A stretch of 64,000 nucleotides of DNA, from NCBI RefSeq assembly GCF_000150275.1, contig NW_002060943.1, positions 5,290,008-5,354,007 on the forward strand, read 5' to 3'. The stretch's first letter is position 1, and each line of letters starts with the position of its first letter. The notes beneath the pieces were generated by a model, which worked only from the letters and a program-made list of their open reading frames with translations, made no database searches and was not told where the DNA came from. A program made the translations under genes and the position numbers. Source of the stretch: Trichoplax adhaerens (lineage: Eukaryota > Animalia > Placozoa). This document shows positions 1-64,000 of this stretch, in pieces.

Positions 1-8246
<8,246 letters not shown>

Positions 8247-8960
8247 CTTGGTTTTCGTATTTGAAGACGTACGTCCACGACTGTGGATTGCAGTAAAGTA
8301 TGATGAAATTATTGCTTCTTCTTGATACAAGCGCTCGTATTTTACCTAAGCTAACCAGTCTGATGCAACCAAACAATTATTCTATAGCAATAGCATACTT
8401 TGACGTCTTGTTTAGAGTTTTTTTCAATGAAATTCACAGAAAGAGAGAGAAGAAATTGGAGTCTATTTTAGTCGGCAATTTTCAAGTCTGAGCTCCCAGT
8501 TGGACCATTCATTTTTTCAGTCATCTGGTTATCGGCTACAAGCGTTCACTGCTATGGTTGAGTTTGACTGGTAATAATGATTCAGGTGAAAGGAAGGTTG
8601 ACTCTTTAAGCTTTGTATTGAACTTGCTCTCAACCAGCCGGTCATCATAGGGAAGTGACACAGGCGAGTGAGTTGATTGAGTCATGGTTGACTACACAGT
8701 ACACGGTATACTGAGTGTAACTGAGTCGAATACTGACTGAAGTCTATTATTGTACGTCGTACTTGGACGAATACTGTACGACTGTATGGGGGCGTAATTT
8801 AGTGAAGTGACGTTCGACGTTCCCCTACACTGATTCAGTGCTACACTCCAGGTACAGCAGTCACTCGTCAGTAAGTCACACTCTGGACTACTTGACTCTT
8901 GACTGACTATTCAATGGCTTTATCATGTGTTATCTTGCGTGGAAGTCATTCACTCATCGT

Positions 8961-9121
8961 TGTGTGGAACATACTGACAACCGACAGTCATAACGGCTGT
9001 AAATGAATGTCCCAAGATCCAGTCCAGTAGTAGTTCCGAACTGTGTGGAACATACTGACATCGTGCAGTCAGAAACGCTGTAAATGAATGTCCAATGTCC
9101 AGTCCAGTAGTAGTTCCGAGC
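8961..9121. repeat. Two-copy tandem duplication, ~81-bp unit, each unit self-complementary
   Basis: tgtgtggaacatactgaca...tccagtccagtagtagttccga occurs at 8961 and 9042. Confidence 0.9.
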
Positions 9122-9259
9122 TGAACTATCGACACTCGACAGGTGTAACGTCTAGTGTCCACGTCACCGAAAAGAACAGAAAGAGCACGTTAATTACAGT
9201 ACCGGATGTGAGAGTCTTTTTAAAGGAACTGTAGGACCGTATCGTTTAGTATCAAAGGC

Positions 9260-9368
9260 TACAGTGTACAGTGTACAGTACTCAAAGCGGTACGATCCTG
9301 TATTGTACACTGTACACTGTACAGTACTGTACTGTACTGTACCGTACTGACGGTGTACAGTACAGTAC
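9260..9368. repeat. TGTACAG/CTGTACA-rich inverted repeat cluster
   Basis: tacagtgtacagtgtacagtac (9260-9281) is the reverse complement of gtattgtacactgtacactgta (9300-9321) at 21/22 positions. A second imperfect hairpin follows. Confidence 0.8.
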
Positions 9369-9433
9369 GTCATCCAACTTTCAACCAGGGCCTTTCTTTC
9401 AAAATAATTTAAAGACCTAAATCACTATGCAAT

Positions 9434-12387
9434 ATGGCTACTAACCCGGAGAATGAATTACGACAAGTTGCACAACCATTACTTTCACCTTCTATCAGTT
9501 ATGCTTACACTAACCTCTGTGTAACAATAATAAAGCGATTATACCCGGATGAATTGTAAGCCAGATTTATTTTGCAGGCTATTAGGCTACTAATCTGTTT
9601 TTAAAAGTCATGCATTGATTGTTTACGTTTTGAACTTGACAAAATTGGTATCAAAATTTTACCAAGAAATAACATTTATACAAGAAATATTGACATGAAA
9701 TATCATATTTTCCTGAATAGGCAACATCAAACTAGCTCATTAATTCAGTATTACTTCTCCTGCTAAAATAAGGATAAAAAGTCTCTCAAGATAGTTTGAT
9801 TCTTAATGTATTTTAGTAATGCTTGGTGTATAATACGTAGGATAATGACATCATCGGTAGCATGTACAAAAACTCTTAATTAATACATCGAACCAGCTGA
9901 CTACTTCACTTTAACTACTGTAGATAACGTTGCATGATGTTATTTGCGTATATCTTGATCAGAATCCATTAGTACCGTAATCTTATTTGGAATGCTAACT
10001 TAATCTTTATCGTGAAGAATACAAATAGAACACGATAAATCAAATCAAACAACCAAATAATACGTGCACCCTACGATATACTGTACTCGTCGTACGTTAG
10101 GCATATCATGCCATTTTCCCCTTTTGCATGAAACTTTTCTGCCTATATAGAAATGAATCTTCCTTCTACCAACGTACAAACTCCAGTATCAATTGACTGA
10201 TGATATAATTCATCAGTTTACAACTTGAACCCTTTCCTAACTAGACACGTATACTTTTCTTACAGAGAATGGTCCAAAAGCATTATCGATCAGTTAAGTG
10301 ATCACCTAAAATTGACAAAGCCAGGTAAGGTAACACCTCTAAAATTGCGTTTGTAAACATCGATACCTAGTCATGATGCCTGCTTTATTGATCCGCTCTC
10401 ATATTGACTAGTCCATGATGCTATGGTGATGGCATTACAAGAGGATACTACTGAGGAAGCAGAGGAAACATTACTAACTCTCCTACGTGAAGATATCAAG
10501 CCGACAGAAAAATTAATTCTTCTACCTCAGGTAAAAAGTCATCAAACACACTCATTTTTAAACCTAAGTAACTAGAAAGAGGGCTAGTTCTATGTTTAAA
10601 CGTATCTTGACACTTTTGCATTTTGTAACGAAACCATTCTATATATTCAAATGAATTATAAACTTTAAAATTTCGTATCCATATCAATCTTCCAAATAAA
10701 GTCATTAGTAAGTTTATTACAACGATTTGACTTCTTATTCAATTCTTGTGACCGTACTAGGATTTAGTCACGCTGGGATTACACTTAGGTAGGTTCAGTA
10801 ACTTAACCGACTAGTTTTTTGTCTTTATGATTTTTACAGTTCTTGATACAGTACTTGATATGACGTTACCTTTCCTCACTAAATTCGTTTAAGCTAGCCT
10901 ATGGTCTTCAATAAAGAACGCAAATAAAATTATCAGTAAAATGTATTTCCTACGTTAATTTTCTATTCCATAATTTTTACCTCACACTGACTGCAGGATA
11001 TGATGCTAGAACGAGAGTATTAATTAAAGAATTGGCTTCGACATTGTCTATACCCTGGTTTCTTATGGAATCGTTTGAAAGTAACATTGTGCAAATGATT
11101 TCAGGCTACTGTGAATCTGAGTAAGAACATGTATAAAGTACTCGATACTGTACATGTAAAAAATAAAAAGCTATTGATACAGTACAGATACCGTTATATA
11201 TACGCGTATACGTTTATGTAAGATGCATATACCTGTATTTTAATCTTTCTATGTATTTCCTTACTGTCTCCTCCAGAGAAGACAAAAAAAATCGTCTAAA
11301 AAGAAAAGCAAGTGATAAGAAAACAAGGTACTGGCTAATGGGATTAGCCACAGTCGGTGGTGGGATTGCTGTAGCTGTTACCGGAGGCCTAGCTGCACCT
11401 TTGATTGCGGCTGGAACCGGCGCTATACTAGGAACAGCCAGTGCAACAGCATTAAGTTCCACGGTCGGTTTGGCAGTCATTTCCTCTCTATTTGGGGCGG
11501 CAGGTGCTGGACTAACAGGTTATAGAATGAATCGAAGATATGGTAATCTTGAACAATTTCAATTCGCTATCTTAACTAATGGTAGAGAGCCACATTTAAC
11601 TATAGCTATATCAGGCTGGTTGCTTAACAGCTCCGAAAGCGACTTCCACAAACCCTGGTCGACATTATACAATAGTAAAGAGCAATATACTTTGATATGG
11701 GAAACCGAGTACTTAAACGAATTAGGATCATGTTTAAGCAAGCTATTTTATAGCACTTTAATCTCTGAAGCTTCTATAGAGCTTTTAAAGCAGACTGCTC
11801 TAGCTGGTGTAATGGCTGCGGCTGCCTTACCAGCCATAATATTAAAAGTTGGTTCTGTAATTGATAACCCCTGGAGTGTATGTTGTAGCCGAGCAATTCA
11901 AGCGGGAAAACAATTAGCTGACGTATTACTGACAAGAAAGGCTGGTAAAAGACCCATAACTTTAATTGGTTTTAGCTTAGGTGCTAGAGTAATATACTAT
12001 TGTTTGGAAGAAATGAGAAATCACAGCGACTGTAAGGGGATAATCGAGAATGTTATCTTACTTGGTACACCTGTCACTGGATCTACCAAGCAGTGGAACG
12101 AGATTGCCGAACTTGTAGCTGGTAAGGTTGTCAATGGATATTGTCGCAACGATTGGATATTGCATGTTATTTATCGCGCTAGCAGTACGAATTTAGCAAT
12201 AGCTGGCCTTTCCCCCATTGAATCTACAAATAGTAAAATTATCAACGTAGACTTATCGAAGCATGTCTCTGGCCACTTAGATTACGCTGCAAAAATGGAG
12301 TTGATCTTGGAAACAGTAAACGTACGCACTGTTAATCGTTATCATGAGGAAAAAATAAAATATGAGAAACAAGTACAAGAACAGTGA
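9434..12387 (+). CDS. TMCO4: TMCO4 / DUF726 alpha-beta-hydrolase-like membrane protein, ~520 aa, 6 exons (9434-9555, 10266-10324, 10412-10530, 10761-10788, 10997-11120, 11277-12387)
   Basis: All five introns are GT-AG and phase compatible. The protein contains GYDARTRVL, the Gly/Ala-rich hydrophobic TGGLAAP segment, IDNPW, RPITLIGFSLGARVI, DWIL and SGHLDY, all typical of the family. Confidence 0.92.
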
Positions 12388-14765
12388 TAGTATTATCGCT
12401 CCATTTTCGTAAAATACGGTATTTACTGAAGGTTAAGATCCATTTAATGGATTTAAAAGATTCCTATAGAATAGTGACTGATCATTAGCATTCTCACAAG
12501 TTATACAAATATTATAAAAATGCCCGAACTGATGTACTGATGTAATTTATACTATATAAAATTTTTATATCACTTATTTTCGATACCTTTACGGTAAAAT
12601 GTCAATTTAATTGCACCTGCAAGCAAAACATGGATATAAATTATTAGCTGCCTTATTACAGGTTCAAAGTTGAAAATACGCGTACTTACATCAAAGGTCT
12701 TTCTAGATAGGCACTCATATACCATACTTTAAGTTATCTTTAAAATCCACTACCAACCAACTACCGCGATTTTTCAATCACTTTAAAGAATTAGGTAATC
12801 AGCCTTACACTTTTTCTTAATGCCATTATTTCTACTGATAGAAAAAATTTAGTTATCAAATGAAGGATTAGCTATCTTCTGAATTCGAATCAATATAAAG
12901 ATATCCGATATCTGCAGCGTGCACTTACTAAACTTAGAATTTACTATTAACCATAATAACCAAATGGAGAACAGTAAAATTTTGCGCGTAGTTTATCAAA
13001 TAATATAAATTGGATTAAAATTAATTAAAATGCATTTAACCGTAACGTCGGTGAAACTTTTTTCCGCTATATGTGACAAAAACTCATCATTAAAAATCAT
13101 GACGATGCAAGATGGATATAATTTAGTTATATTCGTTATTGATTTAGTTTTGATTAAAGGGAGTTCTGAAAATACTGCAATAAATATGTAACGATGTATA
13201 GGAAATGTCAATATTTAACTCAGTTATTTAAAAAGCATCTCATTCTATCTGGATGAAAATTGCAATTTCTAAAGAGCATATACTTTGACGCTATTAAAAT
13301 TACTGGACAACGATATGGTTACCCGTAATTTTATGTTTCGATTTCGAAGAGCAACTTTTTAAATTTTTATGCCGGCTTATCAAATTACTGAAAACCACGT
13401 CGTTTAGACTGTCATAATATTTATTATTCATTAGGATACTGCAAATCTAATATACGGGCATGGTAAATATAAGAATTACTTAATTACTTTGAAGTGAGAT
13501 TTACGTATTGCATCTGTTAAAAGCAATTTGATTATATTTCCTTTAAATTGTATTCATAGCATTTGATAAAATTTCAATCTAAACTAGATCATGATACGAG
13601 TATATCCTATACCCTAAATCTTATTCATATTGATAGGAACGACTTTAACCTCACGTTAAAACATCTAAATTTGTCTGTTTTATGAAAATCTCTATGTACC
13701 AAGTCAATGTTTACTGTATAGATTCGAATAAATCGTTAAATTTAACATTTATCTGCATAAAATTTTACAAGCTTTTCCAAATAGCAATACATCAGAGCAT
13801 CTTTAAAACTGTCAATTTTACAGTAAAACTACTAATAACGGGAATACTAATATATTTCCTGTGATTATTGTAGCTAAAATCTACATTAATGATGAAATAT
13901 GTAAAATTTACTCTCGATGACTTGCTAGTCATTAATAATTTTATTCGGTCATCACTACGCGGCAAAATTATGTTTTATCCTGTACATCACGTACGATCAT
14001 ATCTTGTGTAGTTTTGATATAAATGATTGCAATAATGTGGTATGAGAAATAAGAAAATTATGTCTCATTCGTGCTCGAACTTTTCCTTAGCCAGCAAAAA
14101 GGACGATGCAATTTCTATCTGATTTAATAATCTGAAAATGGAAAATGTTTCTACAAAAGGCAATAAAAGTTTCGGAAATTTTTCATGCAAAATGGACACT
14201 TGTCATACCTTGAATTGACTAACGCTCAGTCATACCGATTACATTAATTTATCAGTGATATAATGTTTCAAACTATAGATACCTAGACACTACACTATAC
14301 GAGCATTTCAAAAAGCGATCAAATTAACATGTACTTGTCCTAAAGATCTATTTAATCATATAGTACTCACTACTGTATATGCTCCATATCATATGAGAGT
14401 ATAATTTGATAAAATCTGATCATTTTATGACCCTAAATCATTAGTAAACTACGACCACTTCATATAATATTTAATAATTCAGATAGGCGTAAATACCAAG
14501 AATCTTGAGCTTATTTATTAATGAATAAGAAAATTCAAATCATTAGCAATTAGCGCTTCTCGGATCAAGTTTCAATTTACTTGCCAAATTACAGCTGGAA
14601 CATCTAATGAAATTAAATCTAAGAATTATATCTCATTTCTTTATCTTCTATTTAATATTTCGTATTAGCGGTATCTAAATGATATCATGACTACTGAGCT
14701 TTATCAACAAAAACAGTTGCAGAATTAAAAGTATCTCAGCAGTGTGAATTTTCTCTAATAAGTAA

Positions 14766-15704
14766 CTATGGCCTATGATAAGTGACCATGTTGTATTGGA
14801 CGCTGGCAGTTTTATCTTTAACTCCAAAATGTCCATAAGGTACAGTACTATAAACCTTTTCATTACTTTGTCCATTAATTCGGCATGTCACTTTTCCATA
14901 GACAAGGGAACCACCACCGATGACCTCATCTACAGACGACCAGATGCTGAAAATATAGCTAGCCTCTCTGCTGGAATCTGCATTTAATTCTTCTAAAAAG
15001 TCTGAAACTCCATAAGGACCTGTGCCAAGATACAAGTAACCAGGATAGAAACCATTTGTATTGCCACAAGTAGGGGTAGTTGGTCCAGAAAAATAGCAGG
15101 AGGAAAGACCAAGATTAGCACCAGCAATGCCAATAAAGGTATCAACAAAATTCAACCGACTGCCAAGATTATAATATCCACCATTAAGAGAATCATGACC
15201 ACTACCACCTTTAATAGCTTTACGTGCTAATGTAACTCCCATGGAATGACCAATAACATTAACCTTGGATTTACCAGTATATGACTTAACGGCTTCAATA
15301 AACCTTCGAACTCGAGTCAAATATGGCTTAGAGTGGTACTGCTGAGGGGATTGCAGAGCACTTGCTGGGCCCCATGTGATAGCATAGAGCTCACATTGAC
15401 GATATCCACGAGATAGAAAATATTCAATAGAATCAGTCCAACCAGTTTGTCCTACAGTAGAGCCAACAGCTTTGTCGGAATTTCCATGGATGAAAATGAC
15501 TGGGGTTTTACTTACACTTTCAGAGCTGTAGGATCTTCCACCATAGCTGTAGCCACCACCACGATCAAAATCATCACTTTTATATCCATTTGAATCAAGC
15601 CAATTCTGAAAATCACTGGACAAGATTGAAGTTTTTGGATTGATAGCGCTAGAAACCCAGCAAAAAGCGCAAAGTACGAAAAAGTAGGTAGCTATTCTCT
15701 TCAT
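14766..15704 (-). CDS. Secreted lipase, class 2 (Lipase_2 / EstA-like; nematode LIPS-like), intronless, 312 aa
   Basis: Signal peptide MKRIATYFFVLCAFCWVSSA, oxyanion PVIFIHGNSD, ELYAITWG, nucleophile elbow VNVIGHSMG, candidate Asp (SSVDEVI) and His (YGHFG). Confidence 0.9.
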   Translation of the reverse strand: MKRIATYFFVLCAFCWVSSAINPKTSILSSDFQNWLDSNGYKSDDFDRGGGYSYGGRSYSSESVSKTPVIFIHGNSDKAVGSTVGQTGWTDSIEYFLSRGYRQCELYAITWGPASALQSPQQYHSKPYLTRVRRFIEAVKSYTGKSKVNVIGHSMGVTLARKAIKGGSGHDSLNGGYYNLGSRLNFVDTFIGIAGANLGLSSCYFSGPTTPTCGNTNGFYPGYLYLGTGPYGVSDFLEELNADSSREASYIFSIWSSVDEVIGGGSLVYGKVTCRINGQSNEKVYSTVPYGHFGVKDKTASVQYNMVTYHRP

Positions 15705-16314
15705 CTTTTTTTCGCTGAAAATTTTTATCGGCTAATATAAAATCAACCTAAACGATCTTACACCGACACGTATTATTTATACGTGATACATAATATAATT
15801 TATGCGATAATATTTAGATAGGACAATAAATTTGGTTTCAGTCAATTTCAATATTATTCTTTCTAAGACCAATAGTAACCTTCAATTTAATTGAGCAGTG
15901 GCATGTTATGATATGTGACATTATGAGTTAATGCCTTGACTTTACAATTTTGAATTCATGAATTAAATAATCACTTAAAGTAGGCGATGGATACAAGGAC
16001 AATTAAAAATGAGAACAATACATGTTTGTGTCATCTATGCATCGTAAATAATTTTTAAGACGTGATCTTTCCGTTATCCCTTCTTCATTCAACATGCTAA
16101 AGCTCTTCCACTCCATTAACCAAAAGATAGTTATCTTGATATATATCATTGTCTATTAAATATCTTATCGATCCACAGATCTGTTTGCTACAGCTATATG
16201 CAATGCAATAGAGTTGAGCTATATTTGAGTTAGAATGTAGGTGTGTCACGAAGTGACTTTTCCTGCAAAATACTTATCTTATATATACGCGTATATATTT
16301 ATTTACGTCAGATA

Positions 16315-16520
16315 ACATACCGTTATCTATGACGTTATACATTCTTTAATAGATAAATGCATAATTTTATAATATTATCTATAAACGGATAACTAATGTT
16401 TACGTAGATTTAGTATAAATTGAATGATTTTTCGAGAAAGCTTGAGTTCAGCTTTGTCTAAGAGAGACTAGTGGTATTTACTGTTCTTCGAGACGATAGG
16501 AGATTGTCAGTATTTAAAGT
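16315..16520 (+). repeat. Dispersed ~200-bp repeat, copy 1
   Basis: ccgttatctatgacgttatac...gagttcagctttgtctaagagagactagtggtatt...cagtattta aligns by eye to 59390-59590 and, over its first part, to 18520-18680. Confidence 0.75.
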
Positions 16521-17429
16521 CGTGTAATAGTTATATTTTTCGTCGTTACAGATCTAAATTTGTGACAAGCTTATAGTGCTTTAATCCTTCACTTTTTACT
16601 TGTTAGTAGATGTTAACTCAATAGCGATATTCTGAAGAAGCTATCCGTCGATTTGCTAACAATTTTAGGATTACATAAAATTGAATTGATTACATATCAT
16701 AGTCTTTTATGAATTTTACCCTCTGATTAGACTAAAAAACCATGCAAAATTGATGGCCTATTAACAGAAAATACTTCGGGCTTTTATTTTAATAGCCATT
16801 GAATGCCTTTGCATACCAGTATCACTAATCACAATATCGCTATTAACAGTTCTTCCTTCTAACTGTTTCTAAGCTTGCAATGCAAATATCATCTATTTCA
16901 AACGATAGCTAGAAATAAATCATTCTAAATATATCAATCGATTAACCGAAATGGTTCCATAGTATTAGTGAAAGAAAGTGTACCTGAAAATTTTATTTTA
17001 AATTCTTTAGGAATAATCATGTAAGAGACTAATTTCAAATTATCCTTGTATCATTACATAATTATTAGAGATAATTATCAATGCAAGTAAATATTGAATC
17101 AGATAATCAAAATAAAGTTTTAGTTTCAATGCTTAGTTGCGCTATTTATTTATCTTATATATGACCTTCTATAGAATATCGCAGTTTACCTCATTATTGA
17201 CATTGTATTTCATATAAAGACTTTGTATTCACGATGATCGTTATTGCTACGTGCCATTTTCTATCGGCTATAACGCTACCACAATTGTTTAACTTTGCAA
17301 TGTCTGAAAATGACAGACTCATGTTAACATTTCCTTAATTTAGATCGTAACATGAAGCTTTGCTTACTCCACACCGATAATTTTACTAACGATAGATTTA
17401 ATTCGCACTTTATGTTGCTGTATATGGTA

Positions 17430-17652
17430 TCCAGACAATTCCTCCTCCCGACATTTGCCCCCGGACAACTCCCCGTCTCGAATATTTGTACAATTATTAC
17501 TAGTAATTCAACCCAGTACATCTTTAATAAGAAAGGTAATGCCTTAAATAACTCTTTCATGAAGAATTAGCTTTCATAAGCTAATTTTGTTTCTACCATA
17601 TCGCAAATGTGTTTGGTTATCGGGGGTAGTTTTCCGGGGGAATTGTCTCAGA
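17430..17652. mobile_element. MITE-like relic with GC-rich imperfect terminal inverted repeats
   Basis: Left end gacaattcctcc...cccccggacaactccccg. Right end cgggggtagtttccgggggaattgtc (reverse complement gacaattcccccggaaactacccccg). The interior is AT-rich. Confidence 0.5.
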
Positions 17653-18519
17653 ACTGCTGTACAGACAGTACAGTATAGATGTAATAAAATAAAAAACGAA
17701 ACAGATTAGCGCTGCATGTTTAAGTTTCGAATGAATAAGAATAATAGACATAGAATACATATAGAAGTAATTAATCCGATTACTATAGCATGATCCCATA
17801 GGATTAAATTGATTTCATTAATTTCATTCTCATAGCTAAATCTACTGTATTATACTTTAGGTCTTTCTTTAACGTTATAACTAAAGCTATGACGTTTCCT
17901 AATTCACTAATGCTAACTTTAGCTTTGAATATTCTAAAACCTTCATTGCTCTGTTCCGTAGTTAGCATACAACAGCGTCGGAAGCATACATCTCCATAAC
18001 TAATATATGTATAGATATTTTGAATATGTTATATTTTTGACGTGCATATCTAACGTAATATTTGATATCATAATAAAACGATCTCGGTCGATTGTAAAGA
18101 TTATTTTAAATATAATAGCAAAATATTAAACATGTTTAAAATTTTCGTTAATGCTTACAAGAATTGCTGAAGCGACGCACATATGTTCAATTTCTTATAC
18201 GATTCTACAAATAGGTTTATTAAATGATGTCCGATCCAGTGGGCATTGACCATTTGTAGCGTATAATTTCGGTGTTGAACTTTAAACCATGCACAGTAGG
18301 TAATTCAATTTACTGCAAATGTTATGTAGTGATCTAAATTTATAAAAATGAAAAGTCTACTAGGGTTACAGTACACGTTTACTCACCATACAGTAATTGT
18401 ACTACAATGTCATAGCATTATTACTGCGTAGCTATTAAACTGATTTAGTGTCACAAACCGAATTCTTGGACAACTACTTGTCTCATTTTCACTAGATAAG
18501 ATATTTTGGTGTTTTGTTG

Positions 18520-18680
18520 ATAATACCGTTATCTATGACTACTATAACATAATTTTATAGATAACAGCATAGTTTTATAAAAACTATCACCTAATAATTA
18601 GTTAAAGTTTTATATATAAATTCTCTATAAATTGATTAATTTTTAAATAAAGTTCGGCTCCAGTTTATTCAACAATAGCA
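18520..18680 (+). repeat. Dispersed repeat, copy 2 (more degraded)
   Basis: ccgttatctatgact...tagataacagcatagttttataaaactatc...tataaattgattaattttt matches copy 1. Confidence 0.6.
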
Positions 18681-19676
18681 TTAACTGATTTACGTGTCCT
18701 TATCAAAGGAGTACTTTTATCACTCCAACGTTTATCAACAGCCAATTAATTACTAAAGTTTGCACAAGAAAAGTAAATCTACAGTACCACAGTTCTAGAA
18801 ACTATTCAAGTACAAGCCTGCTGTCAGGCCTGTCAGCTCGACATCTACCTACTGGAGGTTATAGCAAACTACTCGTCTCTCAAATAGACAAGTAATAAAC
18901 ATGTATGCTCGACGGTCAGTTTGTGCTGTTGTCATCAGTAGCTTAATACGTGCATGCTCTAATGATTCTAAGCCGTAGCTTAGAATCGTTCAGTTTCATA
19001 GCTAAGAATGCAAACGGTTGTTTATTAATGTTAACCTTCAGGCGTACAAAACGGGTATACTCTTATGGACGCACGCAAGTAAAATTAAAGATATACAAGT
19101 AGGTAGATGTTACATTAAAGACGGCACTAGTTCGGATTCAAAAGGAGACTCGTACCTGTATCAGACTGTGTATAAAAAGCAGTTCCTATGGCCATACTAC
19201 CAACTCGGTGACTACTCTGGCAATCTAATGCTGACCATGAAGCAATATCACAATTATAATCGTTAAATTTCTAACTACTTGAAATACTGCGTAGTTACAT
19301 ATGTATGAACTTTGTAACAAGAGCTTCATCTAACTTACTATTTTAGTGACTTTATGTCTATCGATAAAAATTCGTTTTTACACCGCGTCATACTGTGCGT
19401 ATATATTATTAAAATAATTATATATAATCAACAAGAAATACTGTAGTGAGAAAATGATGCTAGCGATACAGTTGCAGGACCATAATAGAGGATGCAAATG
19501 CATAAATCATGTATTTCATAATCACGCTTATTCAACAAAGATTCAACAAAAAATAAAGATTATTGTGAAATCTAATTTGAAACTACTGAATTCTATTCAA
19601 TTTGTAGCTTACATGATCATAATTAATGAAAATACTACGATTAATTTCCTTGAAAATAACGGTGAGCATGGTTTCA

Positions 19677-21342
19677 TCAAGCATGCTTTAAAGCTTCCTT
19701 TTTACTAAGATTTGACAATTTATCTTCGTTTTCTTTCACAAACTTTTTAACAGCTTCTGGGTTGACCCGAAATTGATTTCTTAACGCCCAGCCAATGGCT
19801 TTCCTAATGAAAAAGTCTTTTTCTGCGGCACATGCGAGACTATATTTAAATAATTTTTTTTGATCAGTCTTTTCTTTATAATATAACTGGTGTAGAATAG
19901 CCGTTCGTTTAAGCCAAATGTTATTGTCAGCAATCCATTTATCTAGAATAGGGCCTAAGACATCAGGATTGCTTTTGTTCAATTCGCCTATAACTAAATC
20001 ATTAATGAATTCCTTAAAAAGAAGTCATCTTAAATTCAATAAATGATTAATATAATTAAAGATTGATAGCATACAAAGAGCTACACAATCGATCTTGTAC
20101 TTTATAAAGTTTTAACCTCTTGGCGCAAGAGTATCGACACAGTCCCACCAAGACTTGTTCGTTATCATACTTTCAATAACCTCAACACTCTTTTTTAATT
20201 CATCATCCGAATCACCCGTTAATGCAGGTATAGACTTTGTGGCTAATTCTGCAGCAAAGTACTGTTTACAATGAAAGGAATAAAGATGCTGTTATAATAT
20301 TGTATCCATCTAAATGGAAATGAATTACCGACATAGTCATAGGTATATCATTGTCAACCTGATATTCACGCTGGGGTTTCTTCCATAATTCAGTTAATAG
20401 CTGATGATATTCATTAAAGGATAAATCTGGTAAATCTTTGCGAACTTGCTTGTCTATCTTTTGCCGTTCAGGTGAGTTAATCCCTAGTTTTATAATCAAC
20501 ATACATTGAAAAGGTTAAACTCTTATGATTATATTGATCACCATACTGTAGTATAGGAATTACTATCGAAAGGTGCATGAAATAAAATACGAAACGTTCG
20601 TCCGATTCAAAGAGTGAATAATTTTGTTTCTTCTCATTACCTGTATTTACGTGTTATTATCGAGGGGCTAATGCGTTCGTAAAATCCTATCAAAACTAAT
20701 GTGATGCTTGATCATTTATCTTTGCTAAGGCTCTGTTGCATTCCGAGCTCATTTACTAATCCAAATATTCGTACGTACATAGACTGTACCAGGTACTTAT
20801 TTGTGCAAGTCTAATACTCTTCAACTACAACTTGTAAACAGATCAATCTAGCTTCAGTTGGCGTACATAAGAGTACTTGTTGTTACGAAAACGTACTCCA
20901 TAACAGATAGACTCAGCTTGCATTGCATTTTTAATTCCTTAGCATGTACGGATACATTCGACTGGATGTACGTGGATATTGAGCTTAAAACCGATGCAGT
21001 GTAAATTGCTCTTTAATAGGTCAATTTGATCTAAACTATCCTACAACTCCTATAACAACATTAAGTTATTAACCAACATGAACTACCAATTTGCAGTTTA
21101 TAATTATGATAATACAAGATTCAGAAATGATTGGATACCATATAGTAGTATTTACCATAGTATTCGAATTGATCTCGCATGTACTTTTTCATTGTAACCG
21201 CTTTATCTGCATTGGCTTTTTGCTGATAGCCTTTTTCCAATAATTTTAATACTTCAGCAACATTGCGCGTTACAGACTTCATTTTCCTGCTTGTTTTATT
21301 GGTTGAGGCTTTAGTCTTTTGGTTTAATCGTTTGACCGGCAT
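19677..21342 (-). CDS. alkD: AlkD-family (HEAT-like repeat) alkylpurine DNA glycosylase, paralog A; 257 aa; exons 21156-21342, 20359-20483, 20117-20261, 19677-19993
   Basis: Phase-consistent GT-AG introns (phases 1, 0, 1). Motifs MKKYMRDQFEYYGINSPER, LWKKPQREYQY, KSWWDCVD, WLKRTAILHQL, DFFIRKAIGWALR, LSKKEALKH. Confidence 0.92.
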
Positions 21343-23175
21343 TTTAAGTGAACAAAGTCTTGGAGAATAGTGAGGCACGAAGGAATTGCTTTCTGATGAG
21401 CTGCAAGCCTGCAACCTGCAGCAAAGCAGCAATCTGTAAACAACTAATGATTCAATTGAGTGACTACTAATCTTATACTGTAGTCTGGACTAGGTTCTGT
21501 ACGACAGTGTTTTGACTAGAGTAAGTTGCGAGTGAGTGCAATTCTATACTAATGACATAGTGGCGCAATATAGGTCCGACCACAATGCTGACCGACTACA
21601 GCAAAATGGAGATCATGCTTAACCTGCATAAACATGTTTATTTCGAATAGGAGAAACCGCGGGATATCCGTTTCTATGGTTATTATTATGATTGACAAGG
21701 TTACTGAAAACATATTGTGGACAGTGGCATTACACAGTAAAGTAGAGGCGTAAAAGACATAGCGATTAATACGTATTATAATTATATAATTAATAAAGCA
21801 TTGAAGGAGAGTTGACAGAAAATAGAAACCTTCATGTAAGTTTTACAACTAGCTGCTTTTAATAATATAATAAATGATACAGTAAGAAGATTAATAGACT
21901 TACGTATGCTATGTAGACGCAGACATATGTAGCAGTTATAGGCAACTAAGTGCAGGCGCTTGTGCAACTAGAATTCAAAGACGTTTACTACACTCGGCTA
22001 TGAAACATGATAGATTGCAACAGTGCCTACAGTTTCAATATTACAGAACATCAAATGACTTTTACTGTTCTAAAGTTAGTTTTGCAATATACCACTTTAA
22101 TAAAACATACTAGAAGTGATACTGTAGCAGTTCCAGGCAACTGACTCTAGGAACTTGATAGAATACGATTGTAATAAAGGACTAAAAGCAGAGTCCTTTA
22201 TAGCTTTTAGTATGTAACTATATTAATTTACTATGGAAAATACCTAGAAAGTGATAGTATCTTTGTCATCATCTTTTCTTCTTCACTATATATACAGTAT
22301 ATATATATTTTACAAGGTATTATTTAGATTGCTATGGGAATAACCTAAGAGCAATCGCCTAATCTAAAGAAAGGGCGTTTGATAGTCTGTTGAGATTATA
22401 AATGAATTTGACTTAGTAACAAAACCCTATCCATAGAGAAAGGGGAGTTATAACATGACAGTAAAGTACTGTAATACTGGCTATAATCGTACAGTTACCG
22501 TACAACTTCATGCTAAAATGTCAACTGTCAATACTAATGTCATAAAAGTGGTTATAGTTGTCATATAACATACTAATATGAGAATTTGGTTGTAAGAAAT
22601 TTATTCAAAACATGTTGACAAACATGTTAGACTCGAATAGTATAAAAGGGTCTTGGAGGGAGAGCTAGAGTAACCTCTCAGTTTTGTTTTCTAGGATAGA
22701 TTATAGGTCTTTTATTGCTGATCCCTAAGAACCTTCTTATATTATAATAAAGCTATTTTTAGCCTACGACGTTCTCGGTCTCGGTATTACTGTGTACGGT
22801 AGTAGAAGATTAGCTTTAGAGATTGTTAATATTACGCCTCGATTTATTACGAGAAGAAAAAATATCGCAAAGAGTGAGAGTTCGTCATGTAACTTTGTCG
22901 CGTTAATGCGGTGTGGTTACGCTCGCAAATAGGGTATATAGTGCGTATGAACACCGTTAAATTTATGTACATATTAATACAGATTAAAACGTTCGAAAAT
23001 TATCCAACAGTTTGCGGTACTTTGTATATTTTCCGGTGCAACATATTCCATACACCCTTCGGTTATAATGCAAATGTGTAGATCCTATGGATTATAAATG
23101 ATTCATGAAATAGGGTAGATTATCTAACTAATCCATCGTAATGCAGATCACAGTTCCAAAAGATACGCCAAGACA

Positions 23176-24916
23176 ATGCCAGTCAAACGCTTAAATAATA
23201 AAAGAGCTGATGCTAAAGTCAAAAAAATGAAGGGAAATGGTAATACTCTGACAAATAATGTCAGGAAAATTCTAAAGGCTTTGGAAAGTGCATATAAACC
23301 ACATACCAATGCGGAAAAGGCCAAAGCCATGAAGAAATACATGCGTGGCCAATTTGAATATTATGGTAAGTTTGTGCACTATATAGTATGAACGGTAGAT
23401 CATAACGCACCATTTGAGTAGAAGGCATTAAATAATGTGACAGGTAAGAAAATTGACCATTATACATATAATGCTGTATACAGCAATGCAATAATAGTGT
23501 GTACCTCTACAGGATCCTAAACATATTTTTTTGCATGGTTGACATACTGTATATATGTGATTGTGTAAGAGATGGCAACAAATTGAGTATTGCCTCCCGC
23601 TATAAATCGAAATTTGCAATGAAGAACTTAGGCTACCGCGAACCTATTATTAAGTCTGTCCTTTCCAACACTTGTCTGCAGTATGATTTAAAGACTAACC
23701 ATATCTACCATCAGGAACCCACAGTAGCTACACGTCTCTCTCAGTAAACTATTTGTGCAGGTCTAATCATCCTCAGATTATTGACTTGACCAATGTAGGC
23801 AGTTGCAAATGATCACACTTATTGAATAGAGAGAAAGGAACGTAATCCTTGACTTAGATCAGTTAAATGAGTGAGAGATTTATTTTTATTAATGAGGTGA
23901 TCGCGTAGGCGATATTGACCTATCAATATATTTGTGTTATAGCTCAAAGTTCAATGTCAACTTGTAAAATTGATATAAGAAACGCAATACACGTTATTCT
24001 TAAAGGACTATAAGTTACTAAGACATTGCAATAACAACTTTGGGCATTTAATATAATTTAATCCATTATATTCAGGAATAAATTCTCCAGATCGTCGCAA
24101 GATCGATACAGATGTTCGAAAGACAATGCCGGATTTATCATTAACTGAACATCATCAATTACTAAATGAATTATGGGAACTACCTCAGCGTGAATACCAG
24201 GTAAGGATTGTTGCTTCTGTAGTTTATTCATATTACTGCCAGCGATCAATAATTAATTGATGCAATTACTAAATTTAACATAATTTCCGTTGATTAGCAT
24301 TTTGGAGCTGAACTTGCTAGAGACTCTGTAAAAATTTTAACAGGTGATTCCGATCAAGATTTAAGAGAAAGTGTTACCGTTATTGAAAATATGATAATCA
24401 AAAAATCATGGTGGGATTGTGTTGATCTTCTAGCGCCAAGAGGTTATAAATTACTGTAACGTCTTTACTAGCTGCTTTAAATCATAAATTGACAATAATC
24501 ATAAAAATGTAACAGGATTAATAAGACTACTATAAAAATGCAATTTCTGAAGGGCTTACAGAATCTTGCAGGTAAAATTTTAAATTTCTTCTGCTTTAGT
24601 TATTGGTGAATTCAATAGAATCCAGCCTGAAGTTATGGGTCCTATTCTAGATAAATGGATTACTGATGATAATATCTGGCTTAAACGAACTGCTATTCTA
24701 CATCAGCTATTCTATAAAGAAAATACTAATCAAGAGAAATTGTTTAGATACAGCCTTGCATGTGCTAAAGAGAAGGAATTTTTTATTAGAAAAGCAATAG
24801 GCTGGGCATTGAGAAATCAATTTCGAGTCAATCCGTCAGCAGTTAAGAAATTTGTTAAAGAAAATGATAATAAGTTGTCTTACTTAACCAAAAAGGAGGC
24901 ACTAAAACATGCTTAA
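23176..24916 (+). CDS. alkD: AlkD-family DNA glycosylase, paralog B; 258 aa; exons 23176-23365, 24076-24200, 24298-24442, 24600-24916
   Basis: Same intron positions and the same 125/145/317-nt exon sizes as paralog A. Motifs YMRGQFEYYGINSPDR, KSWWDCVD, WLKRTAILHQL, EFFIRKAIGWALR. Confidence 0.92.
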
Positions 24917-26427
24917 CAGCTAGCCATACAGTCGATTTCGTACATTTTAATGATTTGCACACGCTATGATGTTTAAATGTAACATGAGTGCTAACGCGAT
25001 ATCAGTACTGATTTAGAAAGCCAAAAATGTGTATATATATGTATACTCTAATTGCTGCTGATACTAAAATTATTTATCTCAATCGATACTACCAATTTTA
25101 ACTGCTGCTTTTGCAAAATCCTTCAGCTCCACTAGATCAATTCATATAACATCTACTTAATAAGATTACGTCCTGAAATGTTCCTGATAATCTGTAATAT
25201 TAAGATGGACCGTTAAACTTGTTTTCTACTATTTAAAACAATTACTGGTCTAGTGTGCTCCTATTTTTATATTTGAAACATTTGAATCTAAATGTACAGC
25301 GACTTGAACTATAAGAGATTCTGTTTCTGCTATTGGAGCAACTCACTCACGGTATGAGATTGAAATTTATTAAACTTCTTCAATGCCTAGTAAGTAGGTT
25401 TTACTCAACAAAGATCTTGTACATCAGCAATCACGATATTTCGATTTATTGTACTATTTGAAATCATGTTTCTCTAAATATTTTTTGTGGATTTGATACC
25501 TGAATAGCTATTAATGCCATACTGCAATTACTTAATTAACATTACTACAAATCAAGTACTTTATTATCGCGGTGTCAAGGAGCTACAACTAGACCATTAA
25601 CCGGATACAAACATAAATTGTGATCTTAGACAACTGTAACAAAGTATGGTGCGTTCCTTTTCTGACTTAGCATTTGTGCCATGTTCTGTAAATATGAATT
25701 TCAGTCTTTAAAGCTATCCAGCTGCCCTTCATTCAACGCCCAACAAAGCAGATGGGCTAACCTAGCATTTTTACCACTATTTGAATGAGTTTTATAGCCC
25801 TGAAGTTCTTAACATTCTGGTCAAATTAACCTAAGTAATAAGTAATAATTACACCTCCTCAGATGATTATGTACTGTGATTACTTTTACTCGATAGAGAG
25901 CTTAACAAAGAGTTTTATGTAGTCTATTACACTTTTATTATAAATAACCTTAAAGGCATTATCGTGTTATATAATCAGAACGAGTAAGTATATCTGAATG
26001 TGATGTTGAAAGTGCATTAATCAATTAATAAGTAAAAGATGTAGTAAGATATACAATTAAACCGATCTTATAAACAACAGAATCACTGAAAATATCGGTA
26101 AAAATTAGTGGATATTACTTTGCACTACTAATTCAAACAACCTGAGCATCTACCACGCTGCTAAACACGTATAAAAGTACAATTACAATACTGCATTTAT
26201 ATTATCGGATTAAGATAGCTCATTTTAAGAATAAGAAAATATATCATGGTAAAGATATGAAATAAACATATGAAGATGTTACTGGCAAGTGTCGATAACA
26301 ATATCGAAAAACTGTTATGATAGCTATGTCAAGAATTGACGATTGCATATACCTATAATGCCAATTATAATAACAACAGAAAATTTCCCAGTAATTACAG
26401 CTAGGTTTATTTTTTTCCTGACCCTTT

Positions 26428-29158
26428 TCATATTTGAAGATGTAAGTCGCCACAAGCATAAGATGAACGACCAAATCGAAGCCCTGGTAGACGATGCCAT
26501 TTCTTTTCAACAAGATCAAATGCATCGACATTGGTTAAATTATGTTTTCCATCATTGCCACCAATAATAATATAATAATTACCAATAACTTTAGCTTGGC
26601 AATTATCCCTGCGGGACGGCATTTTGGTTAATAATTTCCACTTGTTAGTTCTAATATCGTACCATTCAACAGTATCTAGTTTTTGTACACCATCAAAACC
26701 ACCAGCTACAATAATATAATCATGCCACGTTGCTGCAGCTGGAAAAGTACGTGGTTGACACATTTTATTTAATATTTTCCATTGTGGTTTCTCCCAAGCT
26801 TTATGACTAAGTTGATACGATTCTACACTGGATAATGGTAGTCCATCATGCTCACCTTGTCCACCAACAACAACTAAGTGATTCTTGGTGGTGACACAAG
26901 CAGATCCGTAACGTCTTGAAATCATAGCTGGCAGGGAAGTCCGACTCCAGACACCAGAGTTATAGAAATAAACTTCAACTTTCTTCAATGCTTCGGTCCC
27001 TTTTAAACCTCCAACAATAATCAGTCGATTATTCCATACGCAAGAACAGCTGTATTTCTTCGGTTCTTTCATGCATTCTAAAGTATCCCATTTCATCGTT
27101 TTTAAATTGCAATAGCGCGTACGATTGCTTAAGCCATCTGTTTCAACAAATCCACCACAAACAATAAATTTATTAGTTAGAATACCACCACTAGCACCAT
27201 AACATCCTGCTTCCATAGGGTAGAGAGTAGTCCATGAAATTGTAGTAGAATCAAATACTTCTACATGATTACACAAGTACCCGTCATTAATTCCACCAGC
27301 AATGAAAATATGATGATTCTTTTCTAATTCGATCTCGGAGTTAATATTACTTTTCGAATTATCTGCTTGCTGATTATTGTCTCCTCTTACATTCATGACT
27401 TTTATTTGATCCTCTATCTCTACGGTTGGATAGAAAAAGGCAAAGAAATTAATTCGAAATAAAATAGTTTAACCTTAGAGTAAAATAGCGAATGGGACTA
27501 TAATATAGGATAATTAATTATAATTTTAAATAATCATCTTATAATTCTTGAAGCTGCTGCATGATATTCTAGCTCCAATTGTAAATTATTATCAATTCCA
27601 ATTATGTTATTTGCATGATAATAAGACATATTTTGCGTTAATTGCACAAATATATCAATACTGCATATTGTGAATTAACATCTTATTCCTCATATAATAA
27701 CTTTCTACATTTGTACCAATAAATGATCAGACACAGTTCCTCATATTACAAAATTTCGCTATATAACCGGGCTATAATATGTCTCAACTCAATATCATGC
27801 CGTTTATATCGTAATATCTTATAGAATATCTTTAAATTTGCTTTAAGTATTATAGACCGACTATATATCGTAAATCGATGTCTTTGCCCTTCATATGATA
27901 ACTTTCTGCATTTACATTCACAAATGATCAGACACAGTTCTTCACTCAGCAAGATTTCCGTTATACGGTATAGGTATAATGTATCATAAATCAAAATCAT
28001 GGCGTTTTATAACGCAACATCTTAAATTAATTATATCTATGAATTTGCTTTAAATTTCATATAACTACCGGTACAGAATATCGCCAAGCTATATCCTACT
28101 CTTTATAGGATACCGCTAACTGTTTATATTAGTGTCAAATAAATGATACGATTTGCTTTAAACGTCATGTAGCTACTGAATATAGAAAAATCCATATCTT
28201 ATCCTTGGTAATATAACTCTTTATATTTGTATCAGTAAGACAATTAAATTTAGTTTCTCATATAGCAAAATTTTCGCTATGTAGTACGAGTATAATATGT
28301 TAAAATCAAAATTATATCGTCTATACCATAATATCTTACAGAACATCCGTGGATGATGGTGTAAAGACTACATCAAGATAATTAGATCAGTCTGCCTGAT
28401 ATGGTAACGGAAACAACAAATTTTCTGTTATATTTGAAAACATACAAGTGTTCGTGTCATAATAGGTCTCACTATTGGGTATCATGGTGTTCACATGACA
28501 AAATCTTGCGTATACTGTACGTCTATAAAATATCTGTGTCTTTTCATTAAGATGATCGAATATAAATTTTATCCAAAGGAAAAATTTCCTCTAGAAATTT
28601 TTGCTATAGTAAATTTTCATTACAGGTATCATGCGAAAGATACGAAGGCTGTGGTTCTGATCGTCTTAGACCTTATTAAAGTTAAGCAAATCTGTAATTC
28701 TTTTCAACAGGTGCTAGTATTCAATAGCTATATTACAGTTATACTTTCGACATGATCAATTCTTTACCTCTAGGTGATACTTGCTGGCTTGTAGTTTTGG
28801 AGTCATTATCGGTATTACCCTGCCATGGGAGGATAGACTGGCTATCTTCGGGATCATGGATATTACCATCATGATCTGATTGGTTTGTAGCAAATAACTC
28901 TTGTAATTCAGGACAGACTGTCAGCAATGCTTCGATAAAGATGGATAGCTTCTTATTGGATTTGCTGACAGCTAAATCTAGAATTTTACTTGCTTGAGCC
29001 GCAGGTGTAGATTCCCCTTTAACCTGTTGACAGTCTTTGATAGCAAAAAATTTCTTATTATACAACTGTGTTATACCAGGTAAGATATTTTTCTTTAGAC
29101 AATTGATCAATCGAATTCGATGGCTAGATATTATCGACACAGTCTGATCACGATCCAT
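26428..29158 (-). CDS. CARD-Kelch protein, ~460 aa; exon 1 28768-29158 (CARD + linker), exon 2 26428-27419 (six Kelch repeats)
   Basis: Exon 1 has a CARD-like helix pattern (IISSHRIRLINCL...LY...CQQVKGEST...QASKILD...FIEALL...PELQELF) and ends AGAG|gtaaag in phase 1. The acceptor tttctttgcctttttctatccaaccgtag|AG ATA GAG is phase 1 and in frame with the Kelch ORF. That ORF has six hydrophobic-GG blades (HIFIAGG, FIVCGG, LIIVGG, LVVVGG, IIVAGG, YIIIGG). Confidence 0.8.
27700..28340. repeat. Degenerate ~200-300-bp tandem repeat inside the CARD-Kelch intron
   Basis: caaatgatcagacacagttc recurs at ~27720 and ~27921. atttgctttaa and caaaattt(t)cgcta blocks also recur. Confidence 0.6.
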
Positions 29159-30540
29159 ACTCAAATCTTCTCCTCAAATTAATAAATTATTTCTTTACAT
29201 CAATATTATAGATTGATAATCTTTTACACTATCGAATTGAACTGCACCCAAATGAGAATGATTACGATAGACAAGATTAACGAGTTACTATAGATTGTAC
29301 TACCAACTGTGCTACCCATACATTATTTATCAAATCAATATCAACTAATAAAAAAGTAAATTATGGTAACTAGGTAACAAAGGATAACTTATTCTTTTGT
29401 CGCCTTTTGTCTACAAATTAATTAATTAAAATTAATTACTGTTTAGTGATTAATTGAAAATAGAGTCCATACAAATTCATTGTATGATTGGTTCTATTGC
29501 AACATAAATCGGCTAATCCGATGGGTTTTTATATTAGAACTTGTAGACGTTTATACGGTTTTTACTTGCATCTAAAAAATTGGTGGTATTTAACTGATAG
29601 TATACCTGATTCGACCTAAAATTTAAGTCAATGTTATTTCTATTGCATAGAAGCGTAAGGAATTTCGAGTTACTAGATGGATATTGTTTATATTTGGATT
29701 CTAATGCATTTTTTTTTTAATCTGAGATCGCCATAGTGCATCTACTGATATTCTTGTATGATTTAAGGTTATATTATAGCTTCTGAATAAGTAAGTATGT
29801 GCAAGGTTTTTTCGAATTTGGATAACTTGGGCATTTGACCTATTGTGCATTTAATTCGATCTAAAAATTGAATTAATATTATTTCGAAGTCATAATCATG
29901 CATATGTGTAAGCTTCGCGCTGCTGGATGAGCACCTTCTAATTGTATTTTTCTTCAAACCTGAGATAGATATAGCGTATCAACTGTCATTATTATACTAT
30001 TGAAGATTATAATAGAATTTTTATATGTTTTGTAAAATTTTTGTATTTGACCTACTTTACAGCCAGTTCGATCCAGAAAACGAAATCAATTTTATTACGA
30101 GTAAGTGCCATGCAATGCATAAACTTTGAGTTTAAGGTTTGAGTTTAAGGTTGGATTATAATGCATTTTCTTCAAATTTAGATAGGCATAAGACACTACT
30201 GCTATTTATAAATCTTTTAAGTAGTATATCAATATTAGTAGCAGGCGGGGATTAGAAGCAGAAATAAATGTTATTGAAAGAATATAATCAATGAATGTAA
30301 TTATCGATTAATAATATGTAAATTATTAATACTTATATATACGTATGCATGTAATATCTCTCTCTATATATATAATTAGGCAGTTAAAATACGTAATTAG
30401 GAAAAATTATCAGTCTTATGGAATGAGCAGAAAATAAATTTAATCTATTTATCCAATTGATTATAATCAATGTAATCTATACATGCATACCAGATTGAAG
30501 TAAATTAACAGAAATAACAGTATCCATACACTATCCTTCC

Positions 30541-30590
30541 NNNNNNNNNNNNNNNNNNNNNNNNNNNNNNNNNNNNNNNNNNNNNNNNNN
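30541..30590. other. Assembly gap (50 N)
   Basis: Run of N. Confidence 1.
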
Positions 30591-32026
30591 GTAAGCCTAT
30601 GGATTATATTACTACACAGATCTGTACTCATATTTAATTTATTACCGTTACCGAGTAGAAATTCCGTAATTACTCCAGTATACTTAACTCATAGTTATAA
30701 TTTTTATAGACTGTATGCTTGTACATGATGACTAAAATGCAGAGACATATTTCTGTTTTGATACTGTAATCTTTGAGATTAGGGCTTCGATAAAACAGTT
30801 AACACAATATGTTTATATCTTATGCTGTTCGTCATTAATTTACTTATCCTTTTTGATTGATATATGATGATATGCCTGCTAGTATAGATATGCCTGCTAG
30901 TATTCATGATATGCCGTTATAGAATATTATTTGCTATTATTTTCTACTTATAACAGTAGTTAAATCTATAGGAAACTTTCGTTCAGTACTCAAGCTCTAG
31001 CGCATTTTCCTAGCTATACTATAAGGAAATTTTATCTCAAAATCGTAATTATAATTTACAATCATTCCACATTATTTTAAAAGTATGGAATATATCTGAC
31101 TAGTTGGTTAACAAGTCTCTTAATTGATGAATTCATTGCAATTAAAATAGCTAGTGGGAAGACAATATGTGATTACTAAGCACACAAGGCCTGCAGATAA
31201 TCTAAAACAATAATTTATCACCTTTTATTTCCATACCGGTAGCTCAATTGTAAATTGTTTAACACTACTCGCAAGCAGAAAGAAATAATAATTTTTAAAA
31301 GCATTTAAAACTTCAATGAAAATTACAAGCTATGTTATAAATATATGAGTTCATTAGGAAATAAATAAAATCTAAATGATTTTAAGATAGATAAGCGATA
31401 TCAGGTAAACAGAAAATCTAGAACGTGAACACGGCATATTTACTCTGATAGTAGTATAATTACACCTGTTTAGGTAATATCAATTTAAACCAGTATTCAA
31501 ATGAAATACAGTAGATGGTTAAACGATCCATTTTACTAACCCTGAGTTATGTAAAAAACTAAAGAATGAATTATTTTTTCAGAATATGCATTAATAAGAC
31601 GAGTTACATCTCCCCAATTAATTACCTAGCTAGTCAAACTAGTATAGTATCAGTTCCATTTATTTCCTTTAATTAATTACTGGTTCCTAATGTATTTCGG
31701 TATAGATTAATGACTATCAAATTAATCTTCAGTTCATATTATCTCTAGGACTTATTCCAAATTAATAAATAATTTATAGATAGAAAAAAATCACAAATTT
31801 TACATAGCTATAAATAGGTTATCTCCAGTAACCTCCATTTTGTCGTGTAACAAATTATCAATCAGTATGACAGATCGATATGTTCTAATAATTTATTTTT
31901 CTTGCCATTTTATCACAAACTTATAGTAAGTTTATAAAAATTGAATGATGGGTCACTTGTTTACGAATGAGCTGTTTGATAGCTATAAGTAAAAGACCTC
32001 TCTCGCTTTCTTTTATTATACTGTAG

Positions 32027-35000
32027 TTAGCAACATCGACTGTTAGATCTTCTAAACCGTCTTGGTTTAAGGCTATCTACTTTGATAGAATCATTGATAT
32101 TGTTAGACGATATAGTATCTTCTTCATTCCTTGCTTCAAGTAAGTGTCTAGATTAATAAAAGTATAAAATTTTGTTAATTGCAAGATCAGCTACGCAATT
32201 ATTTTAAACCAGTCGATAGACTCATCGATCTGCAAACACGCACTAAAAATTTTCATCACCTTGCTAGTTGATGACATGTTTCAAAAACATGCTCTCCAGT
32301 CCTTGCACTTGTTTCAGCATACATTGCATTATGATCCTGTACAATTATAAGATCGTCAATAAAAGAAATTTAAGAGTAAAAAATCAAGTTATACTCGTCT
32401 AGTAACTTATAAATTTGAATTAGACTAATTATTTGATAAAGATCTTACGAAAGCCATCTGGAATCCATCTTCTATGCTAACTTTTCTTTGATCCGATATA
32501 TCTAACTTATTACCAACCATTATAAGTAAAGGTGGATTTTCTACCCAGTCCTAGTTATTATTATCAACATAGAGTAATTGGTTATTGTTAACATTATACC
32601 AATTCTATTAAGATATTTATAGAAATGGTATGAAAGTGAATTTTCGAATTTTTTATAGCTACAATAAGATGATCGCATCGGTACTAAAAGCAAGAAACGA
32701 CCAAGCAGTAGGTGTATCATGTTTGAAACTAAACCCTTGAAACTATGAAACTTTTAACCTACCTCAATATGTGAAAGCCAAGTCGGAATGTTTTCGAATG
32801 AGTCTTTGCTGGTAATATCAAACAGGGCAATTATTCCATCGGCTCGACGAAAGTAGGACCTAGGTAAGCTATCAAACCTACGTCAATAGTAAAATAGGCA
32901 AACATCAATCTTGGATATCCTGTGTTCCAAAAAGTGTTTCAGATATTTGCAACAGATATAGGGTAAAACATTATTCTCAATAATAGACACCATATCAGAA
33001 TTCGAACATAAAAGCTTTCCGTTAGATACAGTATGCATTTACTTATCATAATTTGTAAATTCTAATTAGCAGTATTGAGTTAATTCTTTACCTTTCTTGA
33101 CCAACGGTATCCCAAATTTCTAGCATAACGACTTTATCATCAATAATAACAGGTTTATTATGCAATCCAGGATCTGTTCATTGTGGATTAAAATAATCAT
33201 CTTAAAAGGTTAGAGTTTAATCTTTTAATCATTTTACAGAAATTAGCTCCTTTGTCTTAATAATTAAAATTATTCACTGAGCAAAGTCTGCTTTAGAGAT
33301 ACGCAATAGATTAATTTATTTAATCCTATTTGACTATCTAATACATAGGAATACAACTTGGATCTAAAGGTTATAAAATTGCAATAACATAGGTAATGAT
33401 TTTCAGAATAAATTATCTAATAATTGCGAAAGTAATGTTGGCAGATTATAGAGTTAACTATGATAGAAAGAATCAATTGTAACATTAGTTGAGTGATTTC
33501 ATTCTAGATTATCTTTTCGTCATGGGCATTAGAAAGCAATTAATGATTACACCTCCCGATATCTAAGGTACGAGTGAAGATGAAATTCTTTCATACTTCT
33601 AATGGTAACAGATTTAATTATAAAGCTTAAGTCAGAAGTAGTTCATGTGTACTTGCCAATTGTAACCCGCTGGAACTGATCGAAGTTATGATGGCAAAAT
33701 CGATTAATAAAACTGGATTTTCCAACACCAGAATCTCCTACCAGGATAATTTTAAATATTTTCATTGCTGTCATCATGGTCACATTAACCTAAGTTAGAT
33801 AGAAATAATAGAAATTCTGCAATAAATTTATGATGTTGTGAAAAATAAACCGTGGATTTACGAATTAAAACAGTTAAATTGTAAGAAATACATATCTTTC
33901 ATCTCATTTACCTCGACATTTGTCTCAACAACATCTGTTAAACCATCAACTGTATCTTTTTTATCGGAATTCATCAATTTATCCTTTCTATTTTGTTGCC
34001 ACGATGCGCTAGTTAGTAGTGAGCGTACATCATCACTCACTTTAACCTGGGAAATTTCTTCGTGAGGATCAGACTGTTTATCTTCATTATCCGTTTGATT
34101 TAATAATACATTTTCATCATTATCTAGCTGCCAGCCCTGTAAAAATCATTAAACAGCTTTTATGGATGCTAAAAATTCGTATATATTAAGTTACGACTAG
34201 GGTCCATTTAGGATCAGAAAATGATTCAGAGTAAGCTTTTACTTCTCAATATCTAAATTATACGAAAATATCATCATTGGATTATTGTCCAAAATGAAAA
34301 AAAGGAACAAGAATTCACCTCTTCCTGATATCTTTTCAATTTTGCCGTTCGAGCTAGTTTAATAAATTCGTCCCATCCCTGAATAATTGCTCTGAATGTT
34401 AAAGAATTATTTATTTATTAATTTACAAGAAATAATTAACTATTTTGAAATTGTTATGATGAGAGCAGCCATTCATAATTACGATGTTTACACTTTGACA
34501 TATACTGACTTTGCTATGATGAAATTAATCTTCTGTTATTACGATATTTATATTTAACTTATGCTAAAGTTTGCGATATGATAAAATCAATCTTATGGTA
34601 TTGCGATATTTATACTGTAACCCGCGATAAACTTTATTGTATGATAATAGCAATCTTACGATATCGCGATATTTATATTTAGCCAATGTTAAATTTTGTC
34701 ATAATAAAATCGTACTGTATATCATTACGATATTTGTACCTTAATCCTTACTATACTTTGTTATATGATAAAAGCAATCTTATATTATTATTTATATACT
34801 GTAACCCATGCTAAAGCTTGTTGTGACATAATCAATTTTAAGTTATTATGATATTAATACTATACATTAACCCAAGCCAAACTTTAACATATGATAAAAT
34901 TAATTTTAAGTTGTTACGATATTAATACTTCAACCCAGGCCGAATTTTAACATATGATAGAATTAATTTAAGTCATTACGATATTTATACTTTAACCCAT

Positions 35001-38000
35001 GTTAAATTCTGCTAAGCTAAAATTAATGTTACGTCATTACAATATCTACATATACTGTAACCTATGCTAAACTTTATCATACGATTAAATTAATCTTTAG
35101 TTACCTATTAGCGATTCCACCCGAAGTTGAAACGACCAGAGGTTCGACATATTTGTTTCGATTAAATAATTTATTATAATACGATTTCTTCTTTATAGGA
35201 GATGTTTCTGTTTTGATAACAACTGCCTGTAATGGAGTTGTATTCTCAGGTTGATTATCATCCGTTGAGCCTCTATTGATTTGAATTCTTTCACTACGCA
35301 GAGTAATGAAATTGAAAAGGTCGAAATTTAATTTATACTCTCCAATGTTATTTTAAGTTTTAGAAACTACGGATAATCCTAAATTAGAAAACTTCAAAAG
35401 CAGGCGTGAGAGTATTTATTACGATTAATACTTCACATATTATGCTAATAACTCTATTTTGGAATAGTTCTTAAGATCTCATGCTCGTTGATATTGACTA
35501 CTGTACACCGGATAACAAGTTGAAGCAAGTGCTAATGTTTTTAGGGGTAAAGAGAATCCTCCTATCTATCGGGTTATTCGAAGCTAGGAATTAAAACTTC
35601 CAGAATTCACTCATCGAAGCAAATCGAATCAATTAGTCAAATCGGAAAATAGATGTTACTGACTAGTAACAAAACACAAAAATAATTCAAAACTGATGTG
35701 TTACTAAACAGTAGCAAGATCAAGACTAACCCAAGCTCTTCAATCTACCAGCACACCAGCTGTAATTTCTACAGGCTTTTGCACGCAATTTATTCTCTAA
35801 AGTATAGCACATGAAGAAATAGCTAGTTGAACTAAATTATACTACTGGATATAAGGAACTGTATCTAAATGTTGATTGTTAGCGCTAACGTTAGCTATTA
35901 CATCAGCAATGAATAACATGACAGGTGCAAAATAATCTCAAAGACTTTGAAGGTTAGCGACTGTAATTTCATGATAGTGATGAAGAATATGAATTAGGAA
36001 TTAATACCTTATGATTTGTGTTCTATAGCAATTTTCAATATTACGTACTAGCATGAATTTTATAGTACATGAATATGTTATAGGTGGGTTTTCTAGCAAG
36101 CTATTGATTGGAAGTTTTTCTGAGATTGTACAAGGTACGAAATTAAATTAAATCTGTTAAAGAACAAAAATTATAGGATAAAACATTTTTAGATGTCTCT
36201 TAATGAGATGCTGTCCATATCATATGCATATTTATATACATTGTATATACATATACATATATATTTATCGATAGATAGACTTAAAATGTAGATAAATTTC
36301 CTCAAATAATTCATATATGGTAGTATGGAAGAAATCTTTCATTGATCTATTTCTTGCAATATTCTCGCATATATCACTAGACTGCAAAGGGATTTTCTTA
36401 AAGGGTTCAATAATGTAAAATCTATATATGGTAGAACAGAAGCAATAAATCACATTTGTAATATTCTAGTATGCAGATAATGTGGAAGGATTTTCCCTTA
36501 TAAAGATTTAGTAACGGGAAATTCATAAATGGTAGAACACAAGCAATCCCTCATTAATTCCCTTTTCGCAAAATTCTCGTATATACAGTACTGCAGATAT
36601 TGTGGGAAGATTTTCTCAAAAGATTCAATAACATGAAATTCATAAAAGTAAATGGTAATACGCAAGCAATCCTTCTTGGATTCCCTTTTTTGCAATACTA
36701 GGATAAAACTATGCTCTAATACTTACTCTGTCCTGACTGCAATGCAGATTAAACTCTTCTTGAAATTCTTTAGTATTTTTTCACCTTGTTCTTTTCTTTG
36801 AATAATAGTATCGTTGATGGAATAGATAATATCGCCAACTTTAAGCGGACTCTGTTCTGCTAAACTCCTCGATGTAATCTGTAGCAATCAAGTTGTAAAT
36901 TCATTATTAACAAGAAAGCAGCAGGGTATTTTCCACATTATACACAACATCAATGAGTTACCCTAAATCGTCTATTAATTATAGAAGAGTCAATTTGAAA
37001 ATAGAAATAACAACATACATAAGAAATATAGACGATGTGATCTTCATTTTCTCCCAAAACAAGGCCATAGCCACGTTTTCCTCCACGTAATAAAAGAGTT
37101 CTAATATTATTTAAGTCTTTATTCAAGCCTAGAGCCATTTTGGTTTTAGGTGCAATTTCTCGAATTAATTGTTGAAATGTTTGACGACTTTGAGCATCAT
37201 CATAGCTTGATATCATAATGTCTTCAGGTTTAATGACATTTTTCTCCTTCTCTTCTGCTGGATCGCTTGGTACCCAACCCTGGATAAGATTTTTACTTTT
37301 TCCTTCACCATCAGGTGATTTAGATAACGATTTAATAGCCCTAGTATGCCGAATTAATTCTTTTCTTTCCAAAACGATATCTCGCATACTTTTTTTCGAA
37401 GTTTTGCTGCTATTACTCTCTGATTCTGTACTAGCTGGTTGTTGTTTTGGGGGAAGTTCAACCAGTTCATCGACTAATTTTCGAAAGCGAGGGCTATAGG
37501 AATTTAATCCTGTTACTGCGTTAACAACGTCTTCATCTTCTGATGGCTTGCTTTTATTTTCGCTCAGTGATGATACTTCCCTTGTGGTGGAAATGACTTT
37601 TGTAACTTCTTGACTTTGATGTACAGATTCTTCTTGGCGCGATAATATCGAGCTATTGATTTGATATTGGTCATTTTCTTGCGTGGTTGTACTCACACCA
37701 TCCGCTATGGGTTGCTTCTCGTCCAGGTTAGATAGATCCATCGATGTATTTTCAGGTACTATTTGGCTTGGTGTTGTTGTAATTTTAACATCTTCTTCTG
37801 TAGTTTGAACTGATTTCTTCTCCACATTGGTTAAAGTATTGGAGAAAAGCGAATTCTTGCTGTTGATTTCATCCACTATTGCCAACTTAGTGGGTGAGAT
37901 ATCAGTGCCATTTTGATCAGCTAATTTATGCCGTTCTTGGACAGTAAGACATTCTTCCGTTTGGTATTCCATTTTAGTAATGATAACTTCCGTTTTAACC

Positions 38001-38284
38001 GTTTCTGTTCTTTGGATAACTTGTCTTTGGACTTGTACAGTATCGGAATCATGATTTTTATCTTTCGCAGTTCGGATTTCGGTCTGTTCGACAGGTAAAT
38101 TCGTTACTACTGAAATGTTATCGCCTGTCAATAAATCAGTTGGAACGATGGCATGGATTCCATTTTGTAATATTTGTTCCTTTTGCTTAGTAGCAGTTAA
38201 ATTTTGAATTTCATCGGCTAACTGATTATTTTCCATCTGATTTCCATTTTGTAGATGATGATCATGTACAGGTGATTGATCCAT
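32027..38284 (-). CDS. Large Rab GTPase with N-terminal disordered region and PDZ domain (PDZ-Rab), ~844 aa; exons 37019-38284 (5' end uncertain), 36727-36878, 35105-35293, 34319-34391, 33912-34136, 33657-33789, 33092-33173, 32763-32877, 32449-32550, 32260-32336, 32027-32147
   Basis: Ten consecutive introns are phase compatible with no stops. PDZ: RGGKRGYGLVLG...VYISY|ITSRSLAEQSPLKVGDIIYSIND. Rab: FKIILVGDSGVGKSS, WDTVGQERF, YFRRADG, VGNKLD, ETSARTG and a C-terminal RCC*. The start may lie further upstream (acceptor near 38317; the ORF is open to 38473). Confidence 0.83.
34475..35097. repeat. Degenerate minisatellite, ~60-bp unit, about 10 copies (intronic)
   Basis: Recurring ttacgatatttata...aacccatgctaaa...atgataaaattaatctt. 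Confidence 0.85.
36290..36700. repeat. Degenerate ~110-bp tandem repeat (intronic)
   Basis: Recurring aattcata.atggtagaaca..aagcaatcc and gcagata.tgtgg.agatttt. Confidence 0.65.
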
Positions 38285-38473
38285 TGGTTGCTTTAAAATT
38301 ACTTTCGAAATTTTCCCTATGCAAAGTAAATTGACCATTAATATGTTAGCGTTTGCTACAGCTGAAAGTATTTCTTCAGTCTTTCCTACACTAGACTTGA
38401 ATACTAATTTATGATTAACAGTCACAGATGCCATTACATATAATGAGAAATGATCCACTAAAATGAAGGCCAT

Positions 38474-39200
38474 ACATCTCTTATATTTACAGTATTAATG
38501 AAGACTTAATTCTGTTTCACTGAGCAAATTTCAAGACTACGTTATCGACAGTATACGATGGTCAGATAGTTTCCTTTATTTAAGCCTTTTGGAATAGGAT
38601 AATCTTAGAGAGCTCAACAAAATGTTACTAGAAGGAAGGAATACTTTATGTTGTCTATGATTAAAATTAGAATCAATTTAACGGACTTTACTTCTTTAAC
38701 TTTATATTAGATCATAACTAAAACTCTTATAGAATCTTTTCTAAACTCGATTTGAAAGCTAAATTAGAACGATAATGGGATACAGTCGCATAGGATGAGA
38801 AATGACCAACTAGAATGGAAGCAATGTGTCTCTAATATCTACAGTATTAATGAGAACTTTATTCTTGGAGGGCTTAATAAGATATTGCTCGAAGGGATAG
38901 AAGGAAAACATTGAGTTGTCTATGATTAAAGTGGACTGATTTGAACAGACTTTTTCAAGCTTACACTAGATCATAGCTATAACTTTAACCTTTTCTTAAT
39001 TCGATTTGAATGGTAAGCTACTTTAAAAGATAAAGGATGAATTGTATGGAACTCATATGAGATAGTATTAGCTAGAGTTAAGCCAATGCATCTCTAAAAT
39101 CAACAGGATTAATGATAGGTTTAACTAGAGTCCAAAACCATGCGATCGATAAGACAAGACGGTTAAAAATTTTTCCTTCATTGATGCATCTTACTAAAGG
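38474..39200. repeat. Degenerate 260-350-bp tandem repeat, about 3 copies
   Basis: tctct.a.at.tacagtattaatga occurs at ~38477, ~38828 and ~39090. gttgtctatgattaaa occurs twice. Confidence 0.65.
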
Positions 39201-41571
39201 ATAGTAAACAGGATAAATCTTTTAGACATTATTAGTAGTAATTGCGAAAGTACCATGACGTAGTGATAAATGAATTAGTCAAGAATTATTTTTAGTATAT
39301 TGAAAAAATTAAACCGCGATCAATCTATTCTTGCTAGCAGCTAGAAAAGATTAACTTAAATGCTAGCAAAGTAAGCTAATCTTGGATAAGTGCTTTCTAA
39401 GTACTAAGAAATTTTCAATGTATATTTGCGATATGAGGTATCTTTTGCCTGTCTATAAGACTATGCCTTCTTGATCATTTCTGCACCATCAAATTTTCTA
39501 ACTTCATGATCTCATTAGTAATTTAGATTGCTATCAGTACAGAATTTCTCAGGCTAGAATCAACATTTACTGCAGTGGCCATGCTACGGTACTACCATGA
39601 GGATGATTTATTGGATGCAAATATCTATCGTGGCCTACTGTGTTGAAGATTTATTTAAGCAGTTATAATTTATGCATAAATACAGCTATTAATTGCTTAG
39701 CTTGTTACTGATCTTATTCCACCTGGATTGAATTAGATATGGAGAAAAAGTTGCCATGTATAAGAATCAGCATTTATTGAATTAGCTCAGTGCCTCAGTA
39801 ACTATCTGATCGTGATTATGCTAGATTTTAAATGTTCGTGGAATAGCTTACTACGGGGTCATTAGGCAACATACTGGCCCTAAAAATGTTCCTGCTGCTT
39901 TTACTATCACAATAGCTACAGTGGTGGCGCTAGCTGGAATAATGATTACAATTTAATCATCATAAAATCGAATGTCAAAGGCTTACTGTAGGCAGTAAAG
40001 CAAACTGGACAGAATGTCAGAGATTTTATAGATGGCTACCACTGCAGTGATGCAAGGAGCCTTTTTCGATAGTAATATCTAATCCCTCAATTATTATTTC
40101 ATAGGTCTCAATTCTATCACTCAGGTGCTGTCATTTCTATTATAGATTAATATATGGCCATGAATCCCTCGAGAAGGGCTAAAACTGATTAGCAACGAAT
40201 AATATTTCATATCCAAATTTTGTAAAGGTGTATGTTAAGGAATATTAAGATTGTGACTAGACTGGAAAAGAAGAGATAGGTGGATGCAAATACACAAGAT
40301 GAACATCAATGCTAGTAGAATAGGAAGGAATATTTTCTATCTGCATTATTTCTGCATGATGGCAACATCTGTTGCTGCAATAACTATAGCCTATTCATCA
40401 CTCATGAGTAAAATAGAACATAATTTATTACCAATGATCTCTTCAATTGGATAGCGAGACTGAGATTGGAATCCGTTATGGCTACAGTAGAAGCGATGGA
40501 ATGGATATTATTCAGTAGCAATTTCTCACTTTTACCTTATCAATGGATTCTTGACCAACCTGACCTAGCAGGGAAACACAGCAATTTCTAGTTTCTAATT
40601 AAAAGAAAATCTTGATTTAATTTCTGGATTTGTCAGTATAAAGACGTTCATCTTATTCAGTTGAAATGATAGACATGAAGAAGGAAATCCTTCTAGATGG
40701 AAATGTTCGCCATAGGGTCATGTAGTCTACCGTACTTACTTTGGATAGGAGTTGATTGAAGTAGTTAAATTCTTTAATTTAGTGATGATGATGATAATTT
40801 ACTGACTTATAGTTAAGTTCTACGCTATCAAAATGTTCTTTTCTCGCTTACATCGGCAAGGATAATTAGATTGTATTCTTGCTATAGCTAAAACACCCTA
40901 AACAAGGCCATCAAAATAAAACGTTAACAATGGTGAAAATTAGTCAGCATAGCTCAAGTAAGACTGTTATTTTATTTTCTTCTCTTACCCCCCTTGATAT
41001 TTTGTCTGGCTGTAAACTAGAAAACAATTAATTGTATCAAGGATGGGCAAAGTTAATTCTATCATCAATAGCATTCAATTTTATAAAGGTAGTGGTTAAA
41101 TTGATTGACACTTTGAAGAATAGGCGAGAAAGCAGCTAATGAATACATATGTAAATGGATTGGATAGCAGACAATACAATTCTTCTTCACTTTAGAATAG
41201 AGCAATCGACGAATGTAGTGATAATTTTATCGTTAATGTTAAATACTCGATATCATTCTCAATTGATTTTCTTCCTTTTCTAATCTTACCTATTCATCAT
41301 AGTTAAAAAAATGATGGTTATATTGAGCAATATTAATTAGGCAAAAAGGGGGAAATGGTGGGACAGCCCATTCTCGGCAGGAAAATCACTACCTTGACTC
41401 TGGTCGATAAAAAATAGTTTAATTTAATAGAGAGCTTTCATTAATTATATTATCGTGACTTAGCAATAGGCAATTGGTAATTATGAATGTATTTGAGATT
41501 CTAAAATCTTATTCACAGCAGTAGTAGCCTATAAGGTTAAGAACATGACGCTTTAAATCTCCCGTCGATAA

Positions 41572-41670
41572 TTTCCGACTTAAGCACTTAAATCATCCTA
41601 CGATGAGATAATAAAATTCTTTCCGACTTAAGCACTTAAATCATCCTGCGATGAGACAATAAAATTCTTT
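41572..41670. repeat. Near-perfect two-copy tandem duplication (~48 bp)
   Basis: tttccgacttaagcacttaaatcatcct(a/g)cgatgaga(t/c)aataaaattct occurs twice. Confidence 0.9.
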
Positions 41671-41819
41671 CTGGGAAACTCCTAGGTCTAGGAGACGATA
41701 GCTAAATAAATTGTTGCTACATGCATTTCAGTGCCTATTTTGGACAAGTAAATAAGTAACGTTTAGAAATTATTCCTTCTATTAGTTGACTGTTTATTTT
41801 CTATTTCGCTGCAATGGTT

Positions 41820-42545
41820 AAAGCTAGATATCCATTCCTCTATTTTACCTCCATATCAAGATATCCGTATTTCATCCCTTTTGAATTACCTCATCTTAGC
41901 ATAAGAAAGTTATCTTAATCCCATAGAAATCACTTGCTAGCCTAAGTTTTAATTAAAGTTAAATATCCACACCTCTATTTCACCTTCATATCAAAATATT
42001 CCAATTTCATCCCTTTTGGATTATATCATTTTAGCATAAACATTTATTGAATCTCATAGAAAACATTCCTANNNNNNNNNNNNNNNNNNNNNNNNNNNNN
42101 NNNNNNNNNNNNNNNNNNNNNTCTACATCAAGATATTCGTACTTCATTGCTTTTGAATTACATCATCTCACGCATAGAAAAGTTATTTTAATCCTATAGA
42201 AATCATTCACTGGCTAAAATTTTAATTGGAGTTAAATGTCCATTCCTCTATTTCAATTCCATATCAAGATATCCATACTTTATCCCTTCCTGGATTACAT
42301 CATCTTAACATGATAAGGCTATTTTAATTCCATGATAAACATCCACTAGCCTATAGTTTAATGTACCCTAATAAAAAATCTACCTAGGTTCATTTAACAA
42401 GGACTACAAAATGTCTTATTCCATCAGATCATTAAATTACTAGATCAATATTAGATGGCCATTCCTCTAATTTTACCTCTTCATAAAGAGATATCTGCAT
42501 TGATCCCTTTTTAGATTACATCATCTTAGCTTAACAAGTTATTTT
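41820..42545. repeat. Degenerate ~135-bp tandem repeat, at least 5 copies, spanning an assembly gap (N at 42072-42121)
   Basis: Recurring ccattcctctatttt...catatcaagatatcc...ttacatcatcttagc. Confidence 0.85.
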
Positions 42546-43839
42546 AGTCATCTCTAGCCCAAATTTCTGAGTTTACTGCTACAAAATCTATCTTTGTGCT
42601 TTTGGAAGACAATTAAAATATTTTATTTCATTAGACGATTAAATATTTACTTCTTTCTACTCAATAATGGAATTTTATTATACATTCCTTAATTCGAGCT
42701 TGATCAAAATAAAAAATAATCTTATTCTATATTCCCAGAGATTTAATCATTTTTTGTTGATGCTCTTTCTATCATTTTTCTATCAATTACTGTATCTCGC
42801 TATATATTTATACGATCCGTATCCATACTGTATATTATAACAAGACATATATATCTTTAAAGACTAGTAAGAAATTTTACATAACGCCTTGTCCTATTAC
42901 ATGTATTATATAAAATTTTATCATACTAATGCTAAAGATAGATAAGCATGCAATGCCGTTTTCCCCTTTTAAATTTGTCAGTGTGGAATGAAATCTTTTC
43001 GTTTATGAATGTGCTGTCTTAATCCGCAGTAAATTATAGCCAGTGTGTCCTGGCAAGGAATTTGACTATTCTATATTGCAATGTTTAGCTTAATAAACGT
43101 TATTAAGTAGCTAGAAAACTCATTTACCAACAATTTTCCAGTCTATTCCATGGCAAATTTCTTCTGTCGGCTTATAGAAGTTCGATGGATACGACGATCA
43201 CGTATTCATATGCATTGCTCTATTTCCTATTGATCAACGCGTGAAGATACGGTAGCTACTTACAATTAGGTTAAAATGGGGTCTAGATTTATAGTATTAA
43301 CTTCTCAATTTGGAGTATTGGATGATCGGAGTATCCATTATAATTACAAAACTGATCCTATTTACTGCAACTGCGATGGCTGATTGATCATAGGCATCAT
43401 TACCGAGTTCTTCTCAGCCTATAATTCTCATAGAACGACGGATTATAGATCAATTATCCAAGGGTAAATTCTGTTAATAAAGAAGTATCCACGATGTTTA
43501 CATTCTTTTTTTAGCATCGATTCACAGTTACGCATTCTTTCATCCTCTTTCCATCTATGTGTGATATTAATTTGCTTTGCTTTAACCTATTAATATCGTC
43601 TTTAAATGTTCCCTTCTGTTTACTCTTATCACTCCACTTTTTATTATACCGCATCTATCATAAATTCGAGAGGATTGGTCTCTCTGTCCACACCTCGCTA
43701 CTGGGTGGGAATATGGGCCGGAGAAAGCAGAACACTCCTCCAAATATTGATACTATCAAAAAATTCCATTCTCGTATGCTCTCTGTAGTTTTAAGCATTG
43801 TGCAACGTTTGTACATTCGGGTAGCATCTCTTGTCCACT

Positions 43840-44530
43840 CTTGTATAATCTGCATACTACAGGTTGGTTTATTTAACTAGATGAAATGTAATTCAATGAT
43901 AGTATTTCATTGATCATCGAAAAAGTTTGGCTATTTTTTATCTACGCCATATTGAAATATATCCGACATTATCTTGTGTCCAGTCATGTATAATCTGCAT
44001 GCTACAGGTTGGTTTATTTAACTAGATGAAATGTAATTCAATAATGGTATTTCATCGATCAAGAAAAAGTTCGGTTATTTTTATTTATGCCATATTGAAA
44101 TATGAGCAGATAAATTATTATACAACCTACCTATATCCGATACTATCTTGTATCCACTTCTCTATAATCTGCATATTACCGGCCGTTTTTACGTAAACGT
44201 AAGCATGCTACCGGCTGATTTATTTAATAAGATGAAATGTAAATCAATGATAATATTTCATTGATCTTGTAAACAATTTCAGCTATTTTTATCTTTGCCA
44301 TATTGAAATATGAGTAGATGACACCACCAGTATAATTATTAAATATGTTACTTTCTAAATGAAAAAATAAATTGAAGTTGTCTAATGTATTCAATGATTG
44401 ATAAATTGGGTTGATAGCATTATCTTCTCAGATCTGCGTACAAAAATAGCCAAAATCGTTTCTATGATCAACGAAATACTATCATTTACTTATTTTTCAC
44501 CTAGTTAACAGATTGCGTTATCTACTCATG
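43840..44530. repeat. ~145-175-bp repeat: three direct copies plus one inverted partial copy
   Basis: tataatctgcat...tagatgaaatgtaattcaatgatagtatttcattgatc occurs at ~43844, ~43989 and ~44163. The reverse-complement copy aaaaatagccaaa...gatcaacgaaatactatcatt is at ~44440-44490. Confidence 0.8.
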
Positions 44531-44539
44531 TTTAAAAAA

Positions 44540-45140
44540 TTAAGCTCCTTTTGCTAAAACCCGAACTGATAATTGAACGATGTTGGAGTTTTAGATCTAT
44601 TTTTGAATTATGTTGGAAATCGAATCTCGATACTGTAATTGAATTAAGTGTAATCTATGCTTGTTTCCTTTAGTAATAGCGAAATATTAAAACCCTTTCG
44701 TATCAAGGTAACTGCCGATGATTGAGCGACGTAAGAATTCACAAATCTAATTCTATAGAGTACAGGAAATGCAATTTCAATATTATGATTTAATAATGGT
44801 TTAGCTATGCCCGTTTCTATCAGTAATATAGCAAATATTAAGCCCTTTTTATACCACGAATCTAGCTGATGTTGGGACAACGTAAGGGCTGGTAGACCTA
44901 TTTTCTGAAGAGTGCAGGAAATTGAGTTTTAATATTATGAATCAATAGCGCTATATCTTTGCCTATTGGTAATGTAGCGAAGTATTAAACCCCTTTAGCC
45001 ATGGCCTGAGCTGATTGAACGATATAGGAGTTTGTAGATTTATTTCTGAAATATGTTGAAAACTGAATACGAATACTGTAATTGAATTAGGTTTCAGTTA
45101 TGTTTGCTTCTGTTATTAACGTAGCAAAATATTAAATTAA
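44540..45140. repeat. Degenerate ~150-bp tandem repeat
   Basis: Recurring tagcgaaatattaaa.ccc, tactgtaattgaatta and caggaaat blocks. Confidence 0.7.
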
Positions 45141-45962
45141 CTACCAGTACTGGCATTAATAAAATTTTTATTCAGGCATCTTCGTTAACTCATTGATCTA
45201 CGCGTAGACATTAATTCAGTCTCCTAGCTCATTTATCAAGAAATTAGTTCTTGCAGAAAGCCCATCCATGCGTGCTTTTTCCGAGTCTCCTCCACGACCT
45301 CATTAATCAGCAAGATTGCTTGTAAGCAACTATTTAAGATAACTCAGTCAATAAATAAAATGCTTAAACCAATCAAGGTTAATTATAATGCTTTTATTTG
45401 CTAAGCTATGAACATTAGGCAGCGATTTATAACAAAAAATAGAATCGGAGCTAAATTTTGATTAAATTAGAATGATTGAAAGCATATTTTAATGAATAAG
45501 AGTGTATTTGTAAACATATCGCTCATAAATAAAACATTGATATTATATGATAGATTTACGATGAATATGATTTGATGTTTTCTTACTTTCCTTGCTTGGC
45601 TATAAGCGTAACAGTCATCGATGCGAGATATAGTATTAATCTTGACTATAAATTAAGTGTTTCATGCTTGTTTATGTAATGCATAGGTGTTTCTTACGAT
45701 AGAGATGGTGTTTTTGTAAAATTGTGTTCAATTTTTGATTTTCATTTGAGTAACGTGTTAAGATTGGAGACAGGTGAAGTTTACATGCTTAGAATACCAC
45801 TAAGTAAGATAGAACTTCCAGCTAAATAGTGGCTGTCTTCTGTATACTCAATAACGAAATTTCACATAGAATAGCATTAAATAAAGTGGAACTAAGGCTG
45901 AGTAGTGGCTATCTTTCTTTATATAGTCAATAATGAAATTCCACGTATGGATTGATCTATTT

Positions 45963-48900
45963 TTATAAACAGCAAGATCCTTTTCTTGCTGTATCGCTTG
46001 CATTTTCCTCAGTATTTAGCCGTACAAAACTTCGAGCGCGATATAGATCTAATTTTTTACGTTTCAGACCATCCATTTGTCGTTGCATCAGGTGTCTGAT
46101 GAAATAAGGTTAATAAAGTAAGGTATAAGCAAAATAATGATATAGAAAAAAACCTGAAATTAATGCAAAATTAAATTTGACATTACCGAACTAACTGATG
46201 AAAGCTTTCTTCAACACTTTCGCCAGTTTTAGCACTACACTCTGTAAACATGGCGTCATGAAGCTAAAATAAGATTAGATATAGAGAAATTGGTAAAAAA
46301 TTGGACCCATAAATTATTCGAAATTTTATGATTATAGTCGGTACTTAAAAGAGATACTTGAAACTTCTAAAGCAACAGTAGATCTATCTTATGTAACTCT
46401 AAAATTAATAGAGATCTTATGACTATAATTGGTACCGGCACTTAAAGAAACAATTGAAATTTATAAAGCAGCAGTAGATCTATCTTTATCCACTAAAATA
46501 TTTAAATTTATATACAATGACTCAGCTCATTTATTTTCTATACATCGTTGTTATTTTACCATAGCTAAACGTGAGCCGGTGTCAGATTTGATTTCTCTTT
46601 GATCTTGTAAATCCAATTTGTTACCGGTAATCATAATTAATACGTTCTCACTAGCGTTATCCTGCATTAAATTTGATATAGAAAACAGGCTAAAAACGTT
46701 ACTATTTGTATAGTTGGTACAATTTTAAGTAATATACTAAAATTTTGGTGTAGAAGTCAAGACTAAATATCCTTAAGATGATGAAATTACCCGCGACGAG
46801 TTTTCTACTAGTAACTAGAAGTGCAACTCAAATTCGTAGCTAATTGATGCTATGTTAAGGGCTAGTAAAACAATTTTATGCTATATCAGCTTAAGTTTCA
46901 CATGTACCTTAATGTCTGCAATCCATCCTTGTATATTGGCAAAAGATTCTTGTCGTGTAATATCGTAGAGTAAAAGAATTCCATTAGCATCCCGGTAATA
47001 GGATTGCGGAAGACTACGAAATCTATATTGAAATAAAATTAGAAGAATTCTTTAAGCTTTTTTTGCTCTTGATGTTCGATAGATTAACTTAAAATTGGAG
47101 TTTAAATTTATCATACGCGAGATTGCCAAAGTCTCTATTACAATTGTAAGCTAATTATATTTGAAGAATTTTCGAAAAATCAGTTTCAATATGAGTACCT
47201 TTCTTGGCCGACAGTATCCCATACTTGCAATGAAACCGGCGTATCATCAACCATGACAGTAGACATTTCAAATCCAATATCTTGGGTTAACATAGGCATG
47301 ATGAAAAGAGTATCAGTTTAGAATTTACGTTATCGTATCATGCAGTAAACAGAATGATTATCTCAGATTTTATATCATTCCTATTAAGCTAGTTAGCTAT
47401 GGCGATAAACTAAAGTCGCAGTAATAACCTAGTGTAACTCGATGGTCCTCAACAAAGTCATCGTAGCAAAATCGATGAATAAAACTGGTCTTGCCAACTC
47501 CAGAGTCTCCAACAAGGACAATTTTAAAGACATTTAAAGTTTTCTTCTGCAAATATATCGAATAAATAGAAGTAGATGATTAGAAGTAGATCTACTTGTA
47601 CCAATATTGTCTAGCAATGAGTATCACTGATGTCAACAGATTATTATTATAAAGGACTCCGAGAATTCGGAAGCGTGGAATTACTTTATGATTATAATAT
47701 TAGTATTAACTATACTTAAGCTATTCAAAATTTCTTACCTTTAATGACATTTTTCGAAACGTTGCCTTTTTAGCAGGCTTAATATCCGAGACTGTATTAT
47801 TCTAGAATATCGTTTAAGGTAGTAAAAATAGAAATAGTAATCAAGCATTATCCACCTTGAGAAGGATAAGGAGCTGGTAGCAAAGTATGAGATATAGTAT
47901 CACCAATGGGGAATGTAAGTTGGATAATGCTAAATCTTATACATTACTTTATCCTTATCCTGGATCACTAGGCTTTCCACTTGACCATTATGGTTACTCT
48001 CATTGCTATATAGAATAAGAAATATCGTGTTTAAAAGTCCGAATATTTTAAAATTAGAGACGAATTACTACAAGTAATTATAAGCAATAACTAAGATTGT
48101 TTTATGCCAGGGACTTCTAAGAGAATTGCCTCTTAGATGTACCCGTTTATGCTATATACTTTAGACTAACCTGTTATATTTGATTTGTTCTGATTCTGCT
48201 GCCATCAATCGATTCAGATTGCCGCTACCATTACTATTCATAGCTAGCATGCTTTGTAGGGATTCATTTAGCTGCGGACAAACGACAAAATGGTCAATGA
48301 TGTCTAATCGCTAAAGTATACTAAGGCAAGAAGGCATTATCTACTTCATCTTAATACTAGTTTTACATGGGTTTAGATGGATAAGTTTGGGAAGAACAGA
48401 GAGTTATTTGCTCATAAAGGTCAACTTTTATACTTTACTATAAATGTAATGTTTACAGGGAAATTATCTTATTATCCTTGTTGTATAGATATATTTTATA
48501 CAGAGTAATGCTGTCCTAATTGTACATTAAAGTCTTTGTTAATTCTCAATTTAGATACTACTATATAATTTCATAACTATACCGCCATTAAATGATATAG
48601 ATATGAGTACTCACTTGTAGAAGAGCTTCATTTTCATTTCGGACTTCTATTTCTGATCTTTTAATCATTTTTAATAACTTATTTAACTATAATAAAATCC
48701 CAAACAAATGATTAATAAAGGTTGTAATAGGATTTATAATTCGAACTAGAATCGTCTAAGCTCGTAAACTGTACACTCACTTAGATACAAGTGAAATGAA
48801 CTGAAGTAGTAATTAACATGGCTATTATTTTGCTATAGTTTATTCACCATTTACCTCTTGATTCCTTTCGTCCATGAAGGCCTTCTCCTTTTCATATTCG

Positions 48901-51900
48901 GTAACCTTTGCTTCGAGCTGTGATAATAGGAAAAATATCATTAGCATTAAGAGTTGCATATTCCCTTCTTATATCATTCAGAGTAATGTCTGCTATATCA
49001 ACGTTAATCTAGTATAATAAGATGTAGGAGGACGATAGAATAGCTAAAAATTGAAAATATTCCAATATCTTTCGTACCTCATGTTTCTCATGAAGTAATA
49101 GATTAAGTTGTTGATTTATATCCATTAAATTAAAGGAGCGATCGCTAATTATCGAAGGCTGATTAGGAACTTGATCGGAAACGCCATCAACGTCTATCCC
49201 CATCTAACATGTAATAGATTAAATGATAATTAATTTCGAGACCAACACGAAGTTATCGGTCGCGGCTGCTACCGTAGAATTTTTTCTGACTATAGCATCT
49301 TATTTCTATGCACTACCCAATGCTAAGTAAGGCAAGAGATTTAAAATTAAATAAGAAGTCCTAGAGGACAGCGCAAGAGGCGGTTATGCTACGTATATGA
49401 TATCTTTTCCAGATAGTCATTTCTGTGATTTCTTGCTATTGACTACCGTATCTGATGCTTCATGGAGAAGATGATTTCAAAGTTGACTAAGAAGGTCATT
49501 ATCATCATAAACATAGTGATTACCCTCATTTCTGTTTTTACTATATAGACTGTATTGACGAATATCGGATTCTTTATATTGCTACAGGAAGAGTATACCC
49601 ATACTTAAGGATTAAAGATTAACTAAGAAAGGTAAAAATATATAACGGCATAGATTGTGTCTATTGATATCTCTCCTAAAGGCAAAAGCTAAATTTTCCA
49701 TCAATTATCAAATAGCTAATAAATAAAAAGGACTTCAGATGAATCAGTAACTTAACAAATAGCTAAAATTATCTTAGCTAATTTTTATATTGATCGTCAG
49801 TTGCTATGCTACTATTGATGATGAAATCGAGAAAATCAGCATAAAATTGCCATTCGATATCTATTTTTACACGCTAACCGTTCCTTTTTTCATAATGTAT
49901 TAGTAAGATCATTTTTAATTAAGTATTATTTAACAAATACTGAATATCTACTTACTGACTGATCTTGGTCTTCCTTAATACTTTCCTCAACAACTTCGAT
50001 AATATGGATCAAATGATCAAGCTCCTCTTGACTTGATCGTCAATGGATATAAATAAAGTAGAACAGGAATAAACAATTCTCTTAATATCATTAAAAACAA
50101 AGCAATAGTTCTTCTACTCTAGAGAACTAGTTCATACTCAAACCGTTGAATGCGCGTGATTACAAAACATAACTCATTAATATTGTTACTAATTCAATTA
50201 GTTTTTTATTAGCATAAGTCAATATTGCCAGCTACGATCACCTTTACGATATTGGAATGCTGTACATAGCATTCTATATCTTATATTAGAGTTGCAAAAT
50301 AATTTATTTTCAATGCTATCGAATGTAGTAATTTCTCCGCTATACCTGCCAGGTTGGACACCAATCTTTTTTTGCTTTTCGTAATATTGATTACAGACTT
50401 GTTTTAATGCTTTTTCAAATTGCGGTAGTAATGAAGGTTTCTTTTCATAAATTTCGTAATATCTTAAAATTAGCTTGGACAGTATGCCTTCGTAGCTATA
50501 AATAAAATTATAAAGAAAGACTTATATTGTTATAATTCAAACTCTTCATTTTACTCTGTAGTTTATTTATCAAGCTAATCTAAACATGGTCCAATTTTAT
50601 TAGAATGGAATACTAATAATATTCAGCAAGCCATTATTATACAATTACAACGTTGTACTCTATCCCTTTGAAGTATTAACAAAAATGATTTTAGAGATAG
50701 CGTGAATGCAAAAATGTTATTATAATCATGGTAATAAGGCATAATGTACTTGGATAAACCGCAACATGAGTTATAATCATGGTCTAGCATGAGCTGATTT
50801 TTTTTACTTGTCTATTTAGATGTTTCCGATTGATGATATCCTCGATTTACATGTTATGATTACAATCGTATTACATGTCTAGTTAGGGGATAAGCGGCAT
50901 TCAATGATTTCATGTATCCTAATTTAACTTTGCCGAGGACTATATTAATCATCGTTATCGTAAATAACAAAGCATAATTCTAATAGCTACAGTTGTATCA
51001 ACAGTCGCTTTATTTGAAGAAGAAATGACCATGACCTGTTCTTAATAAATGGACTAAATTATAGGATAATGCTATTAAATTGCTACATCATCAAATTGAT
51101 TGCTGTTTCTATGTACATAATCTTACATGGAAAATTAATATTTTTGCTATATATAGTAGAGATCTACAGTCATAAATAGAATACATGTTATAATTCAGTT
51201 AATACGTATATGTGTCAAGCTACACTCGTTTTGAGCCAAATTGAATTGTTTTCTTGTCTCCATGCGCTCAGTAATATAAGTCAAAAAATAGATAGTAAAA
51301 TAGGTAGTGTTCAAATTGAGTTCACATCTGATAAAATGTAGGTAGAAAGAATAGGATGAAATATCACATAATTCCTTTTTGACAGATGAATTTCTGGTTA
51401 GTAAATTTAAATTAAGAAAAAAGAACAATTCTTCTTTCTCGTGTAGCAATTAATAAGATTCGAAAAAATAAATACTAATTATTCTACGATGATTCAAAAA
51501 CAAACTGTATCAGCTTATACATATTAATTAGGAATGATAACTAATGAAATCACTGTCAATATTAGCAAGCTCTTCGAAGAAAAGGTGTTTAGTTTTACAT
51601 TTAAAGGATAATGAGCAAGATGGGATAATTAGCACGTCATGTACTTTCTATCACCTGATAACTAGCATAGAGTCATGGGTAAATAGTGACTTAAACTTGG
51701 ACAAATTTATGATTGTGATAGGCAATTCATTACGTCATAAATCAGACAAATGTACCTATTTCCGGTTAAAAGAATAGTAAAAAGGTTTAAATAGGTAGTT
51801 ACAGTAAAGAATAATAAAGAAGAGAATTTTAAGATGGGTTATCTTAGCCAGGGACCACTAGAAGGTTTGCCTCTACTAATTTACGTTTTAGCCCATACTT

Positions 51901-54900
51901 ATACAAATTTAGTAAAATTGTTTATAATATTAGTCATCGGCTCGTAATTAACTATAGGATATGGATAATAAGTAATTGTTATGAAATTTTAATAACGTTT
52001 GGGGTAAGATAGTAATAATATCGATAAAACCTGTCTACTTTGCGTTATTATTTATACTATCACATTATAATATTAGTCATCAGCTCGTAGTTAGCTATGG
52101 AATATGGATAACTTGTAATTGCTATGAAATTTTAATAACCTTGGTGCAAGTTATTAATAATATCAGTAAAGTATGTCTATTTTGCATAATTAATTATACC
52201 ATCAACATTATAATGTTAGTCATTGGCTCGTAGTTAGCTGTGGGATGTGGATAACATGTTATAAATATTTTATAACAGCGGTGTAACTTAGTAATAATAT
52301 CGATAAGAATACGCCTATATAGCATTATCTTTTATACTATCACATTACAACATTAGCTATTAGCTCATAGTTAGCTATGGAATATGGATAAGAAGTAATA
52401 GTTATGAAATTTTAATAGCTGTGGTGTAAGTTGGTAGTAATATCAATAAAATCATGTTATTTTGAATTGTTATTTATACGGTCATACTAAAGTAAAGTAG
52501 TAAGGAATATCAGTTGATTACTACTCTATCAAAATATTATTATGATAGATATTCTTTAGAGCTACAGCGCAGCCATAATTAATAACTATTTCTTATTCGA
52601 TAGAAGTACAAAACTCTCTCTCTCTAGGAATATAAGTCTATCTCTACTCTATCTAAAAACACAATTACTAGCACAATGCCGTATTTCAGATCATAATTTT
52701 TTTATTGATCTGTTAAACATAAGTATGCAGACATAGATCAGAATCTATGAATATTTTAGGCACTATTGGCTGCCTACTTGTATAATGTGATTATAAGGAA
52801 ATTATTGTCCGCTAAATTTTGTAAGTAAGGAGAAAAACAATTCAATCTTTTATGATGATGTTCAAGCAGATGATGTCAATGGTTGAAAAAATGATATCGA
52901 GACCTTTACTGTATCACTATGCTAAATAAAATTCTACCCAACTTATTTCTATAGTCAACAGGCAACCTGAATACCCTCTTACTCACTAGTAAAGACTAAT
53001 CGCTTTGCCAAACTTGGTTTTTGTGAAGCTAAACCTATTTCATGGTGTATTTTTAAAGTAATATTTCAGCGGCAACATTTATTGAGTCGTATTTAGATTC
53101 ATTATACCTTCAATTTTTTATTGATTTCATACAGGATAATGATAATTCACGTTGCGAGCTGTTTATTTTTAAACCCTTCTAAGCGATTAGATGGGAGTAA
53201 AATCGTTACTTTACAGCATAAAGTAAGATTTGTAATGGCAGCAAAATTTCTGATTGGATTTTATACGTAGATCAGAAAACGACAAAATGATTCATTTCAT
53301 TGAGGCTGTATTCTGTTACTATAGGTTAAAAACTGTAACTTGTAAACATTTCTAGGCAGCTAGATGGAATGGAATACCTAAATTATAGTGTAGTAAGATC
53401 TATTCACAGTAAAAATTTCTGAATAAGTTTTAAACGTACACTGAAAGACAGTAAGATATTTCACGTGGTAGCATCCTACTACTACGCGTTGCATCCCGTT
53501 ATTTGTAGATACTTCTAAGCAGCTGGATGGAGTAGAATAACTACCGATACTCCCTAAAGTTATAAAAGCACAATTATTCAAGGGTAATTTCATGAACGAG
53601 AATGGAGTAATTTTATAATACGATATCATAGGAGATAGCCTTACATGCCTGCTGAAAATGGTGAAGAAGAATCATTTTGATCAAGGTTGGAAGTACAACC
53701 TTGTTATTGTATCTTGATCCTTAGCACAACTAGACTAGATCTGAAGTGGAGTAGATAAACTATTTTTAATAGTTAACCTAATGCAGATAAGAATACTTTT
53801 AAAGCTTTTATTTGTTATTACCCTCTATCTCTTGGATCAACTATGGGTTAATAAGATGTGATATCTTTCATATATCTGAATCTTAGACTTGGTTAATATT
53901 AGTATAGTAATACACAACAATATCCAATTAATGAATAGAAAAAGAGGATAACTTTGGTCCACACGACGTCTTACTGAATTGCTTCTTCTCCCTCAGAGCT
54001 ACTTGTATGCATTATAATGGCTACCTTCGCTGGTCAATGACTCGAAAGTTATAGAATGGATCGTGTACTATAATACTCGTATATGAGTAATCCATGTTGC
54101 GCTCTTTTATGTCCCCCTTTTGTAACAAAGCAAGTCAATAATTTTTTTATGTCGTATTTGATTGCATATTGAATTTAGGAGTAATGTTACAAGCTTGAAT
54201 AATAACCAAAGGCCCAGCAGGCCTTTTGAAAATGACGACGTGTGTTCTTGTATAACTTAAGTATAGAAGGTGGACATTGGATTGAACTTATTCTTACAGC
54301 GGGTTTCAAATCAAAATTTGATAAACTTTAGTGTAAAGTTTCCTATTGGAATACGGAAATCCTTCTGTATAAAGGAGTTTAACATTCGATATCGCCTGTA
54401 AGTAACCATTCTGCAAGTAATTTGAATCACTTTACTGGTAATTCTAGCAGCGTTAGTCATTTATAACCGGTAAAATTAAAGGTCAGTGGAATTAAGATTA
54501 GCGTTAATAATAGAAAGAGCCAGTAGTGATCTAGATGTAATTATTTTCGGTTTAGTTTGGTAGTCCTTTCCTCTAGTATCGTTGGTGCCTATTTAGCTAA
54601 ACGAGCGTAATAAGTAGGAGAGATAGAGATACTCTAATTGGGCTTAAAAAGGACTGATGAGAGGCTTCTTAAATTGGGCACTAAAAGCCATTCTACGTAT
54701 TCAAATCATTGGAAATATCATGTTTATTAATGTGCTATATTAAATTTATGATCGTAGTGATAACACAGCACGAAGTGATAACTGAAAATGCCTGAGTAGC
54801 ATTCTATATCAGTATACTATGGATAGTCCAATGATCACAGAGATGTTGTATTCGACATCGATGAGGAATAAGGGTGGAAAAATCTTTATACCTTGCCATT

Positions 54901-56692
54901 AAGGCAAATGATGGATTATAATCAAATTTTAGCTGTCGTCGACAGCGTTCAATGGCTATCACGGGGATAACATGACCTAATCTCACTCTAGTGGTCTGAG
55001 CAATTCATCACCTAATCAGGGTAGCCATTGAACGTCGAATTGTCAATGCAGTATAACATCGTTAAGGAAGGATCTTTTCACTTGCTATGGAGAATACAAA
55101 ATGAAATAGAGATCCTCACATTGGATTAACAGGGGGACTGGTAGGTATAGCTTTTATGTTGTCGGCGACAAAGTAACAAGCAAAGGTACTATAGGCTGAA
55201 AAAATTTTGAAAAAATTTTGAAATAGAAAATAAATGTTCTCATTGTTTTCCCCGGTGTCGGTATATAAATTTCTCGATTGGCTAATAAATACTTTATCGA
55301 ATAGGTAAAATTTAGGCTAGTGTTTGAAAAGGGAAAAATAACGTCGTAAAATGATCATTTAATATCAACATTATCAATCTTGAGTAAAACCTGATATGAA
55401 ATAAGAGCTTAATCGCCTACTAATACTTTGTCAAATAGGTAAGCTAGTTTTCAGAAAGATGAAAACATAATTAGATAGGCTAATTTTTGAGAAAGAGTGG
55501 AGTAAAATAAAATAAGCTACTTTTCAGAGAGGTTAAAATAAAATTAAATATCCTGGTTTCCGGAAAGAGTAGAATAAAATAGATAAGCTAGTATTTAGAA
55601 AGATTAAATAAGATTAAATATACCGGATTTAGCCAAGAGTAGATTAAAGGCTTAAAAATATTAGCTAATATCATCATGGTCATTTCAGAGTCGATTCTTT
55701 AATTTAATTCTATTATCTAATATTAAAGGAGAATCTCTGGATCGCAAAATAAATACTTTATCAAATAGGTAAACCAGTTTTGAAAAGAGTAGAATCAAGA
55801 CTTGATAGAGATTGGCTAATATCATCATGGCCAATCTTGGGTAAACTTGTTAACTCTATTATCTAATATTAAACAAAAACTTTTGCATCGTCTAATAAAT
55901 ACTTTATCGAAAATAGGTAAGATTTAGGTTACGGTAGTTTTTAGAAAGAGTAGAACTACGACTTGAAAAAAGATCGTTTAATTAGTATCATTACGGGCAA
56001 TCTTGAGTAGATTCGTTCATTTTCTGTTATTGAATATGAAACACGAACATCTGGATAGTCTAAAATATACTCCATCAAGTGGTTAAGATTTAAGTTCGTT
56101 TTTAGAAAGAGTGGAATAAAGAGTTGCAAAAAAATAATGACTAATATCATCGTGGCCAATCTTGAGTAAACTCGTTAATTCTATTATCCAATATGAAACA
56201 AAAAACTTGCAGTATGGAGAATAATAATGAACAGCACTTGCATAAACATGGCTAGAATTCTCATTCTATTCTTTTTCATTCGACCCATGTTAGTTAATTA
56301 ATCTTTAGCCACCCCAAAAATAAATTGTTGTCGATCGGTCTTATTCATAAATAACTAGATTAAAGTGTCAAACAATTTCAAGTCGGTTAAGGAAATGATG
56401 TAACTTACCCTCGAAATAAGTCTATCAATTGTAATTTAATAATGTTTTCTTCAATTTCAACCGGTAATAAGATTTCTTCTTTAGCATCATCGTCGTCCAA
56501 ACTATTGGGCCGATTTTGTCCATTTAATATACTACTTGATCCAGTATTGCTATCACCACTGATGTCATTGAGTGATGAAAAATCGGATTGCATAAAATCA
56601 TCTTCTAATCCAGTACTAGATCGAACAACAACTCGTTTCTTCTTGGACCTTCCATCTACTGATCGCTGTTGAGTCTCTCCCGTTGTTTCCAT
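45963..56692 (-). CDS. Large Rab GTPase, RASEF(Rab45)/CRACR2A(Rab46)/Rab44-like, coiled coil + Rab domain, ~539 aa, 15 exons (56409-56692, 50346-50495, 49956-50031, 49078-49203, 48855-48917, 48615-48686, 48171-48271, 47948-48005, 47739-47801, 47429-47546, 47199-47280, 46908-47022, 46560-46661, 46187-46263, 45963-46095)
   Basis: All introns are phase compatible. KKPSLLPQFEKALKQVCNQY resembles the pre-coiled-coil segment of CRACR2A/RASEF, and heptad-rich exons follow. Rab motifs: FKIVLVGDSGVGKTS, WDTVGQERFRSL, YYRDANG, GNKLD, ECSAKTG and a C-terminal SCCL*. Confidence 0.85.
51920..52485. repeat. Tandem repeat, ~140-bp unit, 4 copies (intronic)
   Basis: tataatattagtcat..gctcgtagttagctatgg.atatggataa occurs at ~51924, 52066, 52209 and 52346. 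Confidence 0.9.
55280..56200. repeat. Degenerate ~150-bp tandem repeat (intronic)
   Basis: Recurring aaatactttatc.aataggtaa, gaaagagtaga and ctaatatcatcatggccaatcttg. Confidence 0.8.
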
Positions 56693-57889
56693 CAAATTTT
56701 AAAATTGGAGGTAATTATAATGGAATCGGAAAAACTGAATAGATTACTATCTTGATCCATGAGGGGAAAAAGAAAGAAAATATAGTCATCTCTTTTGTCC
56801 AATGGAGAAAATATTGACAACATGCGAGTATTTTCAAGAAAGAAGAAATAATCCTTAACACTTACCCGTTCTTAACGAATGAATTACAATCCAACTTGCA
56901 AAAAATTTTACTTATACTCTATTTTCAATCAATCTATACGATGGCGCCTAGCTTACATCGAATAAGCCATCGATGGTGGTTGAAGAAAGTCAATATTTCG
57001 TAGCTCGTCTTAATTAAATTGATTGGTTAGGCAATTTTTAGATAGGAAATATTATTCTTTGTCCAGTCCAAGCCAATAATTCTGTTTTCTTGTTATGAAG
57101 TAAAATAATCCACACCGCGTGTAATCGAACTTCCGTCGTTGTAGGCTTAGAATGACTCTCTTATAAAGATATTAATCGATACAGATCCAATTTAATATAG
57201 AATCATTTAGAATTCAACTAGATCTGACTTGCTTGCCGAAAATAGACCGCAATAATCATTCTAGCCCAATCAACAATGAGTCAAATCAAGGCTGTTGTCG
57301 TCTGAATGCTTGAAATCTTTACAGATTCCTCACGCTCTCTCTACCTTTCATAACGTCGTCCGACTGCTATGGAATCTCCTGCCGATTTTTATCAATAGTT
57401 TAGCTTTCAACATAAATTTAAATCTATCTTTCAACGTTAATGAATAACTTAGTAACAAGCTTTTGTTGTTTTACACACCTATTTGCTAAATGGATGATTA
57501 ACGAAACAATATGTGCATTCTTGTTCAGTAACAACAGCAAAGACAATAACTTATTGGCTAGTTTGTTAAGTGATAGTTCGCCACATTACAACATAGTTTA
57601 TTAGCGCAAGTATGTATTTATTAGCCACTTTTCTATCGATAGTTATGAGTCATATTGCTGACGGTCCTGATGGATTGCAGAATCGAGATGTCGCGATCCT
57701 GGCGTTTTCCATCGGTTATTGACATAGCTTGATCTTATTGACTTTTTGTCGCTATCGTCAACAACTTGCCTATGATTGAGAGTTTGTTAGTATTCTTGGA
57801 GAATGGAAAGAAAAGAATAGAAACAGTTTTATTTGATAGCATGCTAACGGCTGTTGAATTAAAGACATCAAAAGTCTATAATATAAAAA

Positions 57890-58812
57890 ATAGATATCGT
57901 TACCGACTGCTACTGGCTGGGATCTATAATAAACGTTAATTAATTAACAGAGCTCATAACATGGCATTTTGGCAATGATAGAGAGGTCATCCATAGAATC
58001 CTTAACTATAATATTTATTATTTATACGATTCGTTACCAGTTGCTATTATAGACTACTAGGGATCGAATAATAATAACAGAAATTAGAACAGCATTTGGC
58101 AATGATGGAGAGGTCATCAATAGAACCCTTGACTACAATAGTATTTATTAGTCATATTATTGGTTTCTGTCATTACCTCCCAAAATTGATATCTTTACTA
58201 GTTGCTATTGTAGGCTACGACTGGGATCTATTAATAACAGAACTCATAACATAGCATTTTGTAATGATGGAGAAGTTATCAATATAATGCTTGACAATAA
58301 TAATATTTTTAGTCATATCGTTTTCTGTTTTTACCCCAGATAATACCCTTGCTGGTTGCTACTGCAGACTGTTGCTTAGATCTGCTGATTGAAACAAAAC
58401 TCGTAGCTGGGCATCTTTGTGATCGATTGCTACGGCAGACTACTGCTGGGATCTATTGGTTAACAAATGTTATAACATGGCATTTAACAATCATAGAGAG
58501 GTTATCCTTAGAATTCTTGACCATAATATTTTAGTCCCACAGATTTTTATCATTATCCTCTAAAATTGATATCCTTCCCAATGGCTACGGCAGATTGCTA
58601 CTGGGATCGATTGATTAACAGAATTCGTAATATGGCATTTATGCAATCATGAAGAGAATATTGATGGAATTCTTAACTATAATATTTATTAATCATATAA
58701 TATTCTGTTGTAACCTCTCTCCCCAAATTGATACCCCTACCGATTGTTACGGCAGACTACTACTGGGATCTATTGATTAACAGAACTCATAAAATGACAT
58801 TTTTACAATCAT
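57890..58812. repeat. Degenerate ~150-170-bp tandem repeat, 6-7 copies
   Basis: Recurring ctgggatctatt..taacagaactcataacatggcattt. Confidence 0.85.
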
Positions 58813-59389
58813 ATAGTCAGAGATGGATTACGGAACACTAGTTGTCTAAAACATATTTGACTATATTATTTATTATTCCTACAGTTTTCTGATATATCTA
58901 ATCCTCTCATTAATATATAAGTTATAAACACTAGTGCTAATAAGCAAACTTGGAGATACTATCTTATTCGGTGTCTGATAGAGTATCTTATTATGTCAGA
59001 GCCTATCACATTATTGCCTCCTTTTTCAAGTTATATTATCTGTAGCTTTATTTTTACCGTATGTTATTTAACACTGGCATGATATCTTTTCTTCCTATGA
59101 TATGGCCTATGGCATTACTATTTCAATAGACAAGGAGAAATAGGATACTTAATACTATAATACTATTTACTATTTATGTAGTATCTATTTTTTGCCAGGA
59201 TCTAACCTATCATGTCACTGCCCCAATGTAAAAGTCATATTATCTTTGACTATTTATTCTACTATTTAAAACTCAAAATAATAAGAAATTCTACTGGCTA
59301 AAAGTCACGAATTGACTTTTGCCTTCTAACACTTATCTTATTTTCGTTAGATAACATTCTATGGTATTTGTTAAGAATACTATTAAGAT

Positions 59390-59592
59390 AAGTATTATCT
59401 ATGGCGTTACACATTCTTTCATAGATCTATGCATAGTTTTATCACATTATCGATATACTGATAACTAATGGTCCAGTAGATTTACTATAGATTGACTAAT
59501 TTTTCATAAAGTTTGAGCTCAGCTTCGTCTAAGAGAGGCTAGCGGTATTGCTGTTTCTCTTGATGATAGAACATCATCAGTATTTAGACTCT
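59390..59592 (+). repeat. Dispersed ~200-bp repeat, copy 3
   Basis: ttatctatggcgttacacattcttt...gagctcagcttcgtctaagagaggctagcggtatt...cagtattta is colinear with 16315-16520. Confidence 0.75.
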
Positions 59593-59772
59593 TACCGTAG
59601 GTAAATGAACGAAGGATAATCCTGACTGTAAGTGCGTTTTATTTACTATTCTTCCAAACACTATTATGCCATGAAAATCTACTAGCAACGTTATAGTTAT
59701 ATAGATTACTACGTGGTTATGCATAACACTGTACTATAGGGGTGTAATATTATATTTTGTATCTTGCTTTAG

Positions 59773-59930
59773 TTGATCCAGTGAAGGATGATCAAGTGTA
59801 TACTAGAACAATTATGATTGTACTTGGATGTGTTATTGCAGCAGTTTTCGGTAAAATTTTTACTGCAATATGTTGCAAAACTCGATCAAACAGAAGAGCT
59901 CCTGGATATGGAGGTTTGCGTCGCTATTAA
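59773..59930 (+). CDS. Candidate terminal exon or small ORF encoding one hydrophobic helix and a basic tail
   Basis: Acceptor tatcttgctttag| followed by an open frame DPVKDDQVYTRTIMIVLGCVIAAVFGKIFTAICCKTRSNRRAPGYGGLRRY*. No upstream coding exon was identified. Confidence 0.35.
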
Positions 59931-62919
59931 AAGAAAGAGTTAGAATGATTTAAATAATCTCGTGTATTACTATAAGTTAATCATAGCACTTAGATTAGTT
60001 ACTCTTACTTTTAATATAAGACAATTCCATTTCTCTTTCTAGCTTCTGAAGATTTCAATCAGCAATTGGATAGCCGATATATAAATAGTGACTACATACG
60101 AACTAGCAAAGTTGCCCTTAGTTACAATGAAGTCACTCATTTAAATTGCATTGGAAATAGTGAAATTTAGCACTTGGTATACATTCGCTATCAGCACTCA
60201 TATTTAACCTCGTTGTACGAGTTATCCTTAATTAAAGCGTTATAAGATTAATATTGCTAGTGTATTTTGATAAATTAAAATTAGTGCATCATGCAAAATT
60301 GTTATAGACCAGATTAGATAGACGCATTTTCCCTAGATGCTAAAGAATGATTCATGACTACAACCAGCATGCTTAATAGGCTTAATCTCTATCTAGCTGT
60401 GTATCCGATAAATCAATCTGTTGATGATTAAGATTATTTCTTGTCCAGATTGGAATCGTTCCTATTATTCGTAAGAATATGCCCAATTAATTGATCAGAT
60501 CAACTGTGGCCATGCATAAGTTTATTCTCTATTTAATCTTGACATAAGGTAAATTAATTGTTCACCTAGGATAAAGCCAAATGGACTCTTCATCTCCGTT
60601 ATTAACAAGCCGATTCAATTAAAATCTTCTCAAGTTAAATGATAATTATATCATAATGAGGATAAGTAATAATTTTTAATGTACGCAGTAGTATCTGTTG
60701 ATAATACCGGTGTTTCTAAATTTGTTCAATAAATATATAACTTATTTTCCTAATTAAATTGTCGATCCTATGAATGTGAGTATTATTCCATTCTTGTCTA
60801 TACTAAATACATACTTATACGCGTATGAAGCTATTTATTATAATTGAATAAATAAAGATGAATCCATGATGAAGACTTTGTTCTCATTTTTTTGCGGAAA
60901 AGCTTAATAATTCAACACTTCCATCTACATTTACAGCTAATATCATGAATGACAACACGAAAATGCTATTATCAGTGGCGATTGTAAGGATCAAGCTTGT
61001 GTTGCCAGGCGATAATGAAAAGTTTGTATACACATACACATTAACTTTTTAGTCTACTAGTACCGTACCTGTTCTATAAACGGGGAAAATACGCAAATAC
61101 ATGTGTACGATTTATTTTTGTACCTTGATAATTATAAGATATTTAAAACGTTCTTTCGTTTTATTTAAGTACCGAGTCAATCATATACTACTATCACCAC
61201 GGCCTTTTGCCTAACGTATTTAAACCTTTAAATCTGTGGTTAAAAGTGATATAGCTGCTGTCTGCACTCTTGCATTTCGAAAATAAAAGGAATTAGTAAA
61301 AAGTTTACATTATTATAGTTATAAGCTAAGTTTACACTTAATTACTGCATATTTGCCATATTCATAATACTGAATGTCAACATCTTTATGTGTTGGTTAT
61401 ACTTTATTGAGATATTCTTGAAATAACGGTAAATAACGAACTGGATAAATTATAAAAATTGTATGCCCTGACAGTAACTCTTTCATTCTAGCATGCATTC
61501 ACAAGTACAAGATAATAAAATTATGGTAATTATGTATTAAAGATTTTCCTCGTTCATCAAGTAAAACGTGTACGGTATTTTGCATACTTTCATAATATTA
61601 TCAGTCGTAATTTATGTTTAGGTAAGAACATTATACTGTAGATTAGCTGCTTTTCTATATAAAATTGCGTTCATCATTTCAGGTAGGAGAGATGTGTATT
61701 TGCCATTGGCTCCTGATGCTTCAGTTTTTTGAGCTGTACTCTAAGTAAATGTTGAAGAGGACAACCTGATAGCCCGATAGTGTATACTGTAGCTAATTGC
61801 CACAAACTTAGGTCTATAGTATGGCTGCTAAATCTAAATCTATAGATTCATTAAACCCCCATTGCCATAGCAGTATATACTGTATAGTATTTCGTAATAT
61901 CTTGTTCATTACAGTCATGTAGTGATATAAGCTATATGCATAAGTGCTACGAACTTAACTTAAGAGCTTCAATATACTTCTAGAAATGAGCCGAACTACA
62001 CTACAAAAATTTATATTAGGAATTTATTTATCAACCATCATTAATGTGAACAAGCTAATAGGTAATTACGTGTTTTACTACTACAATTAAAATTATAATT
62101 AATTATCATTGGGACTAGCCTAATACTGGGATATTAATTAAGTGTAATTAAGTATCAGCAGTAGATTAAGAATGCAGTACAGTAATGGCTCAAAAGTAGG
62201 CTGTGGGGTGGTTTATATCAATTATAACCAAATATGATGCAAAGTTTTGGCTCCATGAATTGATATAGTAATCATTTTAAACGTTATATAGGAGTTTACG
62301 TAATAATAACTCAAGAATGAGCCATTAGCTTAAGAGGAGAATTAGACAATCCAAGAATTTATGAATAGTTATACTCTAGGCTTTGTTATAAGTGAAGTTT
62401 CTTCGAACTTATTCTGTTGCTAGTAGATAGATTATGCCATAACTTATGAATAGCTTTACACTCAGATAGGACGAGTAGATGATTGCGATTAGTTAACGCT
62501 TGCAATCTACTGCTTGATCGTATGATCCGTTTGAAGAATTTGCTTAATGATAGCCTAGTAATGAAAGAAACGACTTTAAGCTAATATTAAAAGCGTTCAG
62601 ACTACCCATACTAGAGTCCTAAAATCATGTTCTGCTTCACAGTATAACGAAAAGTCTCCCTGTAATGATGATTACATTGGTAAGGCTCTATAAATATAGC
62701 TAATCTATTTTTTCTGACATGAAGATGTAATACCATGATTTAATATAGCTCATAGGCATACATCTATCATGGTATTTCCATTTCAATAGTATCTTCTATC
62801 CAGCTAGGCATTCATTGCTCTATCTAATGGAGTTTTAGCATGGTTAGTTGTTTTTGCATGTCGGGAATCATGATTGTTGTATCGTCAAGTTTAATCAAGC
62901 TTACTGTTATTGTGATCTA

Positions 62920-63150
62920 CTGTAATAGGATGATTTATTACAGCATTAAAATAAGAAGTTCACGCTATGAGGTCTACTCTTATTAGGCCGATTTGATGTT
63001 GTCTAGGCTTCAAAATAACGTTAACAATATGCCATTTGGATATAAAGCTTGCTATTATAACAATGTGATAAGGAGATGATTTATTATAGCATTAAAATAA
63101 GAAGAAATTTATACCATGAGGTCTATTTTTATTCCGAAGACTTAAATGTT
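62920..63150. repeat. Two-copy ~150-bp duplication
   Basis: gatgattt(t)atta.agcattaaaataagaag...atgaggtcta occurs twice. Confidence 0.7.
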
Positions 63151-64000
63151 GTTTATCTTGTCGCTGTTTCGAGAGTAACGTAGATATTATATATTTAAAA
63201 AATGATGAATCATATAACTACGTTATTAATAGATTTTAGATTTATTCAGCGACTTATTGAATGTAAATTCCAATGAAATTACCTCTTGCCAGCAGGCAAC
63301 ATTCATGTGGTTTATGGATATTTGTCGGGATCAAGATAAATCAATAACTTATATCGCTCTTTATTAAAGAAATACTAAAATTACGCATAATTGCATGATT
63401 TTGGCTGTTTTTCTATCTGTAAAGATGATATTTTATGTAAAAAGATGTAATTATCTGACTGTATTATGGCATAAATTTAAATAAATGAGTATATGCCCAA
63501 TTAGAATATAGGGTTATAACGGAACAGTATAAAAAAGATCGACACGATTTTTGCTCTGCTCAATAATACTTGCAAGGAACAAATTGTCCAGTCTTTGATC
63601 GGATAACGAGTAAAAAGTAATTCCAAAATTATCGGCGCTTACTTTTGTAAATTATTTGTATCTTGCCTTAGGCTACAAATAGTAAAATTGTGTTATTTAT
63701 ATCTTTACTTTGTATTCAATTCCTACGGATATTTTAAGAATCGCTGCCTTACTCACTCATTAAAAAATAACGACGTGATGGAATGAGAACTTTACATCGT
63801 AATTAACAGAAATATGACAAGGATCCACTTCTGAATCTCTTAAGCTCATGCAAAACCTATTATGCTAGTATAAGTTTTTGGTAGAATACTCGCTTTCTAT
63901 TTTCCATGCCATTATAATTATCTGTTCTAACTAATCAGAGATTAATATTCGTAAAGTAAAGAATGGTTATTGCTAAAACTACTAGATGAATAATATACAA

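What the first reader, a model, noticed from the sequence alone, without database searches (positions are those of the whole stretch)
26428..29158. CARD fused to a six-bladed Kelch propeller: candidate sensor/adaptor with an unusual architecture
Seen: two ORFs listed separately are linked by a phase-1 donor (AGAG|gtaaag, 28768) and a phase-1 acceptor with a long pyrimidine tract (27420). The join is in frame and gives CARD - acidic/polar linker - 6 Kelch. Known: animal Kelch propellers usually pair with BTB/BACK. CARDs pair with NACHT/NB-ARC, caspase, helicase or kinase domains and signal by homotypic assembly; Apaf-1 uses WD40 propellers plus an ATPase. Inference: a minimal ligand-binding propeller wired directly to a death-fold, with no ATPase, could act as an innate-immune or cell-death receptor or a caspase-substrate adaptor. 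The phase-1 intron fits an exon-shuffling origin. The CARD call is by eye against the Apaf-1/ASC pattern.
Basis: partly seen in the sequence, partly recalled or inferred. Interest (0 to 1): 0.8.

Follow-up and report, generated by a model that had tools for sequence, protein, structure and literature searches.

The report
Placozoan CARD–Kelch propeller fusion gene
This is a real, conserved two-exon gene of the simple animal Trichoplax that joins a cell-death signalling domain (CARD) to a KLHL-type Kelch propeller; it is already in GenBank and UniProt but has never been studied, and it probably links a bound protein to the animal's many Apaf-1-like death-signalling proteins.

Summary
On the minus strand, exon 1 (29158-28768) ends AGAG|GTAAAG in phase 1. 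Exon 2 (27419-26428) follows a pyrimidine-rich ..CCGTAG| acceptor. Together they give 460 codons.

- **Domains.** Exon 1 passes Pfam CARD (36.4 bits, cut-off 23.9). It folds as a six-helix bundle with the kinked helix 1, and its nearest structure is the Apaf-1 CARD. Exon 2 is a complete six-bladed propeller of Keap1/KLHL type. There is no BTB, BACK or NTPase.
- **Already annotated.** The window is Trichoplax adhaerens scaffold_1. The joined model is TRIADDRAFT_51845 (XP_002108672.1, UniProt B3RL18), with a Trichoplax sp. H2 ortholog, RDD45019.1.
- **Conservation.** Two more distant placozoan lineages keep both exons, their order, the splice positions and phase 1. dN/dS is about 0.1 in each exon, while intron and flanks are unalignable. 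The join is therefore well supported without transcripts.
- **Rarity.** It is single-copy. An exhaustive CARD search found no Kelch-bearing relative outside Placozoa, and no paper mentions the architecture. The ESM Atlas lists a 61-member sponge CARD+Kelch cluster, which I could not test.
- **Function.** This is inferred: a CARD-tethered substrate or ligand adaptor for the placozoan CARD network.

An ordinary kind of domain shuffling in a new combination; moderate interest. The scan earlier noted CARD-RCC1 and CARD-ARM genes in this genome.

The parts
28768..29158 (-). Exon 1 (391 nt): start codon, CARD and the first part of the acidic linker; ends in phase 1 at AGAG|GTAAAG
   Evidence: 100% identical to residues 1-130 of XP_002108672.1. 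dN/dS 0.12 against a distant placozoan.
28880..29152 (-). CARD domain (residues 3-93): six-helix bundle with split helix 1 (H3-12/H14-23, H25-34, H40-47, H52-64, H68-81, H83-93); net charge +5
   Evidence: Pfam PF00619 at 36.4 bits, above the 23.9 cut-off. AF2 pLDDT about 90. Foldseek top hits are all CARDs, best Apaf-1 CARD 1cy5 (TMt 0.84, rmsd 1.9). Atlas structure search TM 0.71-0.80, to CARD clusters only. Charge.
28820..28840 (-). QSILPWQ motif (residues 107-113) inside the otherwise variable, disordered, acidic linker
   Evidence: Identical in four placozoan lineages, while the surrounding linker is about 57% identical. Function unknown.
27420..28767 (-). Phase-1 intron (1348 nt), GTAAAG...polypyrimidine-CCGTAG; contains degenerate ~200-nt direct repeats (27690-28350)
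   Evidence: 54% identity to the distant placozoan, against 73-80% for the exons. No Pfam-bearing ORF inside it.
26428..27419 (-). Exon 2 (992 nt including TGA): end of the linker, a short helix across the junction (residues 129-142), and the whole Kelch propeller
   Evidence: 100% identical to residues 132-460 of XP_002108672.1. dN/dS 0.09.
26440..27315 (-). Six-bladed Kelch beta-propeller (residues 166-457), KLHL/Keap1 type, closed by the C-terminal strand 452-457
   Evidence: Kelch_1 E 2e-43. PDB sequence hits Keap1, KLHL20, KLHL12, KLHL3 and IVNS1ABP at E 1e-35 to 1e-29. AF2 pLDDT above 90. Foldseek TMt 0.93-0.95, rmsd 1.6-1.8, to Keap1/KLHL17/KLHL12/KLHL20.
26406..26411 (-). AATAAA, candidate polyadenylation signal, 17 nt after the stop codon
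   Evidence: sequence only.

Best explanation
Shown: this is TRIADDRAFT_51845 of Trichoplax adhaerens, a single-copy, two-exon gene conserved across placozoans. It encodes a 460-aa protein with no Pfam domain other than CARD and Kelch. The parts, in order, are:
- an N-terminal basic CARD of Apaf-1-like geometry;
- a disordered acidic linker of about 70 residues carrying one invariant motif, QSILPWQ;
- a complete KLHL-type six-bladed Kelch propeller.

It has no BTB/BACK, so it cannot dock to Cullin-3 as KLHL proteins do. It has no NB-ARC/NACHT, so it cannot assemble by nucleotide exchange as Apaf-1 and NLRs do.

Inferred: it works as an adaptor. As in Keap1 and the KLHL proteins, the top face of the propeller would bind a short peptide of a partner protein. 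The CARD would tether that cargo, by homotypic CARD-CARD contact, to CARD-bearing hubs of the placozoan cell. Per Kamm 2019, those hubs are the roughly dozen Apaf-1-like CARD/NB-ARC proteins, the CARD-caspases and the TIR-CARD proteins. The fusion would thus bring a target to, or modulate, a death or defence signalling platform. The acidic linker next to a basic CARD could mask the CARD until the propeller is engaged (speculative).
For: Gene and join:
- Exon translations are 100% identical to public 460-aa models from two independent annotations.
- Donor, acceptor and phase 1 are conserved in H2 (L001), in an ENA metagenome placozoan (L002) and in a Logan placozoan (L027).
- Exon identity is 73-80% against 54-57% for intron and flanks.
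- dN/dS is 0.12 for exon 1 and 0.09 for exon 2, with dS above 1.
- The in-frame residues IE(D/G)Q upstream of the first Met of exon 2 are conserved, while that Met is not.

Domains:
- CARD.
- Propeller.
- No other Pfam family on the full protein.

Context:
- The nearest paralog of this CARD in the genome (L007, 24% identity) sits just upstream of NB-ARC exons on the same strand, as do three other CARD exons.
- Kamm et al. 2019 (PMC6321704) report 12 Apaf-1 homologs, two CARD-caspases and two TIR-CARD proteins in placozoans.
- This CARD has the highest net positive charge of the 21 T. adhaerens CARDs compared (+5; the Apaf-1-like paralog L007 has +4), while many of the others are acidic. That fits charge-complementary CARD pairing, as known for Apaf-1 and caspase-9.
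Against: - The 460-aa product appears in the protein collection only from genome annotations, not from read assemblies.
- No partner, ligand or phenotype is known.
- Peptide binding by the top face is assumed from KLHL structures. I could not map conservation onto the model because coordinates are not exported.
- CARD pairing cannot be predicted from charge alone.
- The gene does not sit in any immune or death gene cluster. Its neighbours are a PDZ/Roc-Ras gene and AlkD-like genes.
Confidence: 0.55

Rival explanations
1. NTPase-free sensor. A ligand, microbial or danger-derived, clusters several propellers. The clustered CARDs then nucleate a CARD filament or disc that activates CARD-caspases directly, so the protein acts as a receptor rather than a passive adaptor.
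For: The layout (CARD, flexible linker, repeat sensor) copies Apaf-1/NLR without the ATPase. The genome appears to hold other CARD-plus-repeat-scaffold genes without an NTPase: a CARD exon lies 2 kb upstream of RCC1 repeats on the same strand, and earlier scan notes describe CARD-RCC1 and CARD-ARM genes.
Against: It is single-copy and strongly conserved (dN/dS about 0.1), with no sign of the expansion or diversifying selection typical of pathogen receptors. There is no oligomerisation module. Known Kelch propellers of this type bind endogenous degron-like peptides.
Confidence: 0.2
2. Negative regulator or decoy. The CARD caps or sequesters Apaf-1-like or caspase CARDs, as ICEBERG, COP, ARC and other CARD-only proteins do, while the propeller sets its location or its own turnover. 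Retention of the intron would give a 139-aa CARD-only product (stop 9 codons after the donor).
For: There is a single CARD with no effector domain. An in-frame stop follows shortly after the donor in all three lineages. Foldseek also matches ICEBERG and ARC CARDs.
Against: The propeller is under purifying selection as strong as that on the CARD, which argues that binding by the propeller is central and not accessory. There is no evidence for intron retention.
Confidence: 0.13
3. Substrate receptor of a ubiquitin ligase reached through the CARD instead of BTB/Cul3. The KLHL-derived propeller would still select degradation substrates, and the CARD would dock to a CARD-bearing E3 (of the cIAP/BIRC2-3 type).
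For: The nearest relatives of the propeller are all Cul3 substrate receptors. The Atlas structure search lists BIRC3-type CARDs among the matches.
Against: I did not look for, and do not know of, a placozoan CARD-bearing E3. The idea rests on analogy only.
Confidence: 0.07
4. Two separate genes, a CARD-only protein and a Kelch-only protein starting at Met139, merged wrongly by gene predictors and by the reader.
For: No transcript was seen here. Exon 2 has its own ATG at 27396, and prokaryote-style callers list the two ORFs separately.
Against: The Met is not positionally conserved, while in-frame coding sequence upstream of it is. The donor and acceptor positions and phase 1 are kept in four lineages despite saturated synonymous divergence. 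Order, strand and spacing (1.24-1.35 kb) are also conserved. Two independent annotation pipelines join the exons.
Confidence: 0.05

Closest known systems
Apaf-1 / CED-4-type apoptosome scaffolds (CARD - NB-ARC - WD40 propellers)
   Same: N-terminal CARD with the closest structural match of all PDB entries (1cy5/5juy, TMt 0.84). The closest paralog in the genome is the CARD of a CARD-NB-ARC gene. A C-terminal beta-propeller acts as the presumed binding module.
   Different: No NB-ARC ATPase, winged helix or HD2. One Kelch propeller instead of two WD40 propellers. 460 aa instead of more than 1200. No evident oligomerisation engine.
KLHL / Keap1 BTB-BACK-Kelch Cul3 substrate adaptors
   Same: Six-bladed Kelch propeller with C-terminal strand closure. 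24-28% identity and rmsd 1.6-1.8 A to Keap1, KLHL12, KLHL17 and KLHL20. The H2 ortholog is even auto-named 'Influenza virus NS1A-binding protein-like'.
   Different: BTB and BACK are absent and replaced by a CARD plus a disordered linker, so there is no Cul3 docking or BTB dimerisation. No Trichoplax KLHL gene is a close paralog (best 34% over one or two blades).
Sponge 'Caspase recruitment/Kelch' protein cluster in the ESM Atlas (61 members, representative 409 aa)
   Same: Same two Pfam families (Kelch_1 in 97% and CARD in 82% of members) and similar length. It is the top feature-space neighbour of the Trichoplax protein (0.89, 183/256 shared).
   Different: I had no sequences, so homology of the fusion is untested. 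An exhaustive phmmer search with the CARD exon found no Kelch-bearing protein outside Placozoa at E<=1e-3. The fusions may therefore be very old and diverged, or independent.
Other death-fold shuffling products of invertebrates, e.g. amphioxus CAH1272998.1 (CARD x3 - B-box - NHL propeller) and the placozoan CARD-RCC1 gene
   Same: A CARD joined to a beta-propeller binding module without an NTPase.
   Different: Different propeller folds (NHL, RCC1) and extra domains. No sequence relationship beyond the CARD family.
CARD-only regulators (ICEBERG/COP, ARC)
   Same: A single CARD with no enzymatic effector. They are structural matches in Foldseek.
   Different: Those lack any large binding domain. 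Here two thirds of the protein is a conserved propeller.

Membership tests
CARD (Pfam PF00619, death-fold superfamily) | Sequence match to the family HMM above the curated gathering score | tested here: met
   36.4 bits against a cut-off of 23.9, E 5.5e-9, profile positions 3-81 of 85. 33.0 bits in the full-length protein. The orthologous exon P0036 scores 37.6 bits.
CARD (Pfam PF00619, death-fold superfamily) | Six-helix antiparallel bundle with helix 1 broken into H1a/H1b | tested here: met
   AF2 with a 24-sequence alignment gives pLDDT about 90 over residues 1-90. Helices are 3-12 | 14-23, 25-34, 40-47, 52-64, 68-81 and 83-93. Nearly all Foldseek matches are CARDs (the few exceptions are de novo designed or unnamed proteins), with Apaf-1 first. 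This is a prediction, not an experiment.
CARD (Pfam PF00619, death-fold superfamily) | Homotypic CARD-CARD binding or assembly | not testable with these tools
   Needs pull-down, two-hybrid or a multimer model. Only net charge (+5) was computed.
KLHL (BTB-BACK-Kelch) Cul3 adaptors | Six-bladed Kelch propeller | tested here: met
KLHL (BTB-BACK-Kelch) Cul3 adaptors | N-terminal BTB/POZ domain (PF00651) | tested here: not met
   No BTB hit at E<=0.01 on the full-length protein. The N-terminus is a CARD. No further coding ORF lies in the intron.
KLHL (BTB-BACK-Kelch) Cul3 adaptors | BACK domain (PF07707) between BTB and Kelch | tested here: not met
   No BACK hit. The region is a disordered acidic linker with one short helix.
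Apaf-1 / NLR STAND receptors | Central NB-ARC or NACHT NTPase | tested here: not met
   No such Pfam hit. NB-ARC hits in the genome lie elsewhere.
Apaf-1 / NLR STAND receptors | N-terminal death-fold effector plus C-terminal repeat sensor | tested here: met
   CARD plus Kelch propeller. This is a resemblance of layout only.
Sponge CARD-Kelch cluster (ESM Atlas) | Detectable sequence homology of both halves to the sponge proteins | tested here: inconclusive
   The Atlas feature hit of 0.89 is only a lead. Three word searches and one exhaustive CARD search returned no sponge CARD-Kelch protein.

The most novel reading that the evidence does not exclude
CARD-Kelch, together with the placozoan CARD-RCC1 and CARD-ARM genes and the sponge CARD-Kelch cluster, represents an ancient class of NTPase-free 'repeat-scaffold + CARD' receptors of early animals. 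Ligand capture by the propeller would directly seed CARD assemblies on Apaf-1-like or caspase partners. That would be a simpler wiring of cell-death and immune sensing, one that predates or parallels the STAND-ATPase receptors.
Probability: 0.12. Interest if true: 0.75.

Novelty: new variant of a known kind. Interest (0 to 1): 0.4.

Why it matters
Placozoans lack canonical NLRs with LRRs, RIG-I-like receptors, cGAS-STING and RIPK. They have instead expanded the Apaf-1-like proteins (Kamm 2019). How signals reach that CARD network is unknown.

This gene is single-copy and strongly conserved, and it hard-wires a peptide-binding propeller to a CARD. That makes it a concrete, small and testable entry point: find what the propeller binds and which CARD it pairs with.

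It also shows that a KLHL-type propeller can be redeployed away from Cullin-3, which bears on how death-fold adaptors arose by exon shuffling in early animals.

The gene model itself is not new, and death-fold shuffling in invertebrates is well known, so the value is moderate.

Tried and rejected
- **Word-index protein searches.** I ran three: exon 2, the public full-length record P0012, and a 40-sequence CARD+Kelch profile. Only the placozoan cluster carries both PF00619 and Kelch. The first search was cut at 1e-10, which was too strict.
- **Exhaustive phmmer of exon 1 against 1.84 billion representatives.** It gave 10 hits. Four are LRR false positives (P0037, P0039, P0040, P0044). Four are multi-CARD proteins without Kelch.
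- **PDB sequence search with the CARD.** Only NOD1 at E about 1. The fold search was needed.
- **Literature.** No paper for the accession numbers, none for 'CARD-Kelch' phrases, and nothing relevant for sponge or Trichoplax plus CARD plus Kelch. The text and supplements of Kamm 2019 do not mention Kelch or this protein.
- **Paralogs.** There is no second CARD-Kelch and no close copy of either half in the genome.
- **TIR six-frame search of the genome.** No hits, although a TIR-CARD protein exists (P0080), so that search is insensitive to split exons.
- **Tandem Repeats Finder on the intron.** Nothing. The repeat finder then showed degenerate ~200-nt repeats.
- **DxxD|S motifs in the linker as a conserved caspase site.** Rejected as evidence. 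They are not in the same alignment column, and about 1.5 are expected by chance in so acidic a linker.
- **Not done, by the operators' rule.** Window searches were exon by exon, and full-length analyses used the public record P0012 by reference.
Full report
**1. What is in the sequence**

On the minus strand an ORF starts at ATG 29158, with an in-frame TGA six codons upstream. It runs to a donor ..CCTAGAG|GTAAAG at 28768/28767.

A 1348-nt AT-rich intron ends in a pyrimidine tract and CCGTAG at 27420. The second ORF continues in frame from 27419 to the TGA at 26430-26428.

Exon 1 is 391 nt (phase 1) and exon 2 is 992 nt, giving 460 codons with a split codon G|AG (Glu131). AATAAA follows the stop by 17 nt.

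A second AG lies 6 nt into exon 2 and is also in frame. The exact acceptor therefore needs transcript data, but the frame does not depend on it.

**2. Which genome, and is the model new?**

The assembly has 105,631,681 bases in 1414 contigs. The window lies on a 13,260,704-base contig.

Each exon translation is 100% identical to the matching part of a public 460-aa protein. That protein is EDV29470.1 / XP_002108672.1 / TRIADDRAFT_51845, UniProt B3RL18 'CARD domain-containing protein', of Trichoplax adhaerens, on a contig of the same length.

Trichoplax sp. H2 has the ortholog RDD45019.1, auto-named 'Influenza virus NS1A-binding protein-like protein A', with three amino-acid differences.

So the joined model is already annotated in two genomes by independent pipelines. 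No paper in the searchable library mentions these accessions or a CARD-Kelch architecture. The placozoan immunity survey of Kamm et al. 2019 does not mention it in text or supplements.

I ran no junction-spanning search. The window was searched exon by exon, and full-length analyses used the public record by reference.

**3. The domains**

*CARD.*
- Exon 1 hits Pfam CARD at 36.4 bits (cut-off 23.9; E 5.5e-9; residues 9-88).
- I modelled it with an alignment of four placozoan orthologs and 20 paralogous CARD exons of this genome.
- AlphaFold2 gives a confident bundle (pLDDT about 90 over residues 1-90) with helices 3-12/14-23, 25-34, 40-47, 52-64, 68-81 and 83-93. This is six helices with the CARD-typical break in helix 1.
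- Foldseek against the PDB returns almost only CARDs. Apaf-1 is first (1cy5, TMt 0.84, rmsd 1.9 A, 22% identity), followed by NOD1, NLRC4, CARD8, NLRP1, caspase-9, RIP2, CARMA1, ARC and ICEBERG.
- The Atlas's own model gives the same answer.
- The refutation criterion 'no death-fold hit or no six-helix bundle' is therefore not met. The CARD call stands.
- The CARD has net charge +5, the highest of the Trichoplax CARDs compared.

*Linker.* Residues 93-165 are acidic (net -8) and disordered in the model, except for a short helix (129-142) across the exon junction. Within the linker, QSILPWQ (residues 107-113) is invariant in all four lineages.

*Propeller.*
- Exon 2 is a full six-bladed Kelch propeller: Kelch_1 E 2e-43, six hydrophobic-GG blade motifs, and C-terminal strand closure.
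- Its nearest solved relatives by sequence are Keap1, KLHL20, KLHL12, KLHL3, KLHL2 and IVNS1ABP.
- By structure it matches the same group at TMt 0.93-0.95.

No BTB, BACK, NB-ARC, NACHT or any other family is present.

**4. Is the join real?**

I found no transcripts. The comparative evidence is strong, however.

Besides H2 (L001), two more divergent placozoan lineages carry the same arrangement:
- L002 is an ENA metagenome contig with exon 1 at 879-1263 and exon 2 at 2504-3498.
- L027 is a Logan contig with exon 1 at 318-702 and exon 2 from 2029.

In both of these:
- The CARD exon is 385 nt, so the phase is still 1.
- The donor sits at the homologous Arg codon: AGAG|GTAAAG in L002 and AGGG|GTAAGG in L027.
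- The acceptor TAG| is at the homologous place.
- The intron is 1.24-1.33 kb.

Between H1 and L002, nucleotide identity is 73% in exon 1 and 80% in exon 2. It is 54-57% in the intron and flanks.

dN/dS is 0.12 for exon 1 (0.11 for the CARD part) and 0.09 for exon 2, with dS above 1.

The first Met of exon 2 is not positionally conserved, whereas the in-frame residues upstream of it are. I put the 'two separate genes' reading at about 5%.

**5. Relatives and rarity**

The gene is single-copy.
- The next-best propeller in the genome is 34% identical over about 110 residues.
- The next-best CARD scores 22 bits. That CARD (L007, contig C1390) lies just upstream of NB-ARC exons on the same strand, so it belongs to an Apaf-1-like gene.
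- Three other CARD exons are arranged likewise.
- One CARD exon lies 2 kb upstream of RCC1 repeats.

Outside Placozoa:
- An exhaustive phmmer search of exon 1 against 1.84 billion representatives found only LRR false positives and multi-CARD proteins, none with Kelch. One of these is an amphioxus CARDx3-B-box-NHL protein.
- Three word-index searches found no other protein with both families.
- Against that, the ESM Atlas lists as nearest feature-space neighbour a 61-member, sponge-dominated cluster auto-named 'Caspase recruitment/Kelch' (409 aa; Kelch_1 in 97%, CARD in 82% of members; score 0.89).
- I could not obtain those sequences. The architecture therefore probably exists in sponges too, but whether it reflects one ancient fusion or convergence is open.

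**6. How it most likely works**

*Shown.* The protein has a protein-interaction death-fold at one end and a KLHL-type peptide-binding propeller at the other, joined by a flexible linker, and both ends are under purifying selection. It has no catalytic, oligomerising or Cul3-docking module.

*Inferred from established knowledge of the families.* CARDs act by homotypic pairing, for example Apaf-1 with caspase-9 through complementary charged faces. KLHL propellers bind short peptides on their top face. The protein would therefore bridge a propeller-bound partner to a CARD-bearing hub. Placozoans offer about 12 Apaf-1-like proteins, two CARD-caspases and two TIR-CARD proteins as candidates (Kamm 2019).

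I rate this adaptor model, together with the shown architecture, at 0.55.

| Rival reading | Confidence |
|---|---|
| True ligand sensor that seeds CARD assemblies | 0.20 |
| CARD decoy or negative regulator | 0.13 |
| Substrate receptor for a CARD-bearing E3 | 0.07 |
| Two separate genes | 0.05 |

Strong conservation and single-copy status argue against a fast-evolving pathogen receptor.

**7. Comparison and verdict**

It works like a hybrid of an Apaf-1-type CARD effector end and a Keap1/KLHL-type substrate-binding end. It is a member of neither family, because the ATPase and the BTB/BACK were tested and are absent.

It is a new variant of a known kind, namely death-fold adaptors made by domain shuffling, which are common in non-bilaterian and invertebrate genomes. 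The gene model is already public and uncharacterised.

The phase-1 intron, conserved over deep placozoan divergence, fits exon shuffling but does not prove it.

Interest is moderate (0.4). This is a good, compact experimental handle on placozoan CARD signalling, not a surprise to specialists.

Noticed in passing
window 27690-28350 (inside the intron): Three to four degenerate direct repeats of about 200 nt (about 78% identity; families D1-D5). TRF does not detect them. The intron is otherwise unalignable with the distant placozoan contig.
   Followed up: partly
window 28820-28840 (-), residues 107-113: QSILPWQ is invariant in four placozoan lineages inside an otherwise fast-evolving acidic linker. 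It may be a short linear docking motif, perhaps for the protein's own propeller.
   Followed up: partly
window 28769-28879 (-); L002 and L027 linkers: Each ortholog's linker holds a DxxD|S tetrapeptide (DPED|S, DTTD|S, DVAD|S) that looks like a caspase site. They are not in the same column, and about 1.5 are expected by chance in so acidic a stretch.
   Followed up: partly
G000:C1409:3636863-3640622 (-): A CARD exon lies about 2 kb upstream of at least three RCC1 repeats on the same strand. This agrees with an earlier scan note on a CARD-RCC1 gene and suggests a set of CARD-plus-repeat-scaffold genes in this genome.
   Followed up: partly
G000:C1390:121757-125119 (-), also C1411:7879819-7882725, C1407:1070142-1074190, C1394:375919-376968: CARD exons immediately upstream of NB-ARC exons (Apaf-1-like genes). 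The C1390 CARD has the strongest CARD score in the genome (79 bits) and is the nearest paralog of the CARD-Kelch CARD.
   Followed up: partly
P0041 (CAH1272998.1, Branchiostoma lanceolatum): An amphioxus protein with three CARDs, B-boxes and an NHL propeller, labelled TRIM71. It is another CARD-plus-propeller combination without an NTPase.
   Followed up: no
window about 19700-24900 and 32000-38300; L001:1-3203 and 10243-14731: In the H2 annotation the neighbours of the gene are a 938-aa PDZ(faint)/Ras/Roc protein and two DNA_alkylation (AlkD-like) genes. The same features were flagged by other first-stage notes on this window. There is no immune gene cluster around the CARD-Kelch gene.
   Followed up: no
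G000, many small contigs (e.g. C1321:5969-6244, C1361:36787-37062, C1375:218110-218385): About a dozen near-identical NB-ARC C-terminal fragments, each with one in-frame TAG, sit on small contigs. They may be a repeated or pseudogenised NB-ARC family, or an intron at a fixed place.
   Followed up: no

Follow-up and report, generated by a model that had tools for sequence, protein, structure and literature searches.

A spliced Trichoplax adhaerens gene encoding a PDZ-like domain and a Rab GTPase domain in one predicted polypeptide

The large Rab GTPases comprise Rab44, Rab45/RASEF and Rab46/CRACR2A, together with 4R79.2 and rsef-1 of C. elegans, and in the large Rabs with EF-hands the added module works together with the Rab domain. 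PDZ proteins are also known to act with Rabs in trans, as RIM does with Rab3. In large Rabs, a long N-terminal extension carrying a functional module precedes the Rab domain, which lies at the C-terminal end and has a prenylation site (PMC8303950). Kloepper et al. (2012, PMC3425129) count Rab44 and Rab45 among only three Rabs that possess an additional domain. PICK1 is a PDZ protein acting with RAB39B (PMC4383008). As far as we found, extra domains have been described in no Rabs other than the EF-hand large Rabs. The first-pass annotation of the locus studied here knew of no characterised PDZ+Rab protein, and this agrees with our literature search, in which no description of such a protein was found and the only text match to "PDZ-Rab" was the PICK1–RAB39B interaction.

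The window, a stretch of 64,000 nucleotides from Trichoplax adhaerens, contains on its minus strand an expressed gene that probably encodes a multidomain Rab of 844 residues, with PDZ and Rab in one polypeptide. Its N-terminal disordered region (about 390 residues) leads into one PDZ-type domain, after which come a linker of about 170 residues, a Rab G domain and a terminal CC. Like the large Rabs, it thus has a long N-terminal extension with a module, then a C-terminal Rab and a putative prenylation site. Where those proteins have EF-hands, a coiled coil and, in some cases, a proline-rich part, it has a PDZ instead, and no EF-hand family was found in any of its exons at E up to 1 (Pfam).

The coding part (38284..32027, minus strand as for all features below) is read from the sequence as 11 exons of compatible phase, from the ATG at 38284 to the TAA at 32029-32027, and the unbroken chain previously proposed is indeed present there, with 844 codons and no internal stop. 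It was compared with RNA contigs assembled from four runs of four studies (X4, X5, X6 and X7); joints are written as the last base of an exon, then, after a slash, the first base of the next. Exon 1 (37019..38316; residues 1-422) begins at an acceptor at 38316, or alternatively at 38301, and is covered from 38316 to 37019 by X4 rec4 and X7 rec17 and from 38304 to 37019 by X5 rec8. It is preceded by a 5' untranslated exon, whose 3' end lies at 40536..40565 (donor GATAAG/gtaaaa), as the 27-letter loose ends of X4 and X5 contigs at 38318 and 38304 match the window sequence there. The ATG at 38284 is taken as the start because stops occur upstream in all three frames, the spliced 5' exon included, and extension of the reading frame 5' of this ATG was rejected on the same ground. 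The open reading frame reaching 38473 is not exonic, since the exon begins at one of the two acceptors.

The first 390 residues are rich in S, T, E and Q (37%; polar STEQNKD 58%) and poor in F, W and Y (2%), and the mean AlphaFold pLDDT of exon 1 is 34.9; both composition and low pLDDT fit disorder, as had been suggested for this region. A word-indexed search of 5.8 billion proteins and an exhaustive HMMER profile search of 1.84 billion representatives, libraries which may lack the source genome's own records, gave no homologue of the N-terminal 422 or 507 residues besides P0001/L001, and this sole homologue of the 422-residue exon lies on a genomic contig of a second organism, the one behind SRR30664516. 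It has the same exon 1-2 layout, is 43% identical across exon 1, ends this exon at the same place and begins exon 2 with ITSSGLAARSPLRVG. Neither the N-terminal exon nor the PDZ exon has a second copy in the Trichoplax genome. An Atlas look-up with exon 1 returned only weak leads (scores 0.75-0.84), including GIPC GH1, PDZ and L27 clusters.

An intron divides the PDZ into a first half with strands A-C, which ends exon 1 (37019..37105, residues about 394-422), and a second half in exon 2 (36727..36878, residues 423-473), which has RNA joints on both sides. The first half reads IRTLLLR, then GGKRGYGL, then LVLGENEDHIVYISY; it forms three strands in the low-confidence model of exon 1 and is strongly conserved in P0001, and on its own it has no match in Pfam or the PDB. 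The second half contains LKVGDIIYSIN and the closing strand LICIAVR, and matches three Pfam PDZ families, PF17820 (E 0.0018), PF00595 (E 0.0039, profile positions 35-58 of 81) and PF13180 (E 0.014). These matches, made with a half-domain query, score 16-18 bits against gathering cut-offs of 23-27 bits, a shortfall that comes from each exon offering just half of the domain to the profile. Among solved structures, exon 2 matches the PDZs of DegQ, KIAA1526 and P-Rex1. The first-pass annotation had proposed a complete PDZ; its GYGL and LKVGDIIYSIN motifs are present, but profile support covers a half-domain and stays under the Pfam cut-off. We therefore call the domain PDZ-like, on the basis of sub-cut-off half-domain matches plus motifs.

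One alternative, which we consider unlikely, is a real fusion whose "PDZ" is degenerate or non-peptide-binding, with a lipid-binding or structural role and no recognition of cargo tails. The sub-threshold matches of the second half and the silence of the first would suit this reading, as would the HtrA/DegQ type of the best PDB match (E 0.02) and the co-folding of the two halves as separate chains, which gave no verdict (score 0.18; mark 0.34). It is opposed by the carboxylate-binding-loop pattern, in which a basic residue and then G-Y-G-L stand at the expected position (K-R-G-Y-G-L then VLGE, and K-Y-G-Y-G-M in the ortholog), and by the conservation of the PDZ region, which is the best-conserved part of exons 1-2 between the Trichoplax gene and P0001/L001. 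Furthermore, the three PDZ families agree with the Atlas, in which all ten of the best named clusters for exon 2 are PDZ.

The PDZ-like domain is followed by the linker exons 3 (35105..35293), 4 (34319..34391) and 5 (33912..34136, acidic), in which no Pfam match above noise was found. The Rab G domain starts in exon 6 (33657..33789), with the P-loop GDSGVGKS and the switch I Thr, and continues in exon 7 (33092..33173), with the rest of switch I (D-P-G-L) and the G3 motif. Exon 8 (32763..32877) carries switch II and RabF3-5, exon 9 (32449..32550) G4 and exon 10 (32260..32336) G5. Exons 6-9 match the Pfam Ras profile (PF00071) collinearly, at profile positions 1-32, 38-59, 61-98 and 107-131 (E 2.9e-7 for exon 6 and 4e-8 for exon 8). 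All five G motifs are intact (GDSGVGKS, the switch I Thr in RVT-I-D, WDTVGQE, GNKLD and ETSAR), G3 having Val in DTVGQE where Rabs have Ala. Exon 11 (32027..32147), known from its sequence only, encodes a hypervariable tail ending in NSRCC before the TAA, a double-cysteine geranylgeranylation motif for which prenylation is predicted. Together with the RNA contigs described below, these features bear out the proposed linker and the complete Rab G domain with its terminal CC.

Of the Rab-specific motifs RabF1-F5 (Pereira-Leal and Seabra), RabF2-5 are recognisable (MLEIW, RFDSLP, YFRRA and ALFDIT), and RabF1, IGVDF, is replaced by IDPGL. With a switch I lacking RabF1, the protein cannot be assumed to bind REP, GEFs and effectors. 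The PDB lists for exons 6-9 are each led by Rabs, namely Rab32, Rab38 and Rab9 for exon 6, Rab7 and Rab6 for exon 7, RASEF (2p5s, E 1.6e-7) for exon 8 and Rab6 for exon 9. Assignment to a Rab subfamily from these per-exon matches failed, as the leader changes with the exon. RASEF is the best solved match of one of the five G-domain exons, exon 8, and the protein differs from the large Rabs both in this respect and in its rewired switch I.

Splicing of this gene is directly visible in the RNA contigs. Exact intron skips are seen at 37019/36878, 36727/35293, 35105/34391, 34319/34136, 33912/33789, 33657/33173, 33092/32877 and 32763/32550. They include the four junctions from 36727/35293 to 33912/33789 on which the first-pass annotation depended, and the two flanking exon 3 (36727/35293 and 35105/34391) are each found in 4 runs. 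The exon 9/10 joint 32449/32336 is supported by a loose end at 32448 that spells the first 29 letters of exon 10, so that RNA support covers nine of the ten coding junctions. The exon 10/11 junction, 32260/32147, is predicted: its GT-AG splice sites are canonical, the phase fits, and a tandem paralogue, which matches exon 10 at 46260-46189, is arranged in the same way. The exon 8/9 junction, first read as 32759/32540, was corrected to 32763/32550 by the RNA, and this stretch therefore reads HIE-DWVENPPLL. Exons 1 to 7 are linked by contigs of about 2.1 kb (2,099 nt in X4 and X7; 2,085 nt in X5), and a 1,172-nt contig of X6 spans exon 5 to past exon 9; they are assemblies, with no one molecule covering all 11 exons among them. 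These results support one transcript from the locus, encoding the disordered region, the PDZ-like domain, the linker and the full Rab G domain ending in CC.

Intron 6 is a GC-AG intron whose removal (33657/33173) is seen in 4 runs, and its weak GC donor raises the question of separate products. According to this alternative, which we consider quite improbable, the locus would mainly yield a PDZ protein truncated by intron 6 and a small Rab started from an ATG of exon 6, the full fusion being minor. Intron 6 is indeed retained in three runs, in low-depth contigs (X4 rec3, X5 rec7 and X7 rec16; depths 4.8-13.6 vs 44-64 for the spliced contig, contig depth being a poor measure of abundance), and a stop would then fall just past the P-loop. 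Exon 6 opens with VNVTMMTAM, and its in-frame Met codons would permit a Rab-only isoform; short isoforms exist for mammalian large Rabs (PMC8303950). Against this, in each of the four runs the contigs of highest depth carry the spliced joints 33912/33789 and 33657/33173, and no contig starts inside intron 5. As for an artefact, in which adjacent genes would be joined through read-through or chimeric assembly, De Bruijn contigs can merge overlapping transcripts and a two-gene contig proves no single transcript, but this is extremely improbable here, where every link is an exact in-frame GT-AG or GC-AG intron skip, the joints recur in four studies, the 844 codons run without a stop and linker exons 3-5 have no other home. 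The locus is thus best treated as one gene, and gene models here should not be split.

For the fusion protein, we infer that the PDZ binds cargo, that the tail is prenylated and that the G domain acts as a switch. The CC tail would be geranylgeranylated, as established Rab biology suggests, and the G domain would thereby be seated on the membrane in a GTP/GDP-dependent manner. The PDZ, borne on a long tether, could hold a membrane protein or a scaffold by its C-terminal tail, as PDZs do elsewhere. In RIM/Rab3 and PICK1/RAB39B, a PDZ for a membrane-protein C-terminus is likewise coupled to a Rab-defined membrane, but the PDZ protein there is a polypeptide of its own, which the GTP-bound Rab recruits, whereas both parts are here in one chain. 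A Rab and an adaptor normally recruited in trans would then be combined in a single polypeptide.

A natural PDZ-Rab chain would represent a second solution beside the EF-hand large Rabs, uniting cargo or scaffold recognition and a membrane switch in one protein. It is found among the simplest animals and could offer a compact system for Rab-cargo matching. The fusion gene itself is real and extends the multidomain Rabs beyond the EF-hand type.

The Rab exons of the tandem paralogue were located by tblastn upstream of the fusion gene (45966..47540). Their intron positions and phases are identical to those of the fusion gene, with 41-59% identity per exon, and their product ends in SCCL, a CC-type tail. 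The paralogue carries TLDIGF in switch I and DTVGQE, so that both genes have a D-x-G switch I (T-I/L-D-x-G, and not T-I-G-x-D). The rewired switch I and the DTVGQE of both tandem genes suggest private regulators and effectors. One could tentatively go further and imagine, as a possibility that we hold to be rather doubtful, a self-contained placozoan trafficking unit, in which a prenylated Rab whose PDZ, tethered by about 390 residues, serves as its cargo hook would be paired with its tandem sister Rab, their shared switch I being unread by canonical Rab regulators and effectors. If this were true, a private Rab module would recognise the C-termini of selected membrane proteins and need no additional adaptor.

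The paralogue, too, is N-terminally extended, as its P-loop exon starts from an acceptor and lacks an in-frame ATG. By tblastn, neither exons 1-5 nor the PDZ of the fusion gene has a counterpart in it. The EF-hand loop pattern is absent from all minus-strand open frames of at least 28 aa upstream of its Rab exons, and six candidate frames in that region have no Pfam domain above noise, no EF-hand and no PDZ. The fusion gene had been proposed to derive from a duplicated large Rab whose N-terminal module was exchanged for a PDZ. The tandem Rab paralogue with its identical introns speaks for the duplication; no EF-hand was found to speak for the EF-hand ancestry, and putative descent from an EF-hand/coiled-coil large Rab by a module swap is not shown by these comparisons. 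Outside this locus, the genome's closest paralogue of exon 8 belongs to an ordinary small Rab. Finally, the two tandem genes differ at the switch I intron, where the paralogue has a GT donor and the fusion gene a GC donor.

A single mRNA codes for all four parts, namely a disordered region, a PDZ-like domain, a linker and a Rab ending in CC. The PDZ-Rab feature is real, and the model of the first-pass annotation is essentially right. As rebuilt from the raw sequence and checked by script, the gene comprises 11 minus-strand exons (38284-32027) with compatible phases and no internal stop, and its coding length is 2,535 nt, i.e., 844 codons followed by TAA. Its introns are GT-AG throughout, save intron 6, which is GC-AG (donor G/gcaagt at 33656); intron 3 is mostly filled by a 62-63 bp minisatellite (34515-35099; ~9 copies, 67% matches). 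The window, with a G+C content of ~31%, is plainly eukaryotic.

The N-terminal ~390 residues had been described as disordered and rich in S, T, E and Q, and this description holds: residues 1-390 contain 37% S/T/E/Q and 2% aromatic residues, and the exon 1 model has a mean pLDDT of 34.9 with no confident element. In this low-confidence model, the best-supported feature would be a helix spanning residues 300-319 (SMRDIVLERKELI...), where conservation outside the PDZ is also highest. When exon 1 or its ORF was used as query, a word-indexed search of 5.8 billion proteins returned a single protein, P0001, which was again the sole match when 1.84 billion cluster representatives were searched exhaustively with an HMMER profile. 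P0001, encoded by a 2,601-nt genomic Logan contig (SRR30664516), is 43% identical to exon 1 across the whole exon. The exon ends at the same residue and is followed by a ~485-nt intron and an exon 2 opening with ITSSGLAARSPLRVG just before the contig end. This layout indicates, at the sequence level, that a second, fairly distant organism has retained both the disordered region and a split PDZ; contig coverage stops at the start of exon 2, short of any Rab part. In the window's own genome (assembly of 105,631,681 bases, 1,414 contigs), exon 1 and the PDZ exon each occur as a single copy.

The PDZ domain is interrupted by the 140-nt intron 1, and Pfam and PDB searches were run exon by exon. Exon 2 (50 aa) matches PDZ_6 (E 0.0018), PDZ (E 0.0039, profile 35-58 of 81) and PDZ_2 (E 0.014), all three under the gathering scores, as expected since half a domain is scored. 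In the PDB it also matches PDZ domains from DegQ/DegP, KIAA1526 and P-Rex1 (E 0.02-0.7), and its best 10 named clusters in the Atlas are all PDZ (scores 0.83-0.87, to be taken as leads only). The 30 residues that close exon 1 are IRTLLLR-GGKRGYGL-VLGENEDHIVYISY, which would correspond to a strand, a basic residue with the G-Y-G-L carboxylate loop, and two further strands; the low-confidence exon 1 model predicts three strands exactly there. Alone, this first half has no Pfam match and no PDB match, and a co-fold of the two halves, entered as separate chains, speaks neither for nor against a PDZ fold. Taken together, the joined region is likely to be a true PDZ fold, and we consider it rather improbable that it is a degenerate PDZ.

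The full Rab G domain ending in CC that had been proposed is borne out both by its motifs and by Pfam. Exons 6, 7, 8 and 9 match the Ras profile (PF00071) at 1-32 (E 2.9e-7), 38-59 (E 7e-4), 61-98 (E 4e-8) and 107-131 (E 5e-4), respectively; these matches are collinear, with gaps at split codons. The best PDB matches are Rab32/38/9 for exon 6, Rab7/6 for exon 7, RASEF (2p5s), then Rab12 and Rab1, for exon 8, and Rab6 for exon 9; exon 10 gives only a weak Rab5 match. GDSGVGKS, the switch I Thr, WDTVGQE, GNKLD and ETSAR can be read in the sequence, together with RabF2-5-like motifs and a C-terminal RCC. By the usual criteria, RabF1 excepted, the protein is a Rab. Switch I departs from consensus (T-I-D-P-G-L vs T-I-G-V-D-F in Rabs), and G3 has Val in place of the Rab consensus Ala. 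The G domain is nevertheless expected to be a working switch, because the catalytic Gln and every nucleotide contact are retained; it may have unusual regulators and effectors.

Transcripts were sought among sequencing runs. Those with 0.95 of the sampled words were taken as genomic; a second kind had 0.2-0.4, a fraction that agrees with the exon share of the stretch. Contigs of four runs of this second kind, from four studies (X6, recorded as RNA-Seq, and X4, X5 and X7, presumed RNA), were aligned to 32440-38439. Exact intron skips are found in all four runs at 37019/36878, 36727/35293, 35105/34391, 34319/34136, 33912/33789, 33657/33173, 33092/32877 and 32763/32550; that at 33657/33173 is GC-AG, since the plus-strand ends of the skipped stretch are CT..GC. 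A 2,099-nt contig (X4 rec4, X7 rec17) runs from the exon 1 acceptor through exons 2-6 into exon 7, and its X5 counterpart (rec8, 2,085 nt) likewise from exon 1 into exon 7. X6 rec10 (1,172 nt) extends from exon 5 across exons 6-9 and for a further 471 nt. A contig loose end at 32448 corresponds to the first letters of exon 10, and the predicted junction 32260/32147 lies outside the RNA-aligned stretch. As the four junctions from 36727/35293 to 33912/33789, which the first-pass annotation had singled out, are all seen in spliced contigs, the PDZ exons do not, in these contigs, terminate before the Rab exons, and contigs span both. The contigs are assemblies rather than single molecules, and their depth cannot rank isoforms; that the locus makes mainly separate isoforms is unlikely, a little more so than a degenerate PDZ. 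With the same introns skipped exactly in four studies, an artefactual gene model is scarcely credible.

Low-depth contigs of three runs (X4 rec3, X5 rec7, X7 rec16) retain intron 6 (33174-33656, minus strand), in keeping with its weak GC donor, and this retention probably explains the break of the main contigs in exon 7. The retaining form would terminate the protein a few codons past the P-loop exon. A first guess for the exon 8/9 junction, 32759/32540, was ruled out by the RNA contigs, which place the exon 8 end at 32763 and the exon 9 start at 32550; the protein therefore reads HIE-DWVENPPLL.

Exon 1 begins upstream of the ATG, at either of two acceptors separated by 15 nt (38316 in X4 and X7, 38301 in X5), and is spliced to an upstream exon with its last letters at 40565-40536 (minus strand), followed by gtaaaa. 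The 5' untranslated region is thus spliced from an exon ~2.2 kb upstream. With either acceptor, each of the three frames runs into a stop across this junction before 38284; the long frame can therefore start no earlier than the ATG at 38284. A 507-aa ORF reaching 38473 was rejected as a coding exon, as part of it is intron. A run of N (assembly gap, ~42070-42120), within the 7.5 kb separating two Rab genes, falls inside the 5' region or an intron of the PDZ-Rab gene.

The function that we infer for the protein is drawn from established Rab and PDZ biology. The CC tail would be prenylated by REP and RabGGTase, and the G domain would move on and off membrane according to its nucleotide state. 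The PDZ, on its long flexible tether, could hold a membrane protein or scaffold by its C-terminal tail. The Rab would then supply its own adaptor, working like the large Rabs, which carry EF-hand and coiled-coil modules (PMC8303950). Large Rabs are, however, defined by the EF-hand, which the PDZ-Rab protein lacks, and it is therefore not filed as a Rab44/45/46 member. Kloepper et al. (PMC3425129) report an additional domain in no more than three Rabs, of which two carry EF-hands, and the word PDZ is absent from their text. No natural PDZ+Rab protein was found in the literature searched, in agreement with the initial statement that no characterised one was known; on that incomplete literature coverage, we provisionally consider it undescribed.

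A second Rab gene lies upstream on the same strand. Its exons 47540-47430, 47275-47201, 47021-46908, 46640-46560 and 46260-46189 match exons 6-10 (41-59% identity), its last exon, ending SCCL, is near 45966, and the switch I intron falls at the same codon and phase in both genes. The two genes are therefore tandem duplicates that share a derived switch I. The P-loop exon of the paralogue has an acceptor without in-frame ATG; the paralogue is therefore N-terminally extended and needs upstream coding exons, candidates for which reach ~56700 (e.g., frames 56698-56408, 49203-49012 and 48968-48843). The EF-hand loop pattern is absent from all candidate upstream frames, and six scanned frames have no Pfam domain above noise. 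The evolutionary scenario first proposed, in which a duplicated large Rab exchanged its N-terminal module for a PDZ, is only partly supported: the tandem duplication stands, and an EF-hand large Rab as the common ancestor is hypothetical. The paralogue reads T-L-D-I-G-F and DTVGQE, and a D-x-G switch I and DTVGQE are common to both genes. Elsewhere in the genome, the closest exon 8 match belongs to a conventional small Rab that has the canonical TVGVDF and DTAGQE and ends SCCGI (G000:C1411:2502336-2508045, L003 ~1337-7045, plus strand), which by eye looks like Rab19/30/43.
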